From the NCBI RefSeq assembly GCF_965641715.1, contig NZ_OZ282453.1: a stretch of 64,000 nucleotides of DNA; one strand, written 5' to 3'. Each line of letters starts with the position of its first letter. Positions within the stretch are counted from its first letter, which is position 1. This document shows positions 1 to 64,000 of this stretch, piece after piece. The DNA is from Escherichia coli. Lineage in GTDB: Bacteria > Pseudomonadota > Gammaproteobacteria > Enterobacterales > Enterobacteriaceae. The notes beneath the pieces are model-generated. The model was not told the DNA's origin, did no database searches, and worked only from the letters and a program-made list of their open reading frames with translations. The position numbers and the translations under genes were made by a program.

Positions 1-1
1 G

Positions 2-1060
2 GTCGTACTGATGGCGGGCCTGCAAGGTGCCGGTAAAACAACCAGCGTTGGTAAACTCGGTAAGTTCCTGCGCGAGAAGCACAAGAAGAAAGTGCTGGTG
101 GTTTCTGCCGACGTTTATCGCCCGGCGGCAATCAAACAGCTTGAGACGCTGGCAGAGCAGGTGGGCGTTGATTTCTTCCCTTCTGATGTTGGTCAGAAGC
201 CGGTAGATATCGTTAACGCGGCGCTGAAAGAAGCCAAACTGAAATTCTACGACGTGCTGCTGGTGGATACCGCTGGTCGTCTGCACGTTGACGAAGCGAT
301 GATGGACGAGATCAAACAAGTCCATGCGTCGATTAACCCGGTTGAAACCCTGTTTGTGGTTGACGCCATGACCGGTCAGGATGCGGCCAATACGGCAAAA
401 GCATTCAATGAAGCGTTACCGCTTACCGGCGTAGTGTTGACCAAAGTGGACGGCGATGCCCGCGGCGGTGCGGCGCTCTCTATTCGTCACATCACTGGCA
501 AACCGATCAAGTTCCTCGGTGTTGGCGAGAAAACTGAGGCGCTGGAGCCGTTCCATCCGGACCGCATCGCGTCGCGTATTCTCGGCATGGGCGACGTACT
601 GTCGCTGATCGAAGATATCGAAAGCAAAGTTGACCGCGCGCAGGCAGAGAAATTAGCCAGCAAGCTGAAAAAAGGTGACGGCTTCGATCTCAACGACTTT
701 CTTGAGCAGCTGCGCCAGATGAAAAATATGGGCGGCATGGCTAGCCTGATGGGCAAGCTGCCGGGCATGGGGCAGATCCCGGATAACGTCAAGTCACAGA
801 TGGACGATAAAGTGCTGGTGCGTATGGAAGCCATCATCAACTCGATGACGATGAAAGAGCGCGCTAAGCCAGAAATCATCAAAGGTTCGCGTAAACGCCG
901 TATTGCTGCCGGTTGCGGTATGCAGGTGCAGGACGTTAACCGTCTTCTGAAACAGTTCGACGACATGCAGCGCATGATGAAGAAAATGAAGAAGGGCGGA
1001 ATGGCGAAGATGATGAGAAGCATGAAGGGGATGATGCCGCCGGGATTTCCTGGTCGCTAA
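2..1060 (+). CDS. ffh: Signal recognition particle protein Ffh, 5' end truncated by window start
   Basis: GTPase G-domain motifs (GAGKTT, DTAGR, TKVDG) and Met-rich C-terminal M domain; reading frame is open from the window start. Confidence 0.95.
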   Translation, partial: VVLMAGLQGAGKTTSVGKLGKFLREKHKKKVLVVSADVYRPAAIKQLETLAEQVGVDFFPSDVGQKPVDIVNAALKEAKLKFYDVLLVDTAGRLHVDEAMMDEIKQVHASINPVETLFVVDAMTGQDAANTAKAFNEALPLTGVVLTKVDGDARGGAALSIRHITGKPIKFLGVGEKTEALEPFHPDRIASRILGMGDVLSLIEDIESKVDRAQAEKLASKLKKGDGFDLNDFLEQLRQMKNMGGMASLMGKLPGMGQIPDNVKSQMDDKVLVRMEAIINSMTMKERAKPEIIKGSRKRRIAAGCGMQVQDVNRLLKQFDDMQRMMKKMKKGGMAKMMRSMKGMMPPGFPGR

Positions 1061-1118
1061 ATGACCTTATGCGACAGAGTTATTAACTGCTGATTGCATT
1101 TTCTCCAGAAATCAGTAA

Positions 1119-1445
<327 letters not shown>

Positions 1446-1463
1446 TCTGTCACGGTGGTCATG

Positions 1464-2012
1464 ATGAGCAAACAACTCACCGCGCAAGCACCTGTTGATC
1501 CCATCGTTTTGGGAAAAATGGGTTCGTCTTACGGTATTCGTGGGTGGCTCAGAGTGTTTTCTTCCACCGAAGACGCCGAAAGCATTTTTGACTATCAGCC
1601 CTGGTTTATCCAGAAGGCGGGTCAGTGGCAGCAAGTCCAGCTGGAAAGCTGGAAGCACCACAATCAGGACATGATCATCAAGCTGAAAGGCGTTGACGAT
1701 CGTGATGCGGCGAACCTGCTGACGAATTGTGAAATTGTCGTGGATTCATCGCAGCTGCCTCAGCTTGAAGAGGGGGACTACTACTGGAAAGACCTTATGG
1801 GCTGCCAGGTAGTAACCACTGAAGGCTACGATCTCGGTAAAGTCGTCGATATGATGGAAACCGGATCCAATGACGTTCTCGTCATTAAGGCAAACCTGAA
1901 AGATGCGTTTGGTATCAAGGAACGTCTCGTACCGTTCCTCGATGGGCAGGTTATCAAGAAAGTCGATCTCACTACTCGTTCAATCGAAGTAGATTGGGAT
2001 CCTGGTTTTTAA
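1464..2012 (+). CDS. rimM: 16S rRNA processing protein RimM
   Basis: Product [20 protein letters not shown]... matches RimM; start chosen among clustered Met codons (1455/1461/1464), exact start uncertain. Confidence 0.9.
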
Positions 2013-2042
2013 ACCACCGGATAAACGGTAAAAGACGGCGCT

Positions 2043-2810
2043 ATGTGGATTGGCATAATTAGCCTGTTTCCTGAAATGTTCCGCGCAATTACCGATTACG
2101 GGGTAACTGGCCGGGCAGTTAAAAATGGCCTGCTGAGCATCCAGAGCTGGAGTCCTCGCGACTTCACGCATGACCGGCACCGTACCGTGGACGATCGTCC
2201 TTACGGCGGCGGACCGGGGATGTTAATGATGGTGCAACCCTTGCGGGACGCCATTCATGCAGCAAAAGCCGCGGCGGGTGAAGGCGCAAAGGTGATTTAT
2301 CTGTCACCACAGGGACGCAAGCTTGATCAAGCGGGCGTCAGCGAGCTAGCAACGAATCAAAAATTGATTCTGGTGTGCGGTCGCTACGAAGGTATAGATG
2401 AGCGCGTGATCCAAACCGAAATTGACGAAGAATGGTCAATCGGCGATTACGTTCTCAGTGGTGGTGAGTTACCAGCAATGACGCTGATTGACTCCGTTTC
2501 CCGGTTTATTCCGGGAGTACTGGGACATGAAGCCTCGGCAACGGAAGATTCCTTTGCTGAAGGATTGCTGGATTGCCCGCACTATACGCGGCCTGAGGTG
2601 TTAGAAGGGATGGAAGTTCCGCCAGTGTTACTGTCGGGCAACCATGCCGAGATACGTCGCTGGCGTTTGAAACAGTCGCTGGGCCGTACCTGGCTTAGAA
2701 GACCTGAACTTCTGGAAAACCTGGCTCTGACTGAAGAGCAAGCAAGGTTGCTGGCGGAGTTCAAAACGGAACACGCACAACAGCAACATAAACATGATGG
2801 GATGGCGTAA
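2043..2810 (+). CDS. trmD: tRNA (guanine37-N1)-methyltransferase TrmD
   Basis: 255-aa product [13 protein letters not shown]... with SPOUT-fold TrmD signature; conserved operon position after rimM. Confidence 0.95.
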
Positions 2811-2848
2811 GCCCCCGAGATATCAGTTTACCCAGGATAAGAGATTAA

Positions 2849-3199
<351 letters not shown>

Positions 3200-3228
3200 G
3201 ATTTCGCTTAAGCGACATCCTGTTAAGA

Positions 3229-3258
3229 AGGGCTGGCCAATTGGCTGGCCCTTTTTTT
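3229..3258 (+). terminator. Rho-independent terminator of the rpsP-rplS operon
   Basis: GC-rich hairpin GGGCTGGCCAATTGGCTGGCCC followed by a T7 run directly after the rplS stop. Confidence 0.6.
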
Positions 3259-3275
3259 ATCTGTTTGCTCGTGTT

Positions 3276-3758
3276 TTAAGGGGTAGTAATCACCACTGCG
3301 ACGCGGCGGTTCTCGGCGCGGCCCTGGGCGGTCTTGTTACTGGCTATGGGATATTTTTTTCCTAAACCCTGTGCGGTGAGATTGCTGCGCGGAATTTGTC
3401 CACCCTTAGCCCATGCATCGGCCACGACATTCGCCCGTTTCAATGATAAGCCTTCGTTGTAACTGTCTTCACCATAGTTATCGGTGTGTCCATCCATACG
3501 GGCATGTGTTAGCCCTGTCGAGGCCAATTTGGCTGCCATGGTTTGGATCTGTTGCTGGCTTTCCGGGAGCAATTTGTAGTCATTTTTTGCGAACAGAATG
3601 GCATCTGATAAGCCCAGCGACCAGTCGCCGGCGGATTCAGTAAATCCATAAGATTGCATAGCGGCGACTTGCTCAGGAGTAAACTTTCCCTGAGGGGACT
3701 GGCAGCCAGTCAGTATTAGTGAGGTGAAAATCAGGGGTGCTACCAGGTGCTTTATCAT
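3276..3758 (-). CDS. yfiB: OmpA-family outer-membrane lipoprotein YfiB
   Basis: Lipoprotein signal (LILTGCQ) and C-terminal OmpA-like peptidoglycan-binding region; adjacent to dgcN and yfiR. Confidence 0.85.
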   Translation of the reverse strand: MIKHLVAPLIFTSLILTGCQSPQGKFTPEQVAAMQSYGFTESAGDWSLGLSDAILFAKNDYKLLPESQQQIQTMAAKLASTGLTHARMDGHTDNYGEDSYNEGLSLKRANVVADAWAKGGQIPRSNLTAQGLGKKYPIASNKTAQGRAENRRVAVVITTP

Positions 3759-3773
3759 ATCGATATATCCTTG

Positions 3774-5000
3774 TTATCTCACCAGCTTTTCGGCACGCTG
3801 GTGTTTGGCCTGATACATATTGTGATCGGCAAGCTCTTGTAATTTTTCCGCAGAGGCGTGCTCAATGGTCATCGCGTAACCAATGCTTAATGTCATGGTG
3901 GTCTGATGGCCATTATTAAGATCAAACGGGAGATTAAAGATTTGTGTCAGTGCTGAGCATATCTGCTGCACTTCAGATTCCGACTGTACATCATAGAGCA
4001 CCATAGCGAATTCATCGCCGCCCAGGCGGTATGCTTTATGTCGCAGCCCGCCAAATTCAGCTAACCGTTTTGCGATTTCAATCAAGACTCTATCGCCCGT
4101 CGCATGACCCCAGGTATCATTGATATATTTGAAATTATCGCCATCAAGAAATAGTAACGCCGACGTTTTTCGGGCATCGGAATTGTTCATCAACGTATTG
4201 ATGCCGCTACGAAACGCTGCGCGGTTAGCCAGCCCGGTTAATGGGTCATGTAGCGCGGTACGCAGAAGCTGCGCATTTTTGGCCTGTAAACGAAGCTGCC
4301 ACTCTTCCATTTCATCCAGCAGACTGTTGAAGTCGAGAGCGAAGCGGTGAAACTCAGCGATACGTTCTTCCGAAACTCGTCGGGAAAAATTGCGGTTGGA
4401 ACGCACATCATGTACGACATCGGTGATATTTTTCAGTGCTTCCACCAGGCCATTGTGCAAATGGCGGGTGAGGGTAATTGCGATTCCTGATGCCAGCAGA
4501 ATACAACCGGTCAGTACGGCGAGCGAAAACCAGATAAAATGGCTGATTGAACTGTCGCGAGCGGTTAAGCGTACTTCGCCAATGGTTTCACCATTGTGAC
4601 GAATCGGCTGAATGATGGGGGCAGGGAAGAGCCAGTGGCTTATGAAATTGCTGAAAGTATCGCCTGGATCCTTACGGGTGTAATGCCAGGATGCCAGAAT
4701 ATTTTGCTGCTTATCACGTACTTCTGCAGTTGAAAATTGCCCTTGCTGGCCCAGCGCTGCCAGTGTTTCAGTTGCTGCAGGGCCATCGGCAAAAACGACA
4801 GCTGCTTCCAGACTGTAAGTCATTGTTGCTGCTGTCAGTGCCAGGTTTTTTTGCGCGTACTGTTTCAGGGTCAGCACCGAGGTCACGGAAAGCAGCAACC
4901 AGATCAGCATCATAGTGATAAATATGCTGGTCATACTGATGTTGCGTAATGCTCTTTTAAACGTGGGGCGCTTATTAAGAGAATTATCGTTATCCATCAT
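3774..5000 (-). CDS. dgcN: Diguanylate cyclase DgcN (YfiN), membrane-anchored GGDEF protein
   Basis: 408 aa with N-terminal transmembrane/periplasmic region and C-terminal GGDEF domain (RLGGDEF motif). Confidence 0.85.
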
Positions 5001-5508
5001 TTTTCTTCCGTGCGAGCATTAAGACATCCGGGTTGACCTTTACACCGCTACGCGATAAGGCATCCAGGTTTACGGCAAATCTGACGTCATTATTGTGGAT
5101 GATTAGACAAAAGGCGCTACCAATAATGCACTCGGTATTTTGTTCGGCAATTAATAATAACGCCTTTGACGGATATTGTTCGGTTAATTCCATCTGGAAT
5201 GTCGGTGACTCGTTGCCAAAATAAAAACCATTGCAGCCTGAAATCATCGCCTCTTGTTGAGTGTGAATGATGACAGGCAGATAAGGCAAAGATGTCGCGG
5301 CATTCTCTTGTAGGGCGGTACTAAAACGTGAAGATGAAAAGATACATAACTTTGGTGGCCCTGATAGCGCAGGCCAGCGGGTGTAACTGACAATACCGGA
5401 AACCATCATACGCACGTTTTTCGCAACGTCAGAAGGCTCCTGAGCGAGTATTGGTGCTCCCGTCAGCAGGAGAATCAGAAGTAAGAACAGTCGGTGAGAA
5501 AAACGCAT
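4990..5508 (-). CDS. yfiR: Periplasmic repressor of DgcN, YfiR
   Basis: 172 aa with signal peptide; first gene of the yfiR-dgcN-yfiB operon, overlapping the dgcN start. Confidence 0.85.
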
Positions 5509-5657
5509 TCAGGGATCCCCACCATCTTCGCTCGAAATGCATCGATATTTTTTCAGAATGCTCATTAAAATATCATTATTTCATGCGGTCGTCATCATTG
5601 TGAGAAATAAAACATAATGAGTAAAATCTTATGTTTAATTTATTTGTGGGGTTTTAA

Positions 5658-6023
5658 TTAATTTAATCGTATTGCGCTGGCATTTTCATCAGCCCCTTTT
5701 TGCCATACTTCATGCAGTTGGCTGGCATTTTCAACATTGTTGCAGCTGGCAGGAAAGCTTTTACCGGAAAGTCCTCGGGCATAAGTAAAATCGGTCTGGC
5801 AAGTTTTCTTTTGTCCTTCGGCATATCCTTTAAGGTATAGACCGCGATCCGCCTGTGAATCGCTAAATGCATCGTCATCTTTTATGGCGCTGCCCGATAT
5901 CGCATCTTCCATACCAACATCATACCAGTCGGTGCTGGTCAAGGTTGGCGCGTGAGTATAAGGATCAATCTGGCATCCGCTAACCAGTAAAGCCAACAAG
6001 GGGGCGATAAACTTTTTCATCAT
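5658..6023 (-). CDS. yfiL: Lipoprotein YfiL
   Basis: Lipobox LLVSGCQ after a signal peptide; likely start at MMKKF (6023), whereas the track ORF extends to 6062 from a TTG. Confidence 0.75.
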   Translation of the reverse strand: MMKKFIAPLLALLVSGCQIDPYTHAPTLTSTDWYDVGMEDAISGSAIKDDDAFSDSQADRGLYLKGYAEGQKKTCQTDFTYARGLSGKSFPASCNNVENASQLHEVWQKGADENASAIRLN

Positions 6024-6068
6024 TTCTTTCTCCTTTTTCAAAGCATAGCGGATTGTTTTCAAAGGTGG

Positions 6069-6138
6069 TGTAAATTTATCTATACAGAATCAAGGATTGA
6101 AAGCGCGAATAAATTGCTTATGTAAAGAAAAATGTACG
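6069..6138 (+). promoter_or_regulatory. aroF promoter region with TyrR boxes
   Basis: TGTAAATTTATCTATACA (6069-6086) and TGTAAAGAAAAATGTACG (6121-6138) fit the TGTAAA-N6-TTTACA TyrR box pattern upstream of aroF. Confidence 0.5.
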
Positions 6139-6232
6139 AAATATGGATTGAAAACTTTACTTTATGTGTTATCGTTACGTCATCCTCGCTGAGGATCAAC
6201 TATCGCAAACGAGCATAAACAGGATCGCCATC

Positions 6233-7303
6233 ATGCAAAAAGACGCGCTGAATAACGTACATATTACCGACGAACAGGTTTTAATGACTCCGGCACAACT
6301 GAAGGCCGCTTTTCCATTAAGCCTGCAACAAGAAGCCCAGATTGCTGACTCGCGTAAAACCATTTCAGATATTATCGCCGGGCGCGATCCTCGTCTGCTG
6401 GTAGTATGTGGTCCTTGTTCCATTCATGATCCGGAAACTGCTCTGGAATATGCTCGTCGATTTAAAGCCCTTGCCGCAGAGGTCAGCGATAGCCTCTATC
6501 TGGTAATGCGCGTCTATTTTGAAAAACCCCGTACCACTGTCGGCTGGAAAGGGTTAATTAACGATCCCCATATGGATGGCTCTTTTGATGTAGAAGCCGG
6601 GCTGCAGATCGCGCGTAAATTGCTGCTTGAGCTGGTGAATATGGGACTGCCACTGGCGACGGAAGCGTTAGATCCGAATAGCCCGCAATACCTGGGCGAT
6701 CTGTTTAGCTGGTCAGCCATTGGTGCTCGTACAACGGAATCGCAAACTCACCGTGAAATGGCCTCCGGGCTTTCCATGCCGGTTGGTTTTAAAAACGGCA
6801 CCGACGGCAGTCTGGCAACAGCAATTAACGCTATGCGCGCCGCCGCCCAGCCGCACCGTTTTGTTGGCATTAACCAGGCAGGGCAGGTTGCGTTGCTACA
6901 AACTCAGGGGAATCCGGACGGGCATGTCATCCTGCGCGGTGGTAAAGCGCCGAACTATAGCCCTGCGGATGTTGCGCAATGTGAAAAAGAGATGGAACAG
7001 GCGGGACTGCGCCCGTCTCTGATGGTAGATTGCAGCCACGGTAATTCCAATAAAGATTATCGCCGTCAGCCTGCGGTGGCAGAATCCGTGGTTGCTCAAA
7101 TCAAAGATGGCAATCGCTCAATTATTGGTCTGATGATCGAAAGTAATATCCACGAGGGCAATCAGTCTTCCGAGCAACCGCGCAGTGAAATGAAATACGG
7201 TGTATCCGTAACCGATGCCTGCATTAGCTGGGAAATGACCGATGCCTTGCTGCGTGAAATTCATCAGGATCTGAACGGGCAGCTGACGGCTCGCGTGGCT
7301 TAA
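6233..7303 (+). CDS. aroF: Tyrosine-sensitive DAHP synthase
   Basis: 356-aa product [24 protein letters not shown]...; start at internal ATG 6233 of the track ORF. Confidence 0.95.
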
Positions 7304-7313
7304 GAGGTTTATT

Positions 7314-8435
7314 ATGGTTGCTGAATTGACCGCATTACGCGATCAAATTGATGAAGTCGATAAAGCGCTGCTGAATTTATTAGCGAAGCGTCTGGAACTG
7401 GTTGCTGAAGTGGGAGAGGTGAAAAGCCGCTTTGGACTGCCTATTTATGTTCCGGAGCGAGAGGCATCTATGTTGGCCTCGCGTCGTGCAGAGGCGGAAG
7501 CTCTGGGTGTACCGCCAGATCTGATTGAGGATGTTTTGCGTCGGGTGATGCGTGAATCTTACTCCAGTGAAAACGACAAAGGATTTAAAACACTTTGTCC
7601 GTCACTGCGTCCGGTGGTTATCGTCGGCGGTGGCGGTCAGATGGGACGCCTGTTCGAGAAGATGCTGACACTATCGGGTTATCAGGTGCGGATTCTGGAG
7701 CAACATGACTGGGATCGAGCGGCTGATATTGTTGCCGATGCCGGAATGGTGATTGTTAGTGTGCCAATCCACGTTACTGAGCAAGTTATTGGCAAATTAC
7801 CGCCTTTACCGAAAGATTGTATTCTGGTTGATCTGGCATCAGTGAAAAATGGACCATTACAGGCCATGCTGGCGGCGCACGATGGCCCGGTACTGGGGTT
7901 ACACCCAATGTTCGGTCCGGACAGCGGTAGCCTGGCAAAGCAAGTTGTGGTCTGGTGTGATGGACGTAAACCGGAAGCATACCAATGGTTTCTGGAGCAA
8001 ATTCAGGTCTGGGGCGCTCGGTTGCATCGTATTAGCGCCGTCGAGCACGATCAGAATATGGCGTTTATTCAGGCACTGCGCCACTTTGCTACTTTTGCTT
8101 ACGGGCTGCACCTGGCAGAAGAAAATGTTCAGCTTGAGCAACTTCTGTCGCTCTCTTCGCCGATTTACCGCCTTGAGCTGGCGATGGTCGGGCGACTGTT
8201 CGCTCAGGATCCGCAGCTTTATGCCGACATTATTATGTCGTCAGAGCGTAATCTGGCGTTAATCAAACGTTACTATAAGCGTTTCGGCGAGGCGATTGAG
8301 TTGCTGGAGCAGGGCGATAAGCAGGCGTTTATTGACAGTTTCCGCAAGGTGGAGCACTGGTTCGGCGATTACGCACAGCGTTTTCAGAGTGAAAGCCGCG
8401 TGTTATTGCGTCAGGCGAATGACAATCGCCAGTAA
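7314..8435 (+). CDS. tyrA: Bifunctional chorismate mutase / prephenate dehydrogenase (T-protein)
   Basis: 373 aa with N-terminal chorismate mutase and NAD-binding GGGGQMG prephenate dehydrogenase domain; follows aroF. Confidence 0.95.
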
Positions 8436-8437
8436 TA

Positions 8438-8476
8438 ATCCAGTGCCGGATGATTCACATCATCCGGCACCTTTTC
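8438..8476. terminator. Bidirectional terminator between convergent tyrA and pheA
   Basis: Inverted repeat CCAGTGCCGGATGATTCACATCATCCGGCACCTTTT lying between the two convergent stop codons. Confidence 0.6.
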
Positions 8477-8477
8477 A

Positions 8478-9638
8478 TCAGGTTGGATCAACAGGCACTA
8501 CGTTCTCACTTGGGTAACAGCCCAATACCTTCATTGAACGGGTGATTTCCCCTAACTCTTTCAATGCTTTTTGCATTTCCGCTGATTCAAGATTGGCCTG
8601 AATATCCAGATAAAACATCTCTTCCCATGGATTACCGTGAATCGGGCGTGATTCCAGACGGGTCATAATCAGATTGTGGTTGCGCAGTACCAGCAACGCT
8701 TCAACCAGCGCACCGGCTTGTTGCCCGGTCGCCATTAACAACGTCGTTTTCGCCGGAACCTGATCAGACACGTTAATGGCTTTACGCGCCAACACCACAA
8801 ATCGGGTGAAGTTTTGTCGCTGATTCGCTTCAATCCGCTCCAGTACCTGCAAACCGTACAAAGTGCCGCCAGCTTCGCTTCCCAACGCAGCAACATGCGG
8901 TGATTTTGCCTGTGCAACCTTTTCCATTGCCGCAGACGTACTTTCGGTATATTCAATCTTCCAGTGCGGATAACGATTAAGGAATTTGCTGCATTGCTGG
9001 AATGGCTGCGGATGGCTGTAGACCGTATTGATGGTGGATAAATCAGTAGTGCCGGAGACCAACAAACAATGGTCGATAGTTAACGTCATCTCGCCAACAA
9101 TCGACAAGCTGGTATGTTGCAGCAGATCGTAAACGTCATTTATGGCACCGGAGCTGGTATTTTCAATCGGTACGACGGCATAGTCGGCCTGGCCGGTTTC
9201 CACCTGATTAAAAATATCGGCAAATTTGGCGCAGCCACTTTCAATGAATTGCTCAAAGTGACGGGCAGCATACTGGCGCGCCGCAAGATGGGAATAAGAA
9301 CCTTTGGGGCCGAGAAAAGCGATGCGTGCTGAGTGCGGATTAATTTTATTGAGATGTTGTTGGAGCAAAGCCTGCTGAGTTAATACGGAATCTTCAATGA
9401 TGAGCTGGAACAGGCGAGTAATGTAATGGGCGTCCAGATGGTGCGCTTTACCGAGCGTAATTAATCTTTCCAGTAAATCGCGTTCACGATCAATATCACG
9501 TACCGGGCGATGCGAGAGCAGTTTGGCTTTTCCCACCTCGACGGCCAGTTCGCGCCGCTCTGCGAGTAATGCTAATAATTTTTCATCCAGCGCGCTGATT
9601 TTCTCTCGCAGCGCCAGTAACGGGTTTTCCGATGTCAT
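8478..9638 (-). CDS. pheA: Bifunctional chorismate mutase / prephenate dehydratase (P-protein)
   Basis: 386 aa beginning [22 protein letters not shown]...; chorismate mutase, prephenate dehydratase and ACT domains. Confidence 0.95.
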
Positions 9639-9660
9639 AGTGTTGCCTTTTTGTTATCAA

Positions 9661-9690
9661 TAAAAAAGGCCCCCCGATTTGGGAGGCCTT
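9661..9690 (-). terminator. pheA attenuator (leader terminator)
   Basis: GC-rich hairpin plus T-run on the minus strand between pheL and pheA. Confidence 0.6.
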
Positions 9691-9736
9691 ATTGTTCGTC
9701 TTCGCATTCTGTTTCATACGACGAAACGCCTCCCAT

Positions 9737-9784
9737 TCAGGGGAAGGTAAAAAAGAATGCGAAGAAAAACGGTGTGTGTTTCAT
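9737..9784 (-). CDS. pheL: pheA operon leader peptide (Phe-rich)
   Basis: 15-codon ORF MKHTPFFFAFFFTFP with seven Phe codons, upstream of the attenuator hairpin; absent from the ORF track because it is short. Confidence 0.85.
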   Translation of the reverse strand: MKHTPFFFAFFFTFP

Positions 9785-9838
9785 GTTTGTTTCCTTAAGT
9801 GACTTTAGTACAGTACCCGTACTGTTTTCACGCTGTCA

Positions 9839-9865
9839 ACAAAAAACGCGCCCGAAGGTGCGTTG
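9839..9865. repeat. Prophage attL direct repeat (int-proximal)
   Basis: ACAAAAAACGCGCCCGAAGGTGCGTTG; matches 45803-45829 at 26 of 27 positions. Confidence 0.6.
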
Positions 9866-9951
9866 TAAAACCCACTGAATTCAATGTTTTCCCTTTGTTT
9901 TCAGTGGGTTTTGTTATTGGTGGGGGGTACTGATTACCCTATAAAACCCAC

Positions 9952-10974
9952 TTATGTGGATGAAATGTGGATGCCTCCTTTTAACGGATTAAGTGAAATT
10001 GCATCCTGGAGGAAATCAGGAGCGAGGTGCGCATAGGTCATAGTTTGCTGGATCGTGGCGTGCCCCATAATTCGCTGGAGCGTAAGTATATTTCCTCCAT
10101 TAATCATAAAGTGAGCTGCAAAGGTATGGCGTAGAACATGTACTGCCTGCCCTTTTGGTAGATCAGGTTTAACACTGCGAAGCACCTTGCGATATTCCTC
10201 ATAATTGACGTCAAACAAAAGGCCGGATTTCTTTGTTTTGATCTCGCTAACAACTTCATCAGAGACAGGAATAATTCGAACTTTTCCGTTTTTAGTTTTG
10301 TTAAACGTCACGCGGTTATTGATGATGTGTTCCGCGCGCAGATTTTTCGCTTCTCCCCATCTCGCACCAGTACTGAGACAAAGTAGCGTAATCCGCCGGG
10401 CATCACCGCTTACTGCATCCAGTAATTTGGCAATTTCTTCCGTGGTGAGATACGTCATTTCGGGTGATTTTCGTTTCAAAGAGGGGAGGGCGCGGAGCGG
10501 ATTTTCTCCGTGAAATTCCCCGGCATTTGCCAGGAGTGTAAACATTCCTCCGAGATCCGACTCATCACGCCGAACAGTAGACTCTTTTACTCCCAAAGAT
10601 AAACGGGAGCTTCGATAAGCGGCCATGAAACGAGCATTAATCTGGCTAACCCTTGGATCATTCATTTCTTTGATGATTTTTTTCAACCTGGTTAGAACGC
10701 CGTTAGCATATGGCTTATTGCGTCCACCCAATTCCCACCATAACGGAAGCAGATCTGAGAGATGACGTTGCTCTGTTGGCTTTTCAAGCCATTCCTTATC
10801 GTGCATGTGGCTGAGAACATAACGCTCAAAGGCCACTGCATCTGCCTTTTTCTTAAAAATCCGCTGAATCCGACGTCCACTTCGGCCACGCGGTCTAACA
10901 TCCACTTTATACCGTCCACCATCGAGTGCTTTAATTGCCATTGGCAAGCCCTCCGGTGAAACGAGGAAAGACAT
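9952..10974 (-). CDS. int: Phage tyrosine integrase
   Basis: 340 aa with C-terminal tyrosine recombinase catalytic region (HxLRHT...Y); immediately inside attL. Confidence 0.9.
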   Translation of the reverse strand: MSFLVSPEGLPMAIKALDGGRYKVDVRPRGRSGRRIQRIFKKKADAVAFERYVLSHMHDKEWLEKPTEQRHLSDLLPLWWELGGRNKPYANGVLTRLKKIIKEMNDPRVSQINARFMAAYRSSRLSLGVKESTVRRDESDLGGMFTLLANAGEFHGENPLRALPSLKRKSPEMTYLTTEEIAKLLDAVSGDARRITLLCLSTGARWGEAKNLRAEHIINNRVTFNKTKNGKVRIIPVSDEVVSEIKTKKSGLLFDVNYEEYRKVLRSVKPDLPKGQAVHVLRHTFAAHFMINGGNILTLQRIMGHATIQQTMTYAHLAPDFLQDAISLNPLKGGIHISST

Positions 10975-11007
10975 TTCCAGTTTGTAAAACGTAAGAATAA
11001 TAAAGGG

Positions 11008-11325
11008 TTAACCAATTTTCCTTTCGGATGGGGGTAAATCCGTTGGTTCTTGCCCATAGTGTGCGAGAGCCGGAGCTATCTGCCCGGATTCAGGCGCAAT
11101 TTTTCCAGTCATAAACCACAACGCATATTTCTCAAATCTGGGGTTGTTTAGTATTTGCTCAATTACTTCAGCATTAGGGATAGTTTTACCGCTTTCATAT
11201 CTCCACAGAGCATCACGGTTTAAACCAAGCATTTTTGCTGTATCCGGGAGGCTAGTAAGTCTCTCGCTTTCACGCATGATTTTTATGCGCTCTCCAATAG
11301 TCATACGCATGTTGCAATTCTCCAA
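11008..11325 (-). CDS. P2 C-type immunity repressor
   Basis: About 100 aa with HTH and C-terminal WFMTGKIAPESGQIAPALAHYGQ, resembling P2 repressor C as recalled; divergent from the early operon. Confidence 0.8.
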   Translation of the reverse strand: MENCNMRMTIGERIKIMRESERLTSLPDTAKMLGLNRDALWRYESGKTIPNAEVIEQILNNPRFEKYALWFMTGKIAPESGQIAPALAHYGQEPTDLPPSERKIG

Positions 11326-11405
11326 CGTCTGTATTAATGTTTATACAAATGAGTTTGATTTGGGGCATCCGTCGCAAGAAATACCCCAAACAGGGAGATT
11401 ATCAC

Positions 11406-11732
11406 ATGAATGAAGAACTATTGAGGGCATTGTTTAAGATCCCAGACCCCATCACCGTCGATGAGTTTTCCCGCCGCACAGGTAAGACCGAATCAGCCGT
11501 AAGAAAGTTGGTAGAGCGTCGACTCATCCCTCTAACTACTGAGCGCGAGGTTTTAGGCGAGGAAGGGAGTTCGCGCCGTCTTCTCATCCTTTGGAATGAG
11601 TGGCTCGAAATGGTCTATGACGCAACGAAACAGCTTCCTCCTGAGCGTAAAGATTGGCGCAATCACTGGCTGAAGAAAGCCAAGAAGCTGGCGGAAGATT
11701 TGGGATTAGGTTTTCTTAATTTTGCTGCATGA
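11406..11732 (+). CDS. Putative Cox/Apl-like excisionase-regulator (first early gene)
   Basis: Position and orientation match P2 cox; small basic protein with a predicted DNA-binding fold. Start at internal ATG 11406; sequence similarity to Cox not established. Confidence 0.45.
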   Translation: MNEELLRALFKIPDPITVDEFSRRTGKTESAVRKLVERRLIPLTTEREVLGEEGSSRRLLILWNEWLEMVYDATKQLPPERKDWRNHWLKKAKKLAEDLGLGFLNFAA

Positions 11733-11750
11733 GATGCAGGGAGTTTTGAT

Positions 11751-12092
11751 ATGAAACAGCAACGTAATTCACGCTTTCGTAATGGCGCTGAACGCCACGC
11801 TAACCGTTTCGCTACCAGCGCATCACGCAGCAACATCCGCTACAGCCTGAGTGATACACACGCAACGCCGGATGGCTACCCAGTAAAACAAATCGGCGAG
11901 CATGCCTGGCTGATTGAAAAAGCTGGAATCGTGGTCCACAAATGCCCACGCAATCCGTTTACCGGAAACCGCATTTTTGCATTGAGCTGCGGCGACAATC
12001 AGTTCGGGCAGGATTTCACATTGTACGAAGCGCTACGCACGGTTGATCGTCTGCTCCGCGGACAAAGTTTTATTAAACAGGCTGATTTATAA
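11751..12092 (+). CDS. Hypothetical early protein
   Basis: 113-aa ORF with RBS in the early operon; no recognised family. Confidence 0.5.
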   Translation: MKQQRNSRFRNGAERHANRFATSASRSNIRYSLSDTHATPDGYPVKQIGEHAWLIEKAGIVVHKCPRNPFTGNRIFALSCGDNQFGQDFTLYEALRTVDRLLRGQSFIKQADL

Positions 12093-12102
12093 CAGGTGCT
12101 TT

Positions 12103-12390
12103 ATGACCAAAGACCATGCACAAGGTGTATTTATCCGTTTTATTGATTTTCGCGGTGAACTGTTATTACGCGCATCCGCTATTGATGGAGTGGCTCCGGC
12201 GGGTAAAAACGGAGCCGACGAAGCCACTTACGTTTATCTGAACGGCACGCGACTGCTTGTGGAACTTCCGTACCAGACCGTACGAGAAATCATTAGCAAA
12301 GCTGAAAAAGCGCGCCAGGCTAATGGCAATGAACCCTATATCGAAATTATTTGCATGGATTCAGAAGCTGAAATCCAGAAAGCAGATTAA
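12103..12390 (+). CDS. Hypothetical early protein
   Basis: About 95-aa ORF from internal ATG 12103; tightly packed in the early operon. Confidence 0.45.
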   Translation: MTKDHAQGVFIRFIDFRGELLLRASAIDGVAPAGKNGADEATYVYLNGTRLLVELPYQTVREIISKAEKARQANGNEPYIEIICMDSEAEIQKAD

Positions 12391-12401
12391 AGGGCGTTGC
12401 G

Positions 12402-12644
12402 ATGGGCAAAGAATATAAAACTCTCATTAACAAAGCACTTGAGCGTTTCTATTTTCGCTTAAGTGCATCAGGCGCTCATGCTGAACGTGCTGCCCGTGAC
12501 TCATTGACCAGGGCAATCCGGAGTCTGTATGACGTGGCTTTTTACGCTGATGATCTGGATGCACCTAACGAACTTTCCGAGCTGATCTGTGCCGCAGAAT
12601 GCGGGGAACATATTGAACCGTATAAGCTGGGGAATATCGCATGA
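12402..12644 (+). CDS. Hypothetical early protein
   Basis: 80-aa ORF in the early operon. Confidence 0.5.
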   Translation: MGKEYKTLINKALERFYFRLSASGAHAERAARDSLTRAIRSLYDVAFYADDLDAPNELSELICAAECGEHIEPYKLGNIA

Positions 12645-12754
12645 GTATATTTATCTCATGGCTTGTTCTGATTATTTCGGTGGTCTGCGCCATTGGGATT
12701 ATGCGAATTATTAATTCAGTGAAAAAGATCGAGCGTTTTTTCTCTGATGAATAA
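12641..12754 (+). CDS. Putative small single-pass membrane protein (37 aa)
   Basis: MSIFISWLVLIISVVCAIGIMRIINSVKKIERFFSDE; start overlaps the preceding stop (ATGA coupling); hydrophobic core; below the ORF-track size cutoff. Confidence 0.35.
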   Translation: MSIFISWLVLIISVVCAIGIMRIINSVKKIERFFSDE

Positions 12755-12846
12755 CGATACAAATAAAACATCAAATTAAATAAGAAAACGTGAAAACCAT
12801 CCGTATTAACGGAGGTATTCGCACACGTAAATAATGGAGATATAAA

Positions 12847-13263
12847 ATGAACGCAAAAGAAGAAGGCATTATCGACACATTAAAAAAAATATCAGAAGCG
12901 GAAGATGAAATGGCTAAAGATGACGTGAAGCGTAGCCAACATATGGCAGCACTTCACGCACTGACCATCGCAAAAATCACCGCTGACGCAGCCAAAATTA
13001 TTGAGGAACAGGGCAAAGAAATCGACACTCTTAAAACACAGTCAACAGTTGCAGCCATGAATCCGTCCAGCATTGGACGCCGCATTTACATTCTTGGTTC
13101 GGCAATAATGACGCAATACACCATTATTGCCGAACTGCACGGCAAATACCTGATAACGCCTTACCACACAAAAGAGTCAGAGCTTCTGACAAATCTCCGC
13201 CTGATAGAACGCTCTCAAGCTGTATTCATTGATGACGCGCAACGTGCCGTATTTAACGCATAG
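12847..13263 (+). CDS. Hypothetical protein in an AT-rich stretch (candidate moron)
   Basis: 138-aa ORF in a visibly AT-rich segment (about 12650-13260) that contrasts with flanking phage DNA; Lys/Glu-rich N-terminus. Confidence 0.5.
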   Translation: MNAKEEGIIDTLKKISEAEDEMAKDDVKRSQHMAALHALTIAKITADAAKIIEEQGKEIDTLKTQSTVAAMNPSSIGRRIYILGSAIMTQYTIIAELHGKYLITPYHTKESELLTNLRLIERSQAVFIDDAQRAVFNA

Positions 13264-13286
13264 GGTTACTGGACAAAGGGGGCGCA

Positions 13287-13490
13287 ATGGCAATTAAGCA
13301 TTTTCCCGTCGTTCGCTTTACCTCCAGAGGGCGCGAATACGAGGTCGACGAACGCCTGATTACCACTATCGACAAACATCGTTCGGAAAAGGATGCACAC
13401 CACATCTACCTCACTGACGGCACTTACTTCTGCGCCACCAACGTGGCGCGGGTGAATCTTATCCGACAGGTACAGGAGCCACACAGATGA
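13287..13490 (+). CDS. Hypothetical early protein
   Basis: 67-aa ORF; stop overlaps the next start. Confidence 0.45.
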   Translation: MAIKHFPVVRFTSRGREYEVDERLITTIDKHRSEKDAHHIYLTDGTYFCATNVARVNLIRQVQEPHR

Positions 13491-13753
13491 CCATTCTGGA
13501 CTACATCGCTACTCATCCGGGGTGTAGCGGCGGAGAGATCGCCGCAGCACTGAATACTCCAACCACAGCCATTAATGCTGAGTTACGCCAACTTTGGCGC
13601 GGCGGCTTAGTCATCAGAACAAACCGCAGCACAGGTGGTCGCGCTCGCAAAACTGGAGGCCAGGCTTCTTACCACGTAAACCCGATGCCGTTCGGGTGTA
13701 GCAATCCACTTACTCACATGTTTAACCAGCTACTGAAGGAAGCCAGAGCATGA
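13487..13753 (+). CDS. Putative winged-helix DNA-binding protein
   Basis: 88 aa; ...GCSGGEIAAALNTPTTAINAELRQLWRGGLV... resembles a winged HTH; translationally coupled to its neighbours. Confidence 0.5.
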   Translation: MTILDYIATHPGCSGGEIAAALNTPTTAINAELRQLWRGGLVIRTNRSTGGRARKTGGQASYHVNPMPFGCSNPLTHMFNQLLKEARA

Positions 13754-14049
13754 GCACCATCAACCACCAGAAGCTACGCGAACTGGCATTTGCCCTGCAA
13801 CGAATGGCAACGCCTCAAAAATTACTGGCATTTCGCGCAATGCTCTCGCCGTCTGCTGTGCTGGCATTGCTGGATGAGCTGGAGCACGCCAGAACCACGG
13901 CTCCTGCCATTCGCCTGACGCTCCATCATGAAATCGCTGATTTCTGCGCGACATTGGAGGCGCCAGGCGAACCGGAAACGCCGGAAGCAATACAGCAAGA
14001 GCCGCTGCAACGCATTGACAAGGTTTTTGATTTTTTTCTGAACCAGTAA
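13750..14049 (+). CDS. Hypothetical early protein
   Basis: 99-aa ORF overlapping the previous stop by 4 nt. Confidence 0.5.
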   Translation: MSTINHQKLRELAFALQRMATPQKLLAFRAMLSPSAVLALLDELEHARTTAPAIRLTLHHEIADFCATLEAPGEPETPEAIQQEPLQRIDKVFDFFLNQ

Positions 14050-14371
14050 GAAACCAGAGCATGCACACACAAAAAAACCGCTTGCCATGCCGCAATCAGT
14101 CAGGTTACATTTTCGCTGCACCTCATAAAACGGGTGCCGGGTTTCGCAGCCTGCTGACAACCAAAGCGCACAACCGCGCCAGCGGTTTTTTTGTGCGTAC
14201 TGTATTGCCACGTTTTTTTCGCGTCAGAATTATGGCGGGGCGTACGGGGCCGACTTCGGTCGGGCCGGGTTCTTTGGTTGCCGGTACTGCGAACCCCGTA
14301 CGTCTCGCCACCCACAGTTTCGCAGCTCTGGATGGTGAGTTTTCAAAACTTACAACCAAAGAGGCCACACC

Positions 14372-14602
14372 ATGGCAAACCGCAAACAGCACCGCGCTAT
14401 CGCGGAGCGTCGTCACATCCAGACTGAAATCAACCGCAGACTTTCCCGCGCATTCCGCGTCGCTAAAATCATGCACATCAATATGCTGCATGAGCGTAGC
14501 TGCGAACTTTCAAACCTCTACTCATCCGCTGTTTTCAGCTATCTGGCGGATGATCTGCGCGAGCTTCAACAGCTCATCCAGCAGCAAAACAAACTCCATT
14601 AA
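14372..14602 (+). CDS. Hypothetical early protein
   Basis: 76-aa basic ORF after a ~320-bp non-coding stretch. Confidence 0.45.
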   Translation: MANRKQHRAIAERRHIQTEINRRLSRAFRVAKIMHINMLHERSCELSNLYSSAVFSYLADDLRELQQLIQQQNKLH

Positions 14603-14674
14603 TTCCTGTTCCGGGCCTTTCCTGCACCTTGCGGCGGGAGGCCTTCGCACATCTGTAACAAGAGGATTGCCGCA

Positions 14675-15040
14675 ATGATTCTCGCCAACGACTTTCTTGA
14701 ATACCTGCTCAACACAGAGCGTGATCTTGCCGCTCGCGTACGTGATCGTTATGACATGTATCTGAAATCCCTGCCTGTACCGCAGCTCGCTGACGGAAAG
14801 ATTGTTATTGATGGTCGCTACATGATTGACAGCCACGAGGGAAATTACAGGCTTTACCGCATTGAAGGTGGCACCCCGTCCGTTATTGGCATTTACCAGC
14901 GCCCATCCTCTGCAATCGTCGATGTGATTGCCGACAGCATCCGCATCACACATCGCCATGCCGACACAGAAGACACCGTGCTGGAAATTCAGCGGCTGGC
15001 TGCCGTCTGCCGCGACACCCTGAATGGCATGACGAAGTAA
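14675..15040 (+). CDS. Hypothetical early protein
   Basis: 121-aa ORF immediately upstream of gene A. Confidence 0.5.
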   Translation: MILANDFLEYLLNTERDLAARVRDRYDMYLKSLPVPQLADGKIVIDGRYMIDSHEGNYRLYRIEGGTPSVIGIYQRPSSAIVDVIADSIRITHRHADTEDTVLEIQRLAAVCRDTLNGMTK

Positions 15041-15046
15041 ATCACT

Positions 15047-17869
15047 ATGACGGCAGAGTACATCAGGGACTGGCAACAACCGCGCCACGCAGTGGGACGT
15101 GAAGGAACGGGGATCCCCGTTCCTGAATCCGCGCTTTCCTCCTGGCTGGATGCCTACCGGGCAGAGAACGAGCGCCGCCAGGAAATGGCTGATGCGGCGT
15201 TCTCCGCCACGCCGCTGGGCAACCTGATTAATAAAAGCCTGGATGCACAGGAAAAACAGGACAAAACCATCACACTGGCAGGAGACGCCAGAAAACAGGT
15301 ACGCGGTGCGGTGGATGAAGCCATGGCCTCGCTGCGCCTGCTGCCGTCCTATCTGCGCGATCCGCTTATTCGCCACCTCTCCTTCCTGCGCAAAAAACAG
15401 GAAGCCGATCGCCGGAAAGGCAAAAAGAGCTGGCAGGCTGAACGCTACGCGCGCGGAACCCTGCGCAAAATATTCGAACGTCTGGACCGCACCGACCACC
15501 GCTGGCTGACACCGGGTTATCGCTCCCTTGCCGGACGCGAACGCCTGGATGATTTGCTTTACCTGCCGCAGCTCAACAAGCACCAGATACAGACGCTGGC
15601 CACCATGACGGCGGCGATGTTCAGCAGCACCTTCGAAAAACTCTGCGATGGCTTTGGCGCGACTGATGGCGAGCTGACCATGGATGTAACGCTGAAGGCG
15701 TATCAGATGCTGGCCCGCATGGCGTTACACCTGCACGCCATGCCTCCGCATTATGATGCACTGACAACAGACAAAGACCGGAGGAACGAACCGGACACGG
15801 AGCTGCTGCCGGGCGCAATCCTTCGCCTGACCTGTGCGGAATGGTGGAAACGCAAACTGTGGCTGTTACGTTGCGAGTGGCGGGAAGAACAACTCCGCGC
15901 CGCCTGTCTGGTTTCCAGAAAAACATCGCCCTATCTGAGCCAGGACGCGTTAAGCGAGTTTCGCGCACAGCGCGAGAAAACACGCGATTTCCTGAAAAGT
16001 TTCATGCTGGAAAACGAAGACGGGTTCACGATTGATCTCGAGACGGTGTATTACGCGGGAGTAAGTAACCCGGTTCATCGTAAGGCAGAAATGATGGCCA
16101 CCATGAAGGGGCTGGAACTTCTGGCCGAAGCCCGTGGCGACAAAGCGGTGTTTCTGACTGTCACCTGCCCGTCAAAATACCACGCCACAACAGAGAACGG
16201 TCATCCGAATCCCAAATGGAACGGGGCCACCATGCGCGACTCCAGCGATTACCTGGTTAACACGTTTTTTGCGGCGGTCCGCAAGAAACTGAACCGCGAC
16301 GGCCTGCGCTGGTATGGCATCCGCACGGTGGAGCCTCACCATGACGGCACCGTGCACTGGCATATGATGGTCTTTGCTCATCCGGAAGAAATCGACACCA
16401 TTGTGTCCCACACCCGCGATATTGCCATTCAGGAAGATCGTCACGAGCTGGGTGATGATATTACCCCACGCTTTAAGGCGGAGTACGTCGACGGCTCAAA
16501 AGGCACACCGACCAGCTACATCGCCACCTACATCGGGAAAAACCTGGACAGCCGTGCCGTGGATGGCATCGACCCGAAAACGGGCAAGCCACGCGTTGAC
16601 CACGAAACCGGAAAATCAATGGCCGAGAGCGTGGAACGCGCCATCGGCTGGGCGCGCCTTCATCGGGTCCGCCAGTTCCAGTTCTTTGGCATCCCCTCCC
16701 GTCAGGTGTGGCGTGAACTGCGCCGCCTTGCCAGCCAGATGGCTCGCAACCCGGAAGGACCGCAACGGCTGAAGGATGACGCAATGGACGCGGTTCTTGC
16801 TGCCGCTGATGCCGGATGTTTTGCCACCTACATAGAGAAACAGGGCGGCGTACTTGTTCCACGCAAGGACTACCTGATTCGCACCGCCTACGACCTCGCA
16901 GATGAGCTGAACGATTACGGTGAACAGAGCGTACAGATTTACGGGATCTGGTCACCGCTCATCGGGGAGTCTTCCCGCGTATGCACGCATCCGGACAACT
17001 GGAAGCTGGTAAGACGCAAACCGGAAGCGGAAGACAGCGCCCGCGAAAATGGTTTTGACCTTCAGGGCGGCCCTGCCGCCCCTTGGACTCGTGGCAATAA
17101 CTGTCCCCGTGTACAGGAAACAGGCAACAGCGGGACAGAACAGTCGAAAGAACGGCCAGCACCGTGGCCGCAGCTTCCTGACGGCGTTGACGTGAACGAA
17201 TGGATGCGCTCACTGAAACGGCACGAACGCCGGGCGCTGATGCGTTCGCTTCGTGACAAACAGGCAAAAAACAGCAGTGATGAAATGCAGAGCTGGACAC
17301 AGAGCCGCAAACAGCCACGGCCTTTGCCTGATAACCACGAATTACTCGCTAAAGAATGGCGGGAGTCTGCTGAATCTCTCGGCCTGCATATCGGTGAACA
17401 ACAGATGCAGCACCTGTTACGGGGCGGCAGTCTGTACGTTGACGGCAGCATCATTGCACCGCAGGGATTTGAAATTGTACGCAAACCGGATACCCGCCCG
17501 GACAGCCGAATCACGCAGCTCTGGCAGCGCCTGAGCCGTAATCATGGCGTAAGCAGCACGGAGATCCGCCATAACCCGGTCGCCAGCTATCTGGCACAGC
17601 TGGGGGCATCAGACCCTGAAGCCGCCGCACGCCTGGCATCCACACTTCAGCAGGACCAGAACACCATGAAAACACCCGTTACCGTGCTTTCTGACATGCT
17701 GCGCGCCATCCGCGACGCAGAGCACGCACAGAGAATCAGTGAAACCACTGAACGCGCCAGCCGCAAAGCAGACCTGCTGCGGGGTGGCCTGACCAGTGGA
17801 AACAAAAAACAGACAGAAACGGGATTCACAAATCCCATAAATGAGCAAAAAACGTGCCGCGATATATGA
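15047..17869 (+). CDS. Rolling-circle replication initiator (P2 gpA-like endonuclease)
   Basis: 940 aa with a HUH-type motif (VHWHMMVF); position after the early genes as in P2. Longer than P2 A as I recall it. Confidence 0.85.
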   Translation: MTAEYIRDWQQPRHAVGREGTGIPVPESALSSWLDAYRAENERRQEMADAAFSATPLGNLINKSLDAQEKQDKTITLAGDARKQVRGAVDEAMASLRLLPSYLRDPLIRHLSFLRKKQEADRRKGKKSWQAERYARGTLRKIFERLDRTDHRWLTPGYRSLAGRERLDDLLYLPQLNKHQIQTLATMTAAMFSSTFEKLCDGFGATDGELTMDVTLKAYQMLARMALHLHAMPPHYDALTTDKDRRNEPDTELLPGAILRLTCAEWWKRKLWLLRCEWREEQLRAACLVSRKTSPYLSQDALSEFRAQREKTRDFLKSFMLENEDGFTIDLETVYYAGVSNPVHRKAEMMATMKGLELLAEARGDKAVFLTVTCPSKYHATTENGHPNPKWNGATMRDSSDYLVNTFFAAVRKKLNRDGLRWYGIRTVEPHHDGTVHWHMMVFAHPEEIDTIVSHTRDIAIQEDRHELGDDITPRFKAEYVDGSKGTPTSYIATYIGKNLDSRAVDGIDPKTGKPRVDHETGKSMAESVERAIGWARLHRVRQFQFFGIPSRQVWRELRRLASQMARNPEGPQRLKDDAMDAVLAAADAGCFATYIEKQGGVLVPRKDYLIRTAYDLADELNDYGEQSVQIYGIWSPLIGESSRVCTHPDNWKLVRRKPEAEDSARENGFDLQGGPAAPWTRGNNCPRVQETGNSGTEQSKERPAPWPQLPDGVDVNEWMRSLKRHERRALMRSLRDKQAKNSSDEMQSWTQSRKQPRPLPDNHELLAKEWRESAESLGLHIGEQQMQHLLRGGSLYVDGSIIAPQGFEIVRKPDTRPDSRITQLWQRLSRNHGVSSTEIRHNPVASYLAQLGASDPEAAARLASTLQQDQNTMKTPVTVLSDMLRAIRDAEHAQRISETTERASRKADLLRGGLTSGNKKQTETGFTNPINEQKTCRDI

Positions 17870-17945
17870 AGCGCGCACAAAACAGGCAAAAGCGGGATTT
17901 AAAAATCCTGTAAACGATTAATTAATCAACATAAGGAAAAGCGAC

Positions 17946-18905
17946 ATGAAAATTTGTATCGACGACGGCTCCACCAACATCAAGCTGGCATGGACTGAGA
18001 ACGGCGAACGCCGCAACGCCATCAGCCCGAACAGCTTCAAGTCGGAATGGTCTGCGCCGTTCGGTGGCTCGCAGCCCGCGAACTACATGCTTGATGGCGT
18101 GCGCTATGGTTTTGATCCGGTCAGCGATCGCTTTGTCCAGACGACCGACACGCAATACCAGTACAGCGATGTGAATGTCATTGCCATTCATCACGCGCTG
18201 GTCAAATCAGGCATCACGCCACAGGAGGTGGATGTGGTTGTCACCCTGCCATTGAGCGAGTATTTCGACACAAACGCACAGCCGGACATGGCCAACATCA
18301 GCCGCAAAAAAGCGAACGTTATGCGCCCGGTGGAGTACCAGAACGGCGAAACATTCACTATCCGTAACGTACGGGTTATGCCTGAATCCATTCCGGCTGG
18401 CTTTAAAGCACTGGCTGACATGAGTCCGCTTGAATCCCTGCTGATTGTGGATTTGGGCGGAACCACACTGGATGTGGCAAAGGTTCAGGGGCAACTGGCA
18501 GGTATCAGCCAGGTGTTTTGCGATCCACACGTAGGCGTTTCCCTGATGGCCGATGCCGTACTGTCGGTGATGGCCACTAACGGTATGCGTATCAGTCACC
18601 ACATCGCCAATACCATTATCGAACATCGCCATGATGAAGCCTGGTTGCGCCAGCACATCCACAATGACGCGCATTACGCCAGCCTGATGGCGGTTATTCG
18701 TGAAAAGGAAGAAACACTGAAACAACGCGTGATCCGCGCGCTGGCGGTTTTTTCGGGTTACGGGCGGGTGATGGTTGTCGGTGGCGGGGCGGAGATTGTG
18801 GCACCCGCTATCCGCGAAGCCTGCGGAGTTAATGCGACTTTCATCGCGGACGGGGTGCCACAGTTTGCTCTGGTTAATGGGCTGTACGCAATGGACAAGG
18901 AGTAA
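17946..18905 (+). CDS. ParM/StbA-like actin-type segregation ATPase
   Basis: N-terminus MKICIDDGSTNIKLAW... and later ...YSDVNVIAIHHAL... closely resemble plasmid R1 ParM (MLVFIDDGSTNIKLQW...YSDVNVVAVHHAL) as recalled. Confidence 0.85.
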   Translation: MKICIDDGSTNIKLAWTENGERRNAISPNSFKSEWSAPFGGSQPANYMLDGVRYGFDPVSDRFVQTTDTQYQYSDVNVIAIHHALVKSGITPQEVDVVVTLPLSEYFDTNAQPDMANISRKKANVMRPVEYQNGETFTIRNVRVMPESIPAGFKALADMSPLESLLIVDLGGTTLDVAKVQGQLAGISQVFCDPHVGVSLMADAVLSVMATNGMRISHHIANTIIEHRHDEAWLRQHIHNDAHYASLMAVIREKEETLKQRVIRALAVFSGYGRVMVVGGGAEIVAPAIREACGVNATFIADGVPQFALVNGLYAMDKE

Positions 18906-18909
18906 ACCA

Positions 18910-19221
18910 ATGACGACTCCAACCAGACGGATAAGTTTCTATCTGAAGCCCGCCGCCGTCAAGAACGAAGGTGAAGCATGCGCCTGGCTGGACAGCCTTA
19001 CACCAGAAGCGCGCAAAAGCGGCCAACGCGTGGCTTTTCTGGCCGGGCTGGCACTTCTGAAAATGAATCCGGCAGAGGCTTACCGACTGGCTGCATGGGC
19101 TGATGATGAAGCGTTATCAGTGACACAAACCAGGACAGAACGCCCCGCGTCACAGCCAGTATCAACCGCACAGATAACCAGTCAGATGGCCGGAAATATC
19201 CGGGCGTTATTTCCCGAATAA
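18910..19221 (+). CDS. ParR/StbB-like centromere-binding adaptor
   Basis: 103 aa from ATG 18910 (AAGGAG RBS); RRISFYLKP...LDSLTPEARKSGQRVAFLAGLAL and C-terminal NIRALFPE parallel R1 ParR; 4 nt after the ParM stop. Confidence 0.7.
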   Translation: MTTPTRRISFYLKPAAVKNEGEACAWLDSLTPEARKSGQRVAFLAGLALLKMNPAEAYRLAAWADDEALSVTQTRTERPASQPVSTAQITSQMAGNIRALFPE

Positions 19222-19284
19222 CACAACATCAGGGCGCATCCGCCCTGATGACTTTAACCCGGGAACATAAACAAGGGGGACACA

Positions 19285-19620
19285 ATGCAACGCATTGACA
19301 GAGAAAAAGCGCAGCGACTGATTGAGCGGATGGAAGCGCTGGCGAAAGAAGAAAATGTCAACATCCAAAAAATAGCTGAATGTGGCCAGATAGTTCTTCG
19401 TCGTGAAAAAGACCTCAAACAACTGATGTCTGGCGAAACCAGCAAAACATGGACTTCAGGTGAGGAGACGATTTATTGCAGCTTCTGCAATAAATCCCAG
19501 TACGAAGTCACAAAGGTGATTGCCGGACCGTCTGTTTACATCTGCAATGAGTGCGTTGATTTGTGCAATGAAGTTATCAGGAGAGAAGTGACAGACCATG
19601 AAGAAAAAACGCATGAATGA
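19285..19620 (+). CDS. Protein with C-terminal ClpX-type C4 zinc-binding domain
   Basis: C-terminal [39 protein letters not shown] is near-identical to the ClpX N-domain as recalled; N-terminal ~65 aa unrelated and helical. Confidence 0.75.
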
Positions 19621-19786
19621 CGAATTTGACGGCTTTTAATTTTATCGGGGCGCACTGTCGCCCTGCATGGAGAAAAACAATAAAAAAGATGAATAACTGC
19701 TCATGTCAGACGCGCTGCGGGCAAGTCTGGCACCCTGCCCTGTCTCCGCAAAGGCTGTTGTCTTAACACGACAGAGTATGCCAGCA

Positions 19787-20194
19787 TTAAATATAATCTT
19801 CTTCGTAGTCGCTGATTAATTCATTGCCATAATCAGACAGCAATTTCAAAGCAAAGGTAACTTCCTCAAGGGTAGCTATCCCCATTGCTGAAAACACCGT
19901 TAATTTAACCAGCAGCAGGGAGTTTGAAAGTTCGGAAGAGTTCATCATTAAAAATATTGATGCAGCCTGAAAAGCTGTGCGTTTATTCCCATCATGAAAG
20001 GCATGAGCCTTGGCTATACCAATCAAATACATAGCAGCCAGAGCATGAATATCATCAACCCCTTCATAGTAGTGTAGTGTCCTGACGCGATTTAAAGCAC
20101 CTTCAAGTAGCCCGTCATTGGCATTTCCGCTCTGGGGTAAAGTTTCAGCATGGATACGTTCTACTTGTTCTTTTGACAAAAACACTATGTCCAT
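19787..20194 (-). CDS. Doc-family (Fic-fold) toxin
   Basis: 135 aa with Fic/Doc active-site motif HAFHDGNKRTAF; downstream of and overlapping the antitoxin gene. Confidence 0.8.
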   Translation of the reverse strand: MDIVFLSKEQVERIHAETLPQSGNANDGLLEGALNRVRTLHYYEGVDDIHALAAMYLIGIAKAHAFHDGNKRTAFQAASIFLMMNSSELSNSLLLVKLTVFSAMGIATLEEVTFALKLLSDYGNELISDYEEDYI

Positions 20195-20550
20195 CAGTTA
20201 TCCTCAAGCTTTTTAATGATATCCGCATGTTTTTCTCTTGTACGCTTCATTGCATCTTCAAAAGACAATCCTTTTTTTCTCTGTGCGACAAGAGCTGGAT
20301 GACGTTTTTCCAGATCTCTCACTGCATTTATTAAGAGTGGTTGCTTCATTTTGTTTATTTGATCCCGCAGTTTTTTGGTTTTGCCAAGGACAGCCCGTAT
20401 TTCAGGACTAAGATCAGAACCAGCAAGAACAACATCCTTCCCTCCCTGCGCCGTGATAACGACACTGCCACCGGAAGAAAGGTAATCCAGAATTTCACTC
20501 AGGTTCTCACGAAATTCATCATCAGTTACAGTTTTCATATTCATTTCCAT
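20194..20550 (-). CDS. Phd/YefM-like antitoxin with C-terminal extension
   Basis: N-terminus ...MKTVTDDEFRENLSEILDYL...VVITAQGGKDVVLA fits the Phd/YefM pattern; stop overlaps the Doc start. Confidence 0.65.
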   Translation of the reverse strand: MEMNMKTVTDDEFRENLSEILDYLSSGGSVVITAQGGKDVVLAGSDLSPEIRAVLGKTKKLRDQINKMKQPLLINAVRDLEKRHPALVAQRKKGLSFEDAMKRTREKHADIIKKLEDN

Positions 20551-20624
20551 TATGCACGCCCATAACGTAAGTATAACGGCTTGTTGGGCAGTAATAACAC
20601 CGCCATATTTTCATTTTATACACC

Positions 20625-20650
20625 GCACAATAGTGCACAAATTTGCACAA
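20625..20650 (-). promoter_or_regulatory. Putative operator of the phd-doc promoter
   Basis: Three GCACAA hexamers at 10-bp phasing (20625, 20635, 20645) overlapping -10/-35-like elements upstream of the antitoxin gene. Confidence 0.4.
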
Positions 20651-21074
20651 TTTTTTTGAACAACTTTTTACCCTTCCGGCCCGCGTGGCGACTGGATCCG
20701 TCAAGGATCCGTGCGTGCACAAAAAAACGCGTTTTTTCTGCGCGCAGGTGACGGGGGAACAGCCCGCGTTTCAGGGGGTAAATAGCATTCCCTGAACGAT
20801 GTCGCAGCGACACAACAGAATGGCTGTATTTCTCACACTGAGCGTGAAAAAGGCGTGAGGGCTTTTGATTTGATGGGGTGACAGATAAGGCCGTCAAAAT
20901 CGCACTGAGGCGGCAAGAACATGCAGTCAACGCGGTGGGATTGCGTAAGAGCCTGACCGTCGATGATGGCGATAAGCTGGAAGACGTCGTGAAATTATCT
21001 GATTGATACAGGAGCTGGAGAGTCGGGGCATAAATTTTTTATGCCCCGGCGAAGCAGCAGACAAGCGAAGCGCG

Positions 21075-22121
21075 TCAGGATGTGGGCTGGGTGTCCAGCA
21101 GTGCGTAAGGGTTAAAGCGGATCACCTCTTCGCCAAGCCAGTCATTGATATGCTTCATGGCCTCCATGACGGGCATCAGCTCGTTAATTGCGTAAACCCG
21201 CGCTGCCTTCTCCACATCACCAAACGCACTTTTTTCGCCCGGCATCGCCCCCATCAGTTGCGGCGGAACGCGGTGCGCAGCCAGCACATCATCACGGGAT
21301 GCCGCCTTAACATTCATGAACTCATCCTTTGCGGTGATCTGCTGGAACGGCAAAATTTGCACACCTTCTTTGCCCCCGTTGGGCGCGTGAATGAGCACGT
21401 TTTTAAATGCACCACCACCACGCGCACCCTGTAGCGTTTCCTTCAGGGAGTCCATGCTTTCGCGGTTTACCTGCGCTGCACCGATGTAGATGATGCACCC
21501 GGCGTGGGATCCATTGTCGTAGTACAGTTTTCTGAACATGTCCGCCGAATGAGACAGGCTGGCCGAGAGTAATGCGCCAAGATATTCCGGCATGCCGTAA
21601 ATTTCCTGGTTAATGTCCGGATTCATCAGGTGGCACACTTTGCCAGGGCGAAACTGAAACGCGTCCTTGCCATCCTGCACATACCACCATGATTCAAGAT
21701 CGCTTCCGCGTCGCATGTATTTCGCCAGTGCGTGCCGTAATTTAAGTGGTTCGCCGAGCATATTGCTCCGAAGCTCAAGGAATGCGTTACCGAACACAAA
21801 CCAGTCCAGCGCCAGCGCCGAGAAATCCTGCCGGGAAAGCAGCGGGTGCGGGATGTAGCAACCGAGCAATACATTGCGCTTAAAGTAAAGCGCAGACTGA
21901 TGCCAGGACGTTTGCCGGGCGGCTCTTGCCAGACCGTACCAGTCCACCGGGGTTTCATACCACCGCCCGTTATCAGCACAGTACATATTGTCCAGCAGGT
22001 CATGCCCGGTCAGGCGGTAAGGACCATCAAATGTGAATGCACTGAGCGACGATTCTTTCCTGAGCGCATCAGCGAGATCAATGCGTGAACTCATGCGCAC
22101 TTTTTTATTTTTTCTGCTCAT
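21075..22121 (-). CDS. Portal protein (P2 gpQ-like)
   Basis: 348 aa, co-oriented and overlapping with the large terminase gene as in the P2 Q-P operon. Confidence 0.85.
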   Translation of the reverse strand: MSRKNKKVRMSSRIDLADALRKESSLSAFTFDGPYRLTGHDLLDNMYCADNGRWYETPVDWYGLARAARQTSWHQSALYFKRNVLLGCYIPHPLLSRQDFSALALDWFVFGNAFLELRSNMLGEPLKLRHALAKYMRRGSDLESWWYVQDGKDAFQFRPGKVCHLMNPDINQEIYGMPEYLGALLSASLSHSADMFRKLYYDNGSHAGCIIYIGAAQVNRESMDSLKETLQGARGGGAFKNVLIHAPNGGKEGVQILPFQQITAKDEFMNVKAASRDDVLAAHRVPPQLMGAMPGEKSAFGDVEKAARVYAINELMPVMEAMKHINDWLGEEVIRFNPYALLDTQPTS

Positions 22122-23872
22122 CAGAACTCCATAACCGTGAAACGCTCGTTTTCTCCTTCGCCGCCAATTGGTTCGTTAATGACAGCAAGCATGGTTGCCC
22201 ACGCAAGGTCGCCGTGGCTGATCCCCCTCGCGCGGTCCGTTTCGTAAGTGATAAAGCCGCCCGGTGTTTTCACCTTACGCACGGCGTTAAAGGCCGCGAC
22301 CAGCTCGCGTTCGGCGCGATCGTATTCCCACCGCCCGGCACGCATTATTTGCAGCATTTTCAGTACCAGCGACCGTTTTGATGACAGCGTGAAGGTGTAC
22401 GGAATAGCGGCAGGGAAAAACCGTTTCACTATCTGATAAACAGCCTCCCCGTTCCCGCCCGTCACATCAATGCCGATGTGTTCCACGTTGTAGCGACACG
22501 TGAACTCTTCAATGACTCTGGCCTGTTCTTCAAACTCCAGCCCCTGAACGCGTCGCGTCTCCACCGTTCGAAAACGGCCACCAGGAACAGCCGGAGGAAC
22601 CACCACGGACACCGCGCCACTGTCGCCGTTTCCACTGCTGCCGTTTGCGTCATACCCAATCCATACCGGACGATTCCCCATCGGGCGGGGAGCAAAAGGT
22701 TTCCAGTCTTTCCAGTCGTCGTATCCGTCAACACCGCAGCCAATCAGGATATTCAGGTTAAATGCCGATTCCCCTTCGCGGACAAACTCACACATATAGA
22801 GATTGCGGAACTCGTCTTCGGTGTTTTCATCACGAATTTCATCAATATCGGTGTGTTTCCAGCCGTGATTAACCACATCTTCCAGCGTGACAATTTGCCG
22901 CCACGTCCGGTCGGGGCAGATAAGCCCGTTATGCAGCGTTTTCCAGTCCACAGAAAAACGCTGGCGTTTATGCGCGGCCTTTTTCTCGTTCCAGCGGTCG
23001 CCGTTCCAGTAGACGTATGCCTCGTGCGTTTCGGTTGATGGCGTGGAGAAGTAGGTGCGTCGCAGCCCGCTGAGGGTTGCCATAGCGCCAGCCACCTTGC
23101 GCAGTTCAGCAAAGCGACTGACCCAGAAAAATTCATCAAAATAAAAATTGCCTGTGTAGGACTGTGCCGTCGCAGCAGAAGTGCCGAGAAAATGCAGCTC
23201 TGCGCCGTTGGAGAGGATGATTTTATCGCCCCCTTTCAGCTCCACATCAACTTCAGATGCAGCCTTCTGAATAATGCTTTTAAACTGGAACGCCTGACGA
23301 CGCGACGCAGACAAAAAAATCTGGTTACGCTGGTAAGGTTGCGCCACATCGTCACGCAGCGCCATCAGCAGTGCTTCCTGTGCAAAATACCAGGTCGCCC
23401 CAATCTGTCGGGATTTCAGGATCATCCTGTTACGTATCCCGGCTTCCCTGCAAAGGGTCAGGGAGTCAAACCAGCCCCGCTGATGCCACTCCAGCCTGCT
23501 GATGATTTTTTCCCGCAGTGCGGCAATCTGTTCCGGCGTGAAATGATTTTTAAGCTTTTTCGCCCGGCCTTTCTTTCCTGTGGCCGTCGCATCCGGCTGG
23601 CCATCATGCAGTTTTTTAAGCTGCCGGGTCAGCAGGTCTATTTCCTTAAAGTCACCGCCTGTTTTATTCTGTTTTTCAGTAAGCTGGATGAGGCGCGCAT
23701 CGATGGACTGCGTGACACGCTGCACGGGTGGCGTTTCATCCCACTGGTCGCGTTTTTTCCACGCATAAATCGTGTTCGGGTTTATTCCCATCAGACGTGA
23801 TATTTCAGCGGGCGGATAACCCTGCCAGTAAAGTTGTCGCGCACGCTGGCGCACAAAAGCGTCCTGAATCAT
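22121..23872 (-). CDS. Terminase large subunit (P2 gpP-like ATPase)
   Basis: 583 aa with N-terminal HTH and terminase ATPase/nuclease regions; divergent from the capsid operon. Confidence 0.9.
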   Translation of the reverse strand: MIQDAFVRQRARQLYWQGYPPAEISRLMGINPNTIYAWKKRDQWDETPPVQRVTQSIDARLIQLTEKQNKTGGDFKEIDLLTRQLKKLHDGQPDATATGKKGRAKKLKNHFTPEQIAALREKIISRLEWHQRGWFDSLTLCREAGIRNRMILKSRQIGATWYFAQEALLMALRDDVAQPYQRNQIFLSASRRQAFQFKSIIQKAASEVDVELKGGDKIILSNGAELHFLGTSAATAQSYTGNFYFDEFFWVSRFAELRKVAGAMATLSGLRRTYFSTPSTETHEAYVYWNGDRWNEKKAAHKRQRFSVDWKTLHNGLICPDRTWRQIVTLEDVVNHGWKHTDIDEIRDENTEDEFRNLYMCEFVREGESAFNLNILIGCGVDGYDDWKDWKPFAPRPMGNRPVWIGYDANGSSGNGDSGAVSVVVPPAVPGGRFRTVETRRVQGLEFEEQARVIEEFTCRYNVEHIGIDVTGGNGEAVYQIVKRFFPAAIPYTFTLSSKRSLVLKMLQIMRAGRWEYDRAERELVAAFNAVRKVKTPGGFITYETDRARGISHGDLAWATMLAVINEPIGGEGENERFTVMEF

Positions 23873-23993
23873 TGCTCCCCCTGAGTAATTACAGGAAGAT
23901 TACCCGCGCGCGAAACCGTTCTCCTTAACCCCCTGTTCTGGCCATTTTCTTACAACAAAAGCCCTTTGTATCAGCCTGTTACGCTTTGCCATC

Positions 23994-24863
23994 ATGACTG
24001 AAGAACCAGTCAGAGGGGCAAAAACTATGGCTAATGAAAAAAAGACATCACGCAAAAAGTTTCGCGTGGCTGTCTCCGGATCAACTGTTGATGGCCGCGA
24101 AATCAGTCCGGTGCATCTGCGTGAAGCTGCTGAGAACTTCGACCCGGATGTTTACGCTGCCCGCGTGAACGTTGAGCACTATCTCTCGCCATGCCCGTCA
24201 AGCGAATTTTCCGCAATGGGCGATGTCACCGCACTGAGTACGGAAGACATTACGGAAGGTCCGCTGGCCGGGCGTACTGCGCTGTATGCAGAAATCGAAC
24301 CGACCGAGCGCATGAAGAAGCTTGTCGCTGACGGCAAGAAAATTTATTCCAGTATCGAACTGCACCCGCAGTTCTCCGTTAACGGGCGCGCCTATCTGGT
24401 CGGGCTGGCGATGACCGACACCCCGGCAAGCCTGGGCACTGAACGTCTGAAATTCACGGCACAGCAACGTCAGGCAGTGATGAAATTCAACAGTGTCCAG
24501 GGTGAGGCTCCGCTTATCTCCGAAGCCATCGAGTCTGAAATCATCGAAATGGCAGAACAACGCCAGGAAGAAGGCACCCAGTGGTTTAACCGCGTAATGG
24601 GAATTATTGGCCGTGGCCGCAAAGCGGATGACGCCAGTTTTTCCCGTATTCAGGAAGCGGTGGAAGGCGTCGCAACGTCACAGGCCGACATTATCGACCG
24701 TTTTAATGCACTGGAAGCCCGCCATAAGCAGGACCGTCAGAAAATCACGTCACTGACCACAGAGCTGACAGCACTGAAGGAAAAACTGCGCACGCAGGAC
24801 GGCGATCCGCAGAACCGGTTCACCGCAACGGGCGCAGCCTCCGACCAACTGGCTGACTTCTGA
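23994..24863 (+). CDS. Capsid scaffolding protein (gpO-like)
   Basis: 289 aa, first gene of the head operon directly before the major capsid gene; coiled-coil-rich C-terminus. Confidence 0.8.
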   Translation: MTEEPVRGAKTMANEKKTSRKKFRVAVSGSTVDGREISPVHLREAAENFDPDVYAARVNVEHYLSPCPSSEFSAMGDVTALSTEDITEGPLAGRTALYAEIEPTERMKKLVADGKKIYSSIELHPQFSVNGRAYLVGLAMTDTPASLGTERLKFTAQQRQAVMKFNSVQGEAPLISEAIESEIIEMAEQRQEEGTQWFNRVMGIIGRGRKADDASFSRIQEAVEGVATSQADIIDRFNALEARHKQDRQKITSLTTELTALKEKLRTQDGDPQNRFTATGAASDQLADF

Positions 24864-24886
24864 TAAGACAAAGGAGCAAAATTTTT

Positions 24887-25939
24887 ATGAATCTGGTGAT
24901 GTCAGATAATGCCCGTAACAAGCTGGGCTGCTACATGACGCAGCAGGCGTCGCTTAACAATATCCCGGTTTCTGCGCTGGTATCGCGATTTACCGTCAAT
25001 CCATCGGTACAACAGCGTTTTGAAAACGCTTCAAAGGAAAGTACCGAATTTACGAAAAGAATTAACGTAATCGGTGTAACTGACCAGAAAGGCGAAAAAG
25101 TTCTCCTGGACACCACCGGGCCGATTGCGCGCACGAATACCAGTTATGACGGCACAGATCGCCGTAATCCGATTAACGCTGTCGATATGAAGGCTCGTCA
25201 GTACCAGTGTGAACAGGTGAACTACGACACCTTTATTTCGTATCCGAAGCTTGATGCCTGGGCGGCTCACAGCGATTTTCAGTCGCGCATCAGCACACAG
25301 ATTGCCCGGCAGGTGGCGCTTGACCGCATCATGATCGGCTTTAACGGCACATCACACGCGGAAAAATCCAATTTCAGCACCAACAAGCTGCTTCAGGACG
25401 TTAACGTGGGCTGGCTGGAGCACATCAGAACCGATGCCAGTGAACGCGTAATGAATGACGTGACGCTGACTTCCCGCAACATGGACAACACCGTGGCGCA
25501 CGCGGGTAAGTATGCGAACGCTGATGCACTCGTACAGGACGCGCGCTCATCCCTGCTGGATGAATGGCACAAGGAAGCAGACGACCTCGTGGTGATTATG
25601 GGGCGCAACCTGTTTAACTCGCTGCGTCTGCCCGTTCTGAACAGCATCAGCGGCCAGAATCCCAATGCGGAATTACTCGCCGGACAGCTCATCCTGTCAT
25701 CGCGCACCATTGGCGGGCTGGATGTATTCCTTGCGCCGTTCTTCCCGGATGCAACGATGCTGATTACCTCATTCAACAACCTGTCAATTTACTGGCAGAG
25801 AGGCTCAATGCGTCGCCTGATGAAAGACGAGCCGGAATACAACCGCATCGCCACTTACCAGTCCATCAATGACGCTTATGTCGTTGAAGACTATGGCAAG
25901 TGCGCGATGGTCACTGGCCTGAAGTTCGCCGACAGCTAA
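24887..25939 (+). CDS. Major capsid protein (gpN-like)
   Basis: 350-aa ORF in the conserved position between scaffold and small terminase genes. Confidence 0.85.
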   Translation: MNLVMSDNARNKLGCYMTQQASLNNIPVSALVSRFTVNPSVQQRFENASKESTEFTKRINVIGVTDQKGEKVLLDTTGPIARTNTSYDGTDRRNPINAVDMKARQYQCEQVNYDTFISYPKLDAWAAHSDFQSRISTQIARQVALDRIMIGFNGTSHAEKSNFSTNKLLQDVNVGWLEHIRTDASERVMNDVTLTSRNMDNTVAHAGKYANADALVQDARSSLLDEWHKEADDLVVIMGRNLFNSLRLPVLNSISGQNPNAELLAGQLILSSRTIGGLDVFLAPFFPDATMLITSFNNLSIYWQRGSMRRLMKDEPEYNRIATYQSINDAYVVEDYGKCAMVTGLKFADS

Positions 25940-25984
25940 TCAACTCACGGCGGGCATCATGCCCGCCTGTAACGGAGAGAAAGA

Positions 25985-26785
25985 ATGATTACCCCTGCAC
26001 AGCAACACTGGCAGAACGTGATGGCGCAGCGCGCAGGCCGGGCGAATGAAGGCGTGGATCACGCCGCACGTACCGCGCATGAAGAGGTGCTGTATCGTCT
26101 GCGTCTGGCACAGGCCCGACTTAAGGGCGTACAGGCCAGAAGCGCCAAAGCCGCCATCAAAAAAGAGTTGTTACCGGACTTTTCTGGCTGGATTGAAGGA
26201 ACGCTGGAGGCTGACGGCGGGCAGCAGGATGAGGTGATTGCCACGCTGATGGTGTGGGCGATTGACTGTGGCGATCTTCCGCTGGCATTGCGTATTGGTG
26301 CGTATGTGGTCCGTCACAACCTCATCATGCCGGATAACTTTGGCCGTACTGCTGCCACAGTGCTGACCGAAGAAATCTGCAACCCGGTACTGACGCAGGC
26401 CGGGACGGATGCCGACGCGGATTTGTCCGCCTTTATCGAACCACTGGACACCCTCCGGGAGATTGTCACCGACCAGGATATGCCGGACGAAGTACGCGCC
26501 AAATTATGCAAGGCGTGCGCCTTTGCCCGCCGTGGCCTGAGCGATGCGGACAGCATGGCCCTGTCACTGAAGCTGCTGCGCGAAGCGATGCACCTGAACC
26601 CGAACGCAGGTGTGAAACGCGAGATTGCAACCCTTTCCCGCGCCCTGAAAAAAGCCGATTCCGCAGCCGCCCCAGATGACGCCAGCGCACAGCAGGCGCA
26701 GGACGAAAGCAGCAAAAGTAAAAAGACAACGCGGAAGCCTGCAACACGAAAAACCACCGCGACGCAGAAGGCGAAGCGCGTTTAA
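25985..26785 (+). CDS. Terminase small subunit / endonuclease (gpM-like)
   Basis: 266 aa with basic Lys/Arg-rich C-terminal tail; P2 M position. Confidence 0.75.
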   Translation: MITPAQQHWQNVMAQRAGRANEGVDHAARTAHEEVLYRLRLAQARLKGVQARSAKAAIKKELLPDFSGWIEGTLEADGGQQDEVIATLMVWAIDCGDLPLALRIGAYVVRHNLIMPDNFGRTAATVLTEEICNPVLTQAGTDADADLSAFIEPLDTLREIVTDQDMPDEVRAKLCKACAFARRGLSDADSMALSLKLLREAMHLNPNAGVKREIATLSRALKKADSAAAPDDASAQQAQDESSKSKKTTRKPATRKTTATQKAKRV

Positions 26786-26877
26786 CGACTGACCCCGTCA
26801 GCGGGCGGCGTGCACGGTGTTCCGGTTTGACTCCGTGACCGTTTACACCGCGCACCCACCGCCCGATTTTTTCAGGA

Positions 26878-27381
26878 GTGAACCCCATGAGTATGGTTGC
26901 CAGAACCAACCCCGGCCCCGCAGAGGACGACATCACCGATACCGATGATGGTGATACCCGTATTTCAGCGGGCGCATTCTGGCCGGATATTGTGCTGCGT
27001 GAGCTGCGTCTGGCGATACGACTGCCGGGCCGTGTGACCACCTCCCGCCTGCTGCATACCGCCACCGGGGCCGTGGCACACGTTACCCGCGAGCTGGAAG
27101 CGTGGCAGCAGGAACAGCAGGCGGCTGGCCACCAGACGCTGGCCGATGTTCCGGCACCCGTAATTAACGGAGAAAGCGTCAATCTCTGGCACTGGCGCAA
27201 TGCCGTTTATACCGCCACACGCGCCCTGATTCTGGAGCGTTACCGCGATGCGGACACAACGGATAAGGGCGACCGCCGGGCGGACGCACTGGATATACAG
27301 ACATCGGATTTGTGGCGCGATGTGAGCTGGGCCATCTCTGACATTCTGGGACGACCGCGAATCTTTGCGGAGTTGTGCTGA
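26878..27381 (+). CDS. Head completion/stabilisation protein (gpL-like)
   Basis: 167 aa, P2 L position. Confidence 0.75.
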   Translation: MNPMSMVARTNPGPAEDDITDTDDGDTRISAGAFWPDIVLRELRLAIRLPGRVTTSRLLHTATGAVAHVTRELEAWQQEQQAAGHQTLADVPAPVINGESVNLWHWRNAVYTATRALILERYRDADTTDKGDRRADALDIQTSDLWRDVSWAISDILGRPRIFAELC

Positions 27382-27581
27382 TGAAAGTGAAGGCACTGGA
27401 AGGCGACACCGTGGATTCGCTCTGTTTCCGGTACTACGGCACGACGCAGGGCGTCACCGAAAAGGTGCTGGATGCCAACCCCGGACTCTGTCAGCAGGTA
27501 TTTCTGGACCCCGGGCAGGACGTGGAGATGCCGGAGCCGGAGAAGAAGAAACGAGAAATGATTCAGTTGTGGGGGGAGTAG
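27375..27581 (+). CDS. Tail protein X (gpX-like)
   Basis: 68 aa, overlapping the gpL stop, in the P2 X position. Confidence 0.7.
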   Translation: MLMKVKALEGDTVDSLCFRYYGTTQGVTEKVLDANPGLCQQVFLDPGQDVEMPEPEKKKREMIQLWGE

Positions 27582-27583
27582 TA

Positions 27584-27907
27584 GTGAGCACTATTCAAAC
27601 AGGGATCACAGAGCAGGTTATTGCGTGGCTCTTTGACCACCTGCCAACGGTGTATGCAGCAGGCGCGGCAGTCAGCATTTCCGCGCTGATGAGTCTTTAT
27701 GACGGACGAACGCTGGTTCAGACCGTAACGGGATCGCTGGCGTGCGGCGTTCTTGCCATGGCCGTGGCCGGGTCGTTGCGCTTCTTCGGAGTTCCTGAAG
27801 ATGCCGTGACGTTTTTCGGCGCATCTATCGGTTTTATGGGCGCAGAAAAAGCACGCGACAAGATCATTGCCGCCTTTAACCGCATAACCCAAAAGGGAGA
27901 TGAATAA
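27584..27907 (+). CDS. Putative holin
   Basis: About 107 aa from GTG 27584 (G-rich RBS) with 2-3 predicted transmembrane helices; directly upstream of the endolysin gene. Confidence 0.5.
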   Translation: MSTIQTGITEQVIAWLFDHLPTVYAAGAAVSISALMSLYDGRTLVQTVTGSLACGVLAMAVAGSLRFFGVPEDAVTFFGASIGFMGAEKARDKIIAAFNRITQKGDE

Positions 27908-27961
27908 GTCGCAGGCTTAAAGCCGGTAATCACCATAAAAATCATTCACAGAGGTGACGAA

Positions 27962-28507
27962 ATGAAATCGAAAGACGAAATTTTTGATGTCGTTCTTGGC
28001 AAAGAAGGCGGCTACGTCAATCACCCGGATGACAGAGGCGGTCCGACAAAATGGGGCATCACTGAAAAGGTGGCACGGGCGCACGGATACCGTGGCGATA
28101 TGCGTGATTTAACTCGCGGACAGGCACTGGAAATCCTTGAAGCTGATTACTGGTACGGACCGCGTTTTGATCAGATAGCGAAGCTGTCCCCGGATATTGC
28201 CGCAGAACTGTGTGACACCGGAGTAAATATGGGGCCGTCTGTGGCAACCAGAATGCTTCAGCGCTGGCTGAACGTATTCAATCAGGGCGGGAAACTGTAT
28301 CCCGATATGGACACGGACGGACGCACTGGCCCACGCACGATTAACGCATTGCGTGCATATCTGGAAAAACGCGGTCGGGACGGCGAGATGGTGATGTTGT
28401 CTGCAATGAACTGTACGCAGGGCGAACGCTATCTGGAGCTGGCAGAGAAACGCGAGGCTAACGAGTCGTTTGTCTATGGCTGGATGAAAGAACGTGTAGC
28501 CCTGTAA
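27962..28507 (+). CDS. Endolysin (GH108-type lysozyme with peptidoglycan-binding domain)
   Basis: N-terminal EIFDVVLGKEGGYVNHPDDRGGPTKWGIT is typical of glycoside hydrolase family 108 lysozymes. Confidence 0.8.
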   Translation: MKSKDEIFDVVLGKEGGYVNHPDDRGGPTKWGITEKVARAHGYRGDMRDLTRGQALEILEADYWYGPRFDQIAKLSPDIAAELCDTGVNMGPSVATRMLQRWLNVFNQGGKLYPDMDTDGRTGPRTINALRAYLEKRGRDGEMVMLSAMNCTQGERYLELAEKREANESFVYGWMKERVAL

Positions 28508-28547
28508 CCTCATGAACTGCAACAAGTGAATAACGAGGACAACAACC

Positions 28548-29015
28548 ATGCTGAAAACTGATTCCCTGCGTGAAGCCATGACCCGTTCATGCCGATGGTG
28601 TCAGGCCAACCCGGAAAAATTCACCATTTTCGTGGAGAGCGGCAACATTGAAACGACCGGAGAAACGCCCTCGTTTGTTTACCGCTATCAGATGGTGATG
28701 TTTGTCATGGATTACGCCGGAGAGCTGGACGACCTCACGCTGCCGCTGCTGGCGTGGTTATCCGAAAATCAGCCACAGTTGTTGCTTAATCCGGAGTGTA
28801 ATCAGGACATCAAATTTTCCGCCGTTATCAATGACGATGACAGCGCCGATCTCCTGTTTACGCTCCCCCTGCGGGAACGCGTTCGCATCACGCGCAACAG
28901 TCAGGGGACACCGCAGGCAGAACACCTGCCGGAGCCAAAACCCCGCCTGCCCTCCTCCGAAGGCGACTGGTCGCATGTATTCCAGGATGTGACGTGGGGT
29001 GAAAGCGATGGATAA
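28548..29015 (+). CDS. Tail completion protein (gpR-like)
   Basis: 155 aa; position and size match P2 R. Confidence 0.6.
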   Translation: MLKTDSLREAMTRSCRWCQANPEKFTIFVESGNIETTGETPSFVYRYQMVMFVMDYAGELDDLTLPLLAWLSENQPQLLLNPECNQDIKFSAVINDDDSADLLFTLPLRERVRITRNSQGTPQAEHLPEPKPRLPSSEGDWSHVFQDVTWGESDG

Positions 29016-29643
29016 GGCATTCACCCGCGTGGATGAAACCTTTGAGGCCATCCGCGACAGCCTGAATCAGCAGGCCATCAATAACATCGCCAGAAAGCTG
29101 GCACAGGATTTACGCCGCGCCCAGCAGGCGCGCATCCGGTCACAGAAAGCGCCGGACGGGACCGCATGGACACCACGCAGACGCCGCGTAACCCGGATAC
29201 AGGAGCGCATTCGCTTTATCTGGAATAACGAAGCACGCACGCTGAAAAACTGGCATCACGACACGGGGAAATACGGGCGAACCATCACCGGGTGGGATGA
29301 GGATAAAAACAGCATCCGCACGTTTTACCGGGATGACATCGACCGCTTTCTGGAAATACGCACCCGGCGCATCAACCAGGACAGCACCAGGCGCGTCCCC
29401 ATGTTCGTAAAACTGCGCACCGCCCGCTACCTGAAAGCCCGTGCAGATGCTTCCGGTGTGACGGTGGGTTACAGCGGCGTGGCCGCACGTATTGCACGCG
29501 TTCATCAGTTCGGTGAGCGCGATCAGGTTGCGCCGGGCATTTTCACCGATTACCCGGTACGTGAGCTGCTGGGTATCAGCCAGGCAGATGAGCGCCTGAT
29601 TTATAACACGGTGCTGGGCCGGATTGCGGAGGCTGTACGGTGA
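28999..29643 (+). CDS. Tail completion / virion morphogenesis protein (gpS-like)
   Basis: Overlaps the R stop; basic protein in the P2 S position. Confidence 0.6.
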   Translation: MKAMDKAFTRVDETFEAIRDSLNQQAINNIARKLAQDLRRAQQARIRSQKAPDGTAWTPRRRRVTRIQERIRFIWNNEARTLKNWHHDTGKYGRTITGWDEDKNSIRTFYRDDIDRFLEIRTRRINQDSTRRVPMFVKLRTARYLKARADASGVTVGYSGVAARIARVHQFGERDQVAPGIFTDYPVRELLGISQADERLIYNTVLGRIAEAVR

Positions 29644-30221
29644 GCGCAGAACTCATGCGGCTACTGAGCAATATCATCCGCACCGGGATCATCTCTGAAG
29701 TTGATGAGAAGTCCTGGCGCGTGCGCGTTCGCAGCGGCGAACTGGAAACAGGCTGGTTGCGCTGGAACACCACGCGCGCGGGAGCCTTCAATGTGTGGCT
29801 GCCGCCATCACCAGGCGAACAGGTGGTCATTGCCTGCATTGGCGGCAACCCGGAAACCGCCATGATAATTGGCAGCCTGTGGAGTGATGCCATTCCGGCC
29901 CCAGGCAAAAGCCTGAAAGAAATCGTGGTCAGCGCGCCGGATGGCGCGGTGTTCCGCTACGACGCAGACGCAGGCGCACTGAGCGCCAGCGGCATGAAAA
30001 CGGCCACCCTGCAGGCATCCGTCAGTGTGACACTGGACACGCCTGTCGTGGAATGCACAGACCTTCTGAGAACAGCGACGCTTGACGTCACAAAAGGGGG
30101 AAAGATGAGCGGCAATATCACGCACAGCGGCGGCGATTTCACCTCAAACGGCATCACAGTGCATACGCATAAACACGGTGGCGTTAAAGGTGGCAGCGAT
30201 TCGACAGGAGGCCCGCAGTGA
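29640..30221 (+). CDS. Baseplate assembly protein V (spike)
   Basis: 193 aa; P2 V position, overlapping its neighbours. Confidence 0.8.
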   Translation: MSAELMRLLSNIIRTGIISEVDEKSWRVRVRSGELETGWLRWNTTRAGAFNVWLPPSPGEQVVIACIGGNPETAMIIGSLWSDAIPAPGKSLKEIVVSAPDGAVFRYDADAGALSASGMKTATLQASVSVTLDTPVVECTDLLRTATLDVTKGGKMSGNITHSGGDFTSNGITVHTHKHGGVKGGSDSTGGPQ

Positions 30222-30568
30222 CAACCCGCTACACAGGAATGAACCCGGACGGGACGGGAAACCTGAACGATATGGAGCACCTGAAACAGTCAGTCAGGGA
30301 CATCCTGATCACCCCGCTGGCAAGCCGGGTTATGCGACGGGAATATGGCAGCCTTGTGCCTGATTTAATTGACGAACCCATGAATAACACCACGCGTCTG
30401 CAATGCATGAGTGCTGCCGTGATTGCACTGACGCGATGGGAACCCCGCATTGCCCTGGATGCCATCGACGTTGTCTGGAAAGCAGGAGGCCGCGCCGGGG
30501 TGACGCTGTCGGGTACTGTCATGCAGACCATGCAGAATGTTGAATTAACCATCACGCTGAGGGAGTAA
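30218..30568 (+). CDS. Baseplate protein W (gp25-like)
   Basis: 116 aa; P2 W position. Confidence 0.8.
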   Translation: MTTRYTGMNPDGTGNLNDMEHLKQSVRDILITPLASRVMRREYGSLVPDLIDEPMNNTTRLQCMSAAVIALTRWEPRIALDAIDVVWKAGGRAGVTLSGTVMQTMQNVELTITLRE

Positions 30569-30571
30569 ATC

Positions 30572-40904: not shown

Positions 40905-41417
40905 TCAGCCAAGCCCAAGCGCGGAACGGATACGGTCAGGCACAATGTCCTTGCCGTCCTTCCGGTAGATGAAGTTCAGCAGGTCAATCTCCCACAACGG
41001 GCGATCGTTAACACTCAGCTTGTAGTAGGTGTTTTTAATGGCGTAAGTGTGTGATGTGGCTTCGCCCTGTTTGGCTTCCCCCATATCAATTTCCGTCACA
41101 CGTCCGCGCATTTCGACTTCATACAGGTCGCTTTCTGCATCGGTGTAGTATTCACCCGCAAAACGCAGCAGCGTGCCGTCAATCGTGCCGCCATACTTAA
41201 GGAACAGCTCACGAACTGCGCCCCCCATGACAAAGCTCGCATCAAGCGCGGAGTCGTCCAGACCGAGATCAATACTTACCGCACCCATCATGCCGCCACC
41301 CCGGTAGCTGTCGGTTTTGCGCGTCAGCTTAGGCAGAGTGACGGACGTCACCTTACCCACTTCGTTTTCACCATCCACAAACAGCGTAAAAAAGCGAAGA
41401 TGTTTTGGCACAGCCAT
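40905..41417 (-). CDS. Tail tube protein (FII)
   Basis: 170 aa directly downstream of the sheath gene. Confidence 0.85.
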   Translation of the reverse strand: MAVPKHLRFFTLFVDGENEVGKVTSVTLPKLTRKTDSYRGGGMMGAVSIDLGLDDSALDASFVMGGAVRELFLKYGGTIDGTLLRFAGEYYTDAESDLYEVEMRGRVTEIDMGEAKQGEATSHTYAIKNTYYKLSVNDRPLWEIDLLNFIYRKDGKDIVPDRIRSALGLG

Positions 41418-42601
41418 CAGGCACCTCCCAGCACCGCAAATGCGGGTTCAAAGTATTCATCAGTAAACGTCTGGTAAAGCTCCATGTCTTCCAGTGGCGG
41501 AACGGGCGTATATTTGTAGCGAATACGCACGCGCCCCTGACGTAAATCCGTGGTGCTGTTATCCACCACGTCATACCAGCACTCCGCGCCAATCAGTTTC
41601 CCGGCAGTAACCAGTGAATCCAGTTTTGCCCTGATGGCACTGATAACATCCTTCACGTTCGCAGGCGTCAGTGGACTGTCGATGGTTTCAAACTGCGCTT
41701 CCGCAATTGAATCAGCCAGCACCTGTGCGGTTCGGGTATACACCTCAAAGATGTAGGCGTTCGTTTCCGGTGTGCGGTTGCCCCAGAAGCGGAACCCGTT
41801 GCGACGAATAATGGTCGTGATTTCTTTGTTGTTGAGGCTGTTGGCATCGCTGTCTTCGGCCTGCAACGACCAGAACACATGCTTCGACATCCCCAGCACA
41901 TTTTTAACCGGAACGTTGGACAGTGATTTGTGCCACCCCTGCTCATGGTCAATGTACGCACGAAGGCCGCACGCATAGGCAGGTGCGGGGAACGTTTCGT
42001 TTTTGCCACTTTTCGGGTTGTAGGCGATGAAGTCCGGCCATAAGAGCATCACCTCACGTTCGTTGAATTTCTGGCGGTAGGTAATCGCCTCAGCCATCGT
42101 GTTACAGCCGTGACATGAGGCATACACAAACGCGCGCAGTTTACCCGCAATCACGCACAGGGATTTTGTTACAGCCTCCGTGTCCAGCTCCGGCGCGGCC
42201 AGAATACGCGGACGGTATCCGATGCTTTCATCCTGCTCTGCAACAAGCAGCGCATACATCCCCGTATAGCTGCCGTCAGATTCAGAACCACCGATAACCA
42301 GTTGATCCTGCGTCTTTCCGTCTTCTTCTTTGTGTTCAGCCACGCGAACGACGATCACCTTTGTGCTCACCTGGTCTGCGATGGCCTTAAGCGCACGATA
42401 AAGCGTCCCCGTTGTCCCGCATTTTCCCAGCACGTCATTGACGCGGGTCAGCAGTGTGGGCTTGTTCAGCGGGAACAGCTTCGCGTCCGCATCATCCGCC
42501 GTTGCCACGATACCGATAACGCTGGAATCAACATCGTTAATCGCTGTTACCAGGTCGGTATTTTCCGTAACACGGGCACCATGAAAACGAGTTTCACTCA
42601 T
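41417..42601 (-). CDS. Tail sheath protein (FI)
   Basis: 394 aa; motifs such as LRAFVYASCHGC, GWHKSLSNV, IRRNGFRFWGNRT and YTPVPPLE match P2 FI as recalled. Confidence 0.9.
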   Translation of the reverse strand: MSETRFHGARVTENTDLVTAINDVDSSVIGIVATADDADAKLFPLNKPTLLTRVNDVLGKCGTTGTLYRALKAIADQVSTKVIVVRVAEHKEEDGKTQDQLVIGGSESDGSYTGMYALLVAEQDESIGYRPRILAAPELDTEAVTKSLCVIAGKLRAFVYASCHGCNTMAEAITYRQKFNEREVMLLWPDFIAYNPKSGKNETFPAPAYACGLRAYIDHEQGWHKSLSNVPVKNVLGMSKHVFWSLQAEDSDANSLNNKEITTIIRRNGFRFWGNRTPETNAYIFEVYTRTAQVLADSIAEAQFETIDSPLTPANVKDVISAIRAKLDSLVTAGKLIGAECWYDVVDNSTTDLRQGRVRIRYKYTPVPPLEDMELYQTFTDEYFEPAFAVLGGA

Positions 42602-42626
42602 AGCTTCAGCCCCTTGTATCCGTTAA

Positions 42627-43868
42627 ATGATTCGGCAACAATCATCACCCACCACGCGCGTAATCTCACCCCTGCGCCGTTCTCCCGCCACGGCGACAAC
42701 AAAAAGCAGTAACCCCCTCCGCACGCACATGCGACCATGCCGCACAGGGAGGGAGCAGATGACCGACACCACCATGCAATTGCTCAGTCAGGGCACAGAC
42801 CCCGTGAAAATGCCGGATTTTGATATTCTCGCGGAGGGTAAAACGCTGTCAGGCGTGGCAGAGCGCCTGATGAGCCTGTCAGTGACCGACAACCGGGGAT
42901 TTGAAGCGGACCAGCTCACCATCACGCTGGATGATGCGGATGGTCAGTTGCAGCTACCGCCACGGGGCGCGCGCCTGACGGTTCTCATTGGCTGGAAAGG
43001 AGAACCGCTGACAGAAAAAGGCACTTACATTGTTGATGAAATCGCTCACGAAGGACCGCCGGACAGGCTGACTGTTTCAGCCAGAAGCGCAGATTTTCGG
43101 GATGAATTTAACGTTAAACGTGAGGTGTCCTGGCATGATGTGACCGTTGAGCGTGTGGTATCCGCCATCGCTCATCGGTACGGTCTGAAACCGCAAATCA
43201 GCGAAATGCTGATGGATATCGAAATCGACCACGCCGACCAGACCGAAGAAAGCGACATGTCCTTTCTTACGCGCATGGCGGAAATGCTGGGCGCAATCAC
43301 CACGGTAAAAAGCGGTAATCTGTTATTCATTATGCCAGGCGGTGGCGTGAACGCACAGGGCCAGCCGTTGCCCTCGTTCGCCATCACGCGCAGCAGTGGC
43401 GATCGCCATCAGTTCCGCATTGCTGACCGCGAAGCGTATACGGGGGTACGCGCTTACTGGCTTGATCTTAATTACGGGAAAAAGAAAAAAGTCAGCGTGA
43501 AACGCCGCAAACCGCCAAAACCCAAAAAGGAGAAAAGCAGCAGCCGTGAAGGTGATTATATGGAAGGTGCGGAAGGCAATGTGTTTGTGTTACGCAAGAC
43601 TTATCAGAACGAGCAGGCAGCAAGACGCGCAGCGGCGGCAAAGTGGCAGCAACTACAACGCGGAGCCGCATCATTCTCCATCACGCTGACACGTGGACGA
43701 GCAGAACTCTACCCCGAAATGCATGGCACGGTAACAGGATTTAAAAGCGAGATTGATAATCAGGACTGGATTATTGCGAAAGCCGAGCACACCATTGATA
43801 ACAGTGGCTTTACCACGCAGCTTGAGCTTGAAGCAAAAATCCCGGAATGGATAGCAGAAACAGAGTGA
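42627..43868 (+). CDS. Tail/late control protein D
   Basis: gpD-family features; the true start is probably an internal Met near 42759; divergent from the FI gene. Confidence 0.8.
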   Translation: MIRQQSSPTTRVISPLRRSPATATTKSSNPLRTHMRPCRTGREQMTDTTMQLLSQGTDPVKMPDFDILAEGKTLSGVAERLMSLSVTDNRGFEADQLTITLDDADGQLQLPPRGARLTVLIGWKGEPLTEKGTYIVDEIAHEGPPDRLTVSARSADFRDEFNVKREVSWHDVTVERVVSAIAHRYGLKPQISEMLMDIEIDHADQTEESDMSFLTRMAEMLGAITTVKSGNLLFIMPGGGVNAQGQPLPSFAITRSSGDRHQFRIADREAYTGVRAYWLDLNYGKKKKVSVKRRKPPKPKKEKSSSREGDYMEGAEGNVFVLRKTYQNEQAARRAAAAKWQQLQRGAASFSITLTRGRAELYPEMHGTVTGFKSEIDNQDWIIAKAEHTIDNSGFTTQLELEAKIPEWIAETE

Positions 43869-43910
43869 GCAACTTAGAATAGCGGCAGCACCACGTTAAG
43901 GGAGGTCGCT

Positions 43911-44171
43911 ATGTTCCGTTGTCCGCTTTGTGGCGCATCTGCCCGTATCCGCACCAGTCGTCCGGAAAATGATTCAAACACCGTGCGGCAAAAGTATTAC
44001 CAGTGTAACAATCTGGAATGCGGCGTATGCTTCTCAACACTGGAAGCTTTCCATAAATTCACATCGAAACACGCCTCCGGCGTTCACTCTTCAGAAGGTA
44101 TCCCGTGGCATGAGCTGCCAGCTTCACACAGGGGAAACAATCAGATGAGTTTGCCTTTATCTCAGAATTAA
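43911..44171 (+). CDS. ogr: Late transcription activator, Ogr/Delta zinc-finger family
   Basis: MFRCPLCGASARIRTSR...YYQCNNLECGVCF has the four-Cys Ogr signature. Confidence 0.85.
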   Translation: MFRCPLCGASARIRTSRPENDSNTVRQKYYQCNNLECGVCFSTLEAFHKFTSKHASGVHSSEGIPWHELPASHRGNNQMSLPLSQN

Positions 44172-44259
44172 CAGGCAGAATTGCCGGAGTAACAAAAAAG
44201 CGATAGATTACGCGCGGGTGCCTTTCGGCTGATGGTCGGAGGGAATACCCGAAGGCCAG

Positions 44260-44496
44260 ATGTGGAAAGGCCCCGGAAAACATTTCTGTTTAACCGAGGC
44301 CCTAACACTTCTTACCTTCGCAAGTAGAAGGTTAGCGCCTCTCCTCTCAGGAGACAAGCGTTATGACGCAAATTCCGTTAAAAACCCTGTTACTTTGCAT
44401 AACTGCGGTAGCGATAATCTGGATCCTCCACACATCACCGTGCGAGTTACGATTCAGGTTTGCTGGCACGGAAATTGCGGCATTCTTACTATGTAA
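44260..44496 (+). CDS. Putative mok-like overlapping frame of the hok locus
   Basis: 78-codon frame that starts upstream of, and overlaps almost all of, the hok-like ORF in another frame, as mok does in hok/sok loci. Confidence 0.35.
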   Translation: MWKGPGKHFCLTEALTLLTFASRRLAPLLSGDKRYDANSVKNPVTLHNCGSDNLDPPHITVRVTIQVCWHGNCGILTM

Positions 44497-44503
44497 TAAG
44501 TAA
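44363..44503 (+). CDS. Hok/Gef-family type I toxin (46 aa)
   Basis: MTQIPLKTLLLCITAVAIIWILHTSPCELRFRFAGTEIAAFLLCNK: single TM helix then the Hok signature C-E-hydrophobic-R...G..E-hydrophobic-A-A-F. Confidence 0.65.
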   Translation: MTQIPLKTLLLCITAVAIIWILHTSPCELRFRFAGTEIAAFLLCNK

Positions 44504-44591
44504 GATAACCGCGACGGGGGAGTAATCCCCCGTCAATCGGTTGCTAAGGTTGGTCGAAACGGCATCCTATCTCACAGACATGAACAACAAA

Positions 44592-44623
44592 CCCGCAGCG
44601 TAAAAACTGCGGGTTTTCTTTTT
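44592..44623 (+). terminator. Rho-independent terminator downstream of the hok locus
   Basis: CCCGCAGCGTAAAAACTGCGGG hairpin followed by a T-rich run. Confidence 0.5.
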
Positions 44624-44670
44624 GCTACCCTCACAAATGAGGGCACCATACATAAGCAATAGGCATAACA

Positions 44671-44705
44671 GATCGATGCAATAAATCCGATCGATAAAAA
44701 CGATC
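44671..44705. promoter_or_regulatory. Cluster of three GATC (Dam) sites upstream of com-methyltransferase
   Basis: GATC at about 44671, 44689 and 44702 within 35 bp, some 50-80 bp upstream of the com-like start. Confidence 0.45.
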
Positions 44706-44752
44706 GATTTGTTATCATATCGGCAGCAGTAACCACACAAGAGGTGCCGCAA

Positions 44753-44950
44753 ATGACGCAAAATGTACGATGCAAAAATTGCAACAAACTACTTGCCCGC
44801 GCCTCATTTCACTACATTGAAATAAAATGTCCGCGCTGCAAAACACTTAACCAGATAACGAGAGCCATCGAGCACCCCACACACATGAGGAGTTATGACC
44901 GTGGGGATCGCAATCCAGCACCAACCAGCACATACGCCAGAACACACTAA
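44753..44950 (+). CDS. Com-like zinc-finger translational regulator
   Basis: MTQNVRCKNCNKLLARASFHYIEIKCPRCKTLNQ...EHPT resembles phage Mu Com as recalled; 3' end overlaps the methyltransferase start; track ORF starts at GTG 44744. Confidence 0.75.
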   Translation: MTQNVRCKNCNKLLARASFHYIEIKCPRCKTLNQITRAIEHPTHMRSYDRGDRNPAPTSTYARTH

Positions 44951-45701
44951 GGTTTATCAGACTGACAATGTCACGCTCTGTTGTGGGAATGCACTGGAAA
45001 TATTGCCGCTGATTGAGCCAGAAAGCATTGATGCCTTAATCACTGACCCGCCTTACAGTTCGGGTGCGACACACAAGGCCGGACGCACCAATCAGGGCAG
45101 CCATGCAAAATATCTGAACGGCGAGAACCTTCACCGCTTTGATGGGTTCGCGGGTGAAAACATGGACGCCCGTTCGTGGGCTTACTGGACACAATTATGG
45201 ATGGCACAGGCACACCGCGCAGTCAGGCCAGGCGGTTATGCCATGGTATTTACTGACTGGCGACAACTACCAGCTTTAACCGATGCGTTTCAGGCCAGTG
45301 GCTTTACATGGCGCGGCATCATTGCGTGGAACAAGGGGAGGGGGTCACGAACACCACATACCGGGTATTTCCGGCATCAGTGCGAATACATCGTCTGGGG
45401 CAGCAAAGGCCATTTAGATAAATCGCCTTCGGGGCCGTTCGACGGCTGCATGACGTACCCGGTTATCCCGTCAAAGAAAATGCACCCGACCGGAAAACCA
45501 GAAGAACTAATGGCGGAACTGGTCAGGACTGTGAATAGTGGCGGAACAGTCCTTGATCCTTTTATGGGGTCAGGGACAACGGGTGTGGCTGCACTGAAAG
45601 CAGGGCGAAAATTTATTGGTATAGAAACCAGTGATCATTATTTTGAGGTAGCAGCGCAGCGGCTTCGGGGGACTATTACCACAACCATTTCGGCTACATA
45701 A
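44895..45701 (+). CDS. DNA methyltransferase with DPPY motif (N6-adenine or N4-cytosine), no restriction partner seen
   Basis: 268 aa; N-terminal ...ESIDALITDPPYSS... catalytic motif and C-terminal FMGSGTTGVAA AdoMet-binding motif; start overlaps com. Confidence 0.85.
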   Translation: MTVGIAIQHQPAHTPEHTKVYQTDNVTLCCGNALEILPLIEPESIDALITDPPYSSGATHKAGRTNQGSHAKYLNGENLHRFDGFAGENMDARSWAYWTQLWMAQAHRAVRPGGYAMVFTDWRQLPALTDAFQASGFTWRGIIAWNKGRGSRTPHTGYFRHQCEYIVWGSKGHLDKSPSGPFDGCMTYPVIPSKKMHPTGKPEELMAELVRTVNSGGTVLDPFMGSGTTGVAALKAGRKFIGIETSDHYFEVAAQRLRGTITTTISAT

Positions 45702-45802
45702 GACAAAGCCCGCATTTTTTGCGGGCTTGTATATCATTACTGATGTGGACAGTTTGTGGATGTTTATAAGAAATAAGCTAATAGAAACAATTTGTTAGCT
45801 TT

Positions 45803-45829
45803 ACAAAAAACGCGCCCGAAGGCGCGTTG
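45803..45829. repeat. Prophage attR direct repeat, coincident with the raiA terminator
   Basis: ACAAAAAACGCGCCCGAAGGCGCGTTG; forms a perfect GCGCC-TTCG-GGCGC hairpin plus T-run on the minus strand after raiA. Confidence 0.6.
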
Positions 45830-45851
45830 GCGATACACTCAATATAAAGGA

Positions 45852-46247
<396 letters not shown>

Positions 46248-46463
46248 TCAAAATGTGTGATGGAAATCTCATAATTTTGTCACTTTTTGTCAACGAATCT
46301 TTTTTGTGAGAAATCGCAGGAAGAGGTGTTTTTTTACTTGAGGAATATCTCAAAGCGAGCCATATTTGATGAGATCGATAGTGACTAAATCGCTTCAGTT
46401 TCACAACTGACAGAATAAAAAAACGGCAGCTCAAGGGCTGCCGTTTTGTGTTTCAGGTTTCTG

Positions 46464-47201
46464 TTATGTATTGCTGCTGTTTGCGGCGATGATTTTCGCT
46501 ACTTTTTCAGCTTGCGCATTCATCTGCATCTGACGGTATGCATTTTCCATCAGCGGCAGCGCATCACGCGTAGCCTGGGTATCCGGGTAGTCGCGCAACA
46601 TGCCTTCTACGCGGTTAACGACGGCAACCCATGCGCCACGTTCTGTATAGTACTCGGCCACGGAGTATTCATATTTCGCCAGACGATCTTTCAGGAATAC
46701 CAGACGTTTGGTGGCATCGGTGGTGTACTGACTGTTTGGATAGCCGCGCACCAGTTTGGAAAAGTCACTAAACGCAGCTCGTGCATGTTGAGGATCGCGA
46801 TCGCTACGGTCAACGCCAAAGAACCCTTGCAGCGCACTGTCATCCAGCGCCATATTGGTCAGGCCACGCATGTACATGACATAATCGATATTCGGATGGG
46901 TCGGGTTAAGGCGAATAAAACGATCGATGGCAGCCTGCGCTAACGGCAAATCGGCGTTTTTATAGTAGGCGTAGATGAGATCCAGCTGCACCTGCTGCGA
47001 ATACGGACCAAACGGATAGCGATTATCTAACGCTTCCAGTTGCGTTATTGCCTGTCTCCAGTTACCGTCCTGCAGCTTTTGTTGTGCAGTCGCGTAAATT
47101 TCATTTGGCGGATTATCAGGTACTTCTTCCTTTGACCCCGAGCAACCCGCCAAAAACAGGCTTAGTGTGGCGGCTGCCACCAGATATTTCATGCGCGTCA
47201 T
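46464..47201 (-). CDS. bamD: Outer-membrane protein assembly factor BamD
   Basis: 245 aa lipoprotein (LFLAGCSG) with TPR-like repeats. Confidence 0.9.
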
Positions 47202-47335
47202 GACGTTTTGACTTTCCTCAAAATGTAATACGGGAGATTCTCTGTTCCTGCTCCCGGTTAAGACCAGCTACAATAGCACACTATATTAAACGGCAAAGCC
47301 GTAAAACCCCAACGATAAACGAAGAAGCAGTATAT

Positions 47336-48316
47336 ATGGCACAACGAGTACAGCTCACTGCAACGGTGTCCGAAAACCAACTCGGTCAACGCTTAGATCA
47401 GGCTTTGGCCGAAATGTTCCCGGATTATTCACGTTCGCGAATAAAAGAATGGATCCTCGACCAGCGCGTGCTGGTTAACGGCAAACTTTGTGATAAGCCG
47501 AAAGAAAAAGTATTGGGTGGCGAGCAGGTTGCCATCAACGCAGAGATTGAAGAAGAAGCGCGTTTTGAACCGCAGGATATCCCGCTGGATATCGTCTATG
47601 AAGATGAAGACATCATCGTCATTAATAAACCGCGCGACCTGGTGGTTCATCCTGGCGCGGGTAACCCGGATGGCACGGTACTGAATGCGTTGCTTCATTA
47701 TTATCCGCCTATTGCCGATGTACCGCGTGCGGGCATCGTCCATCGTCTGGATAAAGACACCACTGGCCTGATGGTTGTGGCAAAAACCGTTCCGGCTCAG
47801 ACGCGTTTAGTCGAATCTTTGCAAAGGCGTGAAATTACTCGTGAGTACGAAGCGGTGGCGATTGGTCATATGACCGCTGGCGGTACGGTGGATGAGCCAA
47901 TCAGTCGCCACCCGACCAAACGTACTCACATGGCGGTGCATCCGATGGGCAAACCAGCGGTGACTCACTATCGCATCATGGAACACTTCCGTGTGCACAC
48001 GCGTCTGCGGTTGCGTCTGGAAACTGGACGTACGCACCAGATCCGCGTGCATATGGCCCATATCACTCATCCGCTGGTGGGCGATCCGGTTTATGGTGGC
48101 CGTCCGCGTCCGCCAAAAGGTGCTTCGGAAGCGTTTATCTCCACGCTGCGTAAATTTGACCGCCAGGCGCTTCATGCAACCATGCTGCGTCTTTATCACC
48201 CGATCTCCGGTATCGAAATGGAATGGCATGCGCCTATTCCACAAGATATGGTGGAGCTGATTGAGGTGATGCGCGCCGATTTCGAAGAGCATAAAGATGA
48301 AGTGGACTGGTTATGA
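47336..48316 (+). CDS. rluD: 23S rRNA pseudouridine synthase RluD
   Basis: 326 aa with N-terminal S4-like domain and RluA-family catalytic region (HRLDKDTTGLMVVAKT). Confidence 0.9.
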   Translation: MAQRVQLTATVSENQLGQRLDQALAEMFPDYSRSRIKEWILDQRVLVNGKLCDKPKEKVLGGEQVAINAEIEEEARFEPQDIPLDIVYEDEDIIVINKPRDLVVHPGAGNPDGTVLNALLHYYPPIADVPRAGIVHRLDKDTTGLMVVAKTVPAQTRLVESLQRREITREYEAVAIGHMTAGGTVDEPISRHPTKRTHMAVHPMGKPAVTHYRIMEHFRVHTRLRLRLETGRTHQIRVHMAHITHPLVGDPVYGGRPRPPKGASEAFISTLRKFDRQALHATMLRLYHPISGIEMEWHAPIPQDMVELIEVMRADFEEHKDEVDWL

Positions 48317-49044
48317 GTAAGCTGATTGTCCCGCAGTGGCCGCTGCCAAAAGGTGTTGCGGCCTGTAGCTCTACTCGTATCGGCGGCGTGAGCTTGCCCC
48401 CGTATGACTCGCTCAACCTCGGTGCCCATTGTGGCGATAACCCGGATCACGTTGAGGAGAATCGCAAGCGACTTTTTGCTGCGGGCAATTTGCCTTCTAA
48501 ACCGGTCTGGCTTGAGCAGGTACACGGCAAAGATGTGCTTAATCTTACTGGCGAACCTTATGCCTCAAAACGAGCAGATGCCTCTTATAGCAATACGCCC
48601 GGCACGGTTTGCGCAGTGATGACTGCCGACTGCCTCCCTGTGCTGTTTTGCAATCGAGCGGGAACGGAAGTCGCCGCCGCTCATGCTGGCTGGCGTGGAC
48701 TGTGCGCAGGCGTGCTGGAAGAGACAGTTTCCTGTTTTGCTGATAATCCAGAAAATATTCTCGCCTGGTTAGGGCCGGCAATTGGTCCACGCGCGTTCGA
48801 AGTGGGGGCGGAGGTTCGCGAGGCGTTTATGGCAGCAGACGCCAAAGCGAGTACAGCTTTCATTCAGCATGGTGATAAGTATCTGGCGGATATTTATCTG
48901 CTTGCCCGGCAGCGTCTGGCGAGCGTTGGTGTTGAACAAATTTTCGGCGGCGACCGTTGTACATATACGGAAAATGAGACTTTCTTCTCTTATCGTCGCG
49001 ACAAGACCACCGGGCGTATGGCAAGTTTCATTTGGCTGATATAA
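48313..49044 (+). CDS. yfiH: Purine nucleoside phosphorylase / laccase-domain protein YfiH (PgeF)
   Basis: 243-aa ORF overlapping the rluD stop. Confidence 0.85.
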   Translation: MSKLIVPQWPLPKGVAACSSTRIGGVSLPPYDSLNLGAHCGDNPDHVEENRKRLFAAGNLPSKPVWLEQVHGKDVLNLTGEPYASKRADASYSNTPGTVCAVMTADCLPVLFCNRAGTEVAAAHAGWRGLCAGVLEETVSCFADNPENILAWLGPAIGPRAFEVGAEVREAFMAADAKASTAFIQHGDKYLADIYLLARQRLASVGVEQIFGGDRCTYTENETFFSYRRDKTTGRMASFIWLI

Positions 49045-49106
49045 CCTAAAGAATCAAGACGATCCGGTACGCGTGATTTTCTTTTCACATTAATCTGGTC
49101 AATAAC

Positions 49107-49134
49107 CTTGAATAATTGAGGGATGACCTCATTT
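49107..49134 (+). promoter_or_regulatory. Putative sigma32 heat-shock promoter of clpB
   Basis: CTTGAA (-35) and CCTCATTT (-10-like) with about 14-bp spacing, roughly 40 bp upstream of clpB. Confidence 0.4.
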
Positions 49135-49173
49135 AATCTCCAGTAGCAACTTTGATCCGTTATGGGAGGAGTT

Positions 49174-51747
49174 ATGCGTCTGGATCGTCTTACTAATAAA
49201 TTCCAGCTTGCTCTTGCCGATGCCCAATCACTTGCACTCGGGCACGACAACCAATTTATCGAACCACTTCATTTAATGAGCGCCCTGCTGAATCAGGAAG
49301 GGGGTTCGGTTAGTCCTTTATTAACATCCGCTGGCATAAATGCTGGCCAGTTGCGCACAGATATCAATCAGGCATTAAATCGTTTACCGCAGGTTGAAGG
49401 TACTGGTGGTGATGTCCAGCCATCACAGGATCTGGTGCGCGTTCTGAATCTTTGCGACAAGCTGGCGCAAAAACGTGGTGATAACTTTATCTCGTCAGAA
49501 CTGTTCGTTCTGGCGGCACTTGAGTCTCGCGGCACGCTGGCCGACATCCTGAAAGCAGCAGGGGCGACCACCGCCAACATTACTCAAGCGATTGAACAAA
49601 TGCGTGGAGGTGAAAGCGTGAACGATCAAGGTGCTGAAGACCAACGTCAGGCTTTGAAAAAATATACCATCGACCTTACCGAACGAGCCGAACAGGGCAA
49701 ACTCGATCCGGTGATTGGTCGTGATGAAGAAATTCGCCGTACCATTCAGGTGCTGCAACGTCGTACTAAAAATAACCCGGTACTGATTGGTGAACCCGGC
49801 GTCGGTAAAACTGCCATCGTTGAAGGTCTGGCGCAGCGTATTATCAACGGCGAAGTGCCGGAAGGGTTGAAAGGCCGCCGGGTACTGGCGCTGGATATGG
49901 GCGCGCTGGTGGCTGGGGCGAAATATCGCGGTGAGTTTGAAGAACGTTTAAAAGGCGTGCTTAACGATCTTGCCAAACAGGAAGGCAACGTCATCCTGTT
50001 TATCGACGAATTACATACCATGGTCGGCGCGGGTAAAGCCGATGGCGCAATGGACGCCGGAAACATGCTGAAACCGGCGCTGGCGCGTGGTGAATTGCAC
50101 TGCGTAGGTGCCACGACGCTTGACGAATATCGCCAGTACATCGAAAAAGATGCTGCGCTGGAACGTCGTTTCCAGAAAGTGTTTGTTGCCGAGCCTTCTG
50201 TTGAAGATACCATTGCGATTCTGCGTGGCCTGAAAGAACGTTACGAATTGCACCACCATGTGCAAATTACTGACCCGGCAATTGTTGCAGCGGCGACGTT
50301 GTCTCATCGCTATATTGCTGACCGTCAGCTGCCGGATAAAGCCATCGACCTGATCGATGAAGCAGCATCCAGCATTCGTATGCAGATTGACTCAAAACCA
50401 GAAGAACTCGACCGACTCGATCGCCGTATCATCCAGCTCAAACTGGAACAACAGGCGTTAATGAAAGAGTCTGATGAAGCCAGTAAAAAACGTCTGGATA
50501 TGCTCAACGAAGAACTGAGCGACAAAGAACGTCAGTACTCCGAGTTAGAAGAAGAGTGGAAAGCAGAGAAAGCATCGCTTTCTGGTACGCAGACCATTAA
50601 AGCGGAACTGGAACAGGCGAAAATCGCTATTGAACAGGCTCGCCGTGTGGGTGACCTGGCGCGGATGTCTGAACTGCAATACGGCAAAATCCCGGAACTG
50701 GAAAAGCAACTGGAAGCCGCAACGCAGCTCGAAGGCAAAACTATGCGTCTGTTGCGTAATAAAGTGACCGACGCCGAAATTGCTGAAGTGCTGGCGCGTT
50801 GGACGGGGATTCCGGTTTCTCGCATGATGGAAAGCGAGCGCGAAAAACTGCTGCGTATGGAGCAAGAACTGCACCATCGCGTAATTGGTCAGAACGAAGC
50901 GGTTGATGCGGTATCTAACGCTATTCGTCGTAGCCGTGCGGGGCTGGCGGATCCAAATCGCCCGATTGGTTCATTCCTGTTCCTCGGCCCAACTGGTGTG
51001 GGGAAAACAGAGCTTTGTAAGGCGCTGGCGAACTTTATGTTTGATAGCGACGAGGCGATGGTCCGTATCGATATGTCCGAGTTTATGGAGAAACACTCGG
51101 TGTCTCGTCTGGTTGGTGCGCCTCCGGGATATGTTGGTTATGAAGAAGGTGGCTACCTGACCGAAGCTGTGCGTCGTCGTCCGTATTCCGTCATCCTGCT
51201 GGATGAAGTGGAAAAAGCGCATCCGGATGTCTTCAACATTCTGTTGCAGGTACTGGATGATGGGCGTCTGACTGACGGGCAGGGGAGAACGGTCGACTTC
51301 CGTAATACGGTTGTCATTATGACCTCTAACCTCGGTTCCGATTTGATTCAGGAACGCTTCGGTGAACTGGATTATGCGCATATGAAAGAGCTGGTGCTCG
51401 GTGTGGTAAGCCATAACTTCCGTCCGGAGTTCATTAACCGTATCGATGAAGTGGTGGTCTTCCATCCGCTGGGCGAACAGCACATTGCCTCGATTGCGCA
51501 GATTCAGTTGAAACGTCTGTACAAACGTCTGGAAGAACGTGGTTATGAAATCCACATTTCTGACGAGGCGCTGAAACTGCTGAGCGAGAACGGTTACGAT
51601 CCGGTCTATGGTGCACGTCCTTTGAAACGTGCTATCCAGCAGCAGATCGAAAACCCGTTGGCACAGCAAATACTGTCTGGTGAATTGGTTCCGGGTAAAG
51701 TTATTCGCCTGGAAGTTAATGAAGACCGGATTGTCGCCGTCCAGTAA
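49174..51747 (+). CDS. clpB: Chaperone disaggregase ClpB (Hsp100)
   Basis: Two AAA+ modules (GEPGVGKT and GPTGVGKT Walker A motifs) and a middle coiled-coil domain; start at [10 protein letters not shown] (49174). Confidence 0.95.
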
Positions 51748-51752
51748 TGATA

Positions 51753-51778
51753 AAACGAGCCCTTCGGGGCTCGTTTTT
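51753..51778 (+). terminator. Rho-independent terminator of clpB
   Basis: AACGAGCCCTTCGGGGCTCGTT hairpin plus T-run directly after the clpB stop. Confidence 0.6.
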
Positions 51779-51861
51779 GTCTATAAGTTAGACGGAAAAG
51801 ACTATATTTAAGATGTTTTGCCTGAAAAATGAGCGAACGATAAAGTTTTTATATTTTTCGC

Positions 51862-51889
51862 TTGTCAGGCCGGAATAACTCCCTATAAT
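51862..51889 (+). promoter_or_regulatory. rRNA operon promoter P1
   Basis: TTGTCA, 16-bp spacer, TATAAT, with AT-rich upstream region. Confidence 0.6.
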
Positions 51890-51979
51890 GCGCCACCACT
51901 GACACGGAACAACGGCAAACACGCCGCCGGGTCAGCGGGGTTCTTCTGAGAATCTCAACAGAGAAAAGCAAAAAAATGC

Positions 51980-52008
51980 TTGACTCTGTAGCGGGAAAGC
52001 GTATTATG
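51980..52008 (+). promoter_or_regulatory. rRNA operon promoter P2
   Basis: TTGACT, 17-bp spacer, TATTAT, about 120 bp downstream of P1. Confidence 0.55.
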
Positions 52009-52188
52009 CACACCCCGCGCCGCTGAGAAAAAGCGAAGCGGCACTGCTCTTTAACAATTTATCAGACAATCTGTGTGGGCACTCGAAGATACGGATTCTT
52101 AACGTCGCAAGACGAAAAATGAATACCAAGTCTCAAGAGTGAACACGTAATTCATTACGAAGTTTAATTCTTTGAGCATCAAACTTTT

Positions 52189-53730
<1,542 letters not shown>

Positions 53731-53815
53731 CCTTAAAGAAGCGTACTTTGCAGTGCTCACACAGATTGTCTGATAGAAAGTGAAAAGCAAGGCGTCTTGC
53801 GAAGCAGACTGATAC

Positions 53816-53891
53816 GTCCCCTTCGTCTAGAGGCCCAGGACACCGCCCTTTCACGGCGGTAACAGGGGTTCGAATCCCCTAGGGGACGCCA
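53816..53891 (+). tRNA. gltW: tRNA-Glu (UUC) in the 16S-23S spacer
   Basis: GTCCCCTTCGTCTAGAGGCCCAGGACACCGCCCTTTCACGGCGGTAACAGGGGTTCGAATCCCCTAGGGGACGCCA, 76 nt. Confidence 0.9.
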
Positions 53892-54084
53892 CTTGCTGGT
53901 TTGTGAGTGAAAGTCGCCGACCTTAATATCTCAAAACTCATCTTCGGGTGATGTTTGAGATATTTGCTCTTTAAAAATCTGGATCAAGCTGAAAATTGAA
54001 ACACTGAACAACGAAAGTTGTTCGTGAGTCTCTCAAATTTTCGCAACACGATGATGGATCGCAAGAAACATCTTCGGGTTGTGA

Positions 54085-56988
<2,904 letters not shown>

Positions 56989-57080
56989 ACAACGCCGAAG
57001 CTGTTTTGGCGGATGAGAGAAGATTTTCAGCCTGATACAGATTAAATCAGAACGCAGAAGCGGTCTGATAAAACAGAATT

Positions 57081-57200
57081 TGCCTGGCGGCCGTAGCGCG
57101 GTGGTCCCACCTGACCCCATGCCGAACTCAGAAGTGAAACGCCGTAGCGCCGATGGTAGTGTGGGGTCTCCCCATGCGAGAGTAGGGAACTGCCAGGCAT
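57081..57200 (+). rRNA. rrfG: 5S ribosomal RNA
   Basis: TGCCTGGCGGCCGTAGCGCGGTGG...GGGAACTGCCAGGCAT, 120 nt. Confidence 0.9.
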
Positions 57201-57212
57201 CAAATTAAGCGA

Positions 57213-57240
57213 AAGGCCATCCTGACGGATGGCCTTTTTG
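57213..57240 (+). terminator. rRNA operon terminator
   Basis: AAGGCCATCCTGACGGATGGCCTT hairpin plus T-run after the 5S gene. Confidence 0.6.
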
Positions 57241-57522
57241 CATTGGCGCAGAAAAAAATGCCTGATGCGACGCTGCGCGTCTTATACTCCCACATATGCC
57301 AGATTGAGCAACGGATACGGTTTCCCCAACTTGCCTACTTCCATACGTGTCCTCCTTACCAGATATTTATCCTTAAGCTCCTCAATAACCATTTTCCTGC
57401 TAACTAAATTCATGGTTAAGGTTGCATAATGATACGCAACAAATGTATAACATTTTCTTTACCAAAAGAAATAAACAAAAGCGACCGACAAAAGCATCGG
57501 ATTACGGCAGGAGACTAATGGC

Positions 57523-58821
57523 ATGGCTGAAAGTACTGTAACGGCAGACAGCAAACTGACAAGTAGTGATACTCGTCGCCGCATTTGGGCGATTGTGGGG
57601 GCCTCTTCAGGTAATCTGGTCGAGTGGTTCGATTTCTATGTCTACTCGTTCTGTTCACTCTACTTTGCCCACATCTTCTTCCCTTCCGGGAACACGACGA
57701 CTCAACTACTACAAACAGCAGGTGTTTTTGCTGCGGGATTCCTGATGCGCCCAATAGGCGGTTGGCTATTTGGCCGCATAGCCGATAAACATGGTCGCAA
57801 AAAATCGATGCTGCTATCGGTGTGTATGATGTGTTTCGGCTCACTGGTAATCGCCTGTTTGCCTGGTTATGAAACAATCGGTACGTGGGCTCCGGCATTA
57901 TTGCTTCTCGCGCGTTTATTTCAGGGATTATCCGTTGGCGGAGAATATGGCACCAGCGCCACCTATATGAGTGAAGTTGCCGTTGAAGGGCGCAAAGGTT
58001 TTTACGCATCATTTCAGTATGTGACGTTGATCGGCGGACAACTGCTAGCCCTACTGGTTGTCGTGGTTTTACAACACACCATGGAAGACGCTGCACTCAG
58101 AGAGTGGGGATGGCGTATTCCTTTCGCGTTAGGAGCTGTGTTAGCTGTTGTGGCGTTGTGGTTACGTCGTCAGTTAGATGAAACTTCGCAACAAGAAACG
58201 CGCGCTTTAAAAGAAGCTGGATCTCTGAAAGGATTATGGCGCAATCGCCGTGCATTCATCATGGTTCTCGGTTTTACCGCTGCGGGCTCCCTTTGTTTCT
58301 ATACCTTCACCACTTATATGCAGAAGTATCTGGTAAATACTGCGGGAATGCATGCCAACGTGGCGAGTGGCATTATGACTGCCGCATTGTTTGTATTCAT
58401 GCTTATTCAACCACTCATTGGCGCGCTGTCGGATAAGATTGGTCGCCGTACCTCAATGTTATGTTTCGGTTCGCTGGCAGCCATTTTTACCGTTCCTATT
58501 CTCTCAGCATTGCAAAACGTTTCCTCGCCTTATGCCGCTTTTGGTCTGGTGATGTGTGCCCTGCTGATAGTGAGTTTTTATACATCAATCAGTGGAATAC
58601 TGAAGGCTGAGATGTTCCCGGCACAGGTTCGCGCATTAGGCGTTGGTCTGTCATATGCGGTCGCTAATGCTATATTTGGTGGTTCGGCGGAGTACGTAGC
58701 GTTGTCGCTGAAATCAATAGGAATGGAAACAGCCTTCTTCTGGTATGTGACCTTGATGGCCGTGGTGGCGTTTCTGGTTTCTTTGATGCTACATCGCAAA
58801 GGGAAGGGGATGCGTCTTTAG
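57523..58821 (+). CDS. kgtP: Alpha-ketoglutarate permease (MFS transporter)
   Basis: 432 aa, 12-TM MFS topology with [11 protein letters not shown] motif. Confidence 0.9.
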
Positions 58822-59162
58822 TGACGGGTCAGTTGCCAGACGGTATAGCCGGTGCTTGCACCGGCGACATCCCAGGCCAAATCCTTCCAGCTCCAGCCGC
58901 TCCCTTCGGGGCGGCTATCCCAAAGCTCTTTTGACGCCCCCAAACTGACAGAGAACATCAATCCAAACATGGCACTGCGATCCCGGCTCATCCCCTGATG
59001 CTGTGAATATTCATTTCCGGCGGCGGAAAGCATCGCCGAGGCGATAAAGTGTTGAGCTTTATCCTGCCCGCTCCAGCTATCGTTAGCCATATGGCTGCAT
59101 CCAGAAAGTAACAATAGCGAACAGACAAAAAGAATACGCAAAACGTGGCCTCCAAAAAACAA
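58818..59162 (-). CDS. yfiM: Lipoprotein YfiM
   Basis: Signal peptide with lipobox LLSGCS; true start probably an internal Met. Confidence 0.7.
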
Positions 59163-59186
59163 ACCCCGTACAGGGCGGGGTTGTGA

Positions 59187-60545
59187 TTACAGGATGCGGC
59201 TAATTAATCGGTCGATGCGGATACGGCGCAAACGGCGGATGAGTTTACGAACCTTCACCGGATAATCGGCAATACTTTGCAGATCGCGATAGTGCTTAAC
59301 GATGGTGGTATGCTCGCGGATCAGCTCCAGTTCTTTCTCTCGCTGCGGCGCAAGCTCCAGTTGTGGATCGTGGATCAAAATGGCGTTTTCCAGATCCAGA
59401 CGCCAGGCGCGCGGGTTCAGGTTATTACCGGTGATCAACATCCACTTATCATCAACCCACATCCCTTTTAGGTGATAGGTGTTGTCGTCATCTTTCCATA
59501 ACCGAACCACAAGCTGGTCAGTATTGACGTAATACTGCAAACGGCTCAGGAAACGACGCAGATTGATCTCATAGAGATAAGGCAATGCGCCAATTATCTT
59601 GAAAGGTTCATCTTCCGGAATGTAGAAGTCGTTCGCGGTTTTATCACCAACAATAATTTCGACCTTTTTCCCTTCGCGCAGCAACTGGATAATATTGCGC
59701 ACAAGGATTGCTGGCAGGTTGAAGTATGGCGTACAGATGGTTAGTTTCTGCTCGGCACAAGGCATAAGATGGAAAATGGTCTTGTTCAACAGACTCGATT
59801 TCCCCAGCCCCACTAGCGGCGTTACGGAAAGCTGATCGTTGTCGGCATCGCCCTGGAAATGATAAGCGGCATCACGCAGCTCCTGGCGGAACAGACGAAT
59901 ATCGTTCTTGATTTCCGGGCTTTTTGGCCGATTAACATCATCCAGACGATTAACGCCGCGGCCATTCATAATATTCTGTGTAACCCATTCAAACATAATG
60001 TCTGACATCTTACGGTTACGGATAAGATGATAACGGTCGTAGCGATATTTATCGTGCTGATGCAGGTAAACATCGTTCAGGCTGGCACCGCTATAAAGTA
60101 CGCTATCGTCGATGATAAAGCCTTTAAAGTGCAGAACGCCAAGGGCTTCACGGGTATTGATTGGAACGCCATAAACCGGAACATCTACGCCCGGATTTTC
60201 CTGCGCCATGCGGCAGTACCAGTCAGCGTTAGTGTTAGATGCCGCAGCGCCAATGCGTCCACGTTGTGCACGATGCCAGTCGACCAGCACCCGCACATCC
60301 AGTTCCGGACGCTGCCTTTTAGCTTCATACAACGCGTTCAGAATGCCTTTGCCACCGTCATCCTGTTCGAGATACAGGGCGACAATGCAAATGCGCTGCT
60401 TCGCGCTGGCTATTTTTTCCAGCAGCGTCTCCCGGAAGTCGGCGGGAGCGTAAAAGAAATCGACATCATCAACTGATTGAGAAATCTTGGGTAGTTGGGC
60501 AAGGTGTTGTTGATGTTTATTACGCTTAAATTTTGACAACATCAC
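59187..60545 (-). CDS. pssA: Phosphatidylserine synthase
   Basis: 452 aa with duplicated phospholipase-D-type HKD motifs (HFKGFIID, HLKGMWVD). Confidence 0.9.
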   Translation of the reverse strand: MMLSKFKRNKHQQHLAQLPKISQSVDDVDFFYAPADFRETLLEKIASAKQRICIVALYLEQDDGGKGILNALYEAKRQRPELDVRVLVDWHRAQRGRIGAAASNTNADWYCRMAQENPGVDVPVYGVPINTREALGVLHFKGFIIDDSVLYSGASLNDVYLHQHDKYRYDRYHLIRNRKMSDIMFEWVTQNIMNGRGVNRLDDVNRPKSPEIKNDIRLFRQELRDAAYHFQGDADNDQLSVTPLVGLGKSSLLNKTIFHLMPCAEQKLTICTPYFNLPAILVRNIIQLLREGKKVEIIVGDKTANDFYIPEDEPFKIIGALPYLYEINLRRFLSRLQYYVNTDQLVVRLWKDDDNTYHLKGMWVDDKWMLITGNNLNPRAWRLDLENAILIHDPQLELAPQREKELELIREHTTIVKHYRDLQSIADYPVKVRKLIRRLRRIRIDRLISRIL

Positions 60546-60655
60546 AGTGCATTTCTTCTCTGTTCATTGAAGGGTCCTCTGTGCAATGCAGACGACATAA
60601 GCGGGCAATAATAACACCAGTCCCGATTAAGTGGTCAACATTTCCAGTACCTTAC

Positions 60656-63316
60656 TCATGATTCCTCGCGTTGGGCAAGATTTAGCGTAAGCCCAACGAT
60701 CCCCTCTTCGAGCTGGATATCAACGTTAAACCCGAGCTTGCGGGCCAGCGCCACCATGCCACGATTATTTGGCATCGTAATACCATTCAGACGTTGTAGT
60801 CCGTGATCTCGCGTATAGGTAATCAACTTTTCCATTAAGCGTCGACCTAAGCCTAACCCTTTGAGATCCGAGCGAACCAGCACGGCAAATTCGGCATCGA
60901 TGTTATCAGGGTCGGAGATCGCACGCGTGACGCCGAGGATCTCTTCCGTTTGATCAATACGTCGTACCGCTACAAACGCCATTTCCCGATCGTAGTCGAT
61001 CTGCGTCATGTTGGCTAAATCTTCATGGGTAAATTCGTTGATCTCGCTAAAGTAGCGGTAATAAAGATCTTCTTTGGTGACTCGCGAAATGAATTGCTGA
61101 AGTTGTGGCTCATCTTCTGGCAAAATCGGGCGGAACAAGCAGCGTTCACCGTTTTTCAATTCTACCCATTCTTCCAGCTGATGCGGATAAGGGCGCACTG
61201 CCAGCCGACTCTCGTTATCGCCTTCAAACGGCGCGATATCCAGCGTGACATCCAGCGCGGTAAATTCACTGCCAGAAGCCAGCAAAGGATGAATATCCAG
61301 ACGCTGAATTTCCGGGCAATCGACAATCAAGTTGGAAACCTGCACCAGAAGCTGGCTCAAGCCTGCAACATCCAATGGGCGTAGCGCACTGCGCGCACGA
61401 ATCTTTTTACTTTTGATCCCCTGAATAACCAGATAGCGGGCCAGGTTCATATTCAGCGGCGGCAGTGCGACGACGGCTTGATCTTCAGGACGCCACTCCA
61501 CACCGCCTTCACCCAGCATGATCAACGGCCCAAAAACCGGATCGTGCTCAACCACAACCCGCAACTCCTGAGCGCCAGCACGGTTAGCCATACTTTGCAC
61601 CAACAGGCCGTGGACCCGCGCCTGCGGCCAGGTCATTTTTACGCGATCGAAAATAGCGTTTGCCGCTTGCTGGACTTCATTGGCTGTACGCAGGTACAGC
61701 ATGACGCCCTGAACTTCCGATTTATGTGGAATATCCGGCGAACGCAATTTCAGCGCCACCGGATAACCAATCTGTTCGGCAATATGCACCGCTTCCGTGC
61801 TATCACTGGCAATCCAGGTAGGGAGCGTGTTCATGCCATACGCTTGCATGATGGGCTGAACTTCATGGGTATCGAGCGACGTAGCCCCTTCGGCAATCGC
61901 CTGTTGCAACAGAAGATGCGCTTTTGCGGTATTGGAAGTCAGATTGCTGGGCAACGCCGGCGTTTCGCGTAGTTGCTTCTGATTACGCCGGTACTCCACC
62001 ATATGCATAAAAGCAGTGATGGTTCCTTCCGGGGTACGGTAGGTCGGCAGCCCGGCTTCGCTGAATAAACGTCGTGCCTCTTGCGAGGAGTGCTCGCCGC
62101 ACCAGTTCGTCAGCAGAGAAACATACTTGCTGCGGGGATGATGCTTTACCGCTTCAATTAATGCTTGCGCACTTTCTGTTGCGGGAGCAGCGGCGCTGGG
62201 CGAATGAATAACCATCAGCGCATCAAAATCCTGGCTATGGAGCAGAATGTCCAGCGTTTTGACATAATGCTCGCTGCTGGCGTCATCGCGCAGATCGAGC
62301 GGGTTAGAGATTGCCACATGTCCTGGCAGTGCATCGCGCAGTTTCTGGCAGGTTTCTTCGCTTAGTGTTGCCAGCTTGCCATTGCGTGACCATAAGGCAT
62401 CCAGCGCCAGCGCGGCAGGCGCAGCACCGTTGCTGATAATCATCAACCGGTCGCCACGCAGCGGGCGCATATGGCTAAGGGTTTCTACCGCCGAAAACAG
62501 TTCGTGGGTGTCCTGTACCCGCAACAAACCGGCACGCTGAATAGCCGCATCCCATGCCGGGTCCATTCCTGCCGTCGTGTTGAGCAGTCGCTGTGCCGCC
62601 GGGCTACGTCCGCTTTTAATCACCAGAATCGGTTTATTACGCGAGGCACTACGGGCCGCCGAAACAAAGCGTCGCGCGTCGCTTAACTGTTCGAGATAGA
62701 GCAGGATGGCGCTGGTTTTACTGTCGCGTGCCAGATAGTCAAGCAATTCATCAACGTCGATATCCAGGCTGTCGCCGAGCGCAATAAAGTAGGAAAAGCC
62801 CATCTCACGCTGTTGCGCCCAGTCGAGGATGGTGTTGGAGACGGCAGCCGATTGTGAAATAAACGCCAGCTTGCCGCGTTTAATCGGCACAGGCGAAAAG
62901 CTGGCATTCAGACCTTGCCAGGGAGCCAGTAAACCCAGACTGTTTGGTCCAAGCAGGCGCATGTTATGGCGCAGGGCGCAGGCGCGGAGATCTTCGTGTT
63001 GCGATGCCGGGGCGGAAAGAATAATGCAGGTTTTACAGCCTTTCTCGCCGAGCTCTTCCAGAAGAGCAAGATTACGGCTGGCATTGGTACATAAAACCGC
63101 AAGGTCGGGTGTAAAGGGCAAGCTGGCAATATCCGGCCAGGCCAACACACCCAACACCGCTTTCCAGGCTGGCGTCACCGGGAGTACCGGTCCGTTAAAG
63201 CCTCCCGCCAGCAGGTTACGCATCATCAGGTAACCTGCGCGATTGGGTTTCATCGACGCGCCAATTACCGCTATCGATTTTGGTCGCAGTAGTGCTTCCA
63301 GTCCTCGCTGACTCAT
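60656..63316 (-). CDS. patZ: Protein lysine acetyltransferase PatZ (Pka/YfiQ)
   Basis: 886 aa with N-terminal CoA-binding/acyl-CoA-synthetase-like region and C-terminal GNAT acetyltransferase domain. Confidence 0.9.
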   Translation of the reverse strand: MSQRGLEALLRPKSIAVIGASMKPNRAGYLMMRNLLAGGFNGPVLPVTPAWKAVLGVLAWPDIASLPFTPDLAVLCTNASRNLALLEELGEKGCKTCIILSAPASQHEDLRACALRHNMRLLGPNSLGLLAPWQGLNASFSPVPIKRGKLAFISQSAAVSNTILDWAQQREMGFSYFIALGDSLDIDVDELLDYLARDSKTSAILLYLEQLSDARRFVSAARSASRNKPILVIKSGRSPAAQRLLNTTAGMDPAWDAAIQRAGLLRVQDTHELFSAVETLSHMRPLRGDRLMIISNGAAPAALALDALWSRNGKLATLSEETCQKLRDALPGHVAISNPLDLRDDASSEHYVKTLDILLHSQDFDALMVIHSPSAAAPATESAQALIEAVKHHPRSKYVSLLTNWCGEHSSQEARRLFSEAGLPTYRTPEGTITAFMHMVEYRRNQKQLRETPALPSNLTSNTAKAHLLLQQAIAEGATSLDTHEVQPIMQAYGMNTLPTWIASDSTEAVHIAEQIGYPVALKLRSPDIPHKSEVQGVMLYLRTANEVQQAANAIFDRVKMTWPQARVHGLLVQSMANRAGAQELRVVVEHDPVFGPLIMLGEGGVEWRPEDQAVVALPPLNMNLARYLVIQGIKSKKIRARSALRPLDVAGLSQLLVQVSNLIVDCPEIQRLDIHPLLASGSEFTALDVTLDIAPFEGDNESRLAVRPYPHQLEEWVELKNGERCLFRPILPEDEPQLQQFISRVTKEDLYYRYFSEINEFTHEDLANMTQIDYDREMAFVAVRRIDQTEEILGVTRAISDPDNIDAEFAVLVRSDLKGLGLGRRLMEKLITYTRDHGLQRLNGITMPNNRGMVALARKLGFNVDIQLEEGIVGLTLNLAQREES

Positions 63317-63347
63317 ACCGGTCTCCCGCAGAAGTGACCGAATGATT

Positions 63348-64000
63348 TTAAACGCTTTCTAACTGTTCTGCTGTGATGCTACCCAGATGTTGCGTTTTTC
63401 CTGCCAGATAGCGTGTTTTAAAGCGGGTAAAATGCTCGCCTAACCCTGCTGCCGCCCCGGTATCGCCGGCCATATCTAACAGTGCGATGGCTACCTCGGC
63501 AGTACAATATTGGCCTTCAGCCTGGGCTTCACGCAGGCGATAGGCAGAAAGCCGGGAAAGATCGACGGAAATGACGGGAAGATTATCCAGATACGGACTT
63601 TTACGAAACATCTTGCGAGCTTCCGGCCAGGTACCATCGAGCATGATAAACAGCGGTGGCTTACCGGAAGGCGGGGTGAAGATCACTTCCCGTTGCTCAT
63701 CAGCATACGAGGCGGGAAAGACCACCATTGGCTGATAATCCGGGTTTTGTACCAGATCCAGCAAATCCTGCGAGGGTTCGGTACGCGACCATTGAAACGC
63801 AACGGTATCAGGCAAAATATCAGCAATCAGACGCCCGGTATTACTGGGCTTCATTGGCTCGGTGTCGAACATCAGCAAACAGAAGCGACTTTTTGCTTGT
63901 GCTGGGGTAATTGTCGAACAGAGACATAATTTCTCTGGCAAAAGACAGCGTTGGCAGCGACGAACGCGATTACCGCGGGCAAGAAAAGGACGTGTTGCGC
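63348..64000 (-). CDS. yfiP: DTW-domain tRNA aminocarboxypropyltransferase YfiP (TapT), 5' end beyond the window
   Basis: DTW-domain protein (DGTW motif); the minus-strand frame stays open upstream of the track ORF start to the window end. Confidence 0.75.
   Translation of the reverse strand, partial: ATRPFLARGNRVRRCQRCLLPEKLCLCSTITPAQAKSRFCLLMFDTEPMKPSNTGRLIADILPDTVAFQWSRTEPSQDLLDLVQNPDYQPMVVFPASYADEQREVIFTPPSGKPPLFIMLDGTWPEARKMFRKSPYLDNLPVISVDLSRLSAYRLREAQAEGQYCTAEVAIALLDMAGDTGAAAGLGEHFTRFKTRYLAGKTQHLGSITAEQLESV

What the first reader, a model, noticed from the sequence alone, without database searches (positions are those of the whole stretch)
9839..9950. Integration into the raiA transcription terminator with 27-bp att repeats
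The prophage is flanked by 27-bp direct repeats (9839-9865 and 45803-45829, one mismatch) that coincide with the intrinsic terminator hairpin of raiA. This is a non-tRNA attachment site, and the raiA-proximal copy keeps a perfect terminator. Next to attL there is also a 12-bp inverted repeat (AAACCCACTGAA...TTCAGTGGGTTT, about 9868-9912) and a repeated AAAACCCAC motif, candidate integrase arm-type or IHF sites.
Basis: seen in the sequence. Interest (0 to 1): 0.4.

Follow-up and report, generated by a model that had tools for sequence, protein, structure and literature searches.

The report
P2-like prophage att sites at raiA terminator
The 27-base repeats are the genuine left and right junctions of a P2-like prophage that inserted into the transcription-terminator hairpin of the E. 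coli raiA gene; this is an ordinary, already catalogued kind of phage attachment site.

Summary
The 27-bp repeats (9839-9865 and 45803-45829, one mismatch) flank a ~36-kb P2-like prophage lying between pheL and raiA in E. coli. Deleting one repeat plus the prophage gives a sequence 100% identical to a natural empty site. Of 5426 complete E. coli genomes, 5273 have the uninterrupted junction and 124 carry both of these junctions. The raiA-side copy is the intact terminator (8-bp stem, UUCG loop, -14.4 kcal/mol). The pheL-side copy carries a T at 9859 that no matching empty site shows, so I infer it came from the phage; it weakens the stem to -9.0. Two other P2-type integrases, 57-59% identical to this one, use the same site in 6 and 22 genomes. 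Together the three types account for all 152 interrupted junctions. Comparing them limits strand exchange to CCCGAAGG, the terminator loop plus two closing pairs on each side. The arm-type sites are TGTGGA-N5-TGTGGA doublets at 9955-9971 and 45744-45760. An IHF-like site sits in the other arm. The AAAACCCACT repeats lie where Cox binds in P2. The exact att pair is already listed in a 2026 preprint supplement. Ordinary; low interest.

The parts
9839..9865 (.). attL core copy, next to pheL and int. It is an imperfect copy of the raiA terminator, with T at 9859. Its first base overlaps a TTGACA hexamer (9839->9834, minus strand) that fits the pheL -35 element.
   Evidence: hairpin -9.0 kcal/mol versus -14.4 for the raiA-side copy
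45803..45829 (.). attR core copy, which is the functional-looking raiA intrinsic terminator (hairpin 45828->45809 on the minus strand plus a T tract). C at 45823 is the host allele.
   Evidence: the C-allele empty site is 100% identical to NZ_CP021844
9851..9858 (.). CCCGAAGG (also at 45815-45822): the inferred overlap or crossover segment. It corresponds to the terminator loop plus the two closing base pairs on each side.
   Evidence: It is the only block identical between attB and the attP of the second prophage type, whose junctions differ immediately on both sides. In the window's own prophage the mismatch at position 21 lies just to its right.
9867..9952 (.). P' arm spacer. It holds the 13-bp inverted repeat (9867-9879 / 9900-9912) and a third AAAACCCACT copy (9943-9952). 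This is a candidate Cox (excisionase) binding region; alternatively it forms a 3' hairpin on the int mRNA.
   Evidence: positional match to the Cox site in P2 record NC_001895; the RNA fold has z = -4.8. The function is inferred, not tested.
9955..9971 (+). P' arm-type integrase sites, TGTGGAT x2 spaced 11 bp apart, lying within the last codons of int.
   Evidence: P2 has the same arrangement; consensus tgTGGaCa from PMC3448106
9952..10941 (-). int, a P2-type tyrosine integrase. The likely start is M12 of the 340-aa ORF that runs from 9952 to 10974.
   Evidence: Pfam Phage_integrase and Int_N; 54% identical to P2 Int over its full length
11008..11325 (-). C-type HTH repressor gene
11337..11732 (+). 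cox homologue (excisionase and switch protein)
   Evidence: Pfam Phage_Cox 24.6 bits, below the 27.5 cut-off; BLASTP against P2 Cox gives E = 5e-9
45744..45760 (+). P arm-type integrase sites, TGTGGAC and TGTGGAT spaced 11 bp apart
45785..45797 (+). IHF-like site AAACAATTTGTTA (one mismatch to WATCAANNNNTTR), lying between the P arm sites and the core
   Evidence: the IHF site annotated in P2 holds the same position
45706..45728 (.). Terminator hairpin after the prophage DNA methyltransferase gene; it marks the outer limit of the P arm.
9866..45802 (.). P2-like (Peduoviridae, P88-like) prophage body of about 36 kb
   Evidence: Pfam GPA, portal, terminase, P2 capsid and GPD; late genes 95.7% identical to phage P88 over 93% of 24.8 kb
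45852..46193 (-). raiA
9660..9785 (-). Phe leader with pheL (9784->9737)
   Evidence: Rfam RF01859, 128.6 bits

Best explanation
The two 27-bp repeats are attL and attR of a roughly 36-kb P2-like prophage. A P2-type tyrosine integrase recombined the phage attP with an attB that is the intrinsic terminator hairpin of raiA, immediately upstream of the pheL promoter. The phage core copies the terminator almost exactly, so integration regenerates a fully host-derived hairpin behind raiA (attR). It also leaves a near-copy in front of the pheL promoter (attL). Strand exchange most likely occurs within CCCGAAGG, the hairpin loop plus two closing pairs on each side. The terminator stem would then supply the inverted core-type half-sites. 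The rest of attP follows the P2 plan: paired TGTGGA arm-type sites in both arms (the P' pair inside the int 3' end), an IHF-like site in the P arm, and a repeat-bearing segment where Cox would act for excision. What is shown directly: the junctions, the empty site, the population counts, the allele pattern and the homology to P2. What is inferred: the exact overlap, which proteins bind which motif, and whether the prophage can still excise.
For: Deleting the prophage plus one repeat gives a sequence 100% identical to a natural empty site, and 5273 of 5426 genomes are uninterrupted. 124 genomes share both junctions, with prophage lengths of about 34.6-40.8 kb. No empty site matching the T-allele query perfectly was found. 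No lysogen matches perfectly with the two alleles swapped. This fits exchange to the left of position 21. A second prophage type (6 genomes) and a third (22 genomes) use the same attB with different arms. The 124, 6 and 22 genomes add up to all 152 interrupted sites. Type 2 shares only CCCGAAGG with attB without interruption. Int is 54% identical to P2 Int. The attP layout and spacings match the annotated P2 attP.
Against: No intact attP junction for this phage was found in the phage collection, IMG/VR or JGI metagenomes, so there is no direct sequence evidence that it currently excises. The IHF site is a single one-mismatch consensus hit. The AAAACCCACT motif is absent from the C-cox switch region, so the Cox assignment rests on position alone. 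The independence of the 124 lysogens was not tested by phylogeny.
Confidence: 0.9

Rival explanations
1. The AAAACCCAC motif and its inverted repeat are integrase arm-type or IHF sites.
For: The motif is repeated three times next to the core and occurs nowhere else in the window.
Against: P2-type arm sites are tgTGGaCa direct repeats (PMC3448106), and such doublets are present at the expected places in both arms. The motif does not match the IHF consensus. It lies in the interval that Cox occupies in P2. Related phages carry different inverted repeats at the same position but the same TGTGGA-type arm sites.
Confidence: 0.1
2. The inverted repeat at 9867-9912 acts at the RNA level, as a 3' stabiliser or terminator hairpin for the int transcript, rather than as a protein-binding DNA site.
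For: It lies just downstream of the int stop codon on the sense strand. It folds strongly together with the core hairpin (-42.8 kcal/mol, z = -4.8). One variant (L029) has an A-to-G change that would keep pairing as G-U.
Against: The stem is AT-rich and its U run is inside the stem, so it is not a canonical terminator, and the scan does not call it. The third, unpaired copy of the motif at 9943-9952 is not explained by a hairpin.
Confidence: 0.25
3. The prophage is a fixed, defective remnant inherited vertically, and the att repeats are relics rather than a live recombination site.
For: No attP junction was found in any collection searched.
Against: The lysogens span many serotypes and hosts, and their prophage lengths vary. 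The gene set looks complete. Three integrase types use the site, and a preprint table lists the same core in Salmonella.
Confidence: 0.1
4. The repeat is a chance or pre-existing duplication of a terminator and is unrelated to integration.
For: Terminator hairpins can recur in genomes.
Against: About 3e-6 such pairs are expected by chance. The empty site holds a single copy, and exact deletion restores it.
Confidence: 0.01

Closest known systems
Phage P2 Int/attP/Cox/IHF site-specific recombination system (Peduoviridae)
   Same: Int is 54% identical over its full length, and the int-C-cox module is the same. The attP order is also the same: terminator, paired arm sites, IHF, 27-bp core, about 88 bp of spacer, then paired arm sites overlapping the int 3' end.
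   Different: The core and the attB differ: here the raiA terminator, in P2 the core AAAAAATAAGCCCGTGTAAGGGAGATT. The motif in the Cox-position segment differs. The Int core-binding domain is only 37% identical.
Escherichia phage P88 (Xuanwuvirus)
   Same: Late genes are 95.7% identical over 93% of 24.8 kb.
   Different: The integrase is only 56.6% identical, and the int/attP region has no nucleotide match. The integration module has been exchanged.
Klebsiella phage 3LV2017
   Same: It has the closest integrase in the phage collection (64%). Its annotated att core is also a terminator-like hairpin (AACCCGGAG CAC CTCCGGGTT), with the same arm-site layout.
   Different: It targets a different hairpin in a different host.
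Att pairs of P2-like prophages in File S6 of bioRxiv 10.64898/2026.02.27.708500
   Same: The table lists exactly ACAAAAAACGCGCCCGAAGGTGCGTTG / ACAAAAAACGCGCCCGAAGGCGCGTTG for E. coli elements of 35.4-38.2 kb. It also lists variants at the same core in E. coli and Salmonella.
   Different: This is a bulk table. The main text mentions neither raiA nor pheL, and the word 'terminator' does not occur in it. raiA and pheL are also absent from the held supplementary files.
Integrases that target the symmetric stem-loops of tRNA/tmRNA genes (Williams 2002, as cited in PMC3603311)
   Same: A conserved hairpin with dyad symmetry serves as attB, and the duplication preserves the host function.
   Different: The target here is a terminator hairpin, not an RNA gene. 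No tRNA lies at the site.

Membership tests
P2-type tyrosine-integrase recombination module | Tyrosine recombinase homologous to P2 Int | tested here: met
   Pfam PF00589 and PF24624; 54% identity to P2 Int, E = 6e-136
P2-type tyrosine-integrase recombination module | Paired arm-type direct repeats (tgTGGaCa) on both sides of the core | tested here: met
   TGTGGA-N5-TGTGGA is found only at 9955-9971 and 45744-45760 in the 64 kb, against 0.36 expected; consensus from PMC3448106
P2-type tyrosine-integrase recombination module | A core shared by attP and attB that flanks the prophage, with an empty site restored on exact deletion | tested here: met
P2-type tyrosine-integrase recombination module | IHF site between the P arm and the core | tested here: inconclusive
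   One consensus match with one mismatch at 45785-45797; binding was not tested
P2-type tyrosine-integrase recombination module | Cox-type directionality factor and its binding sites in the P' arm | tested here: inconclusive
   A cox homologue is present, though below the Pfam cut-off; pairwise E = 5e-9. The AAAACCCACT repeats lie in the right interval, but the motif is absent from the switch region.
P2-type tyrosine-integrase recombination module | Demonstrated integration and excision (attP and attB products) | not testable with these tools
   Exact attP junction searches were negative in IMG/VR and JGI metagenomes
Rho-independent terminator of raiA | GC-rich hairpin followed by a U tract, just downstream of the stop codon | tested here: met
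   Scan hit at 45828->45809 with 8 pairs; -14.4 kcal/mol, 23 nt after the stop codon. Termination itself was not measured.
tRNA/tmRNA-gene attachment site | Core overlaps a tRNA or tmRNA gene | tested here: not met
   The Rfam scan finds no tRNA or tmRNA near either junction

The most novel reading that the evidence does not exclude
The raiA terminator may be a shared landing pad for at least three diverged P2-type integrase lineages in E. coli, with matching att entries for Salmonella in a preprint table. They are 57-59% identical overall and 41-52% in the core-binding domain. All three exchange strands in the same segment of 8 bp or less, in the C(UUCG)G loop. More broadly, this integrase clade may target intrinsic-terminator hairpins systematically, using the stem as the inverted core half-sites. 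That would explain why some intergenic attB sites stay conserved between genera without invoking selection for lysogeny.
Probability: 0.45. Interest if true: 0.35.

Novelty: already known. Interest (0 to 1): 0.15.

Why it matters
The finding gives precise boundaries for a prophage carried by about 2.3% of complete E. coli genomes. It also shows that integration leaves raiA termination and the sequence upstream of the pheL promoter essentially unchanged. The comparison of three phage types offers a simple, testable explanation for the conservation of an intergenic attB: the site is itself a working terminator. It also pins the crossover to 8 bp or less without any experiment. Beyond annotation and possible use as a defined integration site, nothing here challenges current understanding.

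Tried and rejected
I searched for the excised attP junction in IMG/VR and JGI metagenomes, and for the int/attP region in the phage collection. Nothing was found.

I searched the GTDB species representatives for the attL pattern. Nothing was found.

I tested whether the AAAACCCACT motif also occurs in the C-cox switch region, as Cox boxes do in P2. It does not. The same test recovers only a 7-mer for P2 itself, so it has little power.

I considered lambda-type sib retroregulation for the hairpin downstream of int. I rejected it because the hairpin lies between int and the core, so it stays linked to int in both the phage and the prophage state.

Literature searches for raiA, yfiA or pheL as a named integration site found nothing. 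Karlsson et al. 2006 is not held in the library. The supplement of Bobay et al. is not held either.

Full report
**Observation.** The two copies are present exactly as described. 9839-9865 reads ACAAAAAACGCGCCCGAAGGTGCGTTG. 45803-45829 is the same except for C at position 21, so 9859 is T and 45823 is C. It is the only long, near-perfect two-copy family in the region (family D15). About 3e-6 such pairs would be expected by chance.

**Genomic context.** On the minus strand the order is raiA (46193->45852), the repeat, the prophage, the repeat, pheL (9784->9737) and pheA. The Phe leader is recognised by Rfam at 9660-9785. The host is E. coli.

**It is a real insertion with exact boundaries.** I built a synthetic sequence lacking the prophage and one repeat, with the C allele.
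- It is 100% identical to NZ_CP021844, and 5273 of 5426 complete E. coli genomes have the uninterrupted junction.
- 124 genomes carry the same pheL-int junction and the same methylase-raiA junction.
- Short queries across each junction are also matched full-length in 124 genomes.
- The attL-to-attR distances in those hits range from about 34.6 to 40.8 kb. The cargo therefore varies while the ends do not.

**What the inserted element is.** It has a P2 gene plan.
- Pfam finds Int, an HTH repressor, a Cox-like protein, GPA, portal, terminase, P2-family capsid and GPD.
- The late genes are 95.7% identical to phage P88 over 93% of 24.8 kb.
- The integrase is only 56.6% identical to that of P88 and at best 64% identical to any phage-collection integrase (Klebsiella phage 3LV2017). 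The int/attP DNA has no near match in that collection.
- The element is therefore a P88-like Peduoviridae prophage with a different integration module. Its Int is 54% identical to P2 Int end to end.

**The terminator.**
- The raiA-side copy is called as an intrinsic terminator at 45828->45809 on the minus strand: AACGCGCC UUCG GGCGCGUU followed by UUUUGU. It starts 23 nt after the raiA stop codon and folds at -14.4 kcal/mol.
- The pheL-side copy has an A-C mismatch in the stem and folds at -9.0 kcal/mol. The scan does not call it.
- The first base of the repeat overlaps a TTGACA hexamer at 9839->9834 on the minus strand. This fits the pheL -35 element. That assignment rests on my memory of the pheA promoter and was not tested; the promoter scan calls nothing here.
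- Because 27 bp are duplicated, raiA keeps its whole terminator. The pheL promoter keeps its upstream sequence, apart from one base.

**Which allele is phage-borne.**
- A query for an empty site carrying T finds no perfect match; the best hits are 77 of 78 bases.
- Queries with the alleles swapped (attL with C, attR with T) find no perfect match among the 124 lysogens. The listed hits differ from the query by exactly one base.
- So T belongs to attP and C to attB, and exchange lies to the left of position 21.

**Other users of the same site.**
- *Type 2.* NZ_CP149553 carries a 48.8-kb mosaic prophage between pheL and raiA, with a P2-type int-C-cox module and lambdoid late genes. Its Int is 58% identical to the window's.
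- Its attL reads ...AACGCGCCCGAAGGTGCTTTAAGG..., and its attR reads ...TTTTTTAAAGCACCCGAAGGCGCGTTGG.... A 95%-identical variant has the same junction. Six genomes carry this type.
- *Type 3.* A 29-kb P2-like prophage has attL ...GGTGCGTTA and attR AAATAAAACGCGCCCGAAGGCGCGTTG. It is present in 22 genomes.
- The 124, 6 and 22 genomes sum to 152. That equals the number of matching genomes lacking an uninterrupted junction (5425 minus 5273).
- The only block that type 2's attP shares with attB without interruption is CCCGAAGG (9851-9858 and 45815-45822), and its junction sequences switch on both sides of that block. The overlap region is therefore inferred to lie within these 8 bp. On the RNA they form the UUCG loop plus two closing pairs on each side.
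- All three attP types carry T just to the right of the block.
- The three integrases are 57-59% identical overall and 41-52% identical in the core-binding domain.
- Type 2's attR hairpin is weakened to -8.3 kcal/mol and its U tract is cut short. Types 1 and 3 keep -14.4 kcal/mol.

**attP anatomy.** The P2 GenBank record gives this order: ogr terminator, Int P arm, IHF, core, Cox, and Int P' arm overlapping the int 3' end. The window matches it element by element.
- A terminator hairpin lies at 45706-45728.
- TGTGGAC and TGTGGAT sit at 45744-45760.
- A one-mismatch IHF consensus lies at 45785-45797.
- The core follows, then 88-89 bp of spacer.
- TGTGGAT occurs twice at 9955-9971, inside the last codons of int.
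- The TGTGGA-N5-TGTGGA doublet occurs only at these two places in the 64 kb. It fits the published P2-type arm consensus tgTGGaCa (PMC3448106).
- The AAAACCCACT repeats and the 13-bp inverted repeat fall in the interval that Cox occupies in P2. I read them as candidate Cox sites. A 3' hairpin on the int mRNA is the alternative. Neither reading could be tested.
- Types 2 and 3, 3LV2017 and several IMG/VR relatives each have a different inverted repeat in the same interval.

**A wider pattern.** In 3LV2017 the annotated att core is also a perfect hairpin flanked by A and T runs. In IMG/VR relatives with 58-61% identical integrases, a GC hairpin followed by a T run lies about 100 nt beyond the arm sites. 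This suggests that the clade targets terminator-like hairpins. It is an inference drawn from a handful of loci.

**Prior knowledge.** No held paper names raiA/yfiA-pheL as an integration site. However, File S6 of bioRxiv 10.64898/2026.02.27.708500 lists this exact att pair for E. coli P2-like prophages. It also lists the type 3 pair and Salmonella variants at the same core. Bobay et al. (PMC3603311) had already noted that P2-like phages use many intergenic sites, some of them conserved between E. coli and Salmonella.

**Verdict.** The motif assignment is wrong. The feature is an ordinary, already catalogued attachment site of a known recombination system.

Noticed in passing
L001/L002 (NZ_CP149553.1, 1210552-1259217): A 48.8-kb mosaic prophage sits at the same attB. 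It combines a P2-type int-C-cox module and a replication endonuclease with lambdoid late genes (HK97-type head, Q antiterminator, J, Lom). It also carries IS66 and IS200 insertions and three tRNA genes.
   Followed up: partly
L060 3046-3200 (IMGVR_UViG_2531839662_000010): The same int and P' arm are joined, after CAACGCACCTTC (inside the inferred overlap), to unrelated phage-like DNA that encodes ParB-domain and methyltransferase-like proteins. This is either integration at a secondary site or an assembly chimera.
   Followed up: partly
window 14118-14315: Rfam finds isrK (14118-14192) and a C4 antisense RNA (14228-14315) side by side in the early region of the prophage. This looks like a P1/P7-type C4 immunity element inside a P2-like phage.
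   Followed up: no
window 32521-32916: Three tandem copies of a 132-nt unit (100%, 80% and 61% identity to the first copy) lie inside the 764-aa ORF at 31994-34288, probably a tail fibre gene.
   Followed up: no
window 44895-45701: An N6/N4 DNA methyltransferase gene is the last prophage gene before attR. Phage Chuche has the same gene, annotated next to a Com-like gene and a MokW-like toxin gene, but a different attP and integrase. The boundary of module exchange therefore lies just after the methylase terminator.
   Followed up: partly
window 49055-57198: Beyond raiA, bamD and rluD, Rfam finds the sRNA RyfD (49055-49193) and a complete rRNA operon: 16S, a tRNA, 23S and 5S.
   Followed up: no
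L071 29290-29370 (NZ_CP041284.1): The P arm of the type 3 prophage (arm sites plus ATAAATCCTTTTATTTCAAT) is nearly identical to the P arm and IHF site of phage P2, although its core differs. Arms and cores therefore seem to be exchanged independently.
   Followed up: no

What the first reader, a model, noticed from the sequence alone, without database searches (positions are those of the whole stretch)
12641..13263. AT-rich insertion in the early operon with two uncharacterised ORFs
About 600 bp of visibly AT-rich sequence interrupts the compact early operon. It encodes a 37-aa putative single-pass membrane peptide and a 138-aa protein with no recognisable family. The compositional contrast suggests horizontally acquired cargo; small membrane proteins in this position are often superinfection-exclusion or anti-defence factors.
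Basis: partly seen in the sequence, partly recalled or inferred. Interest (0 to 1): 0.5.

Follow-up and report, generated by a model that had tools for sequence, protein, structure and literature searches.

The report
Swappable accessory gene in P88-like prophage
The flagged stretch is two things: a small membrane-protein gene found in every phage of this P2-related family, and next to it an optional, uncharacterised 138-residue gene that occurs as very different versions inside almost identical prophages. It is an ordinary kind of phage accessory gene whose function is still unknown.

Summary
The window holds a P88-like (Xuanwuvirus, Peduoviridae) prophage beside pheL/pheA. The region is AT-rich (GC 0.408 against a window mean of 0.517), but the dip is confined to 12641-12900 (GC 0.33).

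The two ORFs have different histories.
- **orf37** is a single-pass membrane peptide. Its ATG overlaps the stop codon of the DUF4754 gene, and it is under purifying selection. With its A-rich 92-nt spacer it is present in every P88-like phage examined, so it is core, not cargo.
- **orf138** alone is the variable part. It is a 445-bp one-gene cassette (12828-13272) with its own Shine-Dalgarno sequence.

In an unbiased sample of 80 loci the slot was empty in 39, held orf138 in 37, and held an unrelated-looking 87-aa gene in 4. In complete E. coli genomes orf138 occupies 879 of 1375 such loci.

orf138 alleles fall into classes of 54-60% amino-acid identity with saturated synonymous divergence, set in flanks that are 97-100% identical. 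The predicted protein is an acidic helical hairpin plus an SH3-like barrel. It matches no Pfam, NCBIfam or PADLOC model.

The most likely role is a dispensable early-operon binding protein involved in phage-host or phage-phage conflict. That role is inferred, not shown.

The parts
12402..12644 (+). DUF4754 gene (80 aa), the conserved upstream neighbour; its TGA stop overlaps the orf37 ATG (ATGA)
   Evidence: Pfam PF15946 at E 4.5e-53. Most loci are 96-99% identical to the window at protein level, a few 76-86%. dN/dS 0.10.
12641..12754 (+). orf37: a core 37-aa single-pass membrane peptide (hydrophobic residues 2-24, then K28/K29/R32)
   Evidence: ORF. Present in 14 of 14 P88-like phage records and at 1375 places in 1256 E. 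coli genomes. dN/dS 0.23 over 36 unique alleles. Allele list.
12736..12741 (+). T6 run in the orf37 3' end. About a tenth of loci have T5, which changes the C-terminal tail (mostly 45-aa variants; 30 aa in phage Chuche)
12755..12846 (+). A-rich 92-nt spacer (GC 0.30), the largest gap in the operon. Its first ~73 nt are conserved whether or not orf138 follows
12800..12813 (+). Conserved 5-bp hairpin TCCGT-ATTA-ACGGA. Its 3' arm runs into an invariant GGAGG
   Evidence: Variants TCCGC...GCGGA (compensatory C:G pair, 31 loci) and ...ATGGA (G.U possible only on the + strand RNA, 9 loci). Function unknown.
12828..13272 (+). The polymorphic cassette: Shine-Dalgarno (GGAG, 12836-12839), orf138 and a 9-nt tail. 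It is absent from P88, P88_4B11, Chuche, 520873 and 503458
   Evidence: Alignment A1. Slot states. No flanking direct repeats seen.
12847..13263 (+). orf138: accessory 138-aa soluble protein, PHROG 9338
   Evidence: Always lies between orf37 and orf67 wherever both flanks are on the contig, in 84 homologue-bearing loci. dN 0.187, dS 0.496, dN/dS 0.38.
12853..13059 (+). N-terminal antiparallel helical hairpin (residues 3-71, pI 5.0). This is the most variable part, especially residues 10-45 around the hairpin tip
   Evidence: AlphaFold2 pLDDT 90-98. Variability and dN/dS by region. pI.
13081..13227 (+). C-terminal five-stranded SH3-like small beta-barrel (residues 79-127, pI 8.7)
13287..13490 (+). 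orf67: conserved downstream flank of the slot (PHROG 3459)

Best explanation
The flagged 623 bp is not one insertion. It joins a core segment to a variable one.

(1) orf37 and its A-rich spacer are an ancestral part of the early (lytic) operon of P88-like phages. orf37 encodes a 37-aa single-pass membrane peptide whose start codon overlaps the stop codon of the highly conserved DUF4754 gene. Its low GC follows from T-rich hydrophobic codons and the A-rich spacer, not from foreign origin.

(2) orf138 is a one-gene cassette sitting in a small variable slot between orf37 and orf67. The slot is empty, holds orf138, or more rarely holds an 87-aa gene. The orf138 alleles form deeply diverged classes that share conserved 5' and 3' ends, so they can be swapped by homologous recombination into otherwise near-identical prophages.

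The protein is a small non-enzymatic two-domain binder: an acidic helical hairpin plus a basic SH3-like barrel. The proposed mechanism is inferred:
- It is transcribed with the early operon on infection or induction, not in the lysogen.
- It is dispensable for growth.
- It binds and modulates a variable host or rival-element target, acting as a counter-defence, host-takeover or anti-satellite factor.
- The variable hairpin sets its specificity.

My confidence by step: core versus accessory split about 0.9; non-essential early-operon binding protein about 0.7; conflict or counter-defence role about 0.3.
For: - **Indel limits.** They lie at 12828-13272 in an alignment with P88, P88_4B11, Chuche and 569R5.
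- **orf37 plus spacer.** Found at 1375 places in E. coli genomes against 879 for the cassette. In phage records the counts are 14 of 14 against 4 of 14.
- **Unbiased sample through DUF4754.** 39 empty, 37 with orf138, 4 with an 87-aa PHROG 21900 gene.
- **Position.** orf138 homologues always sit in the same place.
- **Dispensability.** P88, which lacks orf138, and phiSM, which has it, are both active phages (PMC5285337 abstract; PMC6456863).
- **Identity profile.** Flanks are 97-100% identical and fall to 48-72% across 12860-13160. Between classes dS is 0.85 overall and 1.1-1.7 in the centre, with dN/dS 0.37. The last 33 codons have dS of only 0.29. Six alleles are N/C-domain mosaics.
- **The gene is real.** 82 of 84 homologue-bearing loci yield an intact, in-frame ORF; one exception is frameshifted (L035) and one is cut by a contig end (L074). 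dN/dS is below 1, and the AlphaFold2 model has pLDDT 85.
- **Fold.** Helical hairpin plus SH3-like barrel. No catalytic or defence family matches.
- **Operon membership.** Same strand, 92-nt and 23-nt gaps, own SD, no terminator.
Against: - There are no expression data, so co-transcription is inferred from layout alone.
- A weak sigma-70-like match (TTAACG-18-AATAAT, 12806-12835, 9 of 12 positions) lies just upstream of orf138 in this window.
- No binding partner is known.
- dN/dS gives no clear sign of positive selection. It is 0.37-0.73, and the only value above 1 rests on very few changes. An arms-race reading is therefore not demonstrated.
- Deep allele classes could simply reflect import from diverged phage lineages.
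- The SH3-like fold and the helical hairpin are generic and do not point to a function.
- orf138 presence shows some linkage to the downstream MarR variant: 22 of 37 occupied loci carry the type-A MarR against 8 of 39 empty loci. This may hint at a role internal to the phage instead.
Confidence: 0.55

Rival explanations
1. One reading: the whole ~600-bp AT-rich block, both ORFs, is horizontally acquired cargo, and the small membrane peptide is a superinfection-exclusion or anti-defence factor.
For: The GC trough is real, at the 0.7th percentile. The spacer is the largest gap in the operon. orf37 is a plausible membrane peptide.
Against: orf37 and the spacer are in every relative, with or without orf138. 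The orf37 start overlaps the stop codon of a 96-99% conserved core gene. GC3 of both ORFs (0.42 and 0.44) equals that of upstream operon genes (0.40-0.41). orf37 has no promoter of its own, and it sits in the repressed early operon, so expression in the lysogen is not expected.
Confidence: 0.07
2. orf138 is a classical moron. It would be expressed from its own promoter in the lysogen and benefit the host, for example through defence against other phages or superinfection exclusion.
For: It is accessory, preceded by an AT-rich spacer, and has a weak promoter-like site at 12806-12835. Prophage variable genes are often defensive (PMC9122126 abstract; bioRxiv 10.1101/2024.10.15.618418).
Against: The -10 element (AATAAT) reads AATAAC in most alleles. 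The scan found 6 promoter-like sites against 4.4 expected by chance. There is no terminator before or after the gene, and only 23 nt separate it from orf67. No PADLOC model matches. The slot is not one of the described P2 defence hotspots.
Confidence: 0.12
3. orf138 is a modulator internal to the phage. It would act as an optional adaptor that tunes the phage's own early programme, such as replication, the MarR-like regulator, or the isrK/C4 derepression module downstream. Its allele classes would match variants of a phage partner rather than a host target.
For: It lies among early regulatory and replication genes. Presence is enriched with one MarR variant, 22 of 37 against 8 of 39. SH3/KOW-like barrels often bind nucleic acids or components of the transcription machinery (established knowledge of the fold; hits).
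Against: Allele classes assort freely with repressor, cox, orf95, Ead and orf121 variants. The MarR link can be explained by physical linkage, since the genes are about 220 bp apart. Phages without orf138 are fully functional.
Confidence: 0.2
4. orf138 is an evolutionarily neutral or decaying ORF with no function.
For: It has the highest dN (0.187) and dN/dS (0.38) of the operon, and 0.73 within class 1. It is absent from many functional phages.
Against: 82 of 84 homologue-bearing loci yield an intact ORF. dN/dS stays below 1 even though dS is saturated between classes. The two-domain fold is predicted with confidence. The gene is retained in E. albertii and Citrobacter.
Confidence: 0.05

Closest known systems
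Non-essential genes of P2/186 early operons (P2 orf78-orf83; 186 fil and dhr). Recalled from my own knowledge of the P2/186 literature; not tested here.
   Same: They are small genes in the same orientation inside the Pe-driven early operon, between cox/apl and the replication gene A. They are dispensable for growth and mostly of unknown or host-modulating function.
   Different: There is no sequence similarity. tblastn of orf37 and orf138 against 50,697 phage records hit only P88-like phages. orf138 is polymorphic for presence and occurs as deeply diverged allele classes.
Phage morons (for example lambda bor/lom, HK97 gp15). The definition is taken from general knowledge.
   Same: A single extra gene is present in some relatives and absent from others at a precise junction between conserved genes.
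   Different: Classical morons carry their own promoter and terminator and are expressed in the lysogen. Here there is no terminator, no conserved promoter, and no compositional contrast with upstream neighbours.
P2-like defence hotspots: old/tin between gpA and portal, Z/fun, and tail-to-C repressor (bioRxiv 10.1101/2024.10.15.618418; PMC9122126)
   Same: It is a variable locus in a P2-like prophage flanked by conserved core genes, with alleles exchanged by local recombination.
   Different: The location is different, inside the early operon between orf37 and orf67. It holds one small gene rather than multi-gene systems, only three states were seen, and there are no PADLOC matches. In this window the canonical gpA-portal hotspot carries ParM/StbB, a ClpX-zinc-finger protein and Phd/Doc.
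SH3-like small beta-barrel domains (KOW, Tudor, chromo, PWWP)
   Different: Sequence identity is 5-17%, and there is no Pfam KOW, Tudor or SH3 match. The similarity is at fold level only and carries no functional inference.
PHROG 9338 and PHROG 21900 (uncharacterised phage protein families)
   Same: orf138 is a full-length member of PHROG 9338 (E 6e-80). The alternative 87-aa cargo is PHROG 21900 (E 6e-58).
   Different: Neither family has a known function. A relationship between the two through the helical hairpin is only hinted at (hhalign probability 20%).

Membership tests
PHROG 9338 (unknown function) | Full-length match to the family HMM | tested here: met
   E 6e-80, residues 1-138 matched to profile positions 1-138 of 138.
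Accessory (presence/absence) phage gene | Absent from otherwise collinear close relatives at a precise junction | tested here: met
   The 445-bp indel at 12828-13272. 39 of 80 loci empty. 879 against 1375 places in E. coli genomes.
Accessory (presence/absence) phage gene | Dispensable for phage viability | tested here: met
   P88, which lacks it, is inducible and lytic (PMC5285337; PMC6456863). This is evidence from the literature, not an experiment on this prophage.
Classical moron | Own promoter and terminator, giving autonomous expression in the lysogen | tested here: not met
   There is only a 9-of-12 promoter-like match, whose -10 is not conserved across alleles, and no terminator-like site on the + strand flanking the gene. 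Expression itself cannot be tested here.
Classical moron | Composition distinct from neighbouring phage genes | tested here: inconclusive
   orf138 has GC 0.446 and GC3 0.439. Upstream genes are 0.46-0.51 and 0.40-0.51. Downstream genes are 0.52-0.58 and 0.53-0.65.
Known anti-phage defence systems (PADLOC-DB v2) | Match to a defence-protein HMM | tested here: not met
   No family at E<=1 for orf37, orf138 or seven neighbouring genes.
Described P2-like variable hotspots | Location between gpA and portal, at Z/fun, or between tail genes and the C repressor | tested here: not met
   The slot lies between orf37 and orf67 inside the early operon, upstream of gpA.
Superinfection-exclusion membrane proteins (for orf37) | Membrane localisation | tested here: met
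   Judged from sequence only: a 23-residue hydrophobic segment followed by a basic cluster, GRAVY 1.22.
Superinfection-exclusion membrane proteins (for orf37) | Expressed from the prophage in the lysogen and blocks incoming phage | not testable with these tools
   The layout argues against it. The gene start overlaps the preceding stop codon inside the repressor-controlled early operon, and no promoter is evident.
Diversity-generating retroelement target | A template repeat copy of the variable region in the same element (normally with a nearby reverse transcriptase, which was not searched for) | tested here: not met
   No direct or inverted repeat involves 12860-13160 within 9000-46000. Divergence includes saturated synonymous change, which is typical of old alleles.
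KOW/Tudor/SH3 domain families | Five-stranded small-barrel fold | tested here: met
KOW/Tudor/SH3 domain families | Sequence-profile membership | tested here: not met
   No Pfam hit in 36 family members. The DUF5517 hit appears in only 2 of 36 and is below threshold.

The most novel reading that the evidence does not exclude
The slot between orf37 and orf67 is an undescribed fourth variable locus of P2-like (P88-type) phages. On this reading it is a counter-defence or anti-satellite slot inside the early operon. PHROG 9338 proteins would be a new family of small inhibitors, with the hypervariable helical-hairpin tip setting which host immune protein or P4-like satellite factor is neutralised. 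The hairpin-only 87-aa PHROG 21900 gene would be a minimal version of the same weapon.
Probability: 0.2. Interest if true: 0.6.

Novelty: new member of a known kind. Interest (0 to 1): 0.3.

Why it matters
P88-like prophages occur in about a quarter of complete E. coli genomes (1256 of 5426), including O157:H7, ST131 and ETEC lineages. A gene that is optional, sits in the first genes expressed on induction, and is kept as deeply diverged, recombining allele classes inside near-identical prophages is a reasonable candidate for a determinant of phage-host or phage-satellite compatibility. If so, it would add an early-operon locus to the known P2 hotspots. It would also give a small, easily tested protein family of 136-138 aa with two natural allele classes and natural knock-outs. 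As it stands it is an uncharacterised accessory gene, which is common in temperate phages.

The practical corrections for the scan are two:
- A GC trough does not mark the cargo here. The AT-rich part is the core part.
- A presence/absence comparison does mark the cargo.

Tried and rejected
- **Sequence or profile against the PDB.** Nothing below E 0.03, and those hits were designed helical proteins.
- **Pfam DUF5517 hit** (E 0.006). It is spurious: below the gathering threshold and seen in 2 of 36 members.
- **Promoter in the spacer driving orf138.** Rejected as a conserved feature because the -10 differs in most alleles.
- **Antisense sRNA over the orf138 start.** This used a minus-strand promoter-like site at 12895-12868 and the hairpin at 12813-12800 as terminator. 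Rejected: the -10 lies in non-conserved codons (ATTATC here, ATCATC in the 569R5 allele), nine loci weaken the minus-strand stem, and the hairpin is also conserved in phages without orf138.
- **DGR-type hypermutation.** Rejected because there is no template repeat and synonymous sites are saturated.
- **Pervasive positive selection.** Not supported by NG86 counts.
- **Rfam.** Nothing in 12641-13263. The hits at 14118-14315 are outside the finding.
- **Literature searches.** DUF4754, DUF4761, the WP accessions, PHROG 9338, Xuanwuvirus and CP-933T turned up nothing on these genes.
- **Distant homologues P0091 and P0092.** They lie on short contigs. The P0092 contigs carry a derepression gene downstream, as P2-like early operons do; the P0091 contig (794 bp) shows no usable context. 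No new functional clue came from either.

Full report
**Context.** The window is an E. coli chromosome segment. A prophage sits beside the Phe leader and pheA (Rfam Phe_leader at 9660-9785; identical layout in strain MIN10). The prophage order is as follows:
- integrase, 9952-10974 (-)
- C-type repressor, 11008-11325 (-)
- early operon on the + strand:
  - cox, 11403-11732
  - DUF4761, 11751-12092
  - orf95, 12103-12390
  - DUF4754, 12402-12644
  - orf37, 12641-12754
  - orf138, 12847-13263
  - orf67, 13287-13490
  - MarR-like, 13487-13753
  - Ead-like, 13750-14049
  - an isrK/C4 RNA region
  - orf121
  - gpA, 15047-17869

DNA similarity places it with phage P88 and relatives (Xuanwuvirus, Peduoviridae).

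**Checking the observation.** Both ORFs lie exactly at the stated coordinates. The 623 bp have GC 0.408 against a window mean of 0.517, the 0.7th percentile of equal-sized windows. The trough is narrow. orf37 has GC 0.351 and the spacer 0.304, and 12641-12900 averages 0.33. orf138 overall has GC 0.446 and GC3 0.439, matching the upstream genes orf95 and DUF4754 (GC3 0.40-0.41). The real compositional step lies after orf138, where downstream genes have GC3 0.53-0.65. So the AT-richness is real, but it mostly reflects a hydrophobic peptide gene and an A-rich spacer.

**What is insertion and what is core.** An alignment with four phages puts the indel at 12828-13272 (445 bp). Phages that lack it read ...GGTATTCGCACACG|CCAAGGAGGCGTA-ATG(orf67). 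The window reads ...CACACG|TAAATAATGGAGATATAAA-ATG...orf138...TAGGGTTACTGGA|CAAAGGGGGCGCA-ATG(orf67). The cassette therefore carries its own Shine-Dalgarno sequence and leaves that of orf67 intact.

orf37 and the first ~73 nt of the spacer are conserved in all relatives:
- 14 of 14 P88-like records in the phage collection have orf37 against 4 of 14 with orf138.
- In 5,426 complete E. coli genomes the orf37-spacer segment occurs at 1375 places (1256 genomes) and the cassette at 879 places (835 genomes).
- In 80 IMG/VR loci retrieved through the neighbouring DUF4754 gene, and so unbiased for the slot, 39 were empty, 37 held orf138, and 4 held a different 87-aa gene of PHROG 21900.
- All 84 homologue-bearing loci with both flanks on the contig had orf138 between orf37 and orf67.

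Neither ORF has a relative in any other phage among 50,697 records. P88 lacks orf138 and phiSM has it, and both are active phages (PMC5285337; PMC6456863). orf138 is therefore dispensable.

**orf37.** The sequence is MSIFISWLVLIISVVCAIGIMRIINSVKKIERFFSDE, a 23-residue hydrophobic helix followed by a basic patch. Its ATG overlaps the DUF4754 stop codon (ATGA) in every locus. dN/dS is 0.23 over 36 unique alleles, so it is a real coding gene. The last few residues vary. A T6/T5 run at 12736-12741 changes the C-terminal tail in about a tenth of loci, mostly to 45-aa variants and to 30 aa in phage Chuche. Its function is unknown. Its position in the repressed early operon argues against classical superinfection exclusion by the prophage.

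**orf138 evolution.** Against prophages whose flanking genes are 97-100% identical, identity falls to 48-72% across 12860-13160 and returns to 100% by 13250. The unique alleles form three clusters at 75% amino-acid identity. The two main classes are 54-60% identical to each other.

| Gene or comparison | dN | dS | dN/dS |
|---|---|---|---|
| orf138, all alleles | 0.187 | 0.496 | 0.38 |
| Neighbouring genes | 0.03-0.07 | 0.19-0.34 | 0.10-0.26 |
| orf138, between classes, whole gene | 0.312 | 0.85 | 0.37 |
| orf138, between classes, centre | – | 1.1-1.7 | – |
| orf138, between classes, last 33 codons | 0.127 | 0.29 | 0.43 |

Six alleles combine a foreign N-half with a window-type C-half. This pattern indicates old allele lineages moved as a cassette by homologous recombination through conserved ends. 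It does not indicate hypermutation: there is no template repeat. It does not indicate demonstrable positive selection either, since regional dN/dS is 0.2-0.6 and the single value above 1 rests on few changes. 82 of 84 homologue-bearing loci yield an intact ORF; one exception is frameshifted (L035) and one is cut by a contig end (L074). The family is narrow. Only 17 cluster representatives appear among 1.8 billion, from Escherichia, E. albertii and Citrobacter, and all are annotated as hypothetical.

**Mechanism.**
- Shown: the gene is optional, intact, under purifying selection and diverged by class. It lies in the operon's orientation with its own SD and without a terminator.
- Inferred: it is co-transcribed from the early promoter on infection or induction. 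It acts as a non-enzymatic binding protein whose variable hairpin determines specificity. A role in conflict with host defences, rival phages or P4-like satellites is the most attractive reading of an optional early gene kept as deeply diverged, recombining classes, but nothing here tests it.

An alternative that keeps the same biochemistry is a phage-internal adaptor. The only hint for that is linkage to the MarR-like variant, 22 of 37 against 8 of 39, which proximity can explain.

**Comparison with what is known.** The slot is not one of the described P2-like hotspots, which are old/tin between gpA and portal, Z/fun, and tail-to-C (bioRxiv 10.1101/2024.10.15.618418; PMC9122126). It resembles a moron in being one extra gene at a precise junction. 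It fails the promoter-and-terminator criterion. It resembles the dispensable small genes of P2/186 early operons in position (my own knowledge) but shares no sequence similarity with them. No paper in the searchable library mentions these genes.

**Verdict.** The cargo is orf138 alone. The AT-rich membrane-peptide gene is core. This is an ordinary class of feature, an uncharacterised phage accessory gene, with one moderately interesting property: deep, recombining allele classes in a previously undescribed early-operon slot.

Noticed in passing
window 14105-14315 (+): Rfam finds isrK (14118-14192, 65.9 bits) and a C4 antisense RNA (14228-14315, 87.1 bits). Both lie inside the mechanical 205-aa ORF at 14061-14678, which RefSeq annotates as 'ash family protein'. 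This is a P1/P7-style C4-controlled antirepressor module inside a P2-like early operon. Related prophages carry a 'derepression protein' at this position instead.
   Followed up: partly
window 17946-20550: The canonical P2 hotspot between gpA and the portal gene carries ParM/StbA (17946-18905), a StbB-like plasmid stability protein (18775-19221), a ClpX-type zinc-finger protein (19285-19620), and a Phd/YefM antitoxin with a Fic/Doc toxin on the minus strand (20194-20550 and 19787-20194). That is plasmid-partition and toxin-antitoxin cargo rather than old/tin.
   Followed up: partly
window 12800-12813: A conserved 5-bp hairpin (TCCGT-ATTA-ACGGA) lies in the orf37-orf138 spacer. It shows a compensatory T:A to C:G change in 31 loci and a variant compatible with G.U pairing on the + strand in 9. 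Its 3' arm runs into an invariant GGAGG. It is present whether or not orf138 follows. The function is unknown; it could be an RNA stability or translational element.
   Followed up: partly
window 12736-12741: A T6 homopolymer lies in the 3' end of orf37. T5 variants in about a tenth of related loci shift the frame and replace the last residues, mostly giving a 45-aa product, or 30 aa in phage Chuche. Whether this is real variation or homopolymer sequencing error was not resolved.
   Followed up: no
window 12171-12230 (inside orf95): A second local divergence patch. Identity to otherwise 88-98% identical prophages falls to 63-70% over about 60 bp in the middle of orf95.
   Followed up: no
L117 3170-3900 (also L137, L140, L141): A third state of the slot. 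An 87-aa (possibly 105-aa) basic helical protein of PHROG 21900 replaces orf138 between orf37 and orf67. Its exact sequence was seen on 431 contigs in the public collection.
   Followed up: partly
proteins P0071 and P0075 (Escherichia albertii): These orf138 homologues carry tandem expansions of a heptapeptide-like motif (DTGLNLS / DTRLNLP) in the linker between the hairpin and the barrel, giving 149-156 aa.
   Followed up: no
window 32521-32916 and 33254-36352: Three tandem 132-nt repeats lie at 32521-32916. Nested inverted repeats follow (361-nt arms at 34288-34648 and 35025-35385; outer 65-nt arms at 33254 and 36288) in an AT-rich stretch. These probably mark a tail-fibre region with an invertible segment.
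   Followed up: no
window 9660-10974: The prophage integrase gene ends about 170 bp from the pheA leader (pheL), so the attachment site lies next to pheL. The arrangement is the same in E. coli O126:H45 MIN10.
   Followed up: partly

What the first reader, a model, noticed from the sequence alone, without database searches (positions are those of the whole stretch)
14050..14371. ~320-bp non-coding gap in the early operon with repeats and nested hairpins
Early genes here are otherwise separated by 0-80 bp. This gap has no convincing ORF (the overlapping track ORFs are low-complexity). It contains a twice-repeated motif GTTTCGCAGC...ACAACCAAAG (about 14143-14180 and 14312-14370), a hairpin with a T-run (CGCACAA...CCGCGCCAGCGG...TTGTGCG, about 14170-14200) and a further GC-rich stem-loop (about 14240-14262). 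It could be an internal terminator or antiterminator, a small RNA, or a protein-binding site such as an accessory replication element.
Basis: seen in the sequence. Interest (0 to 1): 0.45.

Follow-up and report, generated by a model that had tools for sequence, protein, structure and literature searches.

The report
Phage C4/IsrK antisense-RNA immunity cassette
The "non-coding gap" is a known phage regulatory cassette: two small RNA genes (an IsrK-like RNA and a C4/CI-type antisense RNA) plus their target sites, placed to keep an anti-repressor gene and the replication gene silent; it is a clear example of a known kind, not a new one.

Summary
The repeat, the T-run hairpin and the GC-rich stem-loop are all present, a few bases off the stated coordinates.

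Together they form a known cassette. Rfam matches at full length and above gathering score:
- isrK (RF01394), 14118-14192.
- C4 antisense RNA (RF01695), 14228-14315.

Both are complementary to the C4 junction a' (14287-14293) and loop b' (14272-14280). b2 overlaps the Shine-Dalgarno sequence of the next gene, a 76-aa homologue of the satellite phage P4 epsilon anti-repressor. An ORF of unknown function and replication gene A follow.

The host is a P88-like (P2-family) prophage with a P2 C-type repressor. Order and sequence are collinear with the P4 immunity region (seqA - CI RNA - seqC - epsilon) and with lambdoid cassettes placed before Rha anti-repressors.

In 83 loci, variation is concentrated in the six pairing patches and covaries three ways: 98-100% of cells pair, against 27-52% in slid controls. 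At least 15 specificity alleles exist.

Likely function, inferred and not tested here: C4 RNA blocks translation of the epsilon-like gene, with polarity on gene A, and IsrK acts as a competing decoy.

Already known kind; low to moderate interest.

The parts
14071..14111 (+). Predicted promoter of the cassette: -35 TTGCCA (14082-14087), 18-nt spacer, -10 TACATT (14106-14111), preceded by an A7 tract (14071-14077) in a UP-element-like position. The predicted start is near G14118.
   Evidence: Promoter scan, 9 of 12 matches. The hexamers are invariant in 41 aligned homologues. It aligns with the promoter region upstream of P4 seqA and of the lambdoid cassettes. G14118 is position 1 of the isrK model. 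Promoter activity was not tested.
14118..14192 (+). IsrK-like / P4 seqA-like small RNA. Hairpin 1 is 14118-14137. Hairpin 2 is 14138-14153 and carries a1 in its loop. b1 lies in a single-stranded stretch. The intrinsic terminator is 14172-14187, followed by the U-run.
   Evidence: Rfam RF01394, 65.9 bits against a gathering score of 50, model positions 1-77. Terminator scan.
14143..14149 (+). a1 target site (UUCGCAG), complementary to a'.
   Evidence: All cells of the a1:a' helix pair, and 4 of its 7 pairs show changes on both sides.
14158..14166 (+). b1 target site (CAACCAAAG), complementary to b'.
   Evidence: All cells of the b1:b' helix pair, and 7 of its 9 pairs show changes on both sides.
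14228..14315 (+). C4 / P4-CI-type antisense RNA. A 17-bp closing stem (14233-14249 with 14294-14310) encloses hairpin 1 (14250-14263) and hairpin 2 (14264-14285). A discriminator base plus CCA (14311-14314) follows the stem, as at a tRNA 3' end.
   Evidence: Rfam RF01695, 87.1 bits against a gathering score of 45, model positions 1-87. The MFE fold is identical to the family consensus, -49.8 kcal/mol, z = -3.9. The stems pair in 100% of cells and show some compensatory changes.
14272..14280 (+). b' recognition loop of C4 (CUUUGGUUG).
   Evidence: Lies in the loop of hairpin 2. Covaries with both b1 and b2.
14287..14293 (+). a' recognition segment of C4 (CUGCGAA), in the single-stranded 3' junction.
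   Evidence: Covaries with both a1 and a2.
14319..14325 (+). a2 target site (UUCGCAG).
   Evidence: All cells pair, and 4 of 7 pairs show changes on both sides.
14335..14353 (+). Small hairpin (GUGAGUUUU / AAAACUUAC) between a2 and b2.
   Evidence: Inverted repeat I10. The same arrangement is seen in the lambdoid versions.
14353..14364 (+). b2 target site (CAACCAAAG, 14353-14361; pairing extends to 14362). It overlaps the Shine-Dalgarno sequence AAGAGG (14359-14364) of the epsilon-like gene, whose ATG is at 14372.
   Evidence: 97% of cells pair, and 6 of 9 pairs show changes on both sides.
14372..14602 (+). 76-aa homologue of the P4 epsilon helper-derepression (anti-repressor) protein. This is the gene directly controlled by the cassette.
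   Evidence: Pfam PF25738 Derepression, 29.5 bits against a cut-off of 27. P4 epsilon itself scores 170 bits on that model. BLASTP against P4 epsilon gives 29% identity, E = 1e-8. All 82 related loci carry the RNA module directly upstream of this gene.
14675..17869 (+). Downstream genes expected to be affected by polarity: orf121 (14675-15040, unknown function) and the replication endonuclease gene A (15047-17869).
   Evidence: Pfam Phage_GPA, 438 bits. No promoter-like site was found between the cassette and position 15100.
11008..11325 (-). P2 C-type immunity repressor of this prophage, the presumed target of the epsilon-like protein.
   Evidence: 52% identical to P2 C, E = 5e-34.

Best explanation
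The gap is an RNA-based secondary immunity cassette of the P1 c4 / P4 CI type, embedded in the early operon of a P88-like (P2-family) prophage.

Shown here:
- It contains an IsrK/seqA-like RNA gene with its own predicted promoter and terminator.
- It contains a C4/CI-like RNA gene.
- It contains two sets of target sites, a1/b1 inside IsrK and a2/b2 over the ribosome-binding site of the next gene.
- That next gene is a homologue of the P4 epsilon anti-repressor, and replication gene A follows.
- The C4 loop b' and junction a' have co-evolved with both target sets.

Inferred from P1/P7, P4 and Gifsy-1:
- Transcripts from the cassette promoter mostly stop at the IsrK terminator.
- Read-through transcripts are processed (RNase P at the tRNA-like stem) into a stable C4 RNA of about 77-80 nt.
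- C4 pairs through a'/b' with a2/b2 on read-through or early-operon transcripts and occludes the Shine-Dalgarno sequence of the epsilon-like gene.
- Uncoupling translation from transcription then causes premature termination, so the anti-repressor, orf121 and gene A stay off in the lysogen and in a superinfecting phage of the same specificity.
- IsrK carries a1/b1 and competes for C4, in cis in the precursor and in trans as the short RNA. The IsrK:C4 ratio therefore sets the threshold for epsilon-like expression, which would then inactivate the P2 C-type repressor.
For: - Family matches: Rfam hits are above gathering score and cover the full models. C4 scores 87.1 bits, E = 8e-16 for the whole window; isrK scores 65.9 bits, E = 7e-12.
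- Fold: C4 alone folds into the family consensus, z = -3.9.
- Complementarity: exact matches of 9-10 nt (b') and 7 nt (a') to both target sets. The composite motif occurs only at these three places in 64 kb, with 0 expected.
- Conservation: all 82 related loci carry the module directly upstream of the epsilon-like gene.
- Covariation: in 38 distinct sequences, variation is concentrated in the six pairing patches. Loops with a1/b1 pair in 100% of 608 cells, and 11 of 16 pairs change on both sides. Loops with a2/b2 pair in 98.4% of cells, and 10 of 16 pairs change on both sides. Slid controls give 27-52%, and 0 of 500 shuffles reach the observed score.
- Specificity: there are 15 a' x b' allele combinations. 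Cognate pairing averages 15.7 of 16 positions; non-cognate pairing averages 10.6.
- Collinearity: the order promoter - isrK - terminator - C4 - a2 - hairpin - b2 - SD - ATG matches P4 and five lambdoid phages.
- Neighbouring genes: the downstream gene is a P4 epsilon homologue, and the prophage repressor is P2 C-like.
- Literature: PMC4825925 describes IsrK as a structural homologue of P4 seqA and a processed downstream RNA (STnc1160) as CI-like. It also summarises the P4 mechanism.
Against: - No transcript, processing or phenotype data exist for this phage. Promoter activity, RNase P cleavage, the translation block and Rho-dependent polarity are all inferred by homology.
- In Gifsy-1 the experimentally shown net effect of IsrK in trans is activation of the downstream anti-repressor through an upstream ORF (PMC4825925). 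The sign and dominance of the two RNAs here are therefore uncertain.
- The epsilon-like protein is only 29% identical to P4 epsilon and barely exceeds the Pfam cut-off (29.5 against 27 bits). Its target is untested.
- Each transcript carries two target sets per C4, so repression requires C4 to accumulate. That is assumed, not shown.
Confidence: 0.8

Rival explanations
1. IsrK-type positive control dominates, as in Gifsy-1. The read-through transcript folds in cis, with a1/b1 paired to a'/b', into a translationally silent form. Short IsrK-like RNA acting in trans opens it and switches on translation of the downstream anti-repressor, possibly through an upstream ORF that starts at AUG 14232 inside C4. 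Processed C4 would play little or no repressor role.
For: - The 258-nt MFE fold pairs the a1/b1 region with the a'/b' region in cis. This resembles 'structure A' of PMC4825925.
- The AUG at 14232-14234 is invariant. The ORF from it is open in 78 of 82 loci.
- This mechanism was shown experimentally for the homologous Gifsy-1 locus.
Against: - a2/b2 covary with a'/b' as tightly as a1/b1 do. The Gifsy-1 model as published does not require that; the C4/CI repression model does.
- Here the ORF from AUG 14232 does not end near the epsilon-like start. It runs through the whole gene in another frame.
- That ORF is broken in L045, L059 and L047.
- The two models are not mutually exclusive.
Confidence: 0.3
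2. The gap encodes a protein of the Pfam Phage_ASH family (ORF 14061-14678, or from ATG 14232).
For: - The translation scores 29.6 bits against a gathering score of 26 for PF10554, and matches several PHROGs annotated as transcriptional regulators.
- That frame has no stop across the module in 38 of 41 aligned sequences.
- GenBank record PV468777 marks the stretch 'similar to ash family protein'.
- The ORF ends in an ATGA overlap with orf121.
Against: - Frameshifts: the frame is shifted over 173 nt by a +1/-1 indel pair sitting exactly at a1 and a2 in L045 and L059. A -2 deletion in the T-run shifts it in L042, and stops appear in L040 and L047.
- Codon positions: variable columns outside the pairing patches show no third-position bias (11/17/18).
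- Pattern of variation: it is three-way RNA complementarity that includes G-U pairs.
- Overlap: the ORF covers the whole epsilon-like gene out of frame, and its product is low-complexity and rich in Ser, Thr and Ala.
- What the Pfam domain covers: it coincides with the RNA genes in P4's historical 'cI' ORF and in N-terminal extensions of annotated Rha anti-repressors. By established knowledge, summarised in PMC4825925, the P4 immunity factor is the CI RNA.
- RefSeq annotation leaves the gap unannotated.
Confidence: 0.04
3. The gap is only a cis-acting intrinsic terminator or attenuator that partitions the early operon, and the repeats are incidental or protein-binding (for example replication accessory) sites.
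For: - A good terminator-like hairpin with a T7 run lies at 14172-14192.
- The gap sits upstream of replication gene A.
Against: - This does not explain the full-length C4 match, the exact three-way complementarity, or the covariation.
- Protein-binding direct repeats would not covary with a complementary copy on the same strand, and would not tolerate G-U equivalents.
- The same cassette precedes unrelated replication modules: lambda O-type in the lambdoid phages and the alpha primase in P4.
Confidence: 0.03

Closest known systems
Satellite phage P4 immunity region (PLE - seqA - CI RNA/seqB - seqC - ... - epsilon - orf151 - alpha)
   Same: - Both Rfam models hit P4 in the same order and on the same strand: isrK on the seqA region and C4 on the CI RNA.
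- The promoter, terminator, C4 fold and SD-overlapping downstream target align base for base.
- An epsilon-family gene lies downstream, followed by an ORF of unknown function and the replication gene.
- P4-like elements show the same reassorting allele diversity: 17 combinations in 56 loci.
   Different: - The host element is a full P2-type helper-class phage, not a satellite.
- The replication gene is gpA (a rolling-circle nickase), not the alpha primase-helicase.
- The isrK-to-C4 spacer is 35 nt here against 107 nt in P4.
- The epsilon-like gene starts directly after b2. In P4 another ORF intervenes.
- orf121 is not similar to P4 orf151.
- No P88-like allele pair is identical to a P4-like one.
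P1/P7 immI: c4 antisense RNA - icd - ant
   Same: - Same RNA family (RF01695 was defined on c4).
- a'/b' recognition elements pair with a1/b1 upstream and with a2/b2 over the ribosome-binding site of the next gene.
- An anti-repressor is the regulated output.
- Specificity is set by a few bases, as in P1/P7 heteroimmunity (PMC12197685 and established knowledge).
   Different: - The regulated protein is epsilon-type, not Ant.
- There is no icd-like gene.
- The cassette lies inside the early lytic operon, upstream of the replication gene.
- At least 15 specificities were found here, against the two classical ones.
Gifsy-1 isrK - orf45/STnc1160 - anrP locus of Salmonella (PMC4825925)
   Same: - An IsrK RNA with its own promoter and a leaky terminator.
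- A C4-like processed RNA downstream.
- An anti-repressor as the output.
- Cis pairing between the IsrK middle part and the C4 region is predicted here too.
   Different: - The anti-repressor family differs.
- The ORF starting in C4 does not terminate at the start of the downstream gene.
- No AntQ-type antiterminator is involved.
- The phage family differs: lambdoid there, P2-like here.
Lambdoid and Stx-phage cassettes upstream of Rha-type anti-repressors (mEp460, Stx2a_1447, 1720a-02 and others)
   Same: - About 70% nucleotide identity across exactly the module.
- Same position between early regulatory genes and replication genes.
- Some a' alleles are shared: CTGCGAA in Stx2_EH2201.
   Different: - The downstream gene is Rha-type.
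- In the database records the RNA module is annotated as the N-terminus of that protein.

Membership tests
C4 antisense RNA (Rfam RF01695; P1/P7 c4, P4 CI) | Match to the family covariance model at or above the gathering score, over the full model length | tested here: met
   87.1 bits against 45, model positions 1-87 of 87, E = 8e-16 for the 64-kb window
C4 antisense RNA (Rfam RF01695; P1/P7 c4, P4 CI) | A long closing stem enclosing two hairpins, with b' in the loop of the second hairpin and a' in the 3' single-stranded junction | tested here: met
   The MFE fold equals the consensus. The stems pair in 100% of cells across 38 sequences, and 4 pairs show compensatory changes.
C4 antisense RNA (Rfam RF01695; P1/P7 c4, P4 CI) | a'/b' complementary to a downstream a2/b2 that overlaps the ribosome-binding site of the next gene | tested here: met
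   b2 (14353-14362) overlaps the SD AAGAGG (14359-14364). 98.4% of cells pair and 10 of 16 pairs covary.
C4 antisense RNA (Rfam RF01695; P1/P7 c4, P4 CI) | a'/b' also complementary to an upstream a1/b1 | tested here: met
   100% of 608 cells pair and 11 of 16 pairs covary. The c4-a1b1 model RF03163 itself is sub-threshold here (19.6 against 46.7 bits).
C4 antisense RNA (Rfam RF01695; P1/P7 c4, P4 CI) | The regulated downstream gene encodes an anti-repressor | tested here: inconclusive
   The gene is homologous to P4 epsilon (Pfam PF25738 29.5 against 27 bits; BLASTP E = 1e-8). Anti-repressor activity was not tested.
C4 antisense RNA (Rfam RF01695; P1/P7 c4, P4 CI) | Mature RNA released from a longer transcript by RNase P, acting in trans to confer immunity | not testable with these tools
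   Only the tRNA-like stem followed by N-CCA (14311-14314) is visible in the sequence.
IsrK / P4 seqA RNA (Rfam RF01394) | Match to the covariance model above the gathering score | tested here: met
   65.9 bits against 50, model positions 1-77 of 77
IsrK / P4 seqA RNA (Rfam RF01394) | Own promoter, and a Rho-independent terminator that allows read-through into the C4 region | tested here: inconclusive
   A consensus promoter (9 of 12 matches) places the start at model position 1, and a terminator hairpin plus U7 is present. Both are invariant in the homologues. Transcript ends were not measured.
IsrK / P4 seqA RNA (Rfam RF01394) | Hfq binding | not testable with these tools
   -
P4-type immunity cassette | Collinear order: promoter - seqA - CI - seqC - epsilon - replication gene | tested here: met
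   The replication gene is analogous (gpA), not homologous to alpha.
P4-type immunity cassette | CI-dependent premature transcription termination upstream of the replication genes | not testable with these tools
   No promoter-like site lies between the cassette and gene A, which is compatible with polarity. Termination itself was not assessed.
Pfam Phage_ASH protein family (PF10554) | HMM score above the gathering threshold | tested here: met
   29.6 bits against 26
Pfam Phage_ASH protein family (PF10554) | A conserved, intact reading frame with protein-like substitution patterns | tested here: not met
   Frameshifting indels occur at a1/a2 and in the T-run, and stops occur in some homologues. 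There is no third-position bias. Variation follows RNA pairing.

The most novel reading that the evidence does not exclude
In P88-like P2-family phages, the P4-type RNA cassette may be the gate of a self-encoded epsilon-type anti-repressor. That would make it the induction and immunity switch that plain P2 lacks.

Its a' and b' elements may form a freely reassorting, diversifying heteroimmunity code: at least 5 a' and 12 b' alleles, in 15 observed combinations among 83 nearly identical loci. The same code system is used by P4-like satellites and lambdoid phages of the same hosts. Helpers, satellites and unrelated prophages could therefore silence, or escape, each other's anti-repressor and replication genes through shared or near-cognate alleles.
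Probability: 0.35. Interest if true: 0.5.

Novelty: already known. Interest (0 to 1): 0.27.

Why it matters
For annotation, a 320-bp "empty" gap present in about 1,400 of 5,426 complete E. coli genomes is in fact two RNA genes plus their targets. RefSeq leaves it blank. Other records call it an 'ash family' pseudogene or the N-terminus of an anti-repressor.

For biology, it places an RNA-gated epsilon-type anti-repressor and the replication gene of a P2-family phage under the control logic known from P1, P4 and Gifsy-1. The set of at least 15 naturally orthogonal RNA-RNA specificities on an almost invariant scaffold documents diversifying selection on immunity. It could also serve as a parts list for orthogonal antisense regulators.

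None of this changes the verdict that the element belongs to an already described kind.

Tried and rejected
1. Antiterminator idea. A 21-nt, 90% inverted repeat (14065-14085 with 14178-14198) could in principle let early-operon transcripts read through the IsrK terminator. I rejected this as the primary reading. It would sequester only the 3' arm and U-tract. Its upstream arm is an A-tract immediately 5' of the -35, in a UP-element-like position. It is invariant, so there is no covariation to test, and it is absent from the lambdoid and P4 versions.

2. Second promoter-like site at 14205-14233. It would start transcription inside C4, and its -35 varies among homologues. It is not considered functional.

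3. Other targets of this C4 in the window. None was found: the composite motif and the b site occur only at the three cassette positions.

4. Homology of orf121 to P4 orf151: none.

5. Direct BLASTP of the 205-aa ORF against the P4 'cI' ORF: not significant, although both hit PF10554 on different profile segments.

6. P2 itself: no Rfam hit in its early region. The cassette is therefore not a general P2-family feature.

7. NCBIfam: uninformative for the neighbouring small ORFs.

8. Literature. Searches for the primary P4 CI RNA papers and for any description of this cassette in P88-like or P2-like phages found nothing beyond PMC4825925, PMC2864571, PMC7313666 and PMC12197685. Older P1 and P4 papers are not in the library.

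9. The GC-rich hairpin after the epsilon-like gene (14613-14644) folds no better than shuffled sequence (z = -0.4).

10. A first codon-position control on the epsilon-like gene was contaminated by spurious regex hits. It was redone with an identity filter and shows only a weak third-position bias, so this test carries little weight.

Full report
**1. The observation**

The stretch 14050-14371 lies between the stop of a 99-aa Ead/Ea22-like ORF (13750-14049) and the ATG of a 76-aa ORF (14372-14602). It sits in a + strand operon that continues into a 940-aa gpA-type replication endonuclease (15047-17869; Pfam Phage_GPA 438 bits).

GTTTCGCAGC is exact at 14141-14150 and 14317-14326. CTGACAACCAAAG (14154-14166) matches CTTACAACCAAAG (14349-14361).
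- The T-run hairpin is AACCGC-GCCA-GCGGTT (14172-14187) followed by a T7 run. It is flagged as terminator-like.
- The GC-rich stem-loop belongs to a larger 88-nt structure.
- The composite motif TTCGCAG-N(4-34)-CAACCAAAG occurs three times in the 64-kb window: twice on the + strand, and once as its reverse complement between them. None is expected in 100 shuffles.

**2. What it is**

A scan of the whole window against Rfam gives two full-length hits above gathering score inside the gap:
- isrK (RF01394) at 14118-14192, 65.9 bits against 50.
- C4 antisense RNA (RF01695) at 14228-14315, 87.1 bits against 45.

There is also a sub-threshold hit to the 'a1,b1 targets of C4' model.

C4 alone folds into the family consensus (-49.8 kcal/mol, z = -3.9). 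That fold is a 17-bp closing stem, a UUCG-capped hairpin, and a second hairpin whose 12-nt loop contains CUUUGGUUG (b', 14272-14280). An unpaired junction containing CUGCGAA (a', 14287-14293) follows.

- a1 (14143-14149) lies in the loop of the second IsrK hairpin, and b1 (14158-14166) lies in the single-stranded stretch before the IsrK terminator.
- a2 (14319-14325) and b2 (14353-14361) lie downstream of C4, separated by a small hairpin.
- b2 pairing (extendable to 14362) overlaps the Shine-Dalgarno sequence AAGAGG (14359-14364) of the 76-aa gene.

A promoter-like site (TTGCCA-18-TACATT, 14082-14111), preceded by an A7 tract, places a start at about G14118. That base is position 1 of the isrK model.

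**3. Context**

The element is a P88-like prophage (Xuanwuvirus, Peduoviridae). Close matches occur in phages P88, P884B11 and vB_EcoM-569R5, and in about 1,400 of 5,426 complete E. coli genomes.

- Its repressor (11008-11325, - strand) is 52% identical to P2 C.
- P2 itself has no such RNA module.
- P88 was recovered after mitomycin C treatment of its lysogen (PMC5285337).
- The 76-aa protein belongs to Pfam 'Derepression' (PF25738). That model is the family of P4 epsilon, which scores 170 bits over its full length. The protein aligns to P4 epsilon at 29% identity, E = 1e-8.

In P4 the same two Rfam models hit in the same order: isrK on the seqA region and C4 on the CI RNA. They lie upstream of epsilon, orf151 and the alpha replication gene.

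A multiple alignment of the window, P4 and five lambdoid or Stx phages shows the whole cassette to be collinear: promoter, two IsrK hairpins, terminator, C4, a2, hairpin, b2-SD-ATG. In the lambdoid phages it precedes a Rha-type anti-repressor and the O/P replication genes.

**4. Comparative test**

A scan of viral contigs with the 76-aa protein returned 80 loci. Together with two GenBank phages, all 82 carry the RNA module immediately upstream, at 86-100% identity. A mosaic junction at about 14068 separates it from variable upstream genes.

Forty-one sequences (38 distinct) were aligned (A1). Promoter hexamers, IsrK hairpins, terminator and C4 stems are nearly invariant. Variation is concentrated in the six patches a1, b1, b', a', a2 and b2. 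Counting named pairs gives:

| Pairing | Cells paired | Pairs changed on both sides | Slid controls | Shuffles reaching the score |
|---|---|---|---|---|
| C4 loops with a1/b1 | 100% of 608 | 11 of 16 | 27-52% | 0 of 500 |
| C4 loops with a2/b2 | 98.4% | 10 of 16 | 35-49% | 0 of 500 |

- A few G-U pairs occur. These are compatible only with pairing in + strand RNA.
- C4's own helices pair in 100% of cells, with a handful of compensatory changes.
- There are at least 15 a' x b' combinations among 83 loci, and a and b alleles reassort.
- Cognate loop-target pairing averages 15.7 of 16 positions, against 10.6 for non-cognate pairs.
- P4-like satellites show the same behaviour: 17 combinations in 56 loci. 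No pair is identical to a P88-like one, although individual a' alleles are shared across phage families.
- In four cases, two P88-like loci come from one genome. Three of those pairs differ in b'. The sample is too small to conclude anything.

**5. The ORF question**

The gap is spanned by a 205-aa ORF (14061-14678). Its translation exceeds the Pfam Phage_ASH threshold (29.6 against 26 bits) and hits PHROGs annotated as transcriptional regulators.

The same Pfam domain covers the C4 region in P4's historical 'cI' ORF. It also covers the N-terminal extensions of annotated Rha anti-repressors in lambdoid phages, ending about 10 residues before the Rha domain.

Evidence against a protein:
- A +1/-1 indel pair located exactly at a1 and a2 shifts the frame for 173 nt in L045 and L059.
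- A -2 deletion in the T-run shifts it in L042, and stops appear in L040 and L047.
- Variable columns outside the patches show no third-position bias.
- The variation pattern is RNA complementarity.

I conclude that the 'Ash' signal is the translated RNA cassette. One residual oddity remains. The ORF from the invariant AUG 14232 inside C4 stays open in 78 of 82 loci and ends in an ATGA overlap with orf121. Gifsy-1 orf45, which starts at the equivalent place, is reported to be translated (PMC4825925).

**6. Mechanism**

Shown here:
- The two RNA genes, the predicted promoter and terminator, and the target geometry over the SD.
- The identities of the downstream genes.
- Evolutionary proof that a'/b' pair with both target sets.

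Inferred from P1/P7 c4 (established knowledge; PMC12197685), from P4 CI (as summarised in PMC4825925), and from Gifsy-1 IsrK:
- The cassette promoter is active in the lysogen, and most transcripts end as IsrK.
- Read-through RNA is cut at the tRNA-like stem (stem + N + CCA, 14311-14314) to give stable C4.
- C4 binds a2/b2, blocks initiation at the epsilon-like gene and causes premature termination. The anti-repressor, orf121 and gene A therefore remain silent, and a superinfecting phage of the same specificity is also blocked.
- IsrK, through a1/b1, competes for C4. It does so in cis in the precursor, as the 258-nt MFE fold predicts, or in trans. This sets the switch threshold.
- When it is made, the epsilon-like protein would inactivate the P2 C-type repressor.

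The main rival is that activation by IsrK in trans dominates, as measured in Gifsy-1. The equally tight covariation of a2/b2 argues that C4-type repression operates, but the two mechanisms can coexist.

**7. Comparison and verdict**

The element passes every sequence-level membership criterion of the C4 and isrK families and of the P4-type cassette. The biochemical criteria (RNase P processing, Hfq binding, termination, immunity phenotype) cannot be tested here.

Three features are specific to this instance:
- The host is a helper-class P2-family phage.
- The epsilon-like gene starts directly after b2.
- The replication gene downstream is gpA.

I found no paper describing the cassette in P88-like phages. 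RefSeq leaves the gap unannotated. The kind is nevertheless well known, and standard Rfam annotation recognises this instance.

Novelty: already known. Interest: low to moderate. The allele diversity and the probable spurious Pfam family are useful by-products.

Noticed in passing
window 14061-14678; L083 (P4) 8168-8584; L085 1155-2306; L087 1455-2318; L088 1458-2120: Pfam PF10554 (Phage_ASH) and several PHROG 'transcriptional regulator' families match the translation of the isrK-C4-a2/b2 RNA cassette. In lambdoid phage records the cassette is annotated as the N-terminus of Rha anti-repressors. The family looks like a translated-RNA artefact, and those start codons look mis-called.
   Followed up: partly
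window 14232-14678: An ORF starting at the invariant AUG inside the C4 5' stem runs out of frame through the whole epsilon-like gene. It ends in an ATGA overlap with the orf121 start (14675). It is open in 78 of 82 related loci. This recalls the translated orf45 of Gifsy-1, but its significance is unknown.
   Followed up: partly
window 14065-14085 and 14178-14198: A 21-nt, 90% complementary inverted repeat links the A-tract just upstream of the cassette promoter with the 3' half and T-run of the IsrK terminator. It is invariant in P88-like loci and absent from the lambdoid and P4 versions. It is probably a UP-element-like A-tract, though a structural role is not excluded.
   Followed up: partly
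L090-L146 (P4-like satellites), L085-L089 (lambdoid phages): The a'/b' specificity elements are equally hypervariable and reassorting in P4-like satellites: 17 combinations in 56 loci. Individual a' alleles are shared between phage families (CTGCGAA in Stx2_EH2201; ATTTCCAC in mEp460 and in P4-likes).
   Followed up: partly
L013/L037, L022/L041, L024/L079, L073/L075: These are pairs of P88-like loci from the same genome. Three pairs carry different b' alleles with the same a'. The fourth pair is identical and may be one prophage assembled twice.
   Followed up: partly
window about 14068; L001-L082: Homology among P88-like phages breaks at about 14050-14068, just upstream of the cassette promoter. 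Upstream accessory genes differ between phages (for example an SPFH-domain gene in P88). This is a mosaic junction.
   Followed up: partly
window 17946-18905: A ParM/StbA-type plasmid segregation gene (Pfam StbA_N 274 bits) lies directly after replication gene A in this integrated P2-family prophage.
   Followed up: no
window 14613-14644: A GC-rich hairpin without a T-run lies between the epsilon-like gene and orf121. It folds no better than shuffled sequence (z = -0.4).
   Followed up: partly
window 9660-10974: The prophage integrase gene (9952-10974, - strand) lies next to the pheL leader (Rfam Phe_leader, 9660-9785) and pheA. The other end of the prophage lies before ryfD (49055) and an rrn operon (52189 onward). 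The attachment sites were not mapped.
   Followed up: no
L147 (NZ_CP028772.1, 1304108-1304429) and other RefSeq E. coli genomes: RefSeq annotation leaves the cassette completely unannotated. The epsilon homologue is called 'hypothetical protein' in most genomes and 'derepression protein' in some.
   Followed up: yes

Follow-up and report, generated by a model that had tools for sequence, protein, structure and literature searches.

The interval between the replication gene gpA and the portal gene gpQ (the tin/old locus) has been described as a hotspot of P2-like phages, and a putative partition system was reported in about one quarter of them (Rousset et al. 2022, PMC9122126). The part of Table S5A available from that study already contains the exact gene arrangement considered here, with identical ParR, zinc-domain and Phd accessions. 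In the Corynebacterium glutamicum prophage CGP3, AlpAC is required for efficient phage DNA replication; the adaptor AlpA binds the upstream region of its own operon and connects filaments with circular phage DNA (PMC4446434). The N-domain of ClpX is a zinc-bound dimer that directly binds SspB, lambda O, MuA, UmuD', FtsZ and the antitoxin MqsA, and its residues L12 and H23 matter for MqsA binding (PMC8808172).

The window, a stretch of 64,000 nucleotides of Escherichia coli chromosome, bears a P88-like prophage (Xuanwuvirus, P2-family) whose integration site adjoins pdxB. Comparison with phages identified P88 (Peduoviridae; Xuanwuvirus) as the nearest. The variable region was 100% identical to the chromosome of E. 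coli RM10740, for which PGAP assigns the five genes the same identities, and this match showed that int, C, cox, gpA and the full set of P2-type morphogenesis genes surround it. From gpA to the portal gene, the order is parM, parR, a gene for a 111-aa protein with a ClpX zinc domain, and the convergent doc/phd pair (Table 1). An earlier note had described these genes at 17800–20700, from replication gene A to the cos/portal region, as occupying a variable cargo locus of a P2-family prophage. All of them were found there, flanked by gpA and portal, and the locus is the same as the gpA–gpQ hotspot, without structural difference (Rousset et al. 2022, PMC9122126). The gaps given as 4 nt and about 60 nt measured 4 nt (parM–parR) and 63 nt (between parR and the ClpX-domain gene). 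The proposed identities were right according to Pfam, PDB, TIGR, phrog and PGAP matches, those of phd to profiles being weak, and the suggested profile searches of the first three proteins returned StbA_N plus the ParM C-terminal domain, Plasmid_stab_B, and zf-C4_ClpX. We conclude that the interval is most probably the gpA–gpQ variable region with three separable modules (a ParMR cassette, a zinc-domain protein and Phd/Doc), rather than one new system; the genes are identified and their modules independently distributed, and the mechanisms proposed below are those suggested by homology.

Table 1 Features of the variable region and its borders (positions in the window)
Feature	Position	Strand	Evidence or remark
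gpA replication endonuclease	15047..17869	+	phrog_91 'nicking at origin of replication' 3.7e-275; PGAP 'replication endonuclease'; left border of variable region
Repeat 1 of candidate parC	17803..17844	+	42-nt direct repeat, 79% identical to repeat 2; palindrome CGGGATTcacaAATCCCa at 17820-17837
Repeat 2 of candidate parC, probable promoter/operator	17876..17917	+	palindrome CGGGATTtaaaAATCCtg at 17893-17910
parM, actin-like partition ATPase, 319 aa	17946..18905	+	Pfam StbA_N 5.6e-82 and ParM C-terminal domain 5.4e-68; phrog_691 partition protein
parR, adaptor / centromere-binding protein, 103 aa	18910..19221	+	Pfam Plasmid_stab_B 2.1e-24; phrog_2515 1.1e-58
GC-rich hairpin, 10-bp stem, directly 3' of parR	19227..19250	.	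approximates right edge of par cassette
Orphan ClpX-N-domain protein, 111 aa	19285..19620	+	Pfam zf-C4_ClpX 3.1e-17; phrog_6797 (unknown function) 1.6e-57
doc toxin, 135 aa, Fic fold	19787..20194	-	TIGR01550 53.6 bits (cutoff 38.65); phrog_577 Doc-like toxin
phd-like antitoxin, 118 aa (longest ORF; PGAP start, 114 aa)	20194..20550	-	PGAP 'Phd/YefM family antitoxin'
Palindrome GTGCACAAATTTGCAC	20633..20648	.	5' of phd; possible operator, inferred
Portal protein gpQ	21075..22121	-	gene calls and PGAP; right border of variable region

The ParM protein matched R1 ParM (PDB 1mwk) with E=7.5e-94 and approximately 50% identity, and the motifs IDDGSTNIK, DLGGTTLD and GGGAE aligned. Across 18 related loci, its dN/dS ratio of about 0.16 indicated purifying selection; the ratio for ParR was about 0.31. 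The ParR alleles were 53–100% identical, yet the N-terminal sequence MTTPTRRISFYLKPA was invariant and the C-terminal LFPE was kept. The par cassette always directly succeeded gpA. At L015 (L numbers designate loci compared with the window) the cassette adjoined a gpA of unrelated type (31% identity) and similarity to the window began exactly at repeat 1, which is therefore the left edge of the cassette. On the right, similarity to L005 stopped at the parR stop codon and that to other Xuanwuvirus phages at 19214–19276. The hairpin 3' of parR is unconvincing as a + strand terminator, because it has no T tail on that strand. Together these features outline a predicted complete type II (R1-like) partition cassette spanning approximately 17801–19224; these bounds and the two-palindrome candidate parC are new here.

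The candidate parC consists of two 18-bp palindromes, 73 bp apart, at the start of the cassette. Repeat 1 is overlapped by the last ~23 codons of gpA, and repeat 2 sits in the 76-bp gpA–parM gap, shortly 5' of the parM ribosome-binding site. The palindrome pattern occurred twice in the 64 kb, versus 0.19 occurrences expected, and, like the ParR N-terminus, the palindromes were conserved among ParR alleles that are otherwise 53% identical. We infer from these sequences that ParR binds at the palindromes. On circular phage DNA, ParR dimers would occupy both of them (the candidate parC, doubling as an autoregulated promoter) and would then cap ATP-driven ParM filaments. Such filaments could separate or position episomal phage genomes, which would arise after injection, after excision, or in gpA-driven replication. 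By analogy, this action would resemble those of AlpAC of prophage CGP3 and ParM of the plasmid prophage D6.

In a survey of 5426 complete E. coli genomes, ParMR DNA was present at 1453 places in 1306 genomes, and the gpA type of the window at 1536 places in 1372 genomes. ParMR accompanied approximately 95% of the prophages with this gpA type and is thus nearer to the lineage backbone than to free cargo. The cassette might also do more than act on transient episomal or replicating DNA, and allow P2-like phages to be maintained as genuine plasmid prophages at low copy number, as speculated by Rousset et al. (PMC9122126). One complete P88-like genome has been recorded as a 34.5-kb circular plasmid, pZ1323PEC0009-2, in which the circle closes at the integrase end, and D6, a plasmid prophage, bears the same type of partition ATPase, ParM. 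However, that lone record could reflect assembly of phage DNA that had been excised and was replicating; all but two of the ParMR copies (1451 of 1453) were chromosomal, the elements have kept their integrase, the element in the window is integrated, and plasmid-type replication control was not evident. Replication of the P2 type is gpA-dependent and rolling-circle, and gpA lies in the lytic early operon, which is repressed, so that it is not obvious how the phage could be carried stably as a plasmid. We consider such carriage unlikely and prefer a ParMR module that serves episomal copies of an integrating phage.

The protein encoded downstream of parR comprises a helical hairpin (residues 6–48), a linker and a C4 zinc-binding domain (residues ~63–100). 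It matched the zinc-binding domain of E. coli ClpX (1ovx) with E=2.3e-19 and about 80% identity across the C4 domain, and all four zinc cysteines were invariant across its family. An AF2 model (mean pLDDT 79) superimposed on the ClpX N-domain structures 2ds5/2ds8 with an rmsd of 0.7–0.8 Å and TM scores of 0.87–0.91. The protein cannot be a ClpX, because an AAA+ unfoldase module is absent from its 111 aa. A search with its gene matched 288 of the 5426 genomes, none at clpX, so that chromosomal clpX gave no DNA-level match. The N-terminal hairpin is family-specific; it was found in only 16 cluster representatives among 1.84 billion, always with the same architecture or fragments thereof. The pN/pS ratio among close relatives was only about 0.45, based on few substitutions. 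The positions of ClpX L12 and H23 are occupied by T and Y, with H kept at the latter in several relatives; the protein may therefore select other clients than ClpX does. The protein is plausibly a ClpX N-domain decoy, which would compete for, or heterodimerise with, the N-domain of ClpX and so change how ClpXP deals with the clients and adaptors that depend on this domain (SspB, lambda O, MuA and antitoxins, for example).

The Doc motif HAFHDGNKR was read directly from the sequence at residues 64–72, and phd and doc overlap by 1 nt. The matches of the antitoxin were to phrog_375 (Phd-like antitoxin, 4e-5) and to TIGR01552 at 16.6 bits, under the 20.8 cutoff. This type II toxin-antitoxin pair may serve as addiction or abortive-infection cargo. 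A connection with its neighbor can be imagined, in which the zinc-domain protein occupies or mimics the ClpX N-domain, tunes ClpXP turnover of Phd and sets the trigger for Doc, making a three-component toxin-antitoxin module. P1 Phd is a ClpXP substrate according to Lehnherr and Yarmolinsky (1995) as cited in PMC4803016, and the antitoxin MqsA reaches ClpXP via the N-domain (PMC8808172). Of the 19 E. coli genomes bearing the Phd/Doc of the window, 17 had the zinc-domain gene next to it, and the same family (Doc 58% identical) adjoins a zinc-domain gene in two very different P2-like phages, convergently in the window and divergently in L041. However, most zinc-domain genes had no Phd/Doc nearby (about 111 genomes versus 17), and this Phd/Doc family occurred without the zinc-domain gene at L058/L059, L063, L064 and L066–L071; at L058/L059, one deletion took the 3' part of parM through the zinc-domain gene. 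Phd/Doc of this family was also found with neither ParMR nor the zinc-domain gene. Because all E. coli copies were at least 99.8% identical, they represent effectively one acquisition; the independent co-occurrences then number only two, each within a cargo-accumulating hotspot. A three-component module is therefore improbable, and we retain Phd/Doc as a separate module.

The earlier note had favored a different grouping: a single undescribed defence or maintenance system made up of ParM, ParR and the ClpX-domain protein, in which a ClpX-interaction module is joined to an actin-like motor and its adaptor. The three genes share one orientation with short gaps between them, and neither a consensus promoter nor a + strand T-tailed terminator was found between them, the hairpin being the only candidate; co-transcription, which the note had proposed, is plausible. 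Phage P88 and about 111 E. coli genomes retain the trio. A distant P2-like contig, L041, has a parR pseudogene remnant immediately 5' of a zinc-domain gene with 35% identity; the two have therefore long been neighbors, which points to some historical linkage. However, parM has been lost from L041 and its zinc-domain gene is intact, whereas at L003 the zinc-domain gene is cleanly deleted after codon 9 and parMR is intact. The genes were distributed independently: the full ClpX-domain gene was present in 111 genomes, versus 1306 for ParMR, and in only about 8.5% of ParMR prophages (about 91% lacked it). The available part of the catalogue of Rousset et al. (2022) gives the same proportion (at least 43 zf-C4_ClpX versus at least 489 StbA entries), and its Table S5A shows that the arrangement was not undescribed. 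Homologues of the zinc-domain gene without ParM or ParR occupied the gpA–portal interval at L052, L054–57, L076/77 and L079/80, in at least five other P2-like lineages, and were also found in P1-like and SSU5-like plasmid prophages, adjoining ead/Ea22 genes. PADLOC gave no match for ParM, ParR or the ClpX-domain protein. Independent distribution, the criterion set beforehand, therefore refutes the trio as one system, which we regard as very improbable.

Like R1/NR1 ParMRC (StbA/StbB), the cassette in the window combines a ParM similar over its full length, with aligned nucleotide-binding motifs, a small ParR/StbB-family gene (Plasmid_stab_B) 4 nt 3' of parM, and repeated candidate binding sites with a probable promoter directly 5' of it. 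Unlike ParMRC, it belongs to a P2-family phage that integrates, where it follows the replication gene directly, and not to a plasmid, and its candidate centromere has two palindromes, whereas R1 parC has ten 11-bp direct iterons. The ParR of the window was too diverged to match plasmid ParRs in a tblastn search of PLSDB; the only seven matching records all contained the same phage-type cassette. The Phd/Doc pair resembles that of P1 in its Doc-type Fic motif (HxFxDGNKR) and in an antitoxin gene upstream of, and overlapping, the toxin gene; the antitoxin is longer (114–118 aa, versus ~73 aa for P1 Phd) and matches Phd/YefM profiles only weakly. The zinc-domain protein shares the C4 domain and its four cysteines with E. 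coli ClpX (1ovx, 2ds5–2ds8), lacks the unfoldase and adds the helical hairpin. The P1-like phage D6 carries both a ParM/StbA (47.5% identical to that of the window) and a member of the zinc-domain family (49% identical); unlike the element in the window, D6 is an obligate plasmid prophage, and its two genes are non-adjacent, about 20 kb apart. CGP3 AlpC/AlpA (PMC4446434) is likewise an actin-like ATPase and adaptor of an integrated prophage, co-transcribed in CGP3, whereas the P88-type pair belongs to a different actin-like subfamily and resides in a host of a different phylum.

The genes that the earlier note had named between gpA and the portal gene were all recovered, where it had placed them, by ORF listing and profile searches. 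Its assignment of the locus to the variable position of P2-like phages was also right, this gpA–gpQ interval being a described hotspot of diversity and defence (Rousset et al. 2022; PMC9122126). The close spacing it had reported held as well, with 4 nt between parM and parR, and 63 nt between parR and the gene for a 111-aa protein with a ClpX-type zinc-binding domain (the zinc-domain gene). The island matched the E. coli RM10740 chromosome at 100% identity, and the PGAP annotation of RM10740 gives the same five products; the RM10740 copy belongs to a P2-family prophage that is integrated next to pdxB and has genes for integrase, repressor, Cox, and gpA as well as the complete set of P2-type morphogenesis genes. 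The nearest isolated phage was P88 (Peduoviridae; Xuanwuvirus), which has the order gpA, ParM, ParR, zinc-domain gene, followed by downstream genes unlike those of the window.

Island features and flanking genes, in window coordinates
Feature	Coordinates	Strand	Matches and remarks
gpA replication endonuclease	15047-17869		left flank of island
42-nt direct repeats	17803-17844 and 17876-17917		79% identical to each other
parM	17946-18905	+	Pfam StbA_N 5.6e-82; ParM C-terminal domain 5.4e-68
parR	18910-19221	+	Pfam Plasmid_stab_B 2.1e-24; 4 nt after parM
zinc-domain gene (111 aa)	19285-19620	+	Pfam zf-C4_ClpX 3.1e-17; PDB 1ovx 2.3e-19
doc	19787-20194	-	TIGR01550 53.6 bits (cutoff 38.65)
phd	20194-20550	-	overlaps doc by 1 nt
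portal gene	21075-22121		right flank of island

The earlier note had proposed that ParM, ParR, and the zinc-domain protein form a single undescribed system. The arrangement is already listed in Rousset et al. (2022; PMC9122126), and the three genes are independently distributed among E. coli genomes and other phages; the proposal was therefore not supported. The examined portion of the Rousset table lists WP_001561011 (Phd), WP_000211256 (ParR), and WP_001561007 (zinc-domain protein), the same accessions as in RM10740, and contains 43 zf-C4_ClpX entries versus 489 StbA entries (~9%), the same proportion as here. That study catalogued these genes without a functional test (PMC9122126), and our literature searches on P2-like ParM, Xuanwuvirus, zf-C4_ClpX, and phage-encoded ClpX inhibitors found no functional study of them. 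A PADLOC-DB v2 search with the five proteins gave no match for ParM, ParR, the zinc-domain protein, or Phd; for Doc it gave weak Fic-domain matches to the candidate systems PDC-S23, PDC-M59B, and PDC-S05.

Distribution was determined in 5426 complete E. coli genomes. The parM-parR DNA occurred at 1453 places in 1306 of them, nearly all chromosomal and always directly after gpA, and the matching gpA type at 1536 places in 1372 genomes; thus ~95% of prophages with this gpA type have ParMR. The full zinc-domain gene was present in only 111 genomes (~8.5% of the number with ParMR), and obligate co-occurrence of the three genes was not seen. In the O157:H7 Z885 locus (L003) the zinc-domain gene is deleted after codon 9, with parMR and the downstream gene intact. 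Many prophages lacking the gene still carry its ribosome-binding site and the initial ~25 nt, joined to other sequence, as at ~8340-8365 in L003 and in 40-nt blastn matches elsewhere; these retained starts are deletion or replacement scars, which places cargo exchange just inside the zinc-domain gene.

Conversely, zinc-domain homologues (35–53% identity over the whole protein) were found in the gpA-portal interval of P2-like prophages without ParMR, namely L052 (E. coli), L054–L057 (Salmonella), L076/77, and L079/80. Further homologues adjoin ead/Ea22-type genes in P1-like and SSU5-like plasmid prophages, and in phage D6 ParM lies 20 kb from the zinc-domain gene. In both an SSU5-like plasmid prophage (L007, 4336-5652) and the ParMR-less P2-like prophage L052 (6001-7543), the gene is accompanied by the same small neighbours: DUF7446, a gene of Ead/Ea22-like type, and one for a hypothetical protein of ~174 aa. 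The pattern suggests that the zinc-domain gene and its small neighbours are a moron block swapped between unrelated temperate phages. In the distant P2-like contig IMGVR_UViG_2757320580_000004 (L041; gpA 35% identical), parM is gone, and a parR pseudogene (5730-5927) follows a divergent phd-doc pair and lies directly upstream of an intact zinc-domain gene. The pseudogene has lost its N-terminus, leaving the C-terminal two thirds, and has an internal stop and the end ...FFPE. This arrangement indicates that the adjacency of parR and the zinc-domain gene is old, but that the zinc-domain gene outlives ParMR.

We conclude that the island follows an arrangement already catalogued, in which a near-core ParMRC cassette is joined by an uncharacterised orphan protein with the ClpX N-domain and by the Phd/Doc pair. 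The undescribed trio was a false lead, now removed: known kinds of module lie side by side in a published hotspot. Two modest questions are raised in its place: why an intact, selectively maintained R1-type partition machine is kept inside an integrating prophage in about a quarter of E. coli genomes, and of what use a free-standing copy of the ClpX substrate-recognition domain is to a temperate phage. The cassette limits and candidate centromere ease the first; for the second, a framework is given by the alignment of the family and the structural model.

The limits of the cassette were given by two compared loci. At L015, despite an unrelated gpA (31% identity), the nucleotide match to the window starts exactly at the first 42-nt repeat, and the repeats thus accompany the par cassette where gpA has been replaced; at L005 similarity to the window stops at the parR stop codon. 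Together these borders define a mobile unit at ~17801-19224 consisting of the repeats, parM, and parR. The first repeat overlaps the final codons of the window gpA. The G+C content drops from ~0.55 to ~0.40–0.46 across 19250-20750, which fits separate acquisition of the zinc-domain gene and Phd/Doc, not of parMR. The ~200-aa C-terminal extension of the window gpA was considered as a possible fused copy of a 143-aa ORF, which lies after gpA in relatives lacking ParMR; the two showed no similarity.

Each repeat contains the 18-bp palindrome CGGGATTnnnnAATCCCG, the two centres being 73 bp apart, and this pattern occurs at just these two sites in 64 kb, versus 0.19 expected. The type II (ParMRC) features found were a ParM/StbA-family actin-like ATPase with intact motifs and a small ParR adaptor gene directly downstream. 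ParM matched the R1 ParM structure 1mwk (E=7.5e-94, ~50% identity), and its nucleotide-binding motifs IDDGSTNIK, DLGGTTLD, and GGGAE align with those of R1 ParM. Judged from its sequence, the cassette is a functional-looking ParMRC whose two-palindrome candidate centromere differs in architecture from R1 parC. The palindromes would be bound by ParR, and a promoter may overlap the candidate centromere; a consensus promoter scan found none for parM and none for the zinc-domain gene, so the promoter was placed in repeat 2 by inspection only.

Estimates of dN/dS were ~0.16 for ParM and ~0.31 for ParR. A sequence search of ParR against solved ParR structures gave no match, and tblastn against PLSDB plasmids recovered copies of the same phage-type cassette only, with no plasmid ParR. 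ParR alleles were 53–100% identical, and all shared the N-terminal MTTPTRRISFYLKPA, the expected DNA-reading strand as in ribbon-helix-helix proteins, and the C-terminal ...LFPE tail; the palindromes are kept too. In more than 500 E. coli prophages the match to the window ends at parR codon ~18 (query 1-1019; window ~18964). Their parR allele is ~53% identical, with the N-terminal 15–18 residues and the C-terminal ...LFPE (parR 3' end, ~19200-19221) in common, which points to two major allele classes of ParR with a recombination breakpoint inside the gene.

By homology, ParR on the palindromes would tie circular phage DNA to ParM filaments. Because the element integrates, 1451 of the 1453 ParMR copies are chromosomal, and no terminator was predicted between gpA and parMR, we favour action of ParMR on episomal phage copies, either after injection or excision or during replication. 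Action on episomal or replicating phage DNA has been shown for AlpAC of prophage CGP3 (PMC4446434). The rival explanation, that ParMR supports true plasmid lysogeny, is backed only by a single record, in which a complete P88-like genome was submitted as a circular plasmid of 34.5 kb. The record is L074 (NZ_CP148288.1), a "plasmid" of 34,461 bp named pZ1323PEC0009-2, from a cat isolate of E. coli, with integrase, repressor, gpA, ParMR, and structural genes; the circle represents an episomal form of the phage or else replicating DNA that had been excised and was picked up in the assembly.

Several other features of these prophages were observed. A second place on the RM10740 chromosome, outside the window, matches the island region and is presumably a second P88-like prophage; the E. 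coli set contained up to three copies of the matching region per genome, and with multiple copies co-resident, partition incompatibility between them becomes a question. An IS66-family element (tnpA, tnpB, ISCro1-family transposase) lies in the tail-fibre region of the window prophage at ~33321-35936 (35522-38137 in compared locus L001), so this prophage may be tail-fibre-defective. At its far end, just after ogr, is a Hok/Gef-family toxin gene (~44333-44473; 7133-7273 in compared locus L075). A small pseudogene fragment precedes the gpD-like "VgrG/Pvc8 family" gene (~43039-43839; L075 5839-6639).

Doc residues 64–72, HAFHDGNKR, form the Fic-type HxFx(D/N)(A/G)NKR motif. Phd profile matches were weak (TIGR01552, 16.6 bits against a cutoff of 20.8; phrog_375, 4e-5). 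The perfect 16-bp palindrome GTGCACAAATTTGCAC at 20633-20648, ~85–100 bp upstream of phd, is a possible operator of the toxin-antitoxin promoter. The window Phd/Doc occurred in 19 E. coli genomes, two of which have lost the region from the 3' part of parM through the zinc-domain gene, and the same Phd/Doc family was found in other phages without the zinc-domain gene. That the zinc-domain gene is obligately linked to Phd/Doc was rejected as a rule, since either occurs without the other. A looser functional link is improbable; it would be consistent with the same Phd/Doc family adjoining the zinc-domain gene twice and with P1 Phd being a ClpXP substrate, as indicated by the reference list of PMC4803016.

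The real residual novelty of the island is the function of the zinc-domain family alone. Over residues ~60–104 the window protein shares ~80% identity with the E. coli ClpX zinc-binding N-domain, and the four cysteines are invariant across the family. The protein is not ClpX itself: the C4 zinc-binding N-domain is present, the AAA+ ATPase module and ClpP-docking loops are missing from its 111 aa, and NCBIfam clpX models cover only model positions 3–53 of ~415, far below cutoff. With the zinc-domain gene as blastn query, 288 of the 5426 genomes were matched and chromosomal clpX was never among the matches; the ClpX-like protein similarity is thus kept without DNA similarity. Substitutions were too few for pN/pS to be informative. 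An AlphaFold2 model (mean pLDDT 79) predicted a helical hairpin (residues 6–23 and 27–48), a disordered linker, and the zinc domain. When this model was searched against the PDB with Foldseek, ClpX ZBD crystal structures alone were matched (rmsd 0.7–0.8 A), with no match for the hairpin. A hairpin profile searched against 1.84 billion representatives found only 16 cluster representatives, of the same architecture or fragments thereof, and no other architecture carrying the hairpin. This small family (phrog_6797) is confined to phages of enterobacteria; its members turn up repeatedly in the gpA-portal interval of many P2-like phages, and also in plasmid prophages of the P1-like and SSU5-like types.

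In ClpX, the N-domain forms a zinc-bound dimer with SspB, lambda O, MuA, UmuD', FtsZ, and the antitoxin MqsA as direct ligands (PMC8808172). Given this list, the simplest role for a free copy would be to compete for these ligands or to heterodimerise with ClpX. The positions equivalent to ClpX L12 and H23 are T and Y in the window protein, so specificity may have shifted. Tentatively, and with less than even confidence, we propose that with this protein the phage makes its own decoy or plug-in version of the ClpX N-domain. The protein would then either titrate away the clients and adaptors that depend on the N-domain (SspB, RssB-type adaptors, antitoxins, MuA, lambda O) or form a heterodimer with ClpX and retarget it. 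Depending on the timing of expression, a block of antitoxin degradation could make the protein an anti-defence factor; alternatively, it could serve to exclude ClpX-dependent phages such as Mu. If the proposal is true, the zinc-domain protein would parallel the phage Lon inhibitors T4 PinA and T7 Gp4.5, with ClpXP in place of Lon as its target.

What the first reader, a model, noticed from the sequence alone, without database searches (positions are those of the whole stretch)
17806..17917. Imperfect ~40-bp direct repeats with palindromic cores across the 3' end of gene A and the parM upstream region
Two copies of AAAACAG-CA-AAA-CGGGATT-N5-AATCC-TAAA-GA lie about 73 bp apart (cores GGGATTCACAAATCCC about 17821-17836 and GGGATTTAAAAATCC about 17894-17908). 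The first is inside the C-terminal coding region of A and the second just upstream of parM. They are candidate ParR binding sites (parC-like) or promoter operators. Only two copies are present, fewer than the iteron arrays of classical parC.
Basis: seen in the sequence. Interest (0 to 1): 0.45.

Follow-up and report, generated by a model that had tools for sequence, protein, structure and literature searches.

The report
Prophage partition site upstream of parM
Two copies of a ~40-bp repeat with palindromic cores, 73 bp apart just upstream of parM in a P88/P2-like E. coli prophage, are most likely the binding sites (centromere and operator) for the prophage's ParR partition protein; this would be an uncharacterised example of a well-known kind of element.

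Summary
A 42-nt direct repeat (17803-17844 and 17876-17917, 33/42 identical, 73 bp apart) far exceeds chance, and each copy holds a 16-bp box GGGATT-N4-AATCC(C/T).

The window is a P88-like (Xuanwuvirus, P2-like) prophage. The repeats lie upstream of a parM (47% identical to R1 ParM) and parR (StbB/ParR ribbon-helix-helix family) pair.

- Two GGG-N10-CC(C/T) boxes occur in 89 of 92 related loci, 73 bp apart in 84 of them.
- The boxes persist at the same positions in Hafnia and Plesiomonas prophages (ParM about 62% identical). There the flanks and the overlapping upstream reading frame are unrelated.
- A par-less prophage with an almost identical gene A lacks the boxes.

The repeats therefore belong to the par cassette, not to gene A. 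They act at the DNA level, and gene A simply reads into them.

Best explanation: a compact parC-like ParR-binding site with four half-sites of the AA(A/T)CCC type, which resembles R1 iterons. Binding, promoter and centromere activity are untested.

It is a new, uncharacterised member of a known kind, of moderate to low interest. The cassette is common: the 1-kb query spanning the 3' end of A, the repeats and the start of parM matched in 1371 of 5426 complete E. coli genomes.

The parts
17803..17844 (+). Distal repeat unit (copy 1), inside the 3' end of gene A
   Evidence: 42-nt direct repeat, 79% identical to copy 2, spacing 73. It exceeds all 300 shuffles.
17821..17836 (.). Box 1: GGGATTCACAAATCCC, a 6+4+6 palindrome made of two inverted AATCCC half-sites
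   Evidence: The GGG and AATCC edges are nearly invariant and the centre is variable in 85 P88-like loci. A box sits at the same position in Hafnia, Plesiomonas and L102.
17876..17917 (+). Proximal repeat unit (copy 2), in the gap between A and parM
   Evidence: The population consensus, AAA[A/G]CGGGATTT[C/A]A[G/A]AATCCCGTAAACGA, matches copy 1 even better than the window's own allele does.
17894..17909 (.). Box 2: GGGATTTAAAAATCCT (GGGATTT..AATCCC in most relatives), 52 nt upstream of the parM ATG
   Evidence: In 92 loci, box 2 starts 51 to 59 nt upstream of the ATG.
17917..17929 (+). Conserved ATTAATTAATCAA element between box 2 and the ribosome-binding site; possibly the -10 region of a par promoter (inferred only)
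   Evidence: ATTAATCAA is invariant across E. coli, Hafnia and Plesiomonas in alignment A1. No sigma-70 consensus promoter was found by scan, but the same scan also misses the promoter reported in the literature for R1 parC.
17946..18905 (+). parM (StbA), actin-like segregation ATPase
   Evidence: Pfam StbA_N 4e-82 and ParM C-terminal domain 3.5e-68. PDB R1 ParM E=7.5e-94, 47% identity. pN/pS 0.08 across the population.
18910..19221 (+). parR (StbB), ribbon-helix-helix centromere-binding adaptor
   Evidence: Pfam Plasmid_stab_B 1.6e-24. The profile hits pB171 ParR, PDB 2JD3, at E=2.6e-14. 34% identical to the R1 ParR N-terminus. N-terminal TRRISFYLKP and C-terminal NIRALFPE are conserved and the linker is hypervariable.
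17758..17869 (+). Tail of gene A contributed by the par cargo module; homology to par-less prophages ends at about 17757
   Evidence: Alignment with E. coli SA31-1, which has a near-identical A gene and no parMR. The last 22 codons of A have pN/pS 0.96, against 0.38 for the preceding 51 codons. A tails are unrelated in other lineages.

Best explanation
The two repeat units are the cis-acting site of a type II (ParMRC) partition cassette carried as cargo by a P88/P2-like prophage. In other words, they form a compact parC.

Each unit holds a 16-bp box made of two inverted AA(A/T)CCC-type half-sites whose centres are 10 bp apart. That geometry would let two ribbon-helix-helix ParR dimers bind successive major grooves on one face of the DNA. 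The two boxes are 73 bp, about seven helical turns, apart and so face the same side. ParR bound at both boxes would nucleate the ParR-DNA complex that caps ParM filaments.

Box 2 starts about 25 bp upstream of the conserved ATTAAT element in front of parM. ParR bound there would probably also repress parMR transcription.

Shown here:
- the repeat and its statistical significance;
- the identity of the ParM and ParR families;
- co-inheritance of the boxes with parMR;
- conservation of box position and spacing across diverged lineages, independent of the overlapping coding frame.

Inferred:
- that ParR is the binding protein;
- one dimer per half-site;
- operator and centromere function;
- the position of the promoter.
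For: 1. Context. The boxes lie directly upstream of parM-parR. Both genes are confidently assigned and parM is under strong purifying selection (pN/pS 0.08).

2. Module membership. An E. coli prophage with a near-identical A gene but different cargo lacks both boxes, and homology stops at about 17757. In Hafnia L008 an extra 167-aa gene separates A from parM, and the boxes stay next to parM.

3. Conservation of position.
- Of 92 loci, 89 have exactly two GGG-N10-CC[CT] boxes in the 200 nt before parM. Spacing is 73 in 84 of them and 71-74 in the rest.
- Hafnia L008 has boxes at 3873 and 3946, and Plesiomonas L010 at 3870 and 3942 (ParM 61-62% identical). The boxes sit at the same positions while flanks diverge.
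- Identity to the window is 12/16 and 10/16 for the boxes against 22/49 between them in Hafnia, and 10/16 and 8/16 against 19/49 in Plesiomonas.
- The repeat finder independently finds the Plesiomonas pair, 26 nt with spacing 72.

4. Parallel change. Both Plesiomonas boxes read GGGACAAC where both E. coli boxes read GGGATT. This is expected if one protein reads both boxes.

5. DNA level, not peptide level. Box 1 is read as G-F-T-N-P in E. coli A, as A-G-Q-Q-K-P in Plesiomonas A, and in another frame of an unrelated ORF in Hafnia. In L102, A stops inside box 1. The A tail evolves neutrally.

6. Family resemblance.
- R1 parC iterons (L015: AAACAAAACCC, AAAAACAACCC and so on) are A-tract plus CCC, like the box half-sites.
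- R1 parC is also bipartite (PMC2241845).
- The region is AT-rich with a strong excess of A over T on the top strand.
- A lineage whose ParR differs (NRKISFYLKP) has a different upstream repeat.

7. Precedent. pB171 ParR is reported to bind only two repeats (PMC9426499).
Against: - No binding data exist, and I found no paper describing this site.
- No sigma-70 consensus promoter was detected near the boxes, so the operator role is unsupported. There is also no terminator between A and parM, so parMR may simply be read through from the early operon.
- The ParRs characterised so far bind direct repeats, often in larger arrays (PMC9426499, PMC2241845). Here the cores are palindromic and there are only two.
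- Only the GGG...CCC edges and the A-rich right half are conserved between lineages, and the excess conservation of the boxes over their flanks is moderate.
- There is no fine-scale covariation between ParR N-terminal variants and box variants within E. coli. The beta-strand is invariant, so that test has no power.
- A-tract phasing is seen in E. coli only (p about 0.02) and not in Hafnia or Plesiomonas.
Confidence: 0.72

Rival explanations
1. The boxes are operators for a regulator other than ParR, for example a phage early or late regulator or a host factor. They would control expression of parMR or of the end of the early operon, with no centromere role.
For: Palindromic 16-bp boxes are typical of dimeric regulators in general. 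No experiment links them to ParR. The boxes sit at the junction between the early operon and the cargo genes.
Against: The boxes are present only when parMR is present. They stay adjacent to parM when other genes intervene. A lineage with a different ParR has a different repeat. The half-sites resemble R1 iterons. No match to CRP, IHF or Fis consensus was seen by eye, using consensus sequences recalled from memory.
Confidence: 0.12
2. The element acts at the RNA level. The two palindromes form hairpins, or pair with each other, in a polycistronic A-parM transcript and control its stability, processing or parM translation.
For: Folded as RNA, the E. coli region is more stable than shuffles: z = -3.4 for the window and z = -5.8 for L011, where box 1 pairs with box 2. 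No terminator separates A from parM.
Against: Extra stability follows automatically from two similar palindromes. It is not conserved: Hafnia z = +0.3 and Plesiomonas z = -1.3. In those lineages only the GGG/CCC ends can pair, a 3-bp stem. There is no T-run after either stem on the + strand.
Confidence: 0.06
3. The repeat is a coding feature. Both copies encode K-Q-x-x-x-G-F-x-N-P-[IV]-N-[ED]. Copy 2 is read in a 26-aa ORF (17841-17921), or after a frameshift from A.
For: Both copies translate to similar peptides in the relevant frames. The 26-aa ORF is intact in about 80 of 85 related loci and in L102. Its pN/pS is 0.44, against about 1 in the other two frames.
Against: There is no Shine-Dalgarno sequence before the ATG. 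11 of 26 residues differ in L102 with only 2 synonymous changes. The ORF is absent in Hafnia L008 and Plesiomonas although the boxes persist. Box 1 is read in different frames and different proteins in different lineages. The A tail has pN/pS 0.96. The ORF's start and stop lie inside conserved DNA motifs, and its constant length follows from the fixed 73-bp spacing. The copy-2 frame is +1 relative to A, with no known +1 shift signal.
Confidence: 0.04
4. The repeats belong to the replication origin used by protein A. P2-family origins lie inside gene A (recalled from the literature, not checked here).
For: Copy 1 lies within the 3' end of gene A.
Against: A prophage whose A gene is nearly identical up to about 17757 lacks both boxes, although it should need the same origin. 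In Hafnia the boxes are separated from A by a 504-bp gene. In the Enterobacter L013 prophage two further genes separate A from parM, so the par cassette and its upstream repeat are not tied to A.
Confidence: 0.03

Closest known systems
parC of plasmid R1 (type II ParMRC locus)
   Same: It lies immediately upstream of parM-parR. ParM is 47% identical and ParR belongs to the same Pfam family. The layout is bipartite, with two repeat blocks. The top strand is A-rich, and the half-sites are an A-tract followed by CCC (PMC2241845).
   Different: R1 has ten 11-bp direct iterons in two blocks of five around a 39-bp promoter core, 159 bp in all. Here there are two 16-bp palindromic boxes (four half-sites) 73 bp apart. 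Nothing between the boxes is conserved across lineages. The distal box is overlapped by the upstream gene. The host element is an integrating P2-like prophage, not a plasmid.
parC of pB171 par1 (ParR structure 2JD3)
   Same: [quoted passage not shown]
   Different: The repeat sequences and lengths differ. The pB171 repeats are described as simple direct repeats, not palindromic boxes seven turns apart. The pB171 sequence was not examined here.
srpC of SXT/R391 integrative conjugative elements
   Same: It is a ParMRC-like cassette on an element that is normally integrated. Its cis site has four short repeats in both direct and inverted orientation upstream of the actin-like gene, is bound by the adaptor in EMSA, and is needed for plasmid stabilisation (PMC4489591).
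   Different: SrpR has no detectable similarity to ParR/StbB, and the repeat sequences are unrelated. That system was tested experimentally; this one was not.
par cassettes of other P2-like prophages (Serratia, Enterobacter, IMG/VR L096)
   Same: They occupy the same genomic slot downstream of gene A and carry homologous ParM (55-59%) and ParR.
   Different: Their upstream repeat is a pair of 19-20-nt inverted arms (GGAACGAAATAGAAAAAT) 28 nt apart, entirely intergenic.

Membership tests
parC (centromere/operator) of type II ParMRC partition loci | Lies immediately upstream of a parM-parR gene pair | tested here: met
   The boxes lie 125 and 52 nt upstream of the parM ATG, and parR follows parM.
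parC (centromere/operator) of type II ParMRC partition loci | A cognate ribbon-helix-helix ParR adaptor and an actin-like ParM are encoded alongside | tested here: met
   ParM: Pfam 4e-82, PDB R1 ParM 7.5e-94. ParR: Pfam PF10784 1.6e-24, profile to 2JD3 2.6e-14.
parC (centromere/operator) of type II ParMRC partition loci | Consists of repeated sequence units (two or more) | tested here: met
   Two 42-nt units, 33/42 identical, beyond all 300 shuffles. The motif is unique to these two sites in the window.
parC (centromere/operator) of type II ParMRC partition loci | Inherited together with parMR and conserved in diverged cassettes | tested here: met
   Absent from a par-less prophage with the same A gene. 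Present at the same positions in L102, Hafnia and Plesiomonas and in 89 of 92 loci.
parC (centromere/operator) of type II ParMRC partition loci | Overlaps or flanks the par promoter and mediates autoregulation by ParR | tested here: inconclusive
   No consensus promoter by scan, but the scan also misses the promoter reported for R1. A conserved ATTAAT element lies about 25 nt downstream of the start of box 2.
parC (centromere/operator) of type II ParMRC partition loci | Specifically bound by ParR | not testable with these tools
   Needs EMSA, footprinting or ChIP.
parC (centromere/operator) of type II ParMRC partition loci | Required in cis for plasmid stabilisation; exerts incompatibility | not testable with these tools
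   Needs plasmid-loss and incompatibility assays.
R1-type parC architecture | Ten 11-bp direct iterons in two blocks of five flanking a 39-bp promoter core | tested here: not met
   There are only two units and four half-sites, in inverted pairs. R1 layout taken from PMC2241845 and L015.
Intrinsic (Rho-independent) terminator of gene A | G+C-rich stem-loop followed by a T-run on the coding strand | tested here: not met
   No + strand terminator was found. The only hit is a weak minus-strand match at box 1. The stems are followed by ATAAAT and GTAAAC.
Replication origin of the P2-type A protein | Present in every phage that uses the same A protein | tested here: not met
   SA31-1 has an A gene nearly identical up to about window 17757 but lacks the boxes. 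In Hafnia the boxes are separated from A by another gene.

The most novel reading that the evidence does not exclude
This two-box site is a minimal, fully functional centromere. It would let an integrating P2-like phage, found in about a quarter of complete E. coli genomes, segregate or position its excised or replicating circular genome with ParM filaments. That could mean a transient or alternative plasmid state, or a role in lytic DNA handling like AlpAC in the Corynebacterium prophage CGP3. Because the distal box lies inside the end of replication gene A, ParR binding might also couple the end of early-operon transcription to partition.
Probability: 0.25. Interest if true: 0.55.

Novelty: new member of a known kind. 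Interest (0 to 1): 0.3.

Why it matters
The 1-kb query spanning the 3' end of A, the repeats and the start of parM matched in 1371 of 5426 complete E. coli genomes. Rousset et al. note that about a quarter of P2-like phages carry a putative partition system whose role is unknown (PMC9122126).

Defining the cis site gives a precise handle for testing that role. With point mutations in two 16-bp boxes one can ask:
- whether these prophages can persist or segregate as plasmids;
- whether the cassette causes incompatibility with resident plasmids;
- how few ParR sites suffice for a type II centromere.

It also shows that the last 22 or so codons of the annotated A protein are unconstrained read-through into a cargo module. 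That is useful for annotation and for mapping the boundary of the P2 variable hotspot.

Tried and rejected
- **Peptide repeat, frameshift or 26-aa ORF.** Both copies encode similar peptides and the ORF is mostly intact. I rejected this as the main explanation because box 1 is read in different frames and different proteins across lineages, the ORF is absent in Hafnia and Plesiomonas, and the peptide diverges freely.
- **Terminator.** None on the coding strand.
- **Conserved RNA structure.** Significant only in E. coli.
- **Phased A-tracts or intrinsic curvature as a conserved feature.** Weak in E. coli (p about 0.02) and absent in Hafnia and Plesiomonas.
- **Sigma-70 promoter scan.** Negative everywhere, including R1, so uninformative.
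- **Fine-scale covariation between ParR N-terminal variants and box variants in E. coli.** No signal, because the DNA-reading strand TRRISFYLKP is invariant.
- **The one genome-contig scan with ParM.** It returned only three near-identical loci.
- **Viral-contig scans with Hafnia and Plesiomonas ParM.** They returned nothing and one distant locus.
- **Plasmid and phage databases.** There are no intermediates between 95-99% and below 60% ParM identity. Intermediates came only from the large protein collection.
- **PDB sequence search with ParR alone.** Empty; only the profile found 2JD3.
- **Møller-Jensen 2007 (PMC2034672).** Not held in the library.
Full report
**What is in the sequence.** The window around the finding carries the 3' end of a 940-aa replication gene A (15047-17869; Pfam Phage_GPA, 2.3e-131). 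A 76-bp gap follows, then parM (17946-18905) and parR (18910-19221). Portal and terminase genes lie further downstream on the minus strand. DNA searches identify the element as a P88-like, P2-related prophage (genus Xuanwuvirus; Sp13 of E. coli O157 Sakai). It is 96-98% identical to 14 phage records. The 1-kb query spanning the 3' end of A, the repeats and the start of parM matched in 1371 of 5426 complete E. coli genomes.

**Check of the observation.** The repeat finder reports a 42-nt direct repeat, 17803-17844 and 17876-17917, 79% identical and 73 bp apart.
- In 300 dinucleotide-preserving shuffles of 17500-18200 the best 42-nt pair had 23.8 +/- 1.0 matches, with a maximum of 27, against 33 observed.
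- The cores are GGGATTCACAAATCCC (17821-17836) and GGGATTTAAAAATCCT (17894-17909).
- The extended motif CGGGATTN4AATCCCGTAAA, with up to 3 mismatches, is found only at these two places in 64 kb, against 0.04 expected.
Everything else in the description holds.
- The region 17800-17950 is AT-rich (39-42% G+C against about 58% around it), with a strong excess of A over T on the top strand.

**The genes it sits in front of.**
- ParM matches both Pfam ParM domains (4e-82 and 3.5e-68) and the R1 ParM crystal-structure sequence (E=7.5e-94). It is 47% identical to R1 ParM.
- ParR matches Pfam Plasmid_stab_B (1.6e-24). It is 34% identical to R1 ParR over the N-terminal 56 residues. A profile of nine relatives hits the ribbon-helix-helix ParR of pB171 (PDB 2JD3, E=2.6e-14).
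- Across relatives the N-terminal strand TRRISFYLKP and the C-terminal N-I-R-A-L-F-P motif are conserved, while residues 65-95 are hypervariable. By analogy with R1, the C-terminal motif is the peptide that binds ParM.
- parM is under strong purifying selection in the population (pN/pS 0.08). This is a genuine and apparently functional type II partition gene pair.

**The repeats belong to the par cassette, not to gene A.** Three results show this.
- E. coli SA31-1 carries a P2-like prophage whose A gene is nearly identical to the window up to about 17757. Similarity then collapses, both boxes are absent, and the cargo is an AAA ATPase plus an S8 peptidase instead of parMR.
- In a Hafnia prophage (L008, ParM 61% identical) a 167-aa gene lies between A and parM, and the boxes stay next to parM, inside the end of that unrelated gene.
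- The last 22 codons of E. coli A, which contain copy 1, evolve neutrally (pN/pS 0.96). The preceding 51 codons give 0.38.

The C-terminal tails of A in E. coli, Hafnia, Plesiomonas, Serratia and Enterobacter are unrelated. Gene A simply runs into the upstream region of a cargo module.

**Conservation of the boxes.**
- Among 92 loci with a recognisable parM start (IMG/VR L016-L095 and others), 89 have exactly two GGG-N10-CC[CT] boxes in the preceding 200 nt. They are 73 bp apart in 84 loci and 71-74 bp apart in the other five.
- The population consensus is AAACGGGA[T/C]TCAC[A/G]AATCCCGTAAATGA for copy 1 and AAA[A/G]CGGGATTT[C/A]A[G/A]AATCCCGTAAACGA for copy 2. The two copies are therefore more alike in most relatives than in this window. 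The GGG and AATCC edges are almost invariant and the central 4 nt vary, as expected for a symmetric protein-binding site.
- The three exceptions are informative. L039 has an exact 73-bp deletion that fuses the two copies. L054 has GGG changed to AGG in box 1, and L081 has the same change in both boxes.
- More distant lineages keep the architecture with changed sequence:
  - L102 (ParM 94%, ParR 74%): GGGATTCATGAATCCC and GGGATTTGAAAATCCC, 73 bp apart.
  - Hafnia L008: GGGATTGAGGAAACCC and GGGTTCATTAAATCCC, 73 bp apart.
  - Plesiomonas L010 (ParM 62%): GGGACAACAAAAACCC and GGGACAACACTAACCC, 72 bp apart, found independently by the repeat finder.
- Compared with the window, the boxes are more conserved than their surroundings. 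For L102 the figures are 14/16 and 14/16 against 31/49 between the boxes. For Hafnia they are 12/16 and 10/16 against 22/49, and for Plesiomonas 10/16 and 8/16 against 19/49.
- In Plesiomonas both boxes carry the same changed left half, a parallel change expected if one protein reads both.
- GGG-N10-CCC occurs only about ten times in the whole 64-kb window. Two boxes at a fixed spacing in the same place in four lineages is not chance.

**DNA level, not peptide level.** I noticed that both copies translate to similar peptides (KQTETGFTNPINE and KQAKAGFKNPVND). Copy 2 lies in a 26-aa ORF (17841-17921) in a different frame from A.
- The ORF is intact in about 80 of 85 relatives and in L102. Its pN/pS is 0.44, against about 1 in the other two frames.
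- Against a coding role:
  - It has no ribosome-binding site.
  - It differs at 11 of 26 residues in L102.
  - It is absent in Hafnia L008 and Plesiomonas.
  - Its start and stop lie inside conserved DNA motifs.
  - Its constant length follows from the fixed box spacing.
- Box 1 is read as G-F-T-N-P in E. coli A, as A-G-Q-Q-K-P in Plesiomonas A, and in another frame of an unrelated protein in Hafnia. In L102, A terminates at a TGA in the middle of box 1.

I therefore treat the coding reading as a minor rival.

**Other rivals.**
- There is no terminator on the coding strand.
- RNA folding of the E. coli region is more stable than shuffles (z = -3.4, and -5.8 in L011 where box 1 pairs with box 2). 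That follows from having two similar palindromes, and it is not seen in Hafnia (z = +0.3) or Plesiomonas (z = -1.3).
- The origin-of-replication idea fails because a prophage with the same A gene lacks the boxes.
- A-tract phasing is weak and confined to E. coli.

**Comparison with known centromeres.**
- R1 parC, read from an R1-type plasmid (L015, whose ParM matches the R1 ParM sequence as I recalled it), consists of 11-bp iterons such as AAACAAAACCC and AAAAACAACCC. They form two blocks of five around the promoter (PMC2241845).
- The right half of every box here (AAATCCC, AAAACCC, TAACCC) has the same form, an A-tract followed by CCC. The left half is its inverted copy. Each box thus looks like two inverted R1-type iterons with centres 10 bp apart.
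- Binding of ribbon-helix-helix dimers to adjacent subsites about one helical turn apart is established for this fold (general knowledge of Arc, MetJ, CopG, omega and ParG).
- Other relatives show how variable these sites are.
  - An IncL/M plasmid has 10-bp iteron blocks that are also 73 bp apart.
  - Phage-plasmid D6 has three TCTCA-N6-TCTCA units.
  - Serratia, Enterobacter and L096 P2-like cassettes, whose ParR strand reads NRKISFYLKP, have 19-20-nt inverted arms 28 nt apart.
- pB171 ParR is reported to bind only two 10-bp repeats (PMC9426499), so two units are not too few.
- The SXT/R391 srpMRC system is a tested precedent for a ParMRC-like cassette on an integrating element, with four direct and inverted repeats (PMC4489591).

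**Mechanism proposed.** ParR dimers bind the four half-sites. The two boxes, seven helical turns apart and on the same face of the DNA, nucleate the ParR-DNA complex that captures ParM filament ends. Box 2 starts about 25 nt upstream of the conserved ATTAAT(C)AA element and 52 nt upstream of the ATG, so it may double as the operator of a par promoter. The promoter is not established: consensus scans are negative, though they also miss the promoter reported for R1. Nothing terminates transcription between A and parM, so expression by read-through from the early operon is equally possible. The steps shown are repeat reality, gene identity, module membership and conservation. The steps inferred are ParR binding, stoichiometry, and centromere and operator function.

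**Novelty and interest.** The presence of a putative partition system in about a quarter of P2-like phages has been noted, with the suggestion that it might allow maintenance as plasmids (PMC9122126). I found no description of its cis site. This is a new, uncharacterised member of a known class (parC), with a compact palindromic two-box layout. Interest is moderate to low for the site itself. It is somewhat higher as a tool for asking why an integrating phage keeps a plasmid segregation machine. One complete P88-like genome is deposited as a 34.4-kb circular plasmid.

Noticed in passing
window 17841-17921 (+): A 26-aa ORF (MSKKRAAIYEARTKQAKAGFKNPVND) runs from the flank of box 1 to the ATTAAT element. 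It is intact in about 80 of 85 related loci and has the same length in L102, with pN/pS 0.44 against about 1 in the other frames. It has no ribosome-binding site and is absent in Hafnia L008 and Plesiomonas. It is probably a by-product of the fixed box spacing.
   Followed up: partly
window 17801-17866 (+); L102 1890-1932: The last 22 codons of gene A evolve neutrally (pN/pS 0.96) and are unrelated between lineages. In L102, A stops at a TGA in the centre of box 1. The annotated A C-terminus is read-through into the cargo module, whose junction lies at about 17757.
   Followed up: yes
L039 (IMG/VR), upstream of parM; L081: L039 has an exact 73-bp deletion that fuses the two repeat copies into one, consistent with unequal crossover between them. 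L081 has the same GGG-to-AGG change in both boxes.
   Followed up: partly
window 19102-19194 (ParR residues 65-95); alignment A4: The ParR linker is hypervariable among E. coli prophages, so overall identity falls to about 50%. The DNA-binding N-terminus and the C-terminal NIRALFPE motif stay conserved, and ParM stays about 97% identical.
   Followed up: partly
L098 = NZ_CP148288.1 (PLSDB): A complete P88-like genome (integrase, cox, A, parMR and structural genes) is deposited as a 34,461-bp circular 'plasmid' of an E. coli isolate. This could be an excised or replicating phage, or a true plasmid state.
   Followed up: no
window 19285-19620 (+) and 19787-20550 (-): The variable region between parR and the portal gene holds an ORF with a ClpX-type C4 zinc finger (3.1e-17) and a Phd/Doc-like toxin-antitoxin pair (Fic/DOC 3.5e-11; Phd_YefM 7.8e-07, just below Pfam's cut-off).
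   Followed up: partly
L012 3882-3947; L013 3883-3950; L096 2384-2449: P2-like prophages of Serratia and Enterobacter, and one IMG/VR contig, carry a homologous parMR. Their upstream repeat is different: 19-20-nt inverted arms (GGAACGAAATAGAAAAAT) 28 nt apart, and their ParR has a different N-terminal strand (NRKISFYLKP).
   Followed up: partly
L003 1343-1475 (IncL/M plasmid pKPC-edb7): The region upstream of this plasmid's parM has 10-bp iteron blocks (CTGTATTTTTC-like) whose start-to-start spacing is also 73 bp, the same as the box spacing in the prophage.
   Followed up: no

What the first reader, a model, noticed from the sequence alone, without database searches (positions are those of the whole stretch)
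15047..17869. Oversized replication initiator A with its C-terminus overlapping the repeat element
The gpA-like protein is 940 aa, whereas I recall P2 A as about 760 aa. The extra C-terminal region is Arg/Gln-rich and its coding sequence contains the first copy of the repeat upstream of parM. The extension could be an added domain, or replication and partition control may be linked.
Basis: inference. Interest (0 to 1): 0.3.

Follow-up and report, generated by a model that had tools for sequence, protein, structure and literature searches.

The report
Ordinary P88-type phage replication initiator
The 940-residue replication initiator is the normal size for the P88-like group of P2-related prophages, which is found in about a quarter of E. 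coli genomes. Its last ~30 codons are an unconstrained read-through into a swappable plasmid-partition cassette, not a link between replication and partition.

Summary
ORF 15047-17869 (+) encodes a 940-aa gpA-type initiator, and copy 1 of a 42-nt repeat (17803-17844) lies inside its 3' end. Copy 2 (17876-17917) lies just upstream of parM.

The size is not unusual.
- Fourteen phage records of the P88/Xuanwuvirus group encode the same protein at 86-98% identity.
- The 3' end plus parM start is found in 1307 of 5426 complete E. coli genomes.
- gpA-family proteins range up to ~943 aa, and P2 A (761 aa) is at the short end.

The excess over P2 A has four parts:
- ~35 aa at the N-terminus;
- C-terminal helices shared with other long gpA proteins (to ~aa 868);
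- a lineage-specific helix (aa ~877-911) under purifying selection;
- a disordered ~30-aa tail.

The tail begins at the left boundary (17766-17780) of the known gpA-gpQ cargo hotspot. Phages with 96-97% identical A genes carry a methylase plus ATPase cassette instead of parMR. They have a different tail of about the same length and no repeats.

The repeats therefore belong to the parMR cassette, most likely as its centromere/operator. The predicted origin nick (~17085) lies about 720 bp upstream of the repeats. A coupling of replication and partition is not supported.

The parts
15047..17869 (+). Gene A: gpA-type rolling-circle replication initiator, 940 aa
   Evidence: ORF; Pfam PF05840 E 2e-131; 97.7% identical to P88 gp16 'replication endonuclease'; 30% identical to P2 A across aa 77-800
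15581..16555 (+). Phage_GPA catalytic region (aa 179-503). It holds the HUH motif H437-W-H439 (16355-16363) and the tyrosine pair Y491/Y495 (16517-16531).
   Evidence: Pfam; motifs align with P2 A HWH and Y450/Y454; H437, W438, H439, Y491 and Y495 are at least 90% conserved among 89 homologues; AF2 pLDDT above 90 for aa 90-660
17075..17112 (+). Predicted ori core inside gene A, with the nick at or next to 17085 (CCCCTT|GGACTCGTGGCAATAACTGT). It is encoded in a disordered linker of the protein (aa 676-703).
   Evidence: Aligns to the annotated P2 nick site at 29892, GCGCCTC|GGAGTCCTGTCAATAACTGT. The first ~57 nt of the 100-nt extract (roughly window 17062-17118) are nearly invariant in ~90 related loci. 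The core is identical in an otherwise unrelated P2-like A gene. It occurs once in the window. pLDDT is below 50 for aa 676-703.
17324..17551 (+). Small C-terminal alpha/beta domain (aa ~760-835). P2 A stops after its beta-hairpin (~aa 814). Helix 817-833 is present in most other gpA proteins.
   Evidence: AF2 pLDDT 86-97; C-terminal alignment A3
17546..17650 (+). Segment aa ~834-868 (GVSSTEIRHNPVASYLAQLG...), shared only with a subset of long gpA proteins
   Evidence: Aligned in P0035, P0044 and P0032
17651..17767 (+). P88-lineage-specific segment (aa 869-907), mostly one long helix (aa ~877-911)
   Evidence: No homologue outside close relatives; pLDDT ~92 in the C-terminal model; purifying selection across aa 801-907, 5/10/30 variable sites by codon position
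17768..17869 (+). Cassette-derived tail of A (aa 908-940) plus the stop codon. This is read-through into the cargo.
   Evidence: Homology with methylase-cargo phages ends at 17766. The alternative tail is QKRGKQHFSNQNDDEKKQLQSWICLFHHEG. pLDDT ~30. Variable sites 11/6/12, so no third-position bias.
17767..20624 (.). Cargo of the gpA-gpQ hotspot in this prophage: parC-like repeats, parM, parR, a ClpX-type zinc-finger protein, and doc/phd
   Evidence: blastn junctions at 17766 and 20625 against L096 and L104; hotspot described in PMC9122126
17803..17844 (+). Repeat copy 1 (parC-like block 1) with palindrome 17820-17837. It lies inside the A ORF.
17876..17917 (+). Repeat copy 2 (parC-like block 2) with palindrome 17893-17910. 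It is intergenic and ends 29 nt before the parM ATG.
17946..18905 (+). parM, actin-like partition ATPase (319 aa)
   Evidence: Pfam StbA_N E 4e-82 and ParM C-terminal domain E 3.5e-68; purifying selection 40/37/147
18910..19221 (+). parR/stbB-type adaptor (103 aa)
   Evidence: Pfam Plasmid_stab_B E 1.6e-24; the N-terminal segment TRRISFYLKP is invariant in the ParR alleles listed (the first four residues vary in a few: MTTS, MATL)

Best explanation
Gene A encodes the standard HUH/two-tyrosine rolling-circle initiator of a P88-like (Xuanwuvirus, Peduoviridae) prophage integrated in an E. coli chromosome. By homology with P2 A, it nicks an origin inside its own gene at about 17085.

Its 940-aa length is the lineage norm. 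Relative to P2 A it has ~35 more N-terminal residues and a longer helical C-terminus. Part of that C-terminus is shared with other long gpA proteins, and one helix is lineage-specific and under selection.

The last ~30 codons are not part of the functional protein. The left recombination boundary of the gpA-gpQ cargo hotspot lies inside the ORF, at 17766-17780. Whatever cassette sits there therefore supplies the tail until a stop codon happens to occur.

In this prophage the cassette is a type II partition locus. The two 42-nt repeats are its parC-like centromere/operator (inferred). ParR dimers would bind the CGGGATT-N4-AATCCCG palindromes, repress parMR and seed ParM filaments. Copy 1 falls inside the A reading frame only because the cassette abuts the conserved part of A.
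For: Shown:
- ORF, domain and catalytic motifs.
- Proteins of the same length in 14 phage records. Of the ~75 IMG/VR loci that hold the parMR-type 3' end, all but about six with truncated or interrupted ORFs give 931-948 aa. RefSeq annotations give 940-947 aa.
- The 3' end plus parC plus parM start is present at 80% coverage or more in 1307 of 5426 complete E. coli genomes, with 1775 places on chromosomes and 2 on plasmids.
- gpA-family lengths reach 943 aa, and the PHROG profiles are 852-855 positions long.
- The junction inside the ORF is seen three ways: DNA identity of 94-100% drops to ~50% after window ~17746, blastn alignments end at 17766, and the multiple alignment shows the same break.
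- Phages with the alternative cargo have A proteins of 941-947 aa with an unrelated tail and no repeats.
- The tail is predicted disordered and lacks a codon-position bias, whereas aa 801-907 and parM show one.
- The repeats co-occur strictly with parMR. The palindrome arms are conserved while the 4-nt centre varies.
- Plasmid relatives of this ParMR have iteron blocks just upstream of parM. In pOXA-48-type IncL/M the blocks are 73 bp apart, the same spacing as here; in IncI-gamma/K1 they are 51-61 bp apart.
- The hotspot, and partition systems in about a quarter of P2-like phages, are already described (PMC9122126).

Inferred:
- ParR binding to the repeats.
- The nick position.
Against: - No sigma-70-like promoter reached the scan threshold between 17000 and 19700. 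The operator role of the repeats therefore rests on position and analogy. By direct reading, the best candidate is only TTTAAA(17898)-17 nt-ATTAAT(17926), matching 8 of 12 positions.
- The repeats are two long units with palindromes, not an obvious array of ten 11-bp iterons as in R1 parC (my recollection, not tested here).
- Both alternative tails are ~30 aa long. This could hint at a length constraint rather than pure accident.
- An 18-nt stretch 33 nt after the predicted nick (17118-17135) matches copy 2 at 17 of 18 positions.
Confidence: 0.8

Rival explanations
1. The C-terminal extension is an acquired functional domain that couples replication to partition, for example by A contacting ParR/parC, or by ParR bound within the A ORF controlling A.
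For: Copy 1 of the repeat lies physically inside the A ORF. aa 801-907 are under purifying selection. An ori-adjacent stretch resembles the repeats.
Against: The same A, 96-97% identical up to 17766, works with an unrelated methylase/ATPase cassette that lacks the repeats. The overlapping tail is disordered and unconstrained. In most P88-like relatives the ori-adjacent stretch reads AAACGGACAACAACGGGA, which by my count from the sequences printed matches their copy 2 at only 15 of 18 positions. It is absent next to the identical ori core of another P2-like phage. My own estimate is that a 15/18 match is expected about once per 64 kb by chance.
Confidence: 0.06
2. The tail is short but functional, as a cassette-supplied C-terminal peptide that tunes A stability or activity. 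Alternatively, translation through copy 1 displaces ParR and couples early-operon expression to parMR de-repression.
For: Two unrelated cassettes both give tails of ~30 aa. The stop codon position is conserved in all parMR-type loci.
Against: Variable sites show no codon-position bias (11/6/12), and variability (0.29) is similar to the intergenic gap (0.24). pLDDT is ~30. No homologues beyond close relatives.
Confidence: 0.1
3. The repeats are not a centromere. They are operators for another regulator, or a replication-related element such as a secondary A-binding or termination site.
For: ParR binding was not tested. The architecture differs from the textbook R1 parC.
Against: The repeats are present only with parMR and absent with the other cargo. 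They lack the ori core, which occurs once in the window. The two-block layout, 73-bp spacing and position 29 nt before parM resemble the closest plasmid ParMR locus. The ParR segment TRRISFYLKP is invariant, as are the palindrome arms.
Confidence: 0.04

Closest known systems
Escherichia phage P88 gp16 'replication endonuclease' (YP_009113059; Xuanwuvirus P88, NC_026014)
   Same: 940 aa, 97.7% identical over the full length. Same neighbours: a 121-aa ORF upstream, parM and parR downstream, then the ClpX-type zinc-finger gene, portal and terminase.
   Different: P88 lacks the doc/phd pair found at window 19618-20624. There are small differences in the repeat palindromes.
Bacteriophage P2 A protein (NP_046795, 761 aa) and its ori
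   Same: HUH motif and tyrosine pair align (window Y491/Y495 to P2 Y450/Y454). The ori nick core lies inside the gene at the equivalent place. Homology runs across aa 77-800.
   Different: Only 30% identity. P2 A lacks ~35 N-terminal residues and everything after the C-terminal beta-hairpin (~aa 814 here). In P2 the gene is followed by orf91 and old/tin rather than parMR.
gpA-gpQ cargo hotspot of P2-like phages (Rousset et al. 2022, PMC9122126)
   Same: The locus lies between A and the portal gene. The cargo is swappable, and the paper reports a putative plasmid-partition system in about a quarter of P2-like phages.
   Different: The text I searched describes the hotspot as lying between the two genes. 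Here the left boundary lies inside the A ORF, so each cassette supplies the last ~30 codons of A.
Type II ParMRC partition loci of enterobacterial plasmids (closest found: IncL/M pOXA-48-type and IncI-gamma/K1)
   Same: ParM (StbA_N plus ParM C-terminal domain), a ParR of the Plasmid_stab_B family, and repeat blocks directly upstream of parM. The blocks are 73 bp apart in p72_LM_OXA48.
   Different: ParM is only ~52% identical. The repeat units here are 42 nt with an 18-bp palindrome rather than plain 10-bp direct iterons. Block 1 is inside a coding sequence. The locus is chromosomal, in an integrated prophage.

Membership tests
Phage_GPA / HUH two-tyrosine rolling-circle initiators (P2 gpA family) | Sequence match to the family profile | tested here: met
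   PF05840, E 2.3e-131, 438 bits against a cut-off of 31.4, full profile 1-321; PHROG 91 'nicking at origin of replication', E 4e-275
Phage_GPA / HUH two-tyrosine rolling-circle initiators (P2 gpA family) | HUH metal-binding motif and a Y-x3-Y catalytic tyrosine pair | tested here: met
   H437-W-H439 and Y491-IAT-Y495 align with P2 A HWH and Y450/Y454 and are at least 90% conserved in 89 homologues. That these P2 tyrosines are catalytic is from my knowledge of the P2 literature and was not checked here.
Phage_GPA / HUH two-tyrosine rolling-circle initiators (P2 gpA family) | Origin with the nick sequence inside gene A | tested here: met
   Window 17081-17104 aligns to the annotated P2 nick site and is an island of DNA conservation across divergent A genes. 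Nicking itself was not tested.
Phage_GPA / HUH two-tyrosine rolling-circle initiators (P2 gpA family) | HUH nuclease fold | tested here: inconclusive
   The best PDB fold matches are AAV Rep origin-binding domains and the Helitron transposase, but only at E 0.07-0.3. No solved relative was found by sequence.
Xuanwuvirus (P88-like Peduoviridae) | Close identity and synteny with P88 | tested here: met
   A is 97.7% identical in protein. DNA is 97% identical over 15005-19617 and 20625-24497. The gene order of the P88 record matches.
Type II (ParMRC) partition system | Actin-like ParM ATPase | tested here: met
   PF06406 E 4e-82 and PF21523 E 3.5e-68
Type II (ParMRC) partition system | ParR adaptor encoded directly downstream | tested here: met
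   PF10784 E 1.6e-24. The gene starts 5 nt after parM ends.
Type II (ParMRC) partition system | parC centromere: repeated ParR sites upstream of parM that overlap its promoter | tested here: inconclusive
   Two conserved 42-nt repeats with palindromes lie 73 bp apart, ending 29 nt before parM, and are present only with parMR. No promoter reached the scan threshold, and ParR binding cannot be tested with these tools.
P2-like gpA-gpQ cargo hotspot | Lies between A and the portal gene, with unrelated cassettes at the same junctions in near-identical phages | tested here: met
   Junctions at 17766 and 20625. The alternative cargo is a D12 methylase plus an AAA_15/AAA_21 ATPase. Described in the literature.

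The most novel reading that the evidence does not exclude
The cargo hotspot starts inside the essential A gene, so every cassette swap rewrites the C-terminus of the replication initiator. In the parMR variant, half of the centromere/operator is transcribed and translated as part of A. Early-operon expression during induction could then strip ParR from parC, or a ParR-parC complex could act as a roadblock that insulates the cargo. Either way, the lytic switch would be coupled to the partition system. That system might help excised or newly infecting circles persist as plasmids, as the one 34.5-kb circular record could suggest.
Probability: 0.08. Interest if true: 0.4.

Novelty: already known. 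Interest (0 to 1): 0.12.

Why it matters
Mostly as a clarification. The length difference from P2 A is a lineage trait, not an anomaly, and the overlap with the repeat is a by-product of where cargo cassettes recombine.

The one useful detail for annotators and for studies of P2-like hotspots is that the left hotspot boundary sits ~100 nt inside the annotated A ORF. Two consequences follow:
- Gene-based delimitation ('between gpA and gpQ') misses the first parC block.
- The last ~30 residues of annotated gpA proteins are cassette-specific.

Tried and rejected
- **Homologues of the C-terminal 144 aa.** A search of 5.8 billion proteins returned, apart from two weak hits (P0022, 58% identity, and P0023), only fragments of close relatives at 72-100% identity. 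tblastn against 50,697 phage records found only the 14 P88-group records. The extension is therefore not a recognisable fused gene or known domain.
- **Domain search on aa 701-940.** Pfam at E up to 1 gave nothing credible.
- **Fold searches.** The full model and the C-terminal model against PDB gave no match at E 0.001 or better. A PDB sequence search found nothing.
- **Promoter scan of 17000-19700.** No site reached the threshold.
- **Ori-adjacent motif.** I considered that 17118-17135 (17 of 18 identical to repeat copy 2) links ori to parC, and rejected it as probably chance. It is not conserved in most relatives and is absent beside the same ori core in another phage.
- **L004 and L005.** These first looked like independent modules carrying the A C-terminus. 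They are deletion derivatives of prophages with the methylase cargo.
- **Literature.** The P88 paper (PMC5285337) says nothing about A length or partition genes.
- **Not done.** 186 A was not fetched.

Full report
**Observation**

The window holds an ATG-initiated ORF at 15047-17869 (+) of 940 aa. Pfam places the Phage_GPA domain at aa 179-503 (E 2e-131). Downstream lie parM (17946-18905) and a Plasmid_stab_B/ParR gene (18910-19221).

A 42-nt direct repeat occurs at 17803-17844 and 17876-17917, 79% identical and 73 nt apart. Copy 1 is inside the A ORF. Copy 2 is in the gap before parM. Each copy contains the palindrome CGGGATT-N4-AATCCCG, which is found nowhere else in the 64 kb.

P2 A is 761 aa. 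The Arg/Gln enrichment of the extension is marginal: R 10.0% against 9.5%, and Q 7.1% against 4.4%.

**Context**

Positions 1-9000 are E. coli core chromosome, including dgcN, tyrA, aroF, ffh and trmD. A Phe leader lies at 9660-9785 and an rRNA operon at 52-57 kb. Between about 9.9 and 45.7 kb the window is collinear with P88-like phage genomes.

The A protein is 97-98% identical over its full length to the annotated replication proteins of Escherichia phage P88 (Xuanwuvirus, Peduoviridae) and relatives. Fourteen phage records match at 86-98% identity.

**Is 940 aa unusual?**

No.
- Of the ~75 IMG/VR loci that hold the parMR-type 3' end, all but about six with truncated or interrupted ORFs encode 931-948 aa.
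- RefSeq annotations give 940, 946 and 947 aa.
- The segment 17000-17950 is present at 80% coverage or more in 1307 of 5426 complete E. coli genomes, almost always on the chromosome.
- Among 50%-identity cluster representatives, gpA-family proteins range from ~500 to 943 aa, with several at 840-900.
- The two matching PHROG profiles are 852 and 855 positions long.

**Anatomy of the excess over P2 A**

P2 A residues 42-740 align with residues 77-800 here. The HUH motif (H437-W-H439) and the tyrosine pair (Y491, Y495, matching P2 Y450 and Y454) are conserved.

A full-length AlphaFold model (mean pLDDT 82.6) and a C-terminal model show these regions:

| Residues | Prediction |
|---|---|
| 90-660 | confident core |
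| 676-703 | disordered linker |
| ~760-835 | small alpha/beta domain |
| 844-873 | helices |
| ~877-911 | one long helix |
| ~911-940 | disordered tail (pLDDT ~30) |

An alignment of C-termini shows the following:
- P2 A ends just after the beta-hairpin (~aa 814).
- Most gpA proteins add the 817-833 helix.
- A subset (P0035, P0044, P0032) continues to ~aa 868.
- Only the P88 lineage has aa 869-940.

Nothing outside close relatives matches the last 144 aa. No Pfam domain or solved fold matches the C-terminal region.

**Origin**

The annotated P2 nick site reads GCGCCTC|GGAGTCCTGTCAATAACTGT. It aligns with window 17075-17104, CCCCTT|GGACTCGTGGCAATAACTGT, which places the nick next to 17085.

This core is nearly invariant in ~90 related loci. 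It is identical in an otherwise unrelated P2-like A gene. It occurs once in the window. It is encoded by the disordered linker of the protein. It lies ~720 bp upstream of repeat copy 1, and so is not in the extension.

**The tail belongs to the cargo**

Phages that carry a D12 DNA methylase plus an AAA_15/AAA_21 ATPase instead of parMR have A genes 96-97% identical to this one. That identity holds up to 17766, after which it falls to background. It resumes at 20625, near the portal gene.

Their A proteins are 941-947 aa. They end in an unrelated tail, QKRGKQHFSNQNDDEKKQLQSWICLFHHEG, where this window has RGGLTSGNKKQTETGFTNPINEQKTCRDI. They lack both repeats.

Among 43 haplotypes, variable sites by codon position are as follows:

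| Region | Position 1 / 2 / 3 | Reading |
|---|---|---|
| A aa 801-907 | 5 / 10 / 30 | purifying selection |
| parM | 40 / 37 / 147 | purifying selection |
| A tail, aa 908-940 | 11 / 6 / 12 | no codon bias |

Overall variability of the tail (0.29) is like that of the intergenic gap (0.24).

The locus between A and the portal gene is the known P2-like cargo hotspot. Rousset et al. report that about a quarter of P2-like phages carry a putative plasmid-partition system there (PMC9122126). That figure agrees.

**The repeats as parC (inferred)**

- They occur only with parMR.
- The palindrome arms are conserved across variants, while the 4-nt centre varies: CACA, CACG, TCAG or TAAA.
- The ParR segment TRRISFYLKP is invariant across otherwise diverse ParR alleles.
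- The closest plasmid ParMR loci are IncL/M pOXA-48-type and IncI-gamma/K1, with ParM ~52% identical. They have repeat blocks just upstream of parM. In the IncL/M plasmid the blocks are 73 bp apart, as here.
- No consensus promoter was detected, and ParR binding is untested.

**Verdict**

The protein is the normal initiator of a very common, already sequenced prophage group. The real C-terminal extension is a lineage trait of unknown role. The overlap with the repeat is a read-through across the hotspot boundary.

A functional link between replication and partition is not supported, though it is not strictly excluded. The only mildly new detail is that the hotspot boundary, and half of the presumed centromere, lie inside the annotated A ORF.

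Noticed in passing
window 14118-14315: Rfam finds isrK (14118-14192, 66 bits) and a C4 antisense RNA (14228-14315, 87 bits) just upstream of the ORF that P88 annotates as 'derepression protein' (window 14372-14602). This looks like a P1/P7-style c4-antirepressor immunity module inside a P2-like early region.
   Followed up: no
window 17118-17135: AAACAGGCAACAGCGGGA, 33 nt after the predicted ori nick, matches repeat copy 2 at 17 of 18 positions. Most relatives have AAACGGACAACAACGGGA here, and the stretch is absent beside the same ori core in another P2-like phage. It is probably chance, but this is not proven.
   Followed up: partly
window 17075-17112; L105 3001-3036: The ori core is an island of near-identical DNA shared by A genes that otherwise have no detectable nucleotide similarity. 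It could serve as a marker for predicting origins in P2-like phages.
   Followed up: partly
window 18910-19221 and loci L006-L085: ParR is highly polymorphic among otherwise 95-98% identical phages: 61% of its sites vary, against 23% in parM. There are two main allele types. The N-terminal segment TRRISFYLKP is invariant, the C-terminal tip (NI[RQ]ALFPE and similar) is conserved, and the middle is hypervariable.
   Followed up: partly
window 19618-20624: A doc (Fic/DOC, 19787-20194, minus strand) and phd-like (20194-20550, minus strand) toxin-antitoxin pair sits inside the hotspot. It is absent from P88 itself, so the cargo is exchanged in sub-modules.
   Followed up: partly
window 19285-19620: A 111-aa protein with a ClpX-type C4 zinc finger (PF06689, E 3e-17) follows parR and is shared with P88. 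Its function is unknown.
   Followed up: no
window 15047-15350: The first ~300 nt of gene A are a second mosaic segment. Variants encoding 946-aa proteins are only 39-55% identical here and 85-100% identical afterwards.
   Followed up: no
L103 (NZ_CP148288.1, 34,461 bp circular): A complete P88-like genome (int, cox, A of 946 aa, parM, parR, structural genes) is deposited as a circular E. coli 'plasmid'. It could be an induced or excised phage circle, or a genuine plasmid state. Only 2 of 1777 matching places in complete E. coli genomes are on plasmids.
   Followed up: no
L004, L005 (also L090, L098): Several contigs carry prophage remnants in which most of A is deleted, leaving the last 68-132 codons of A next to the methylase/ATPase cargo.
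   Followed up: partly
window 9660-10974: The prophage integrase gene (9952-10974, minus strand) lies ~170 nt from the Phe leader (9660-9785), so the attachment site is next to pheL/pheA.
   Followed up: no
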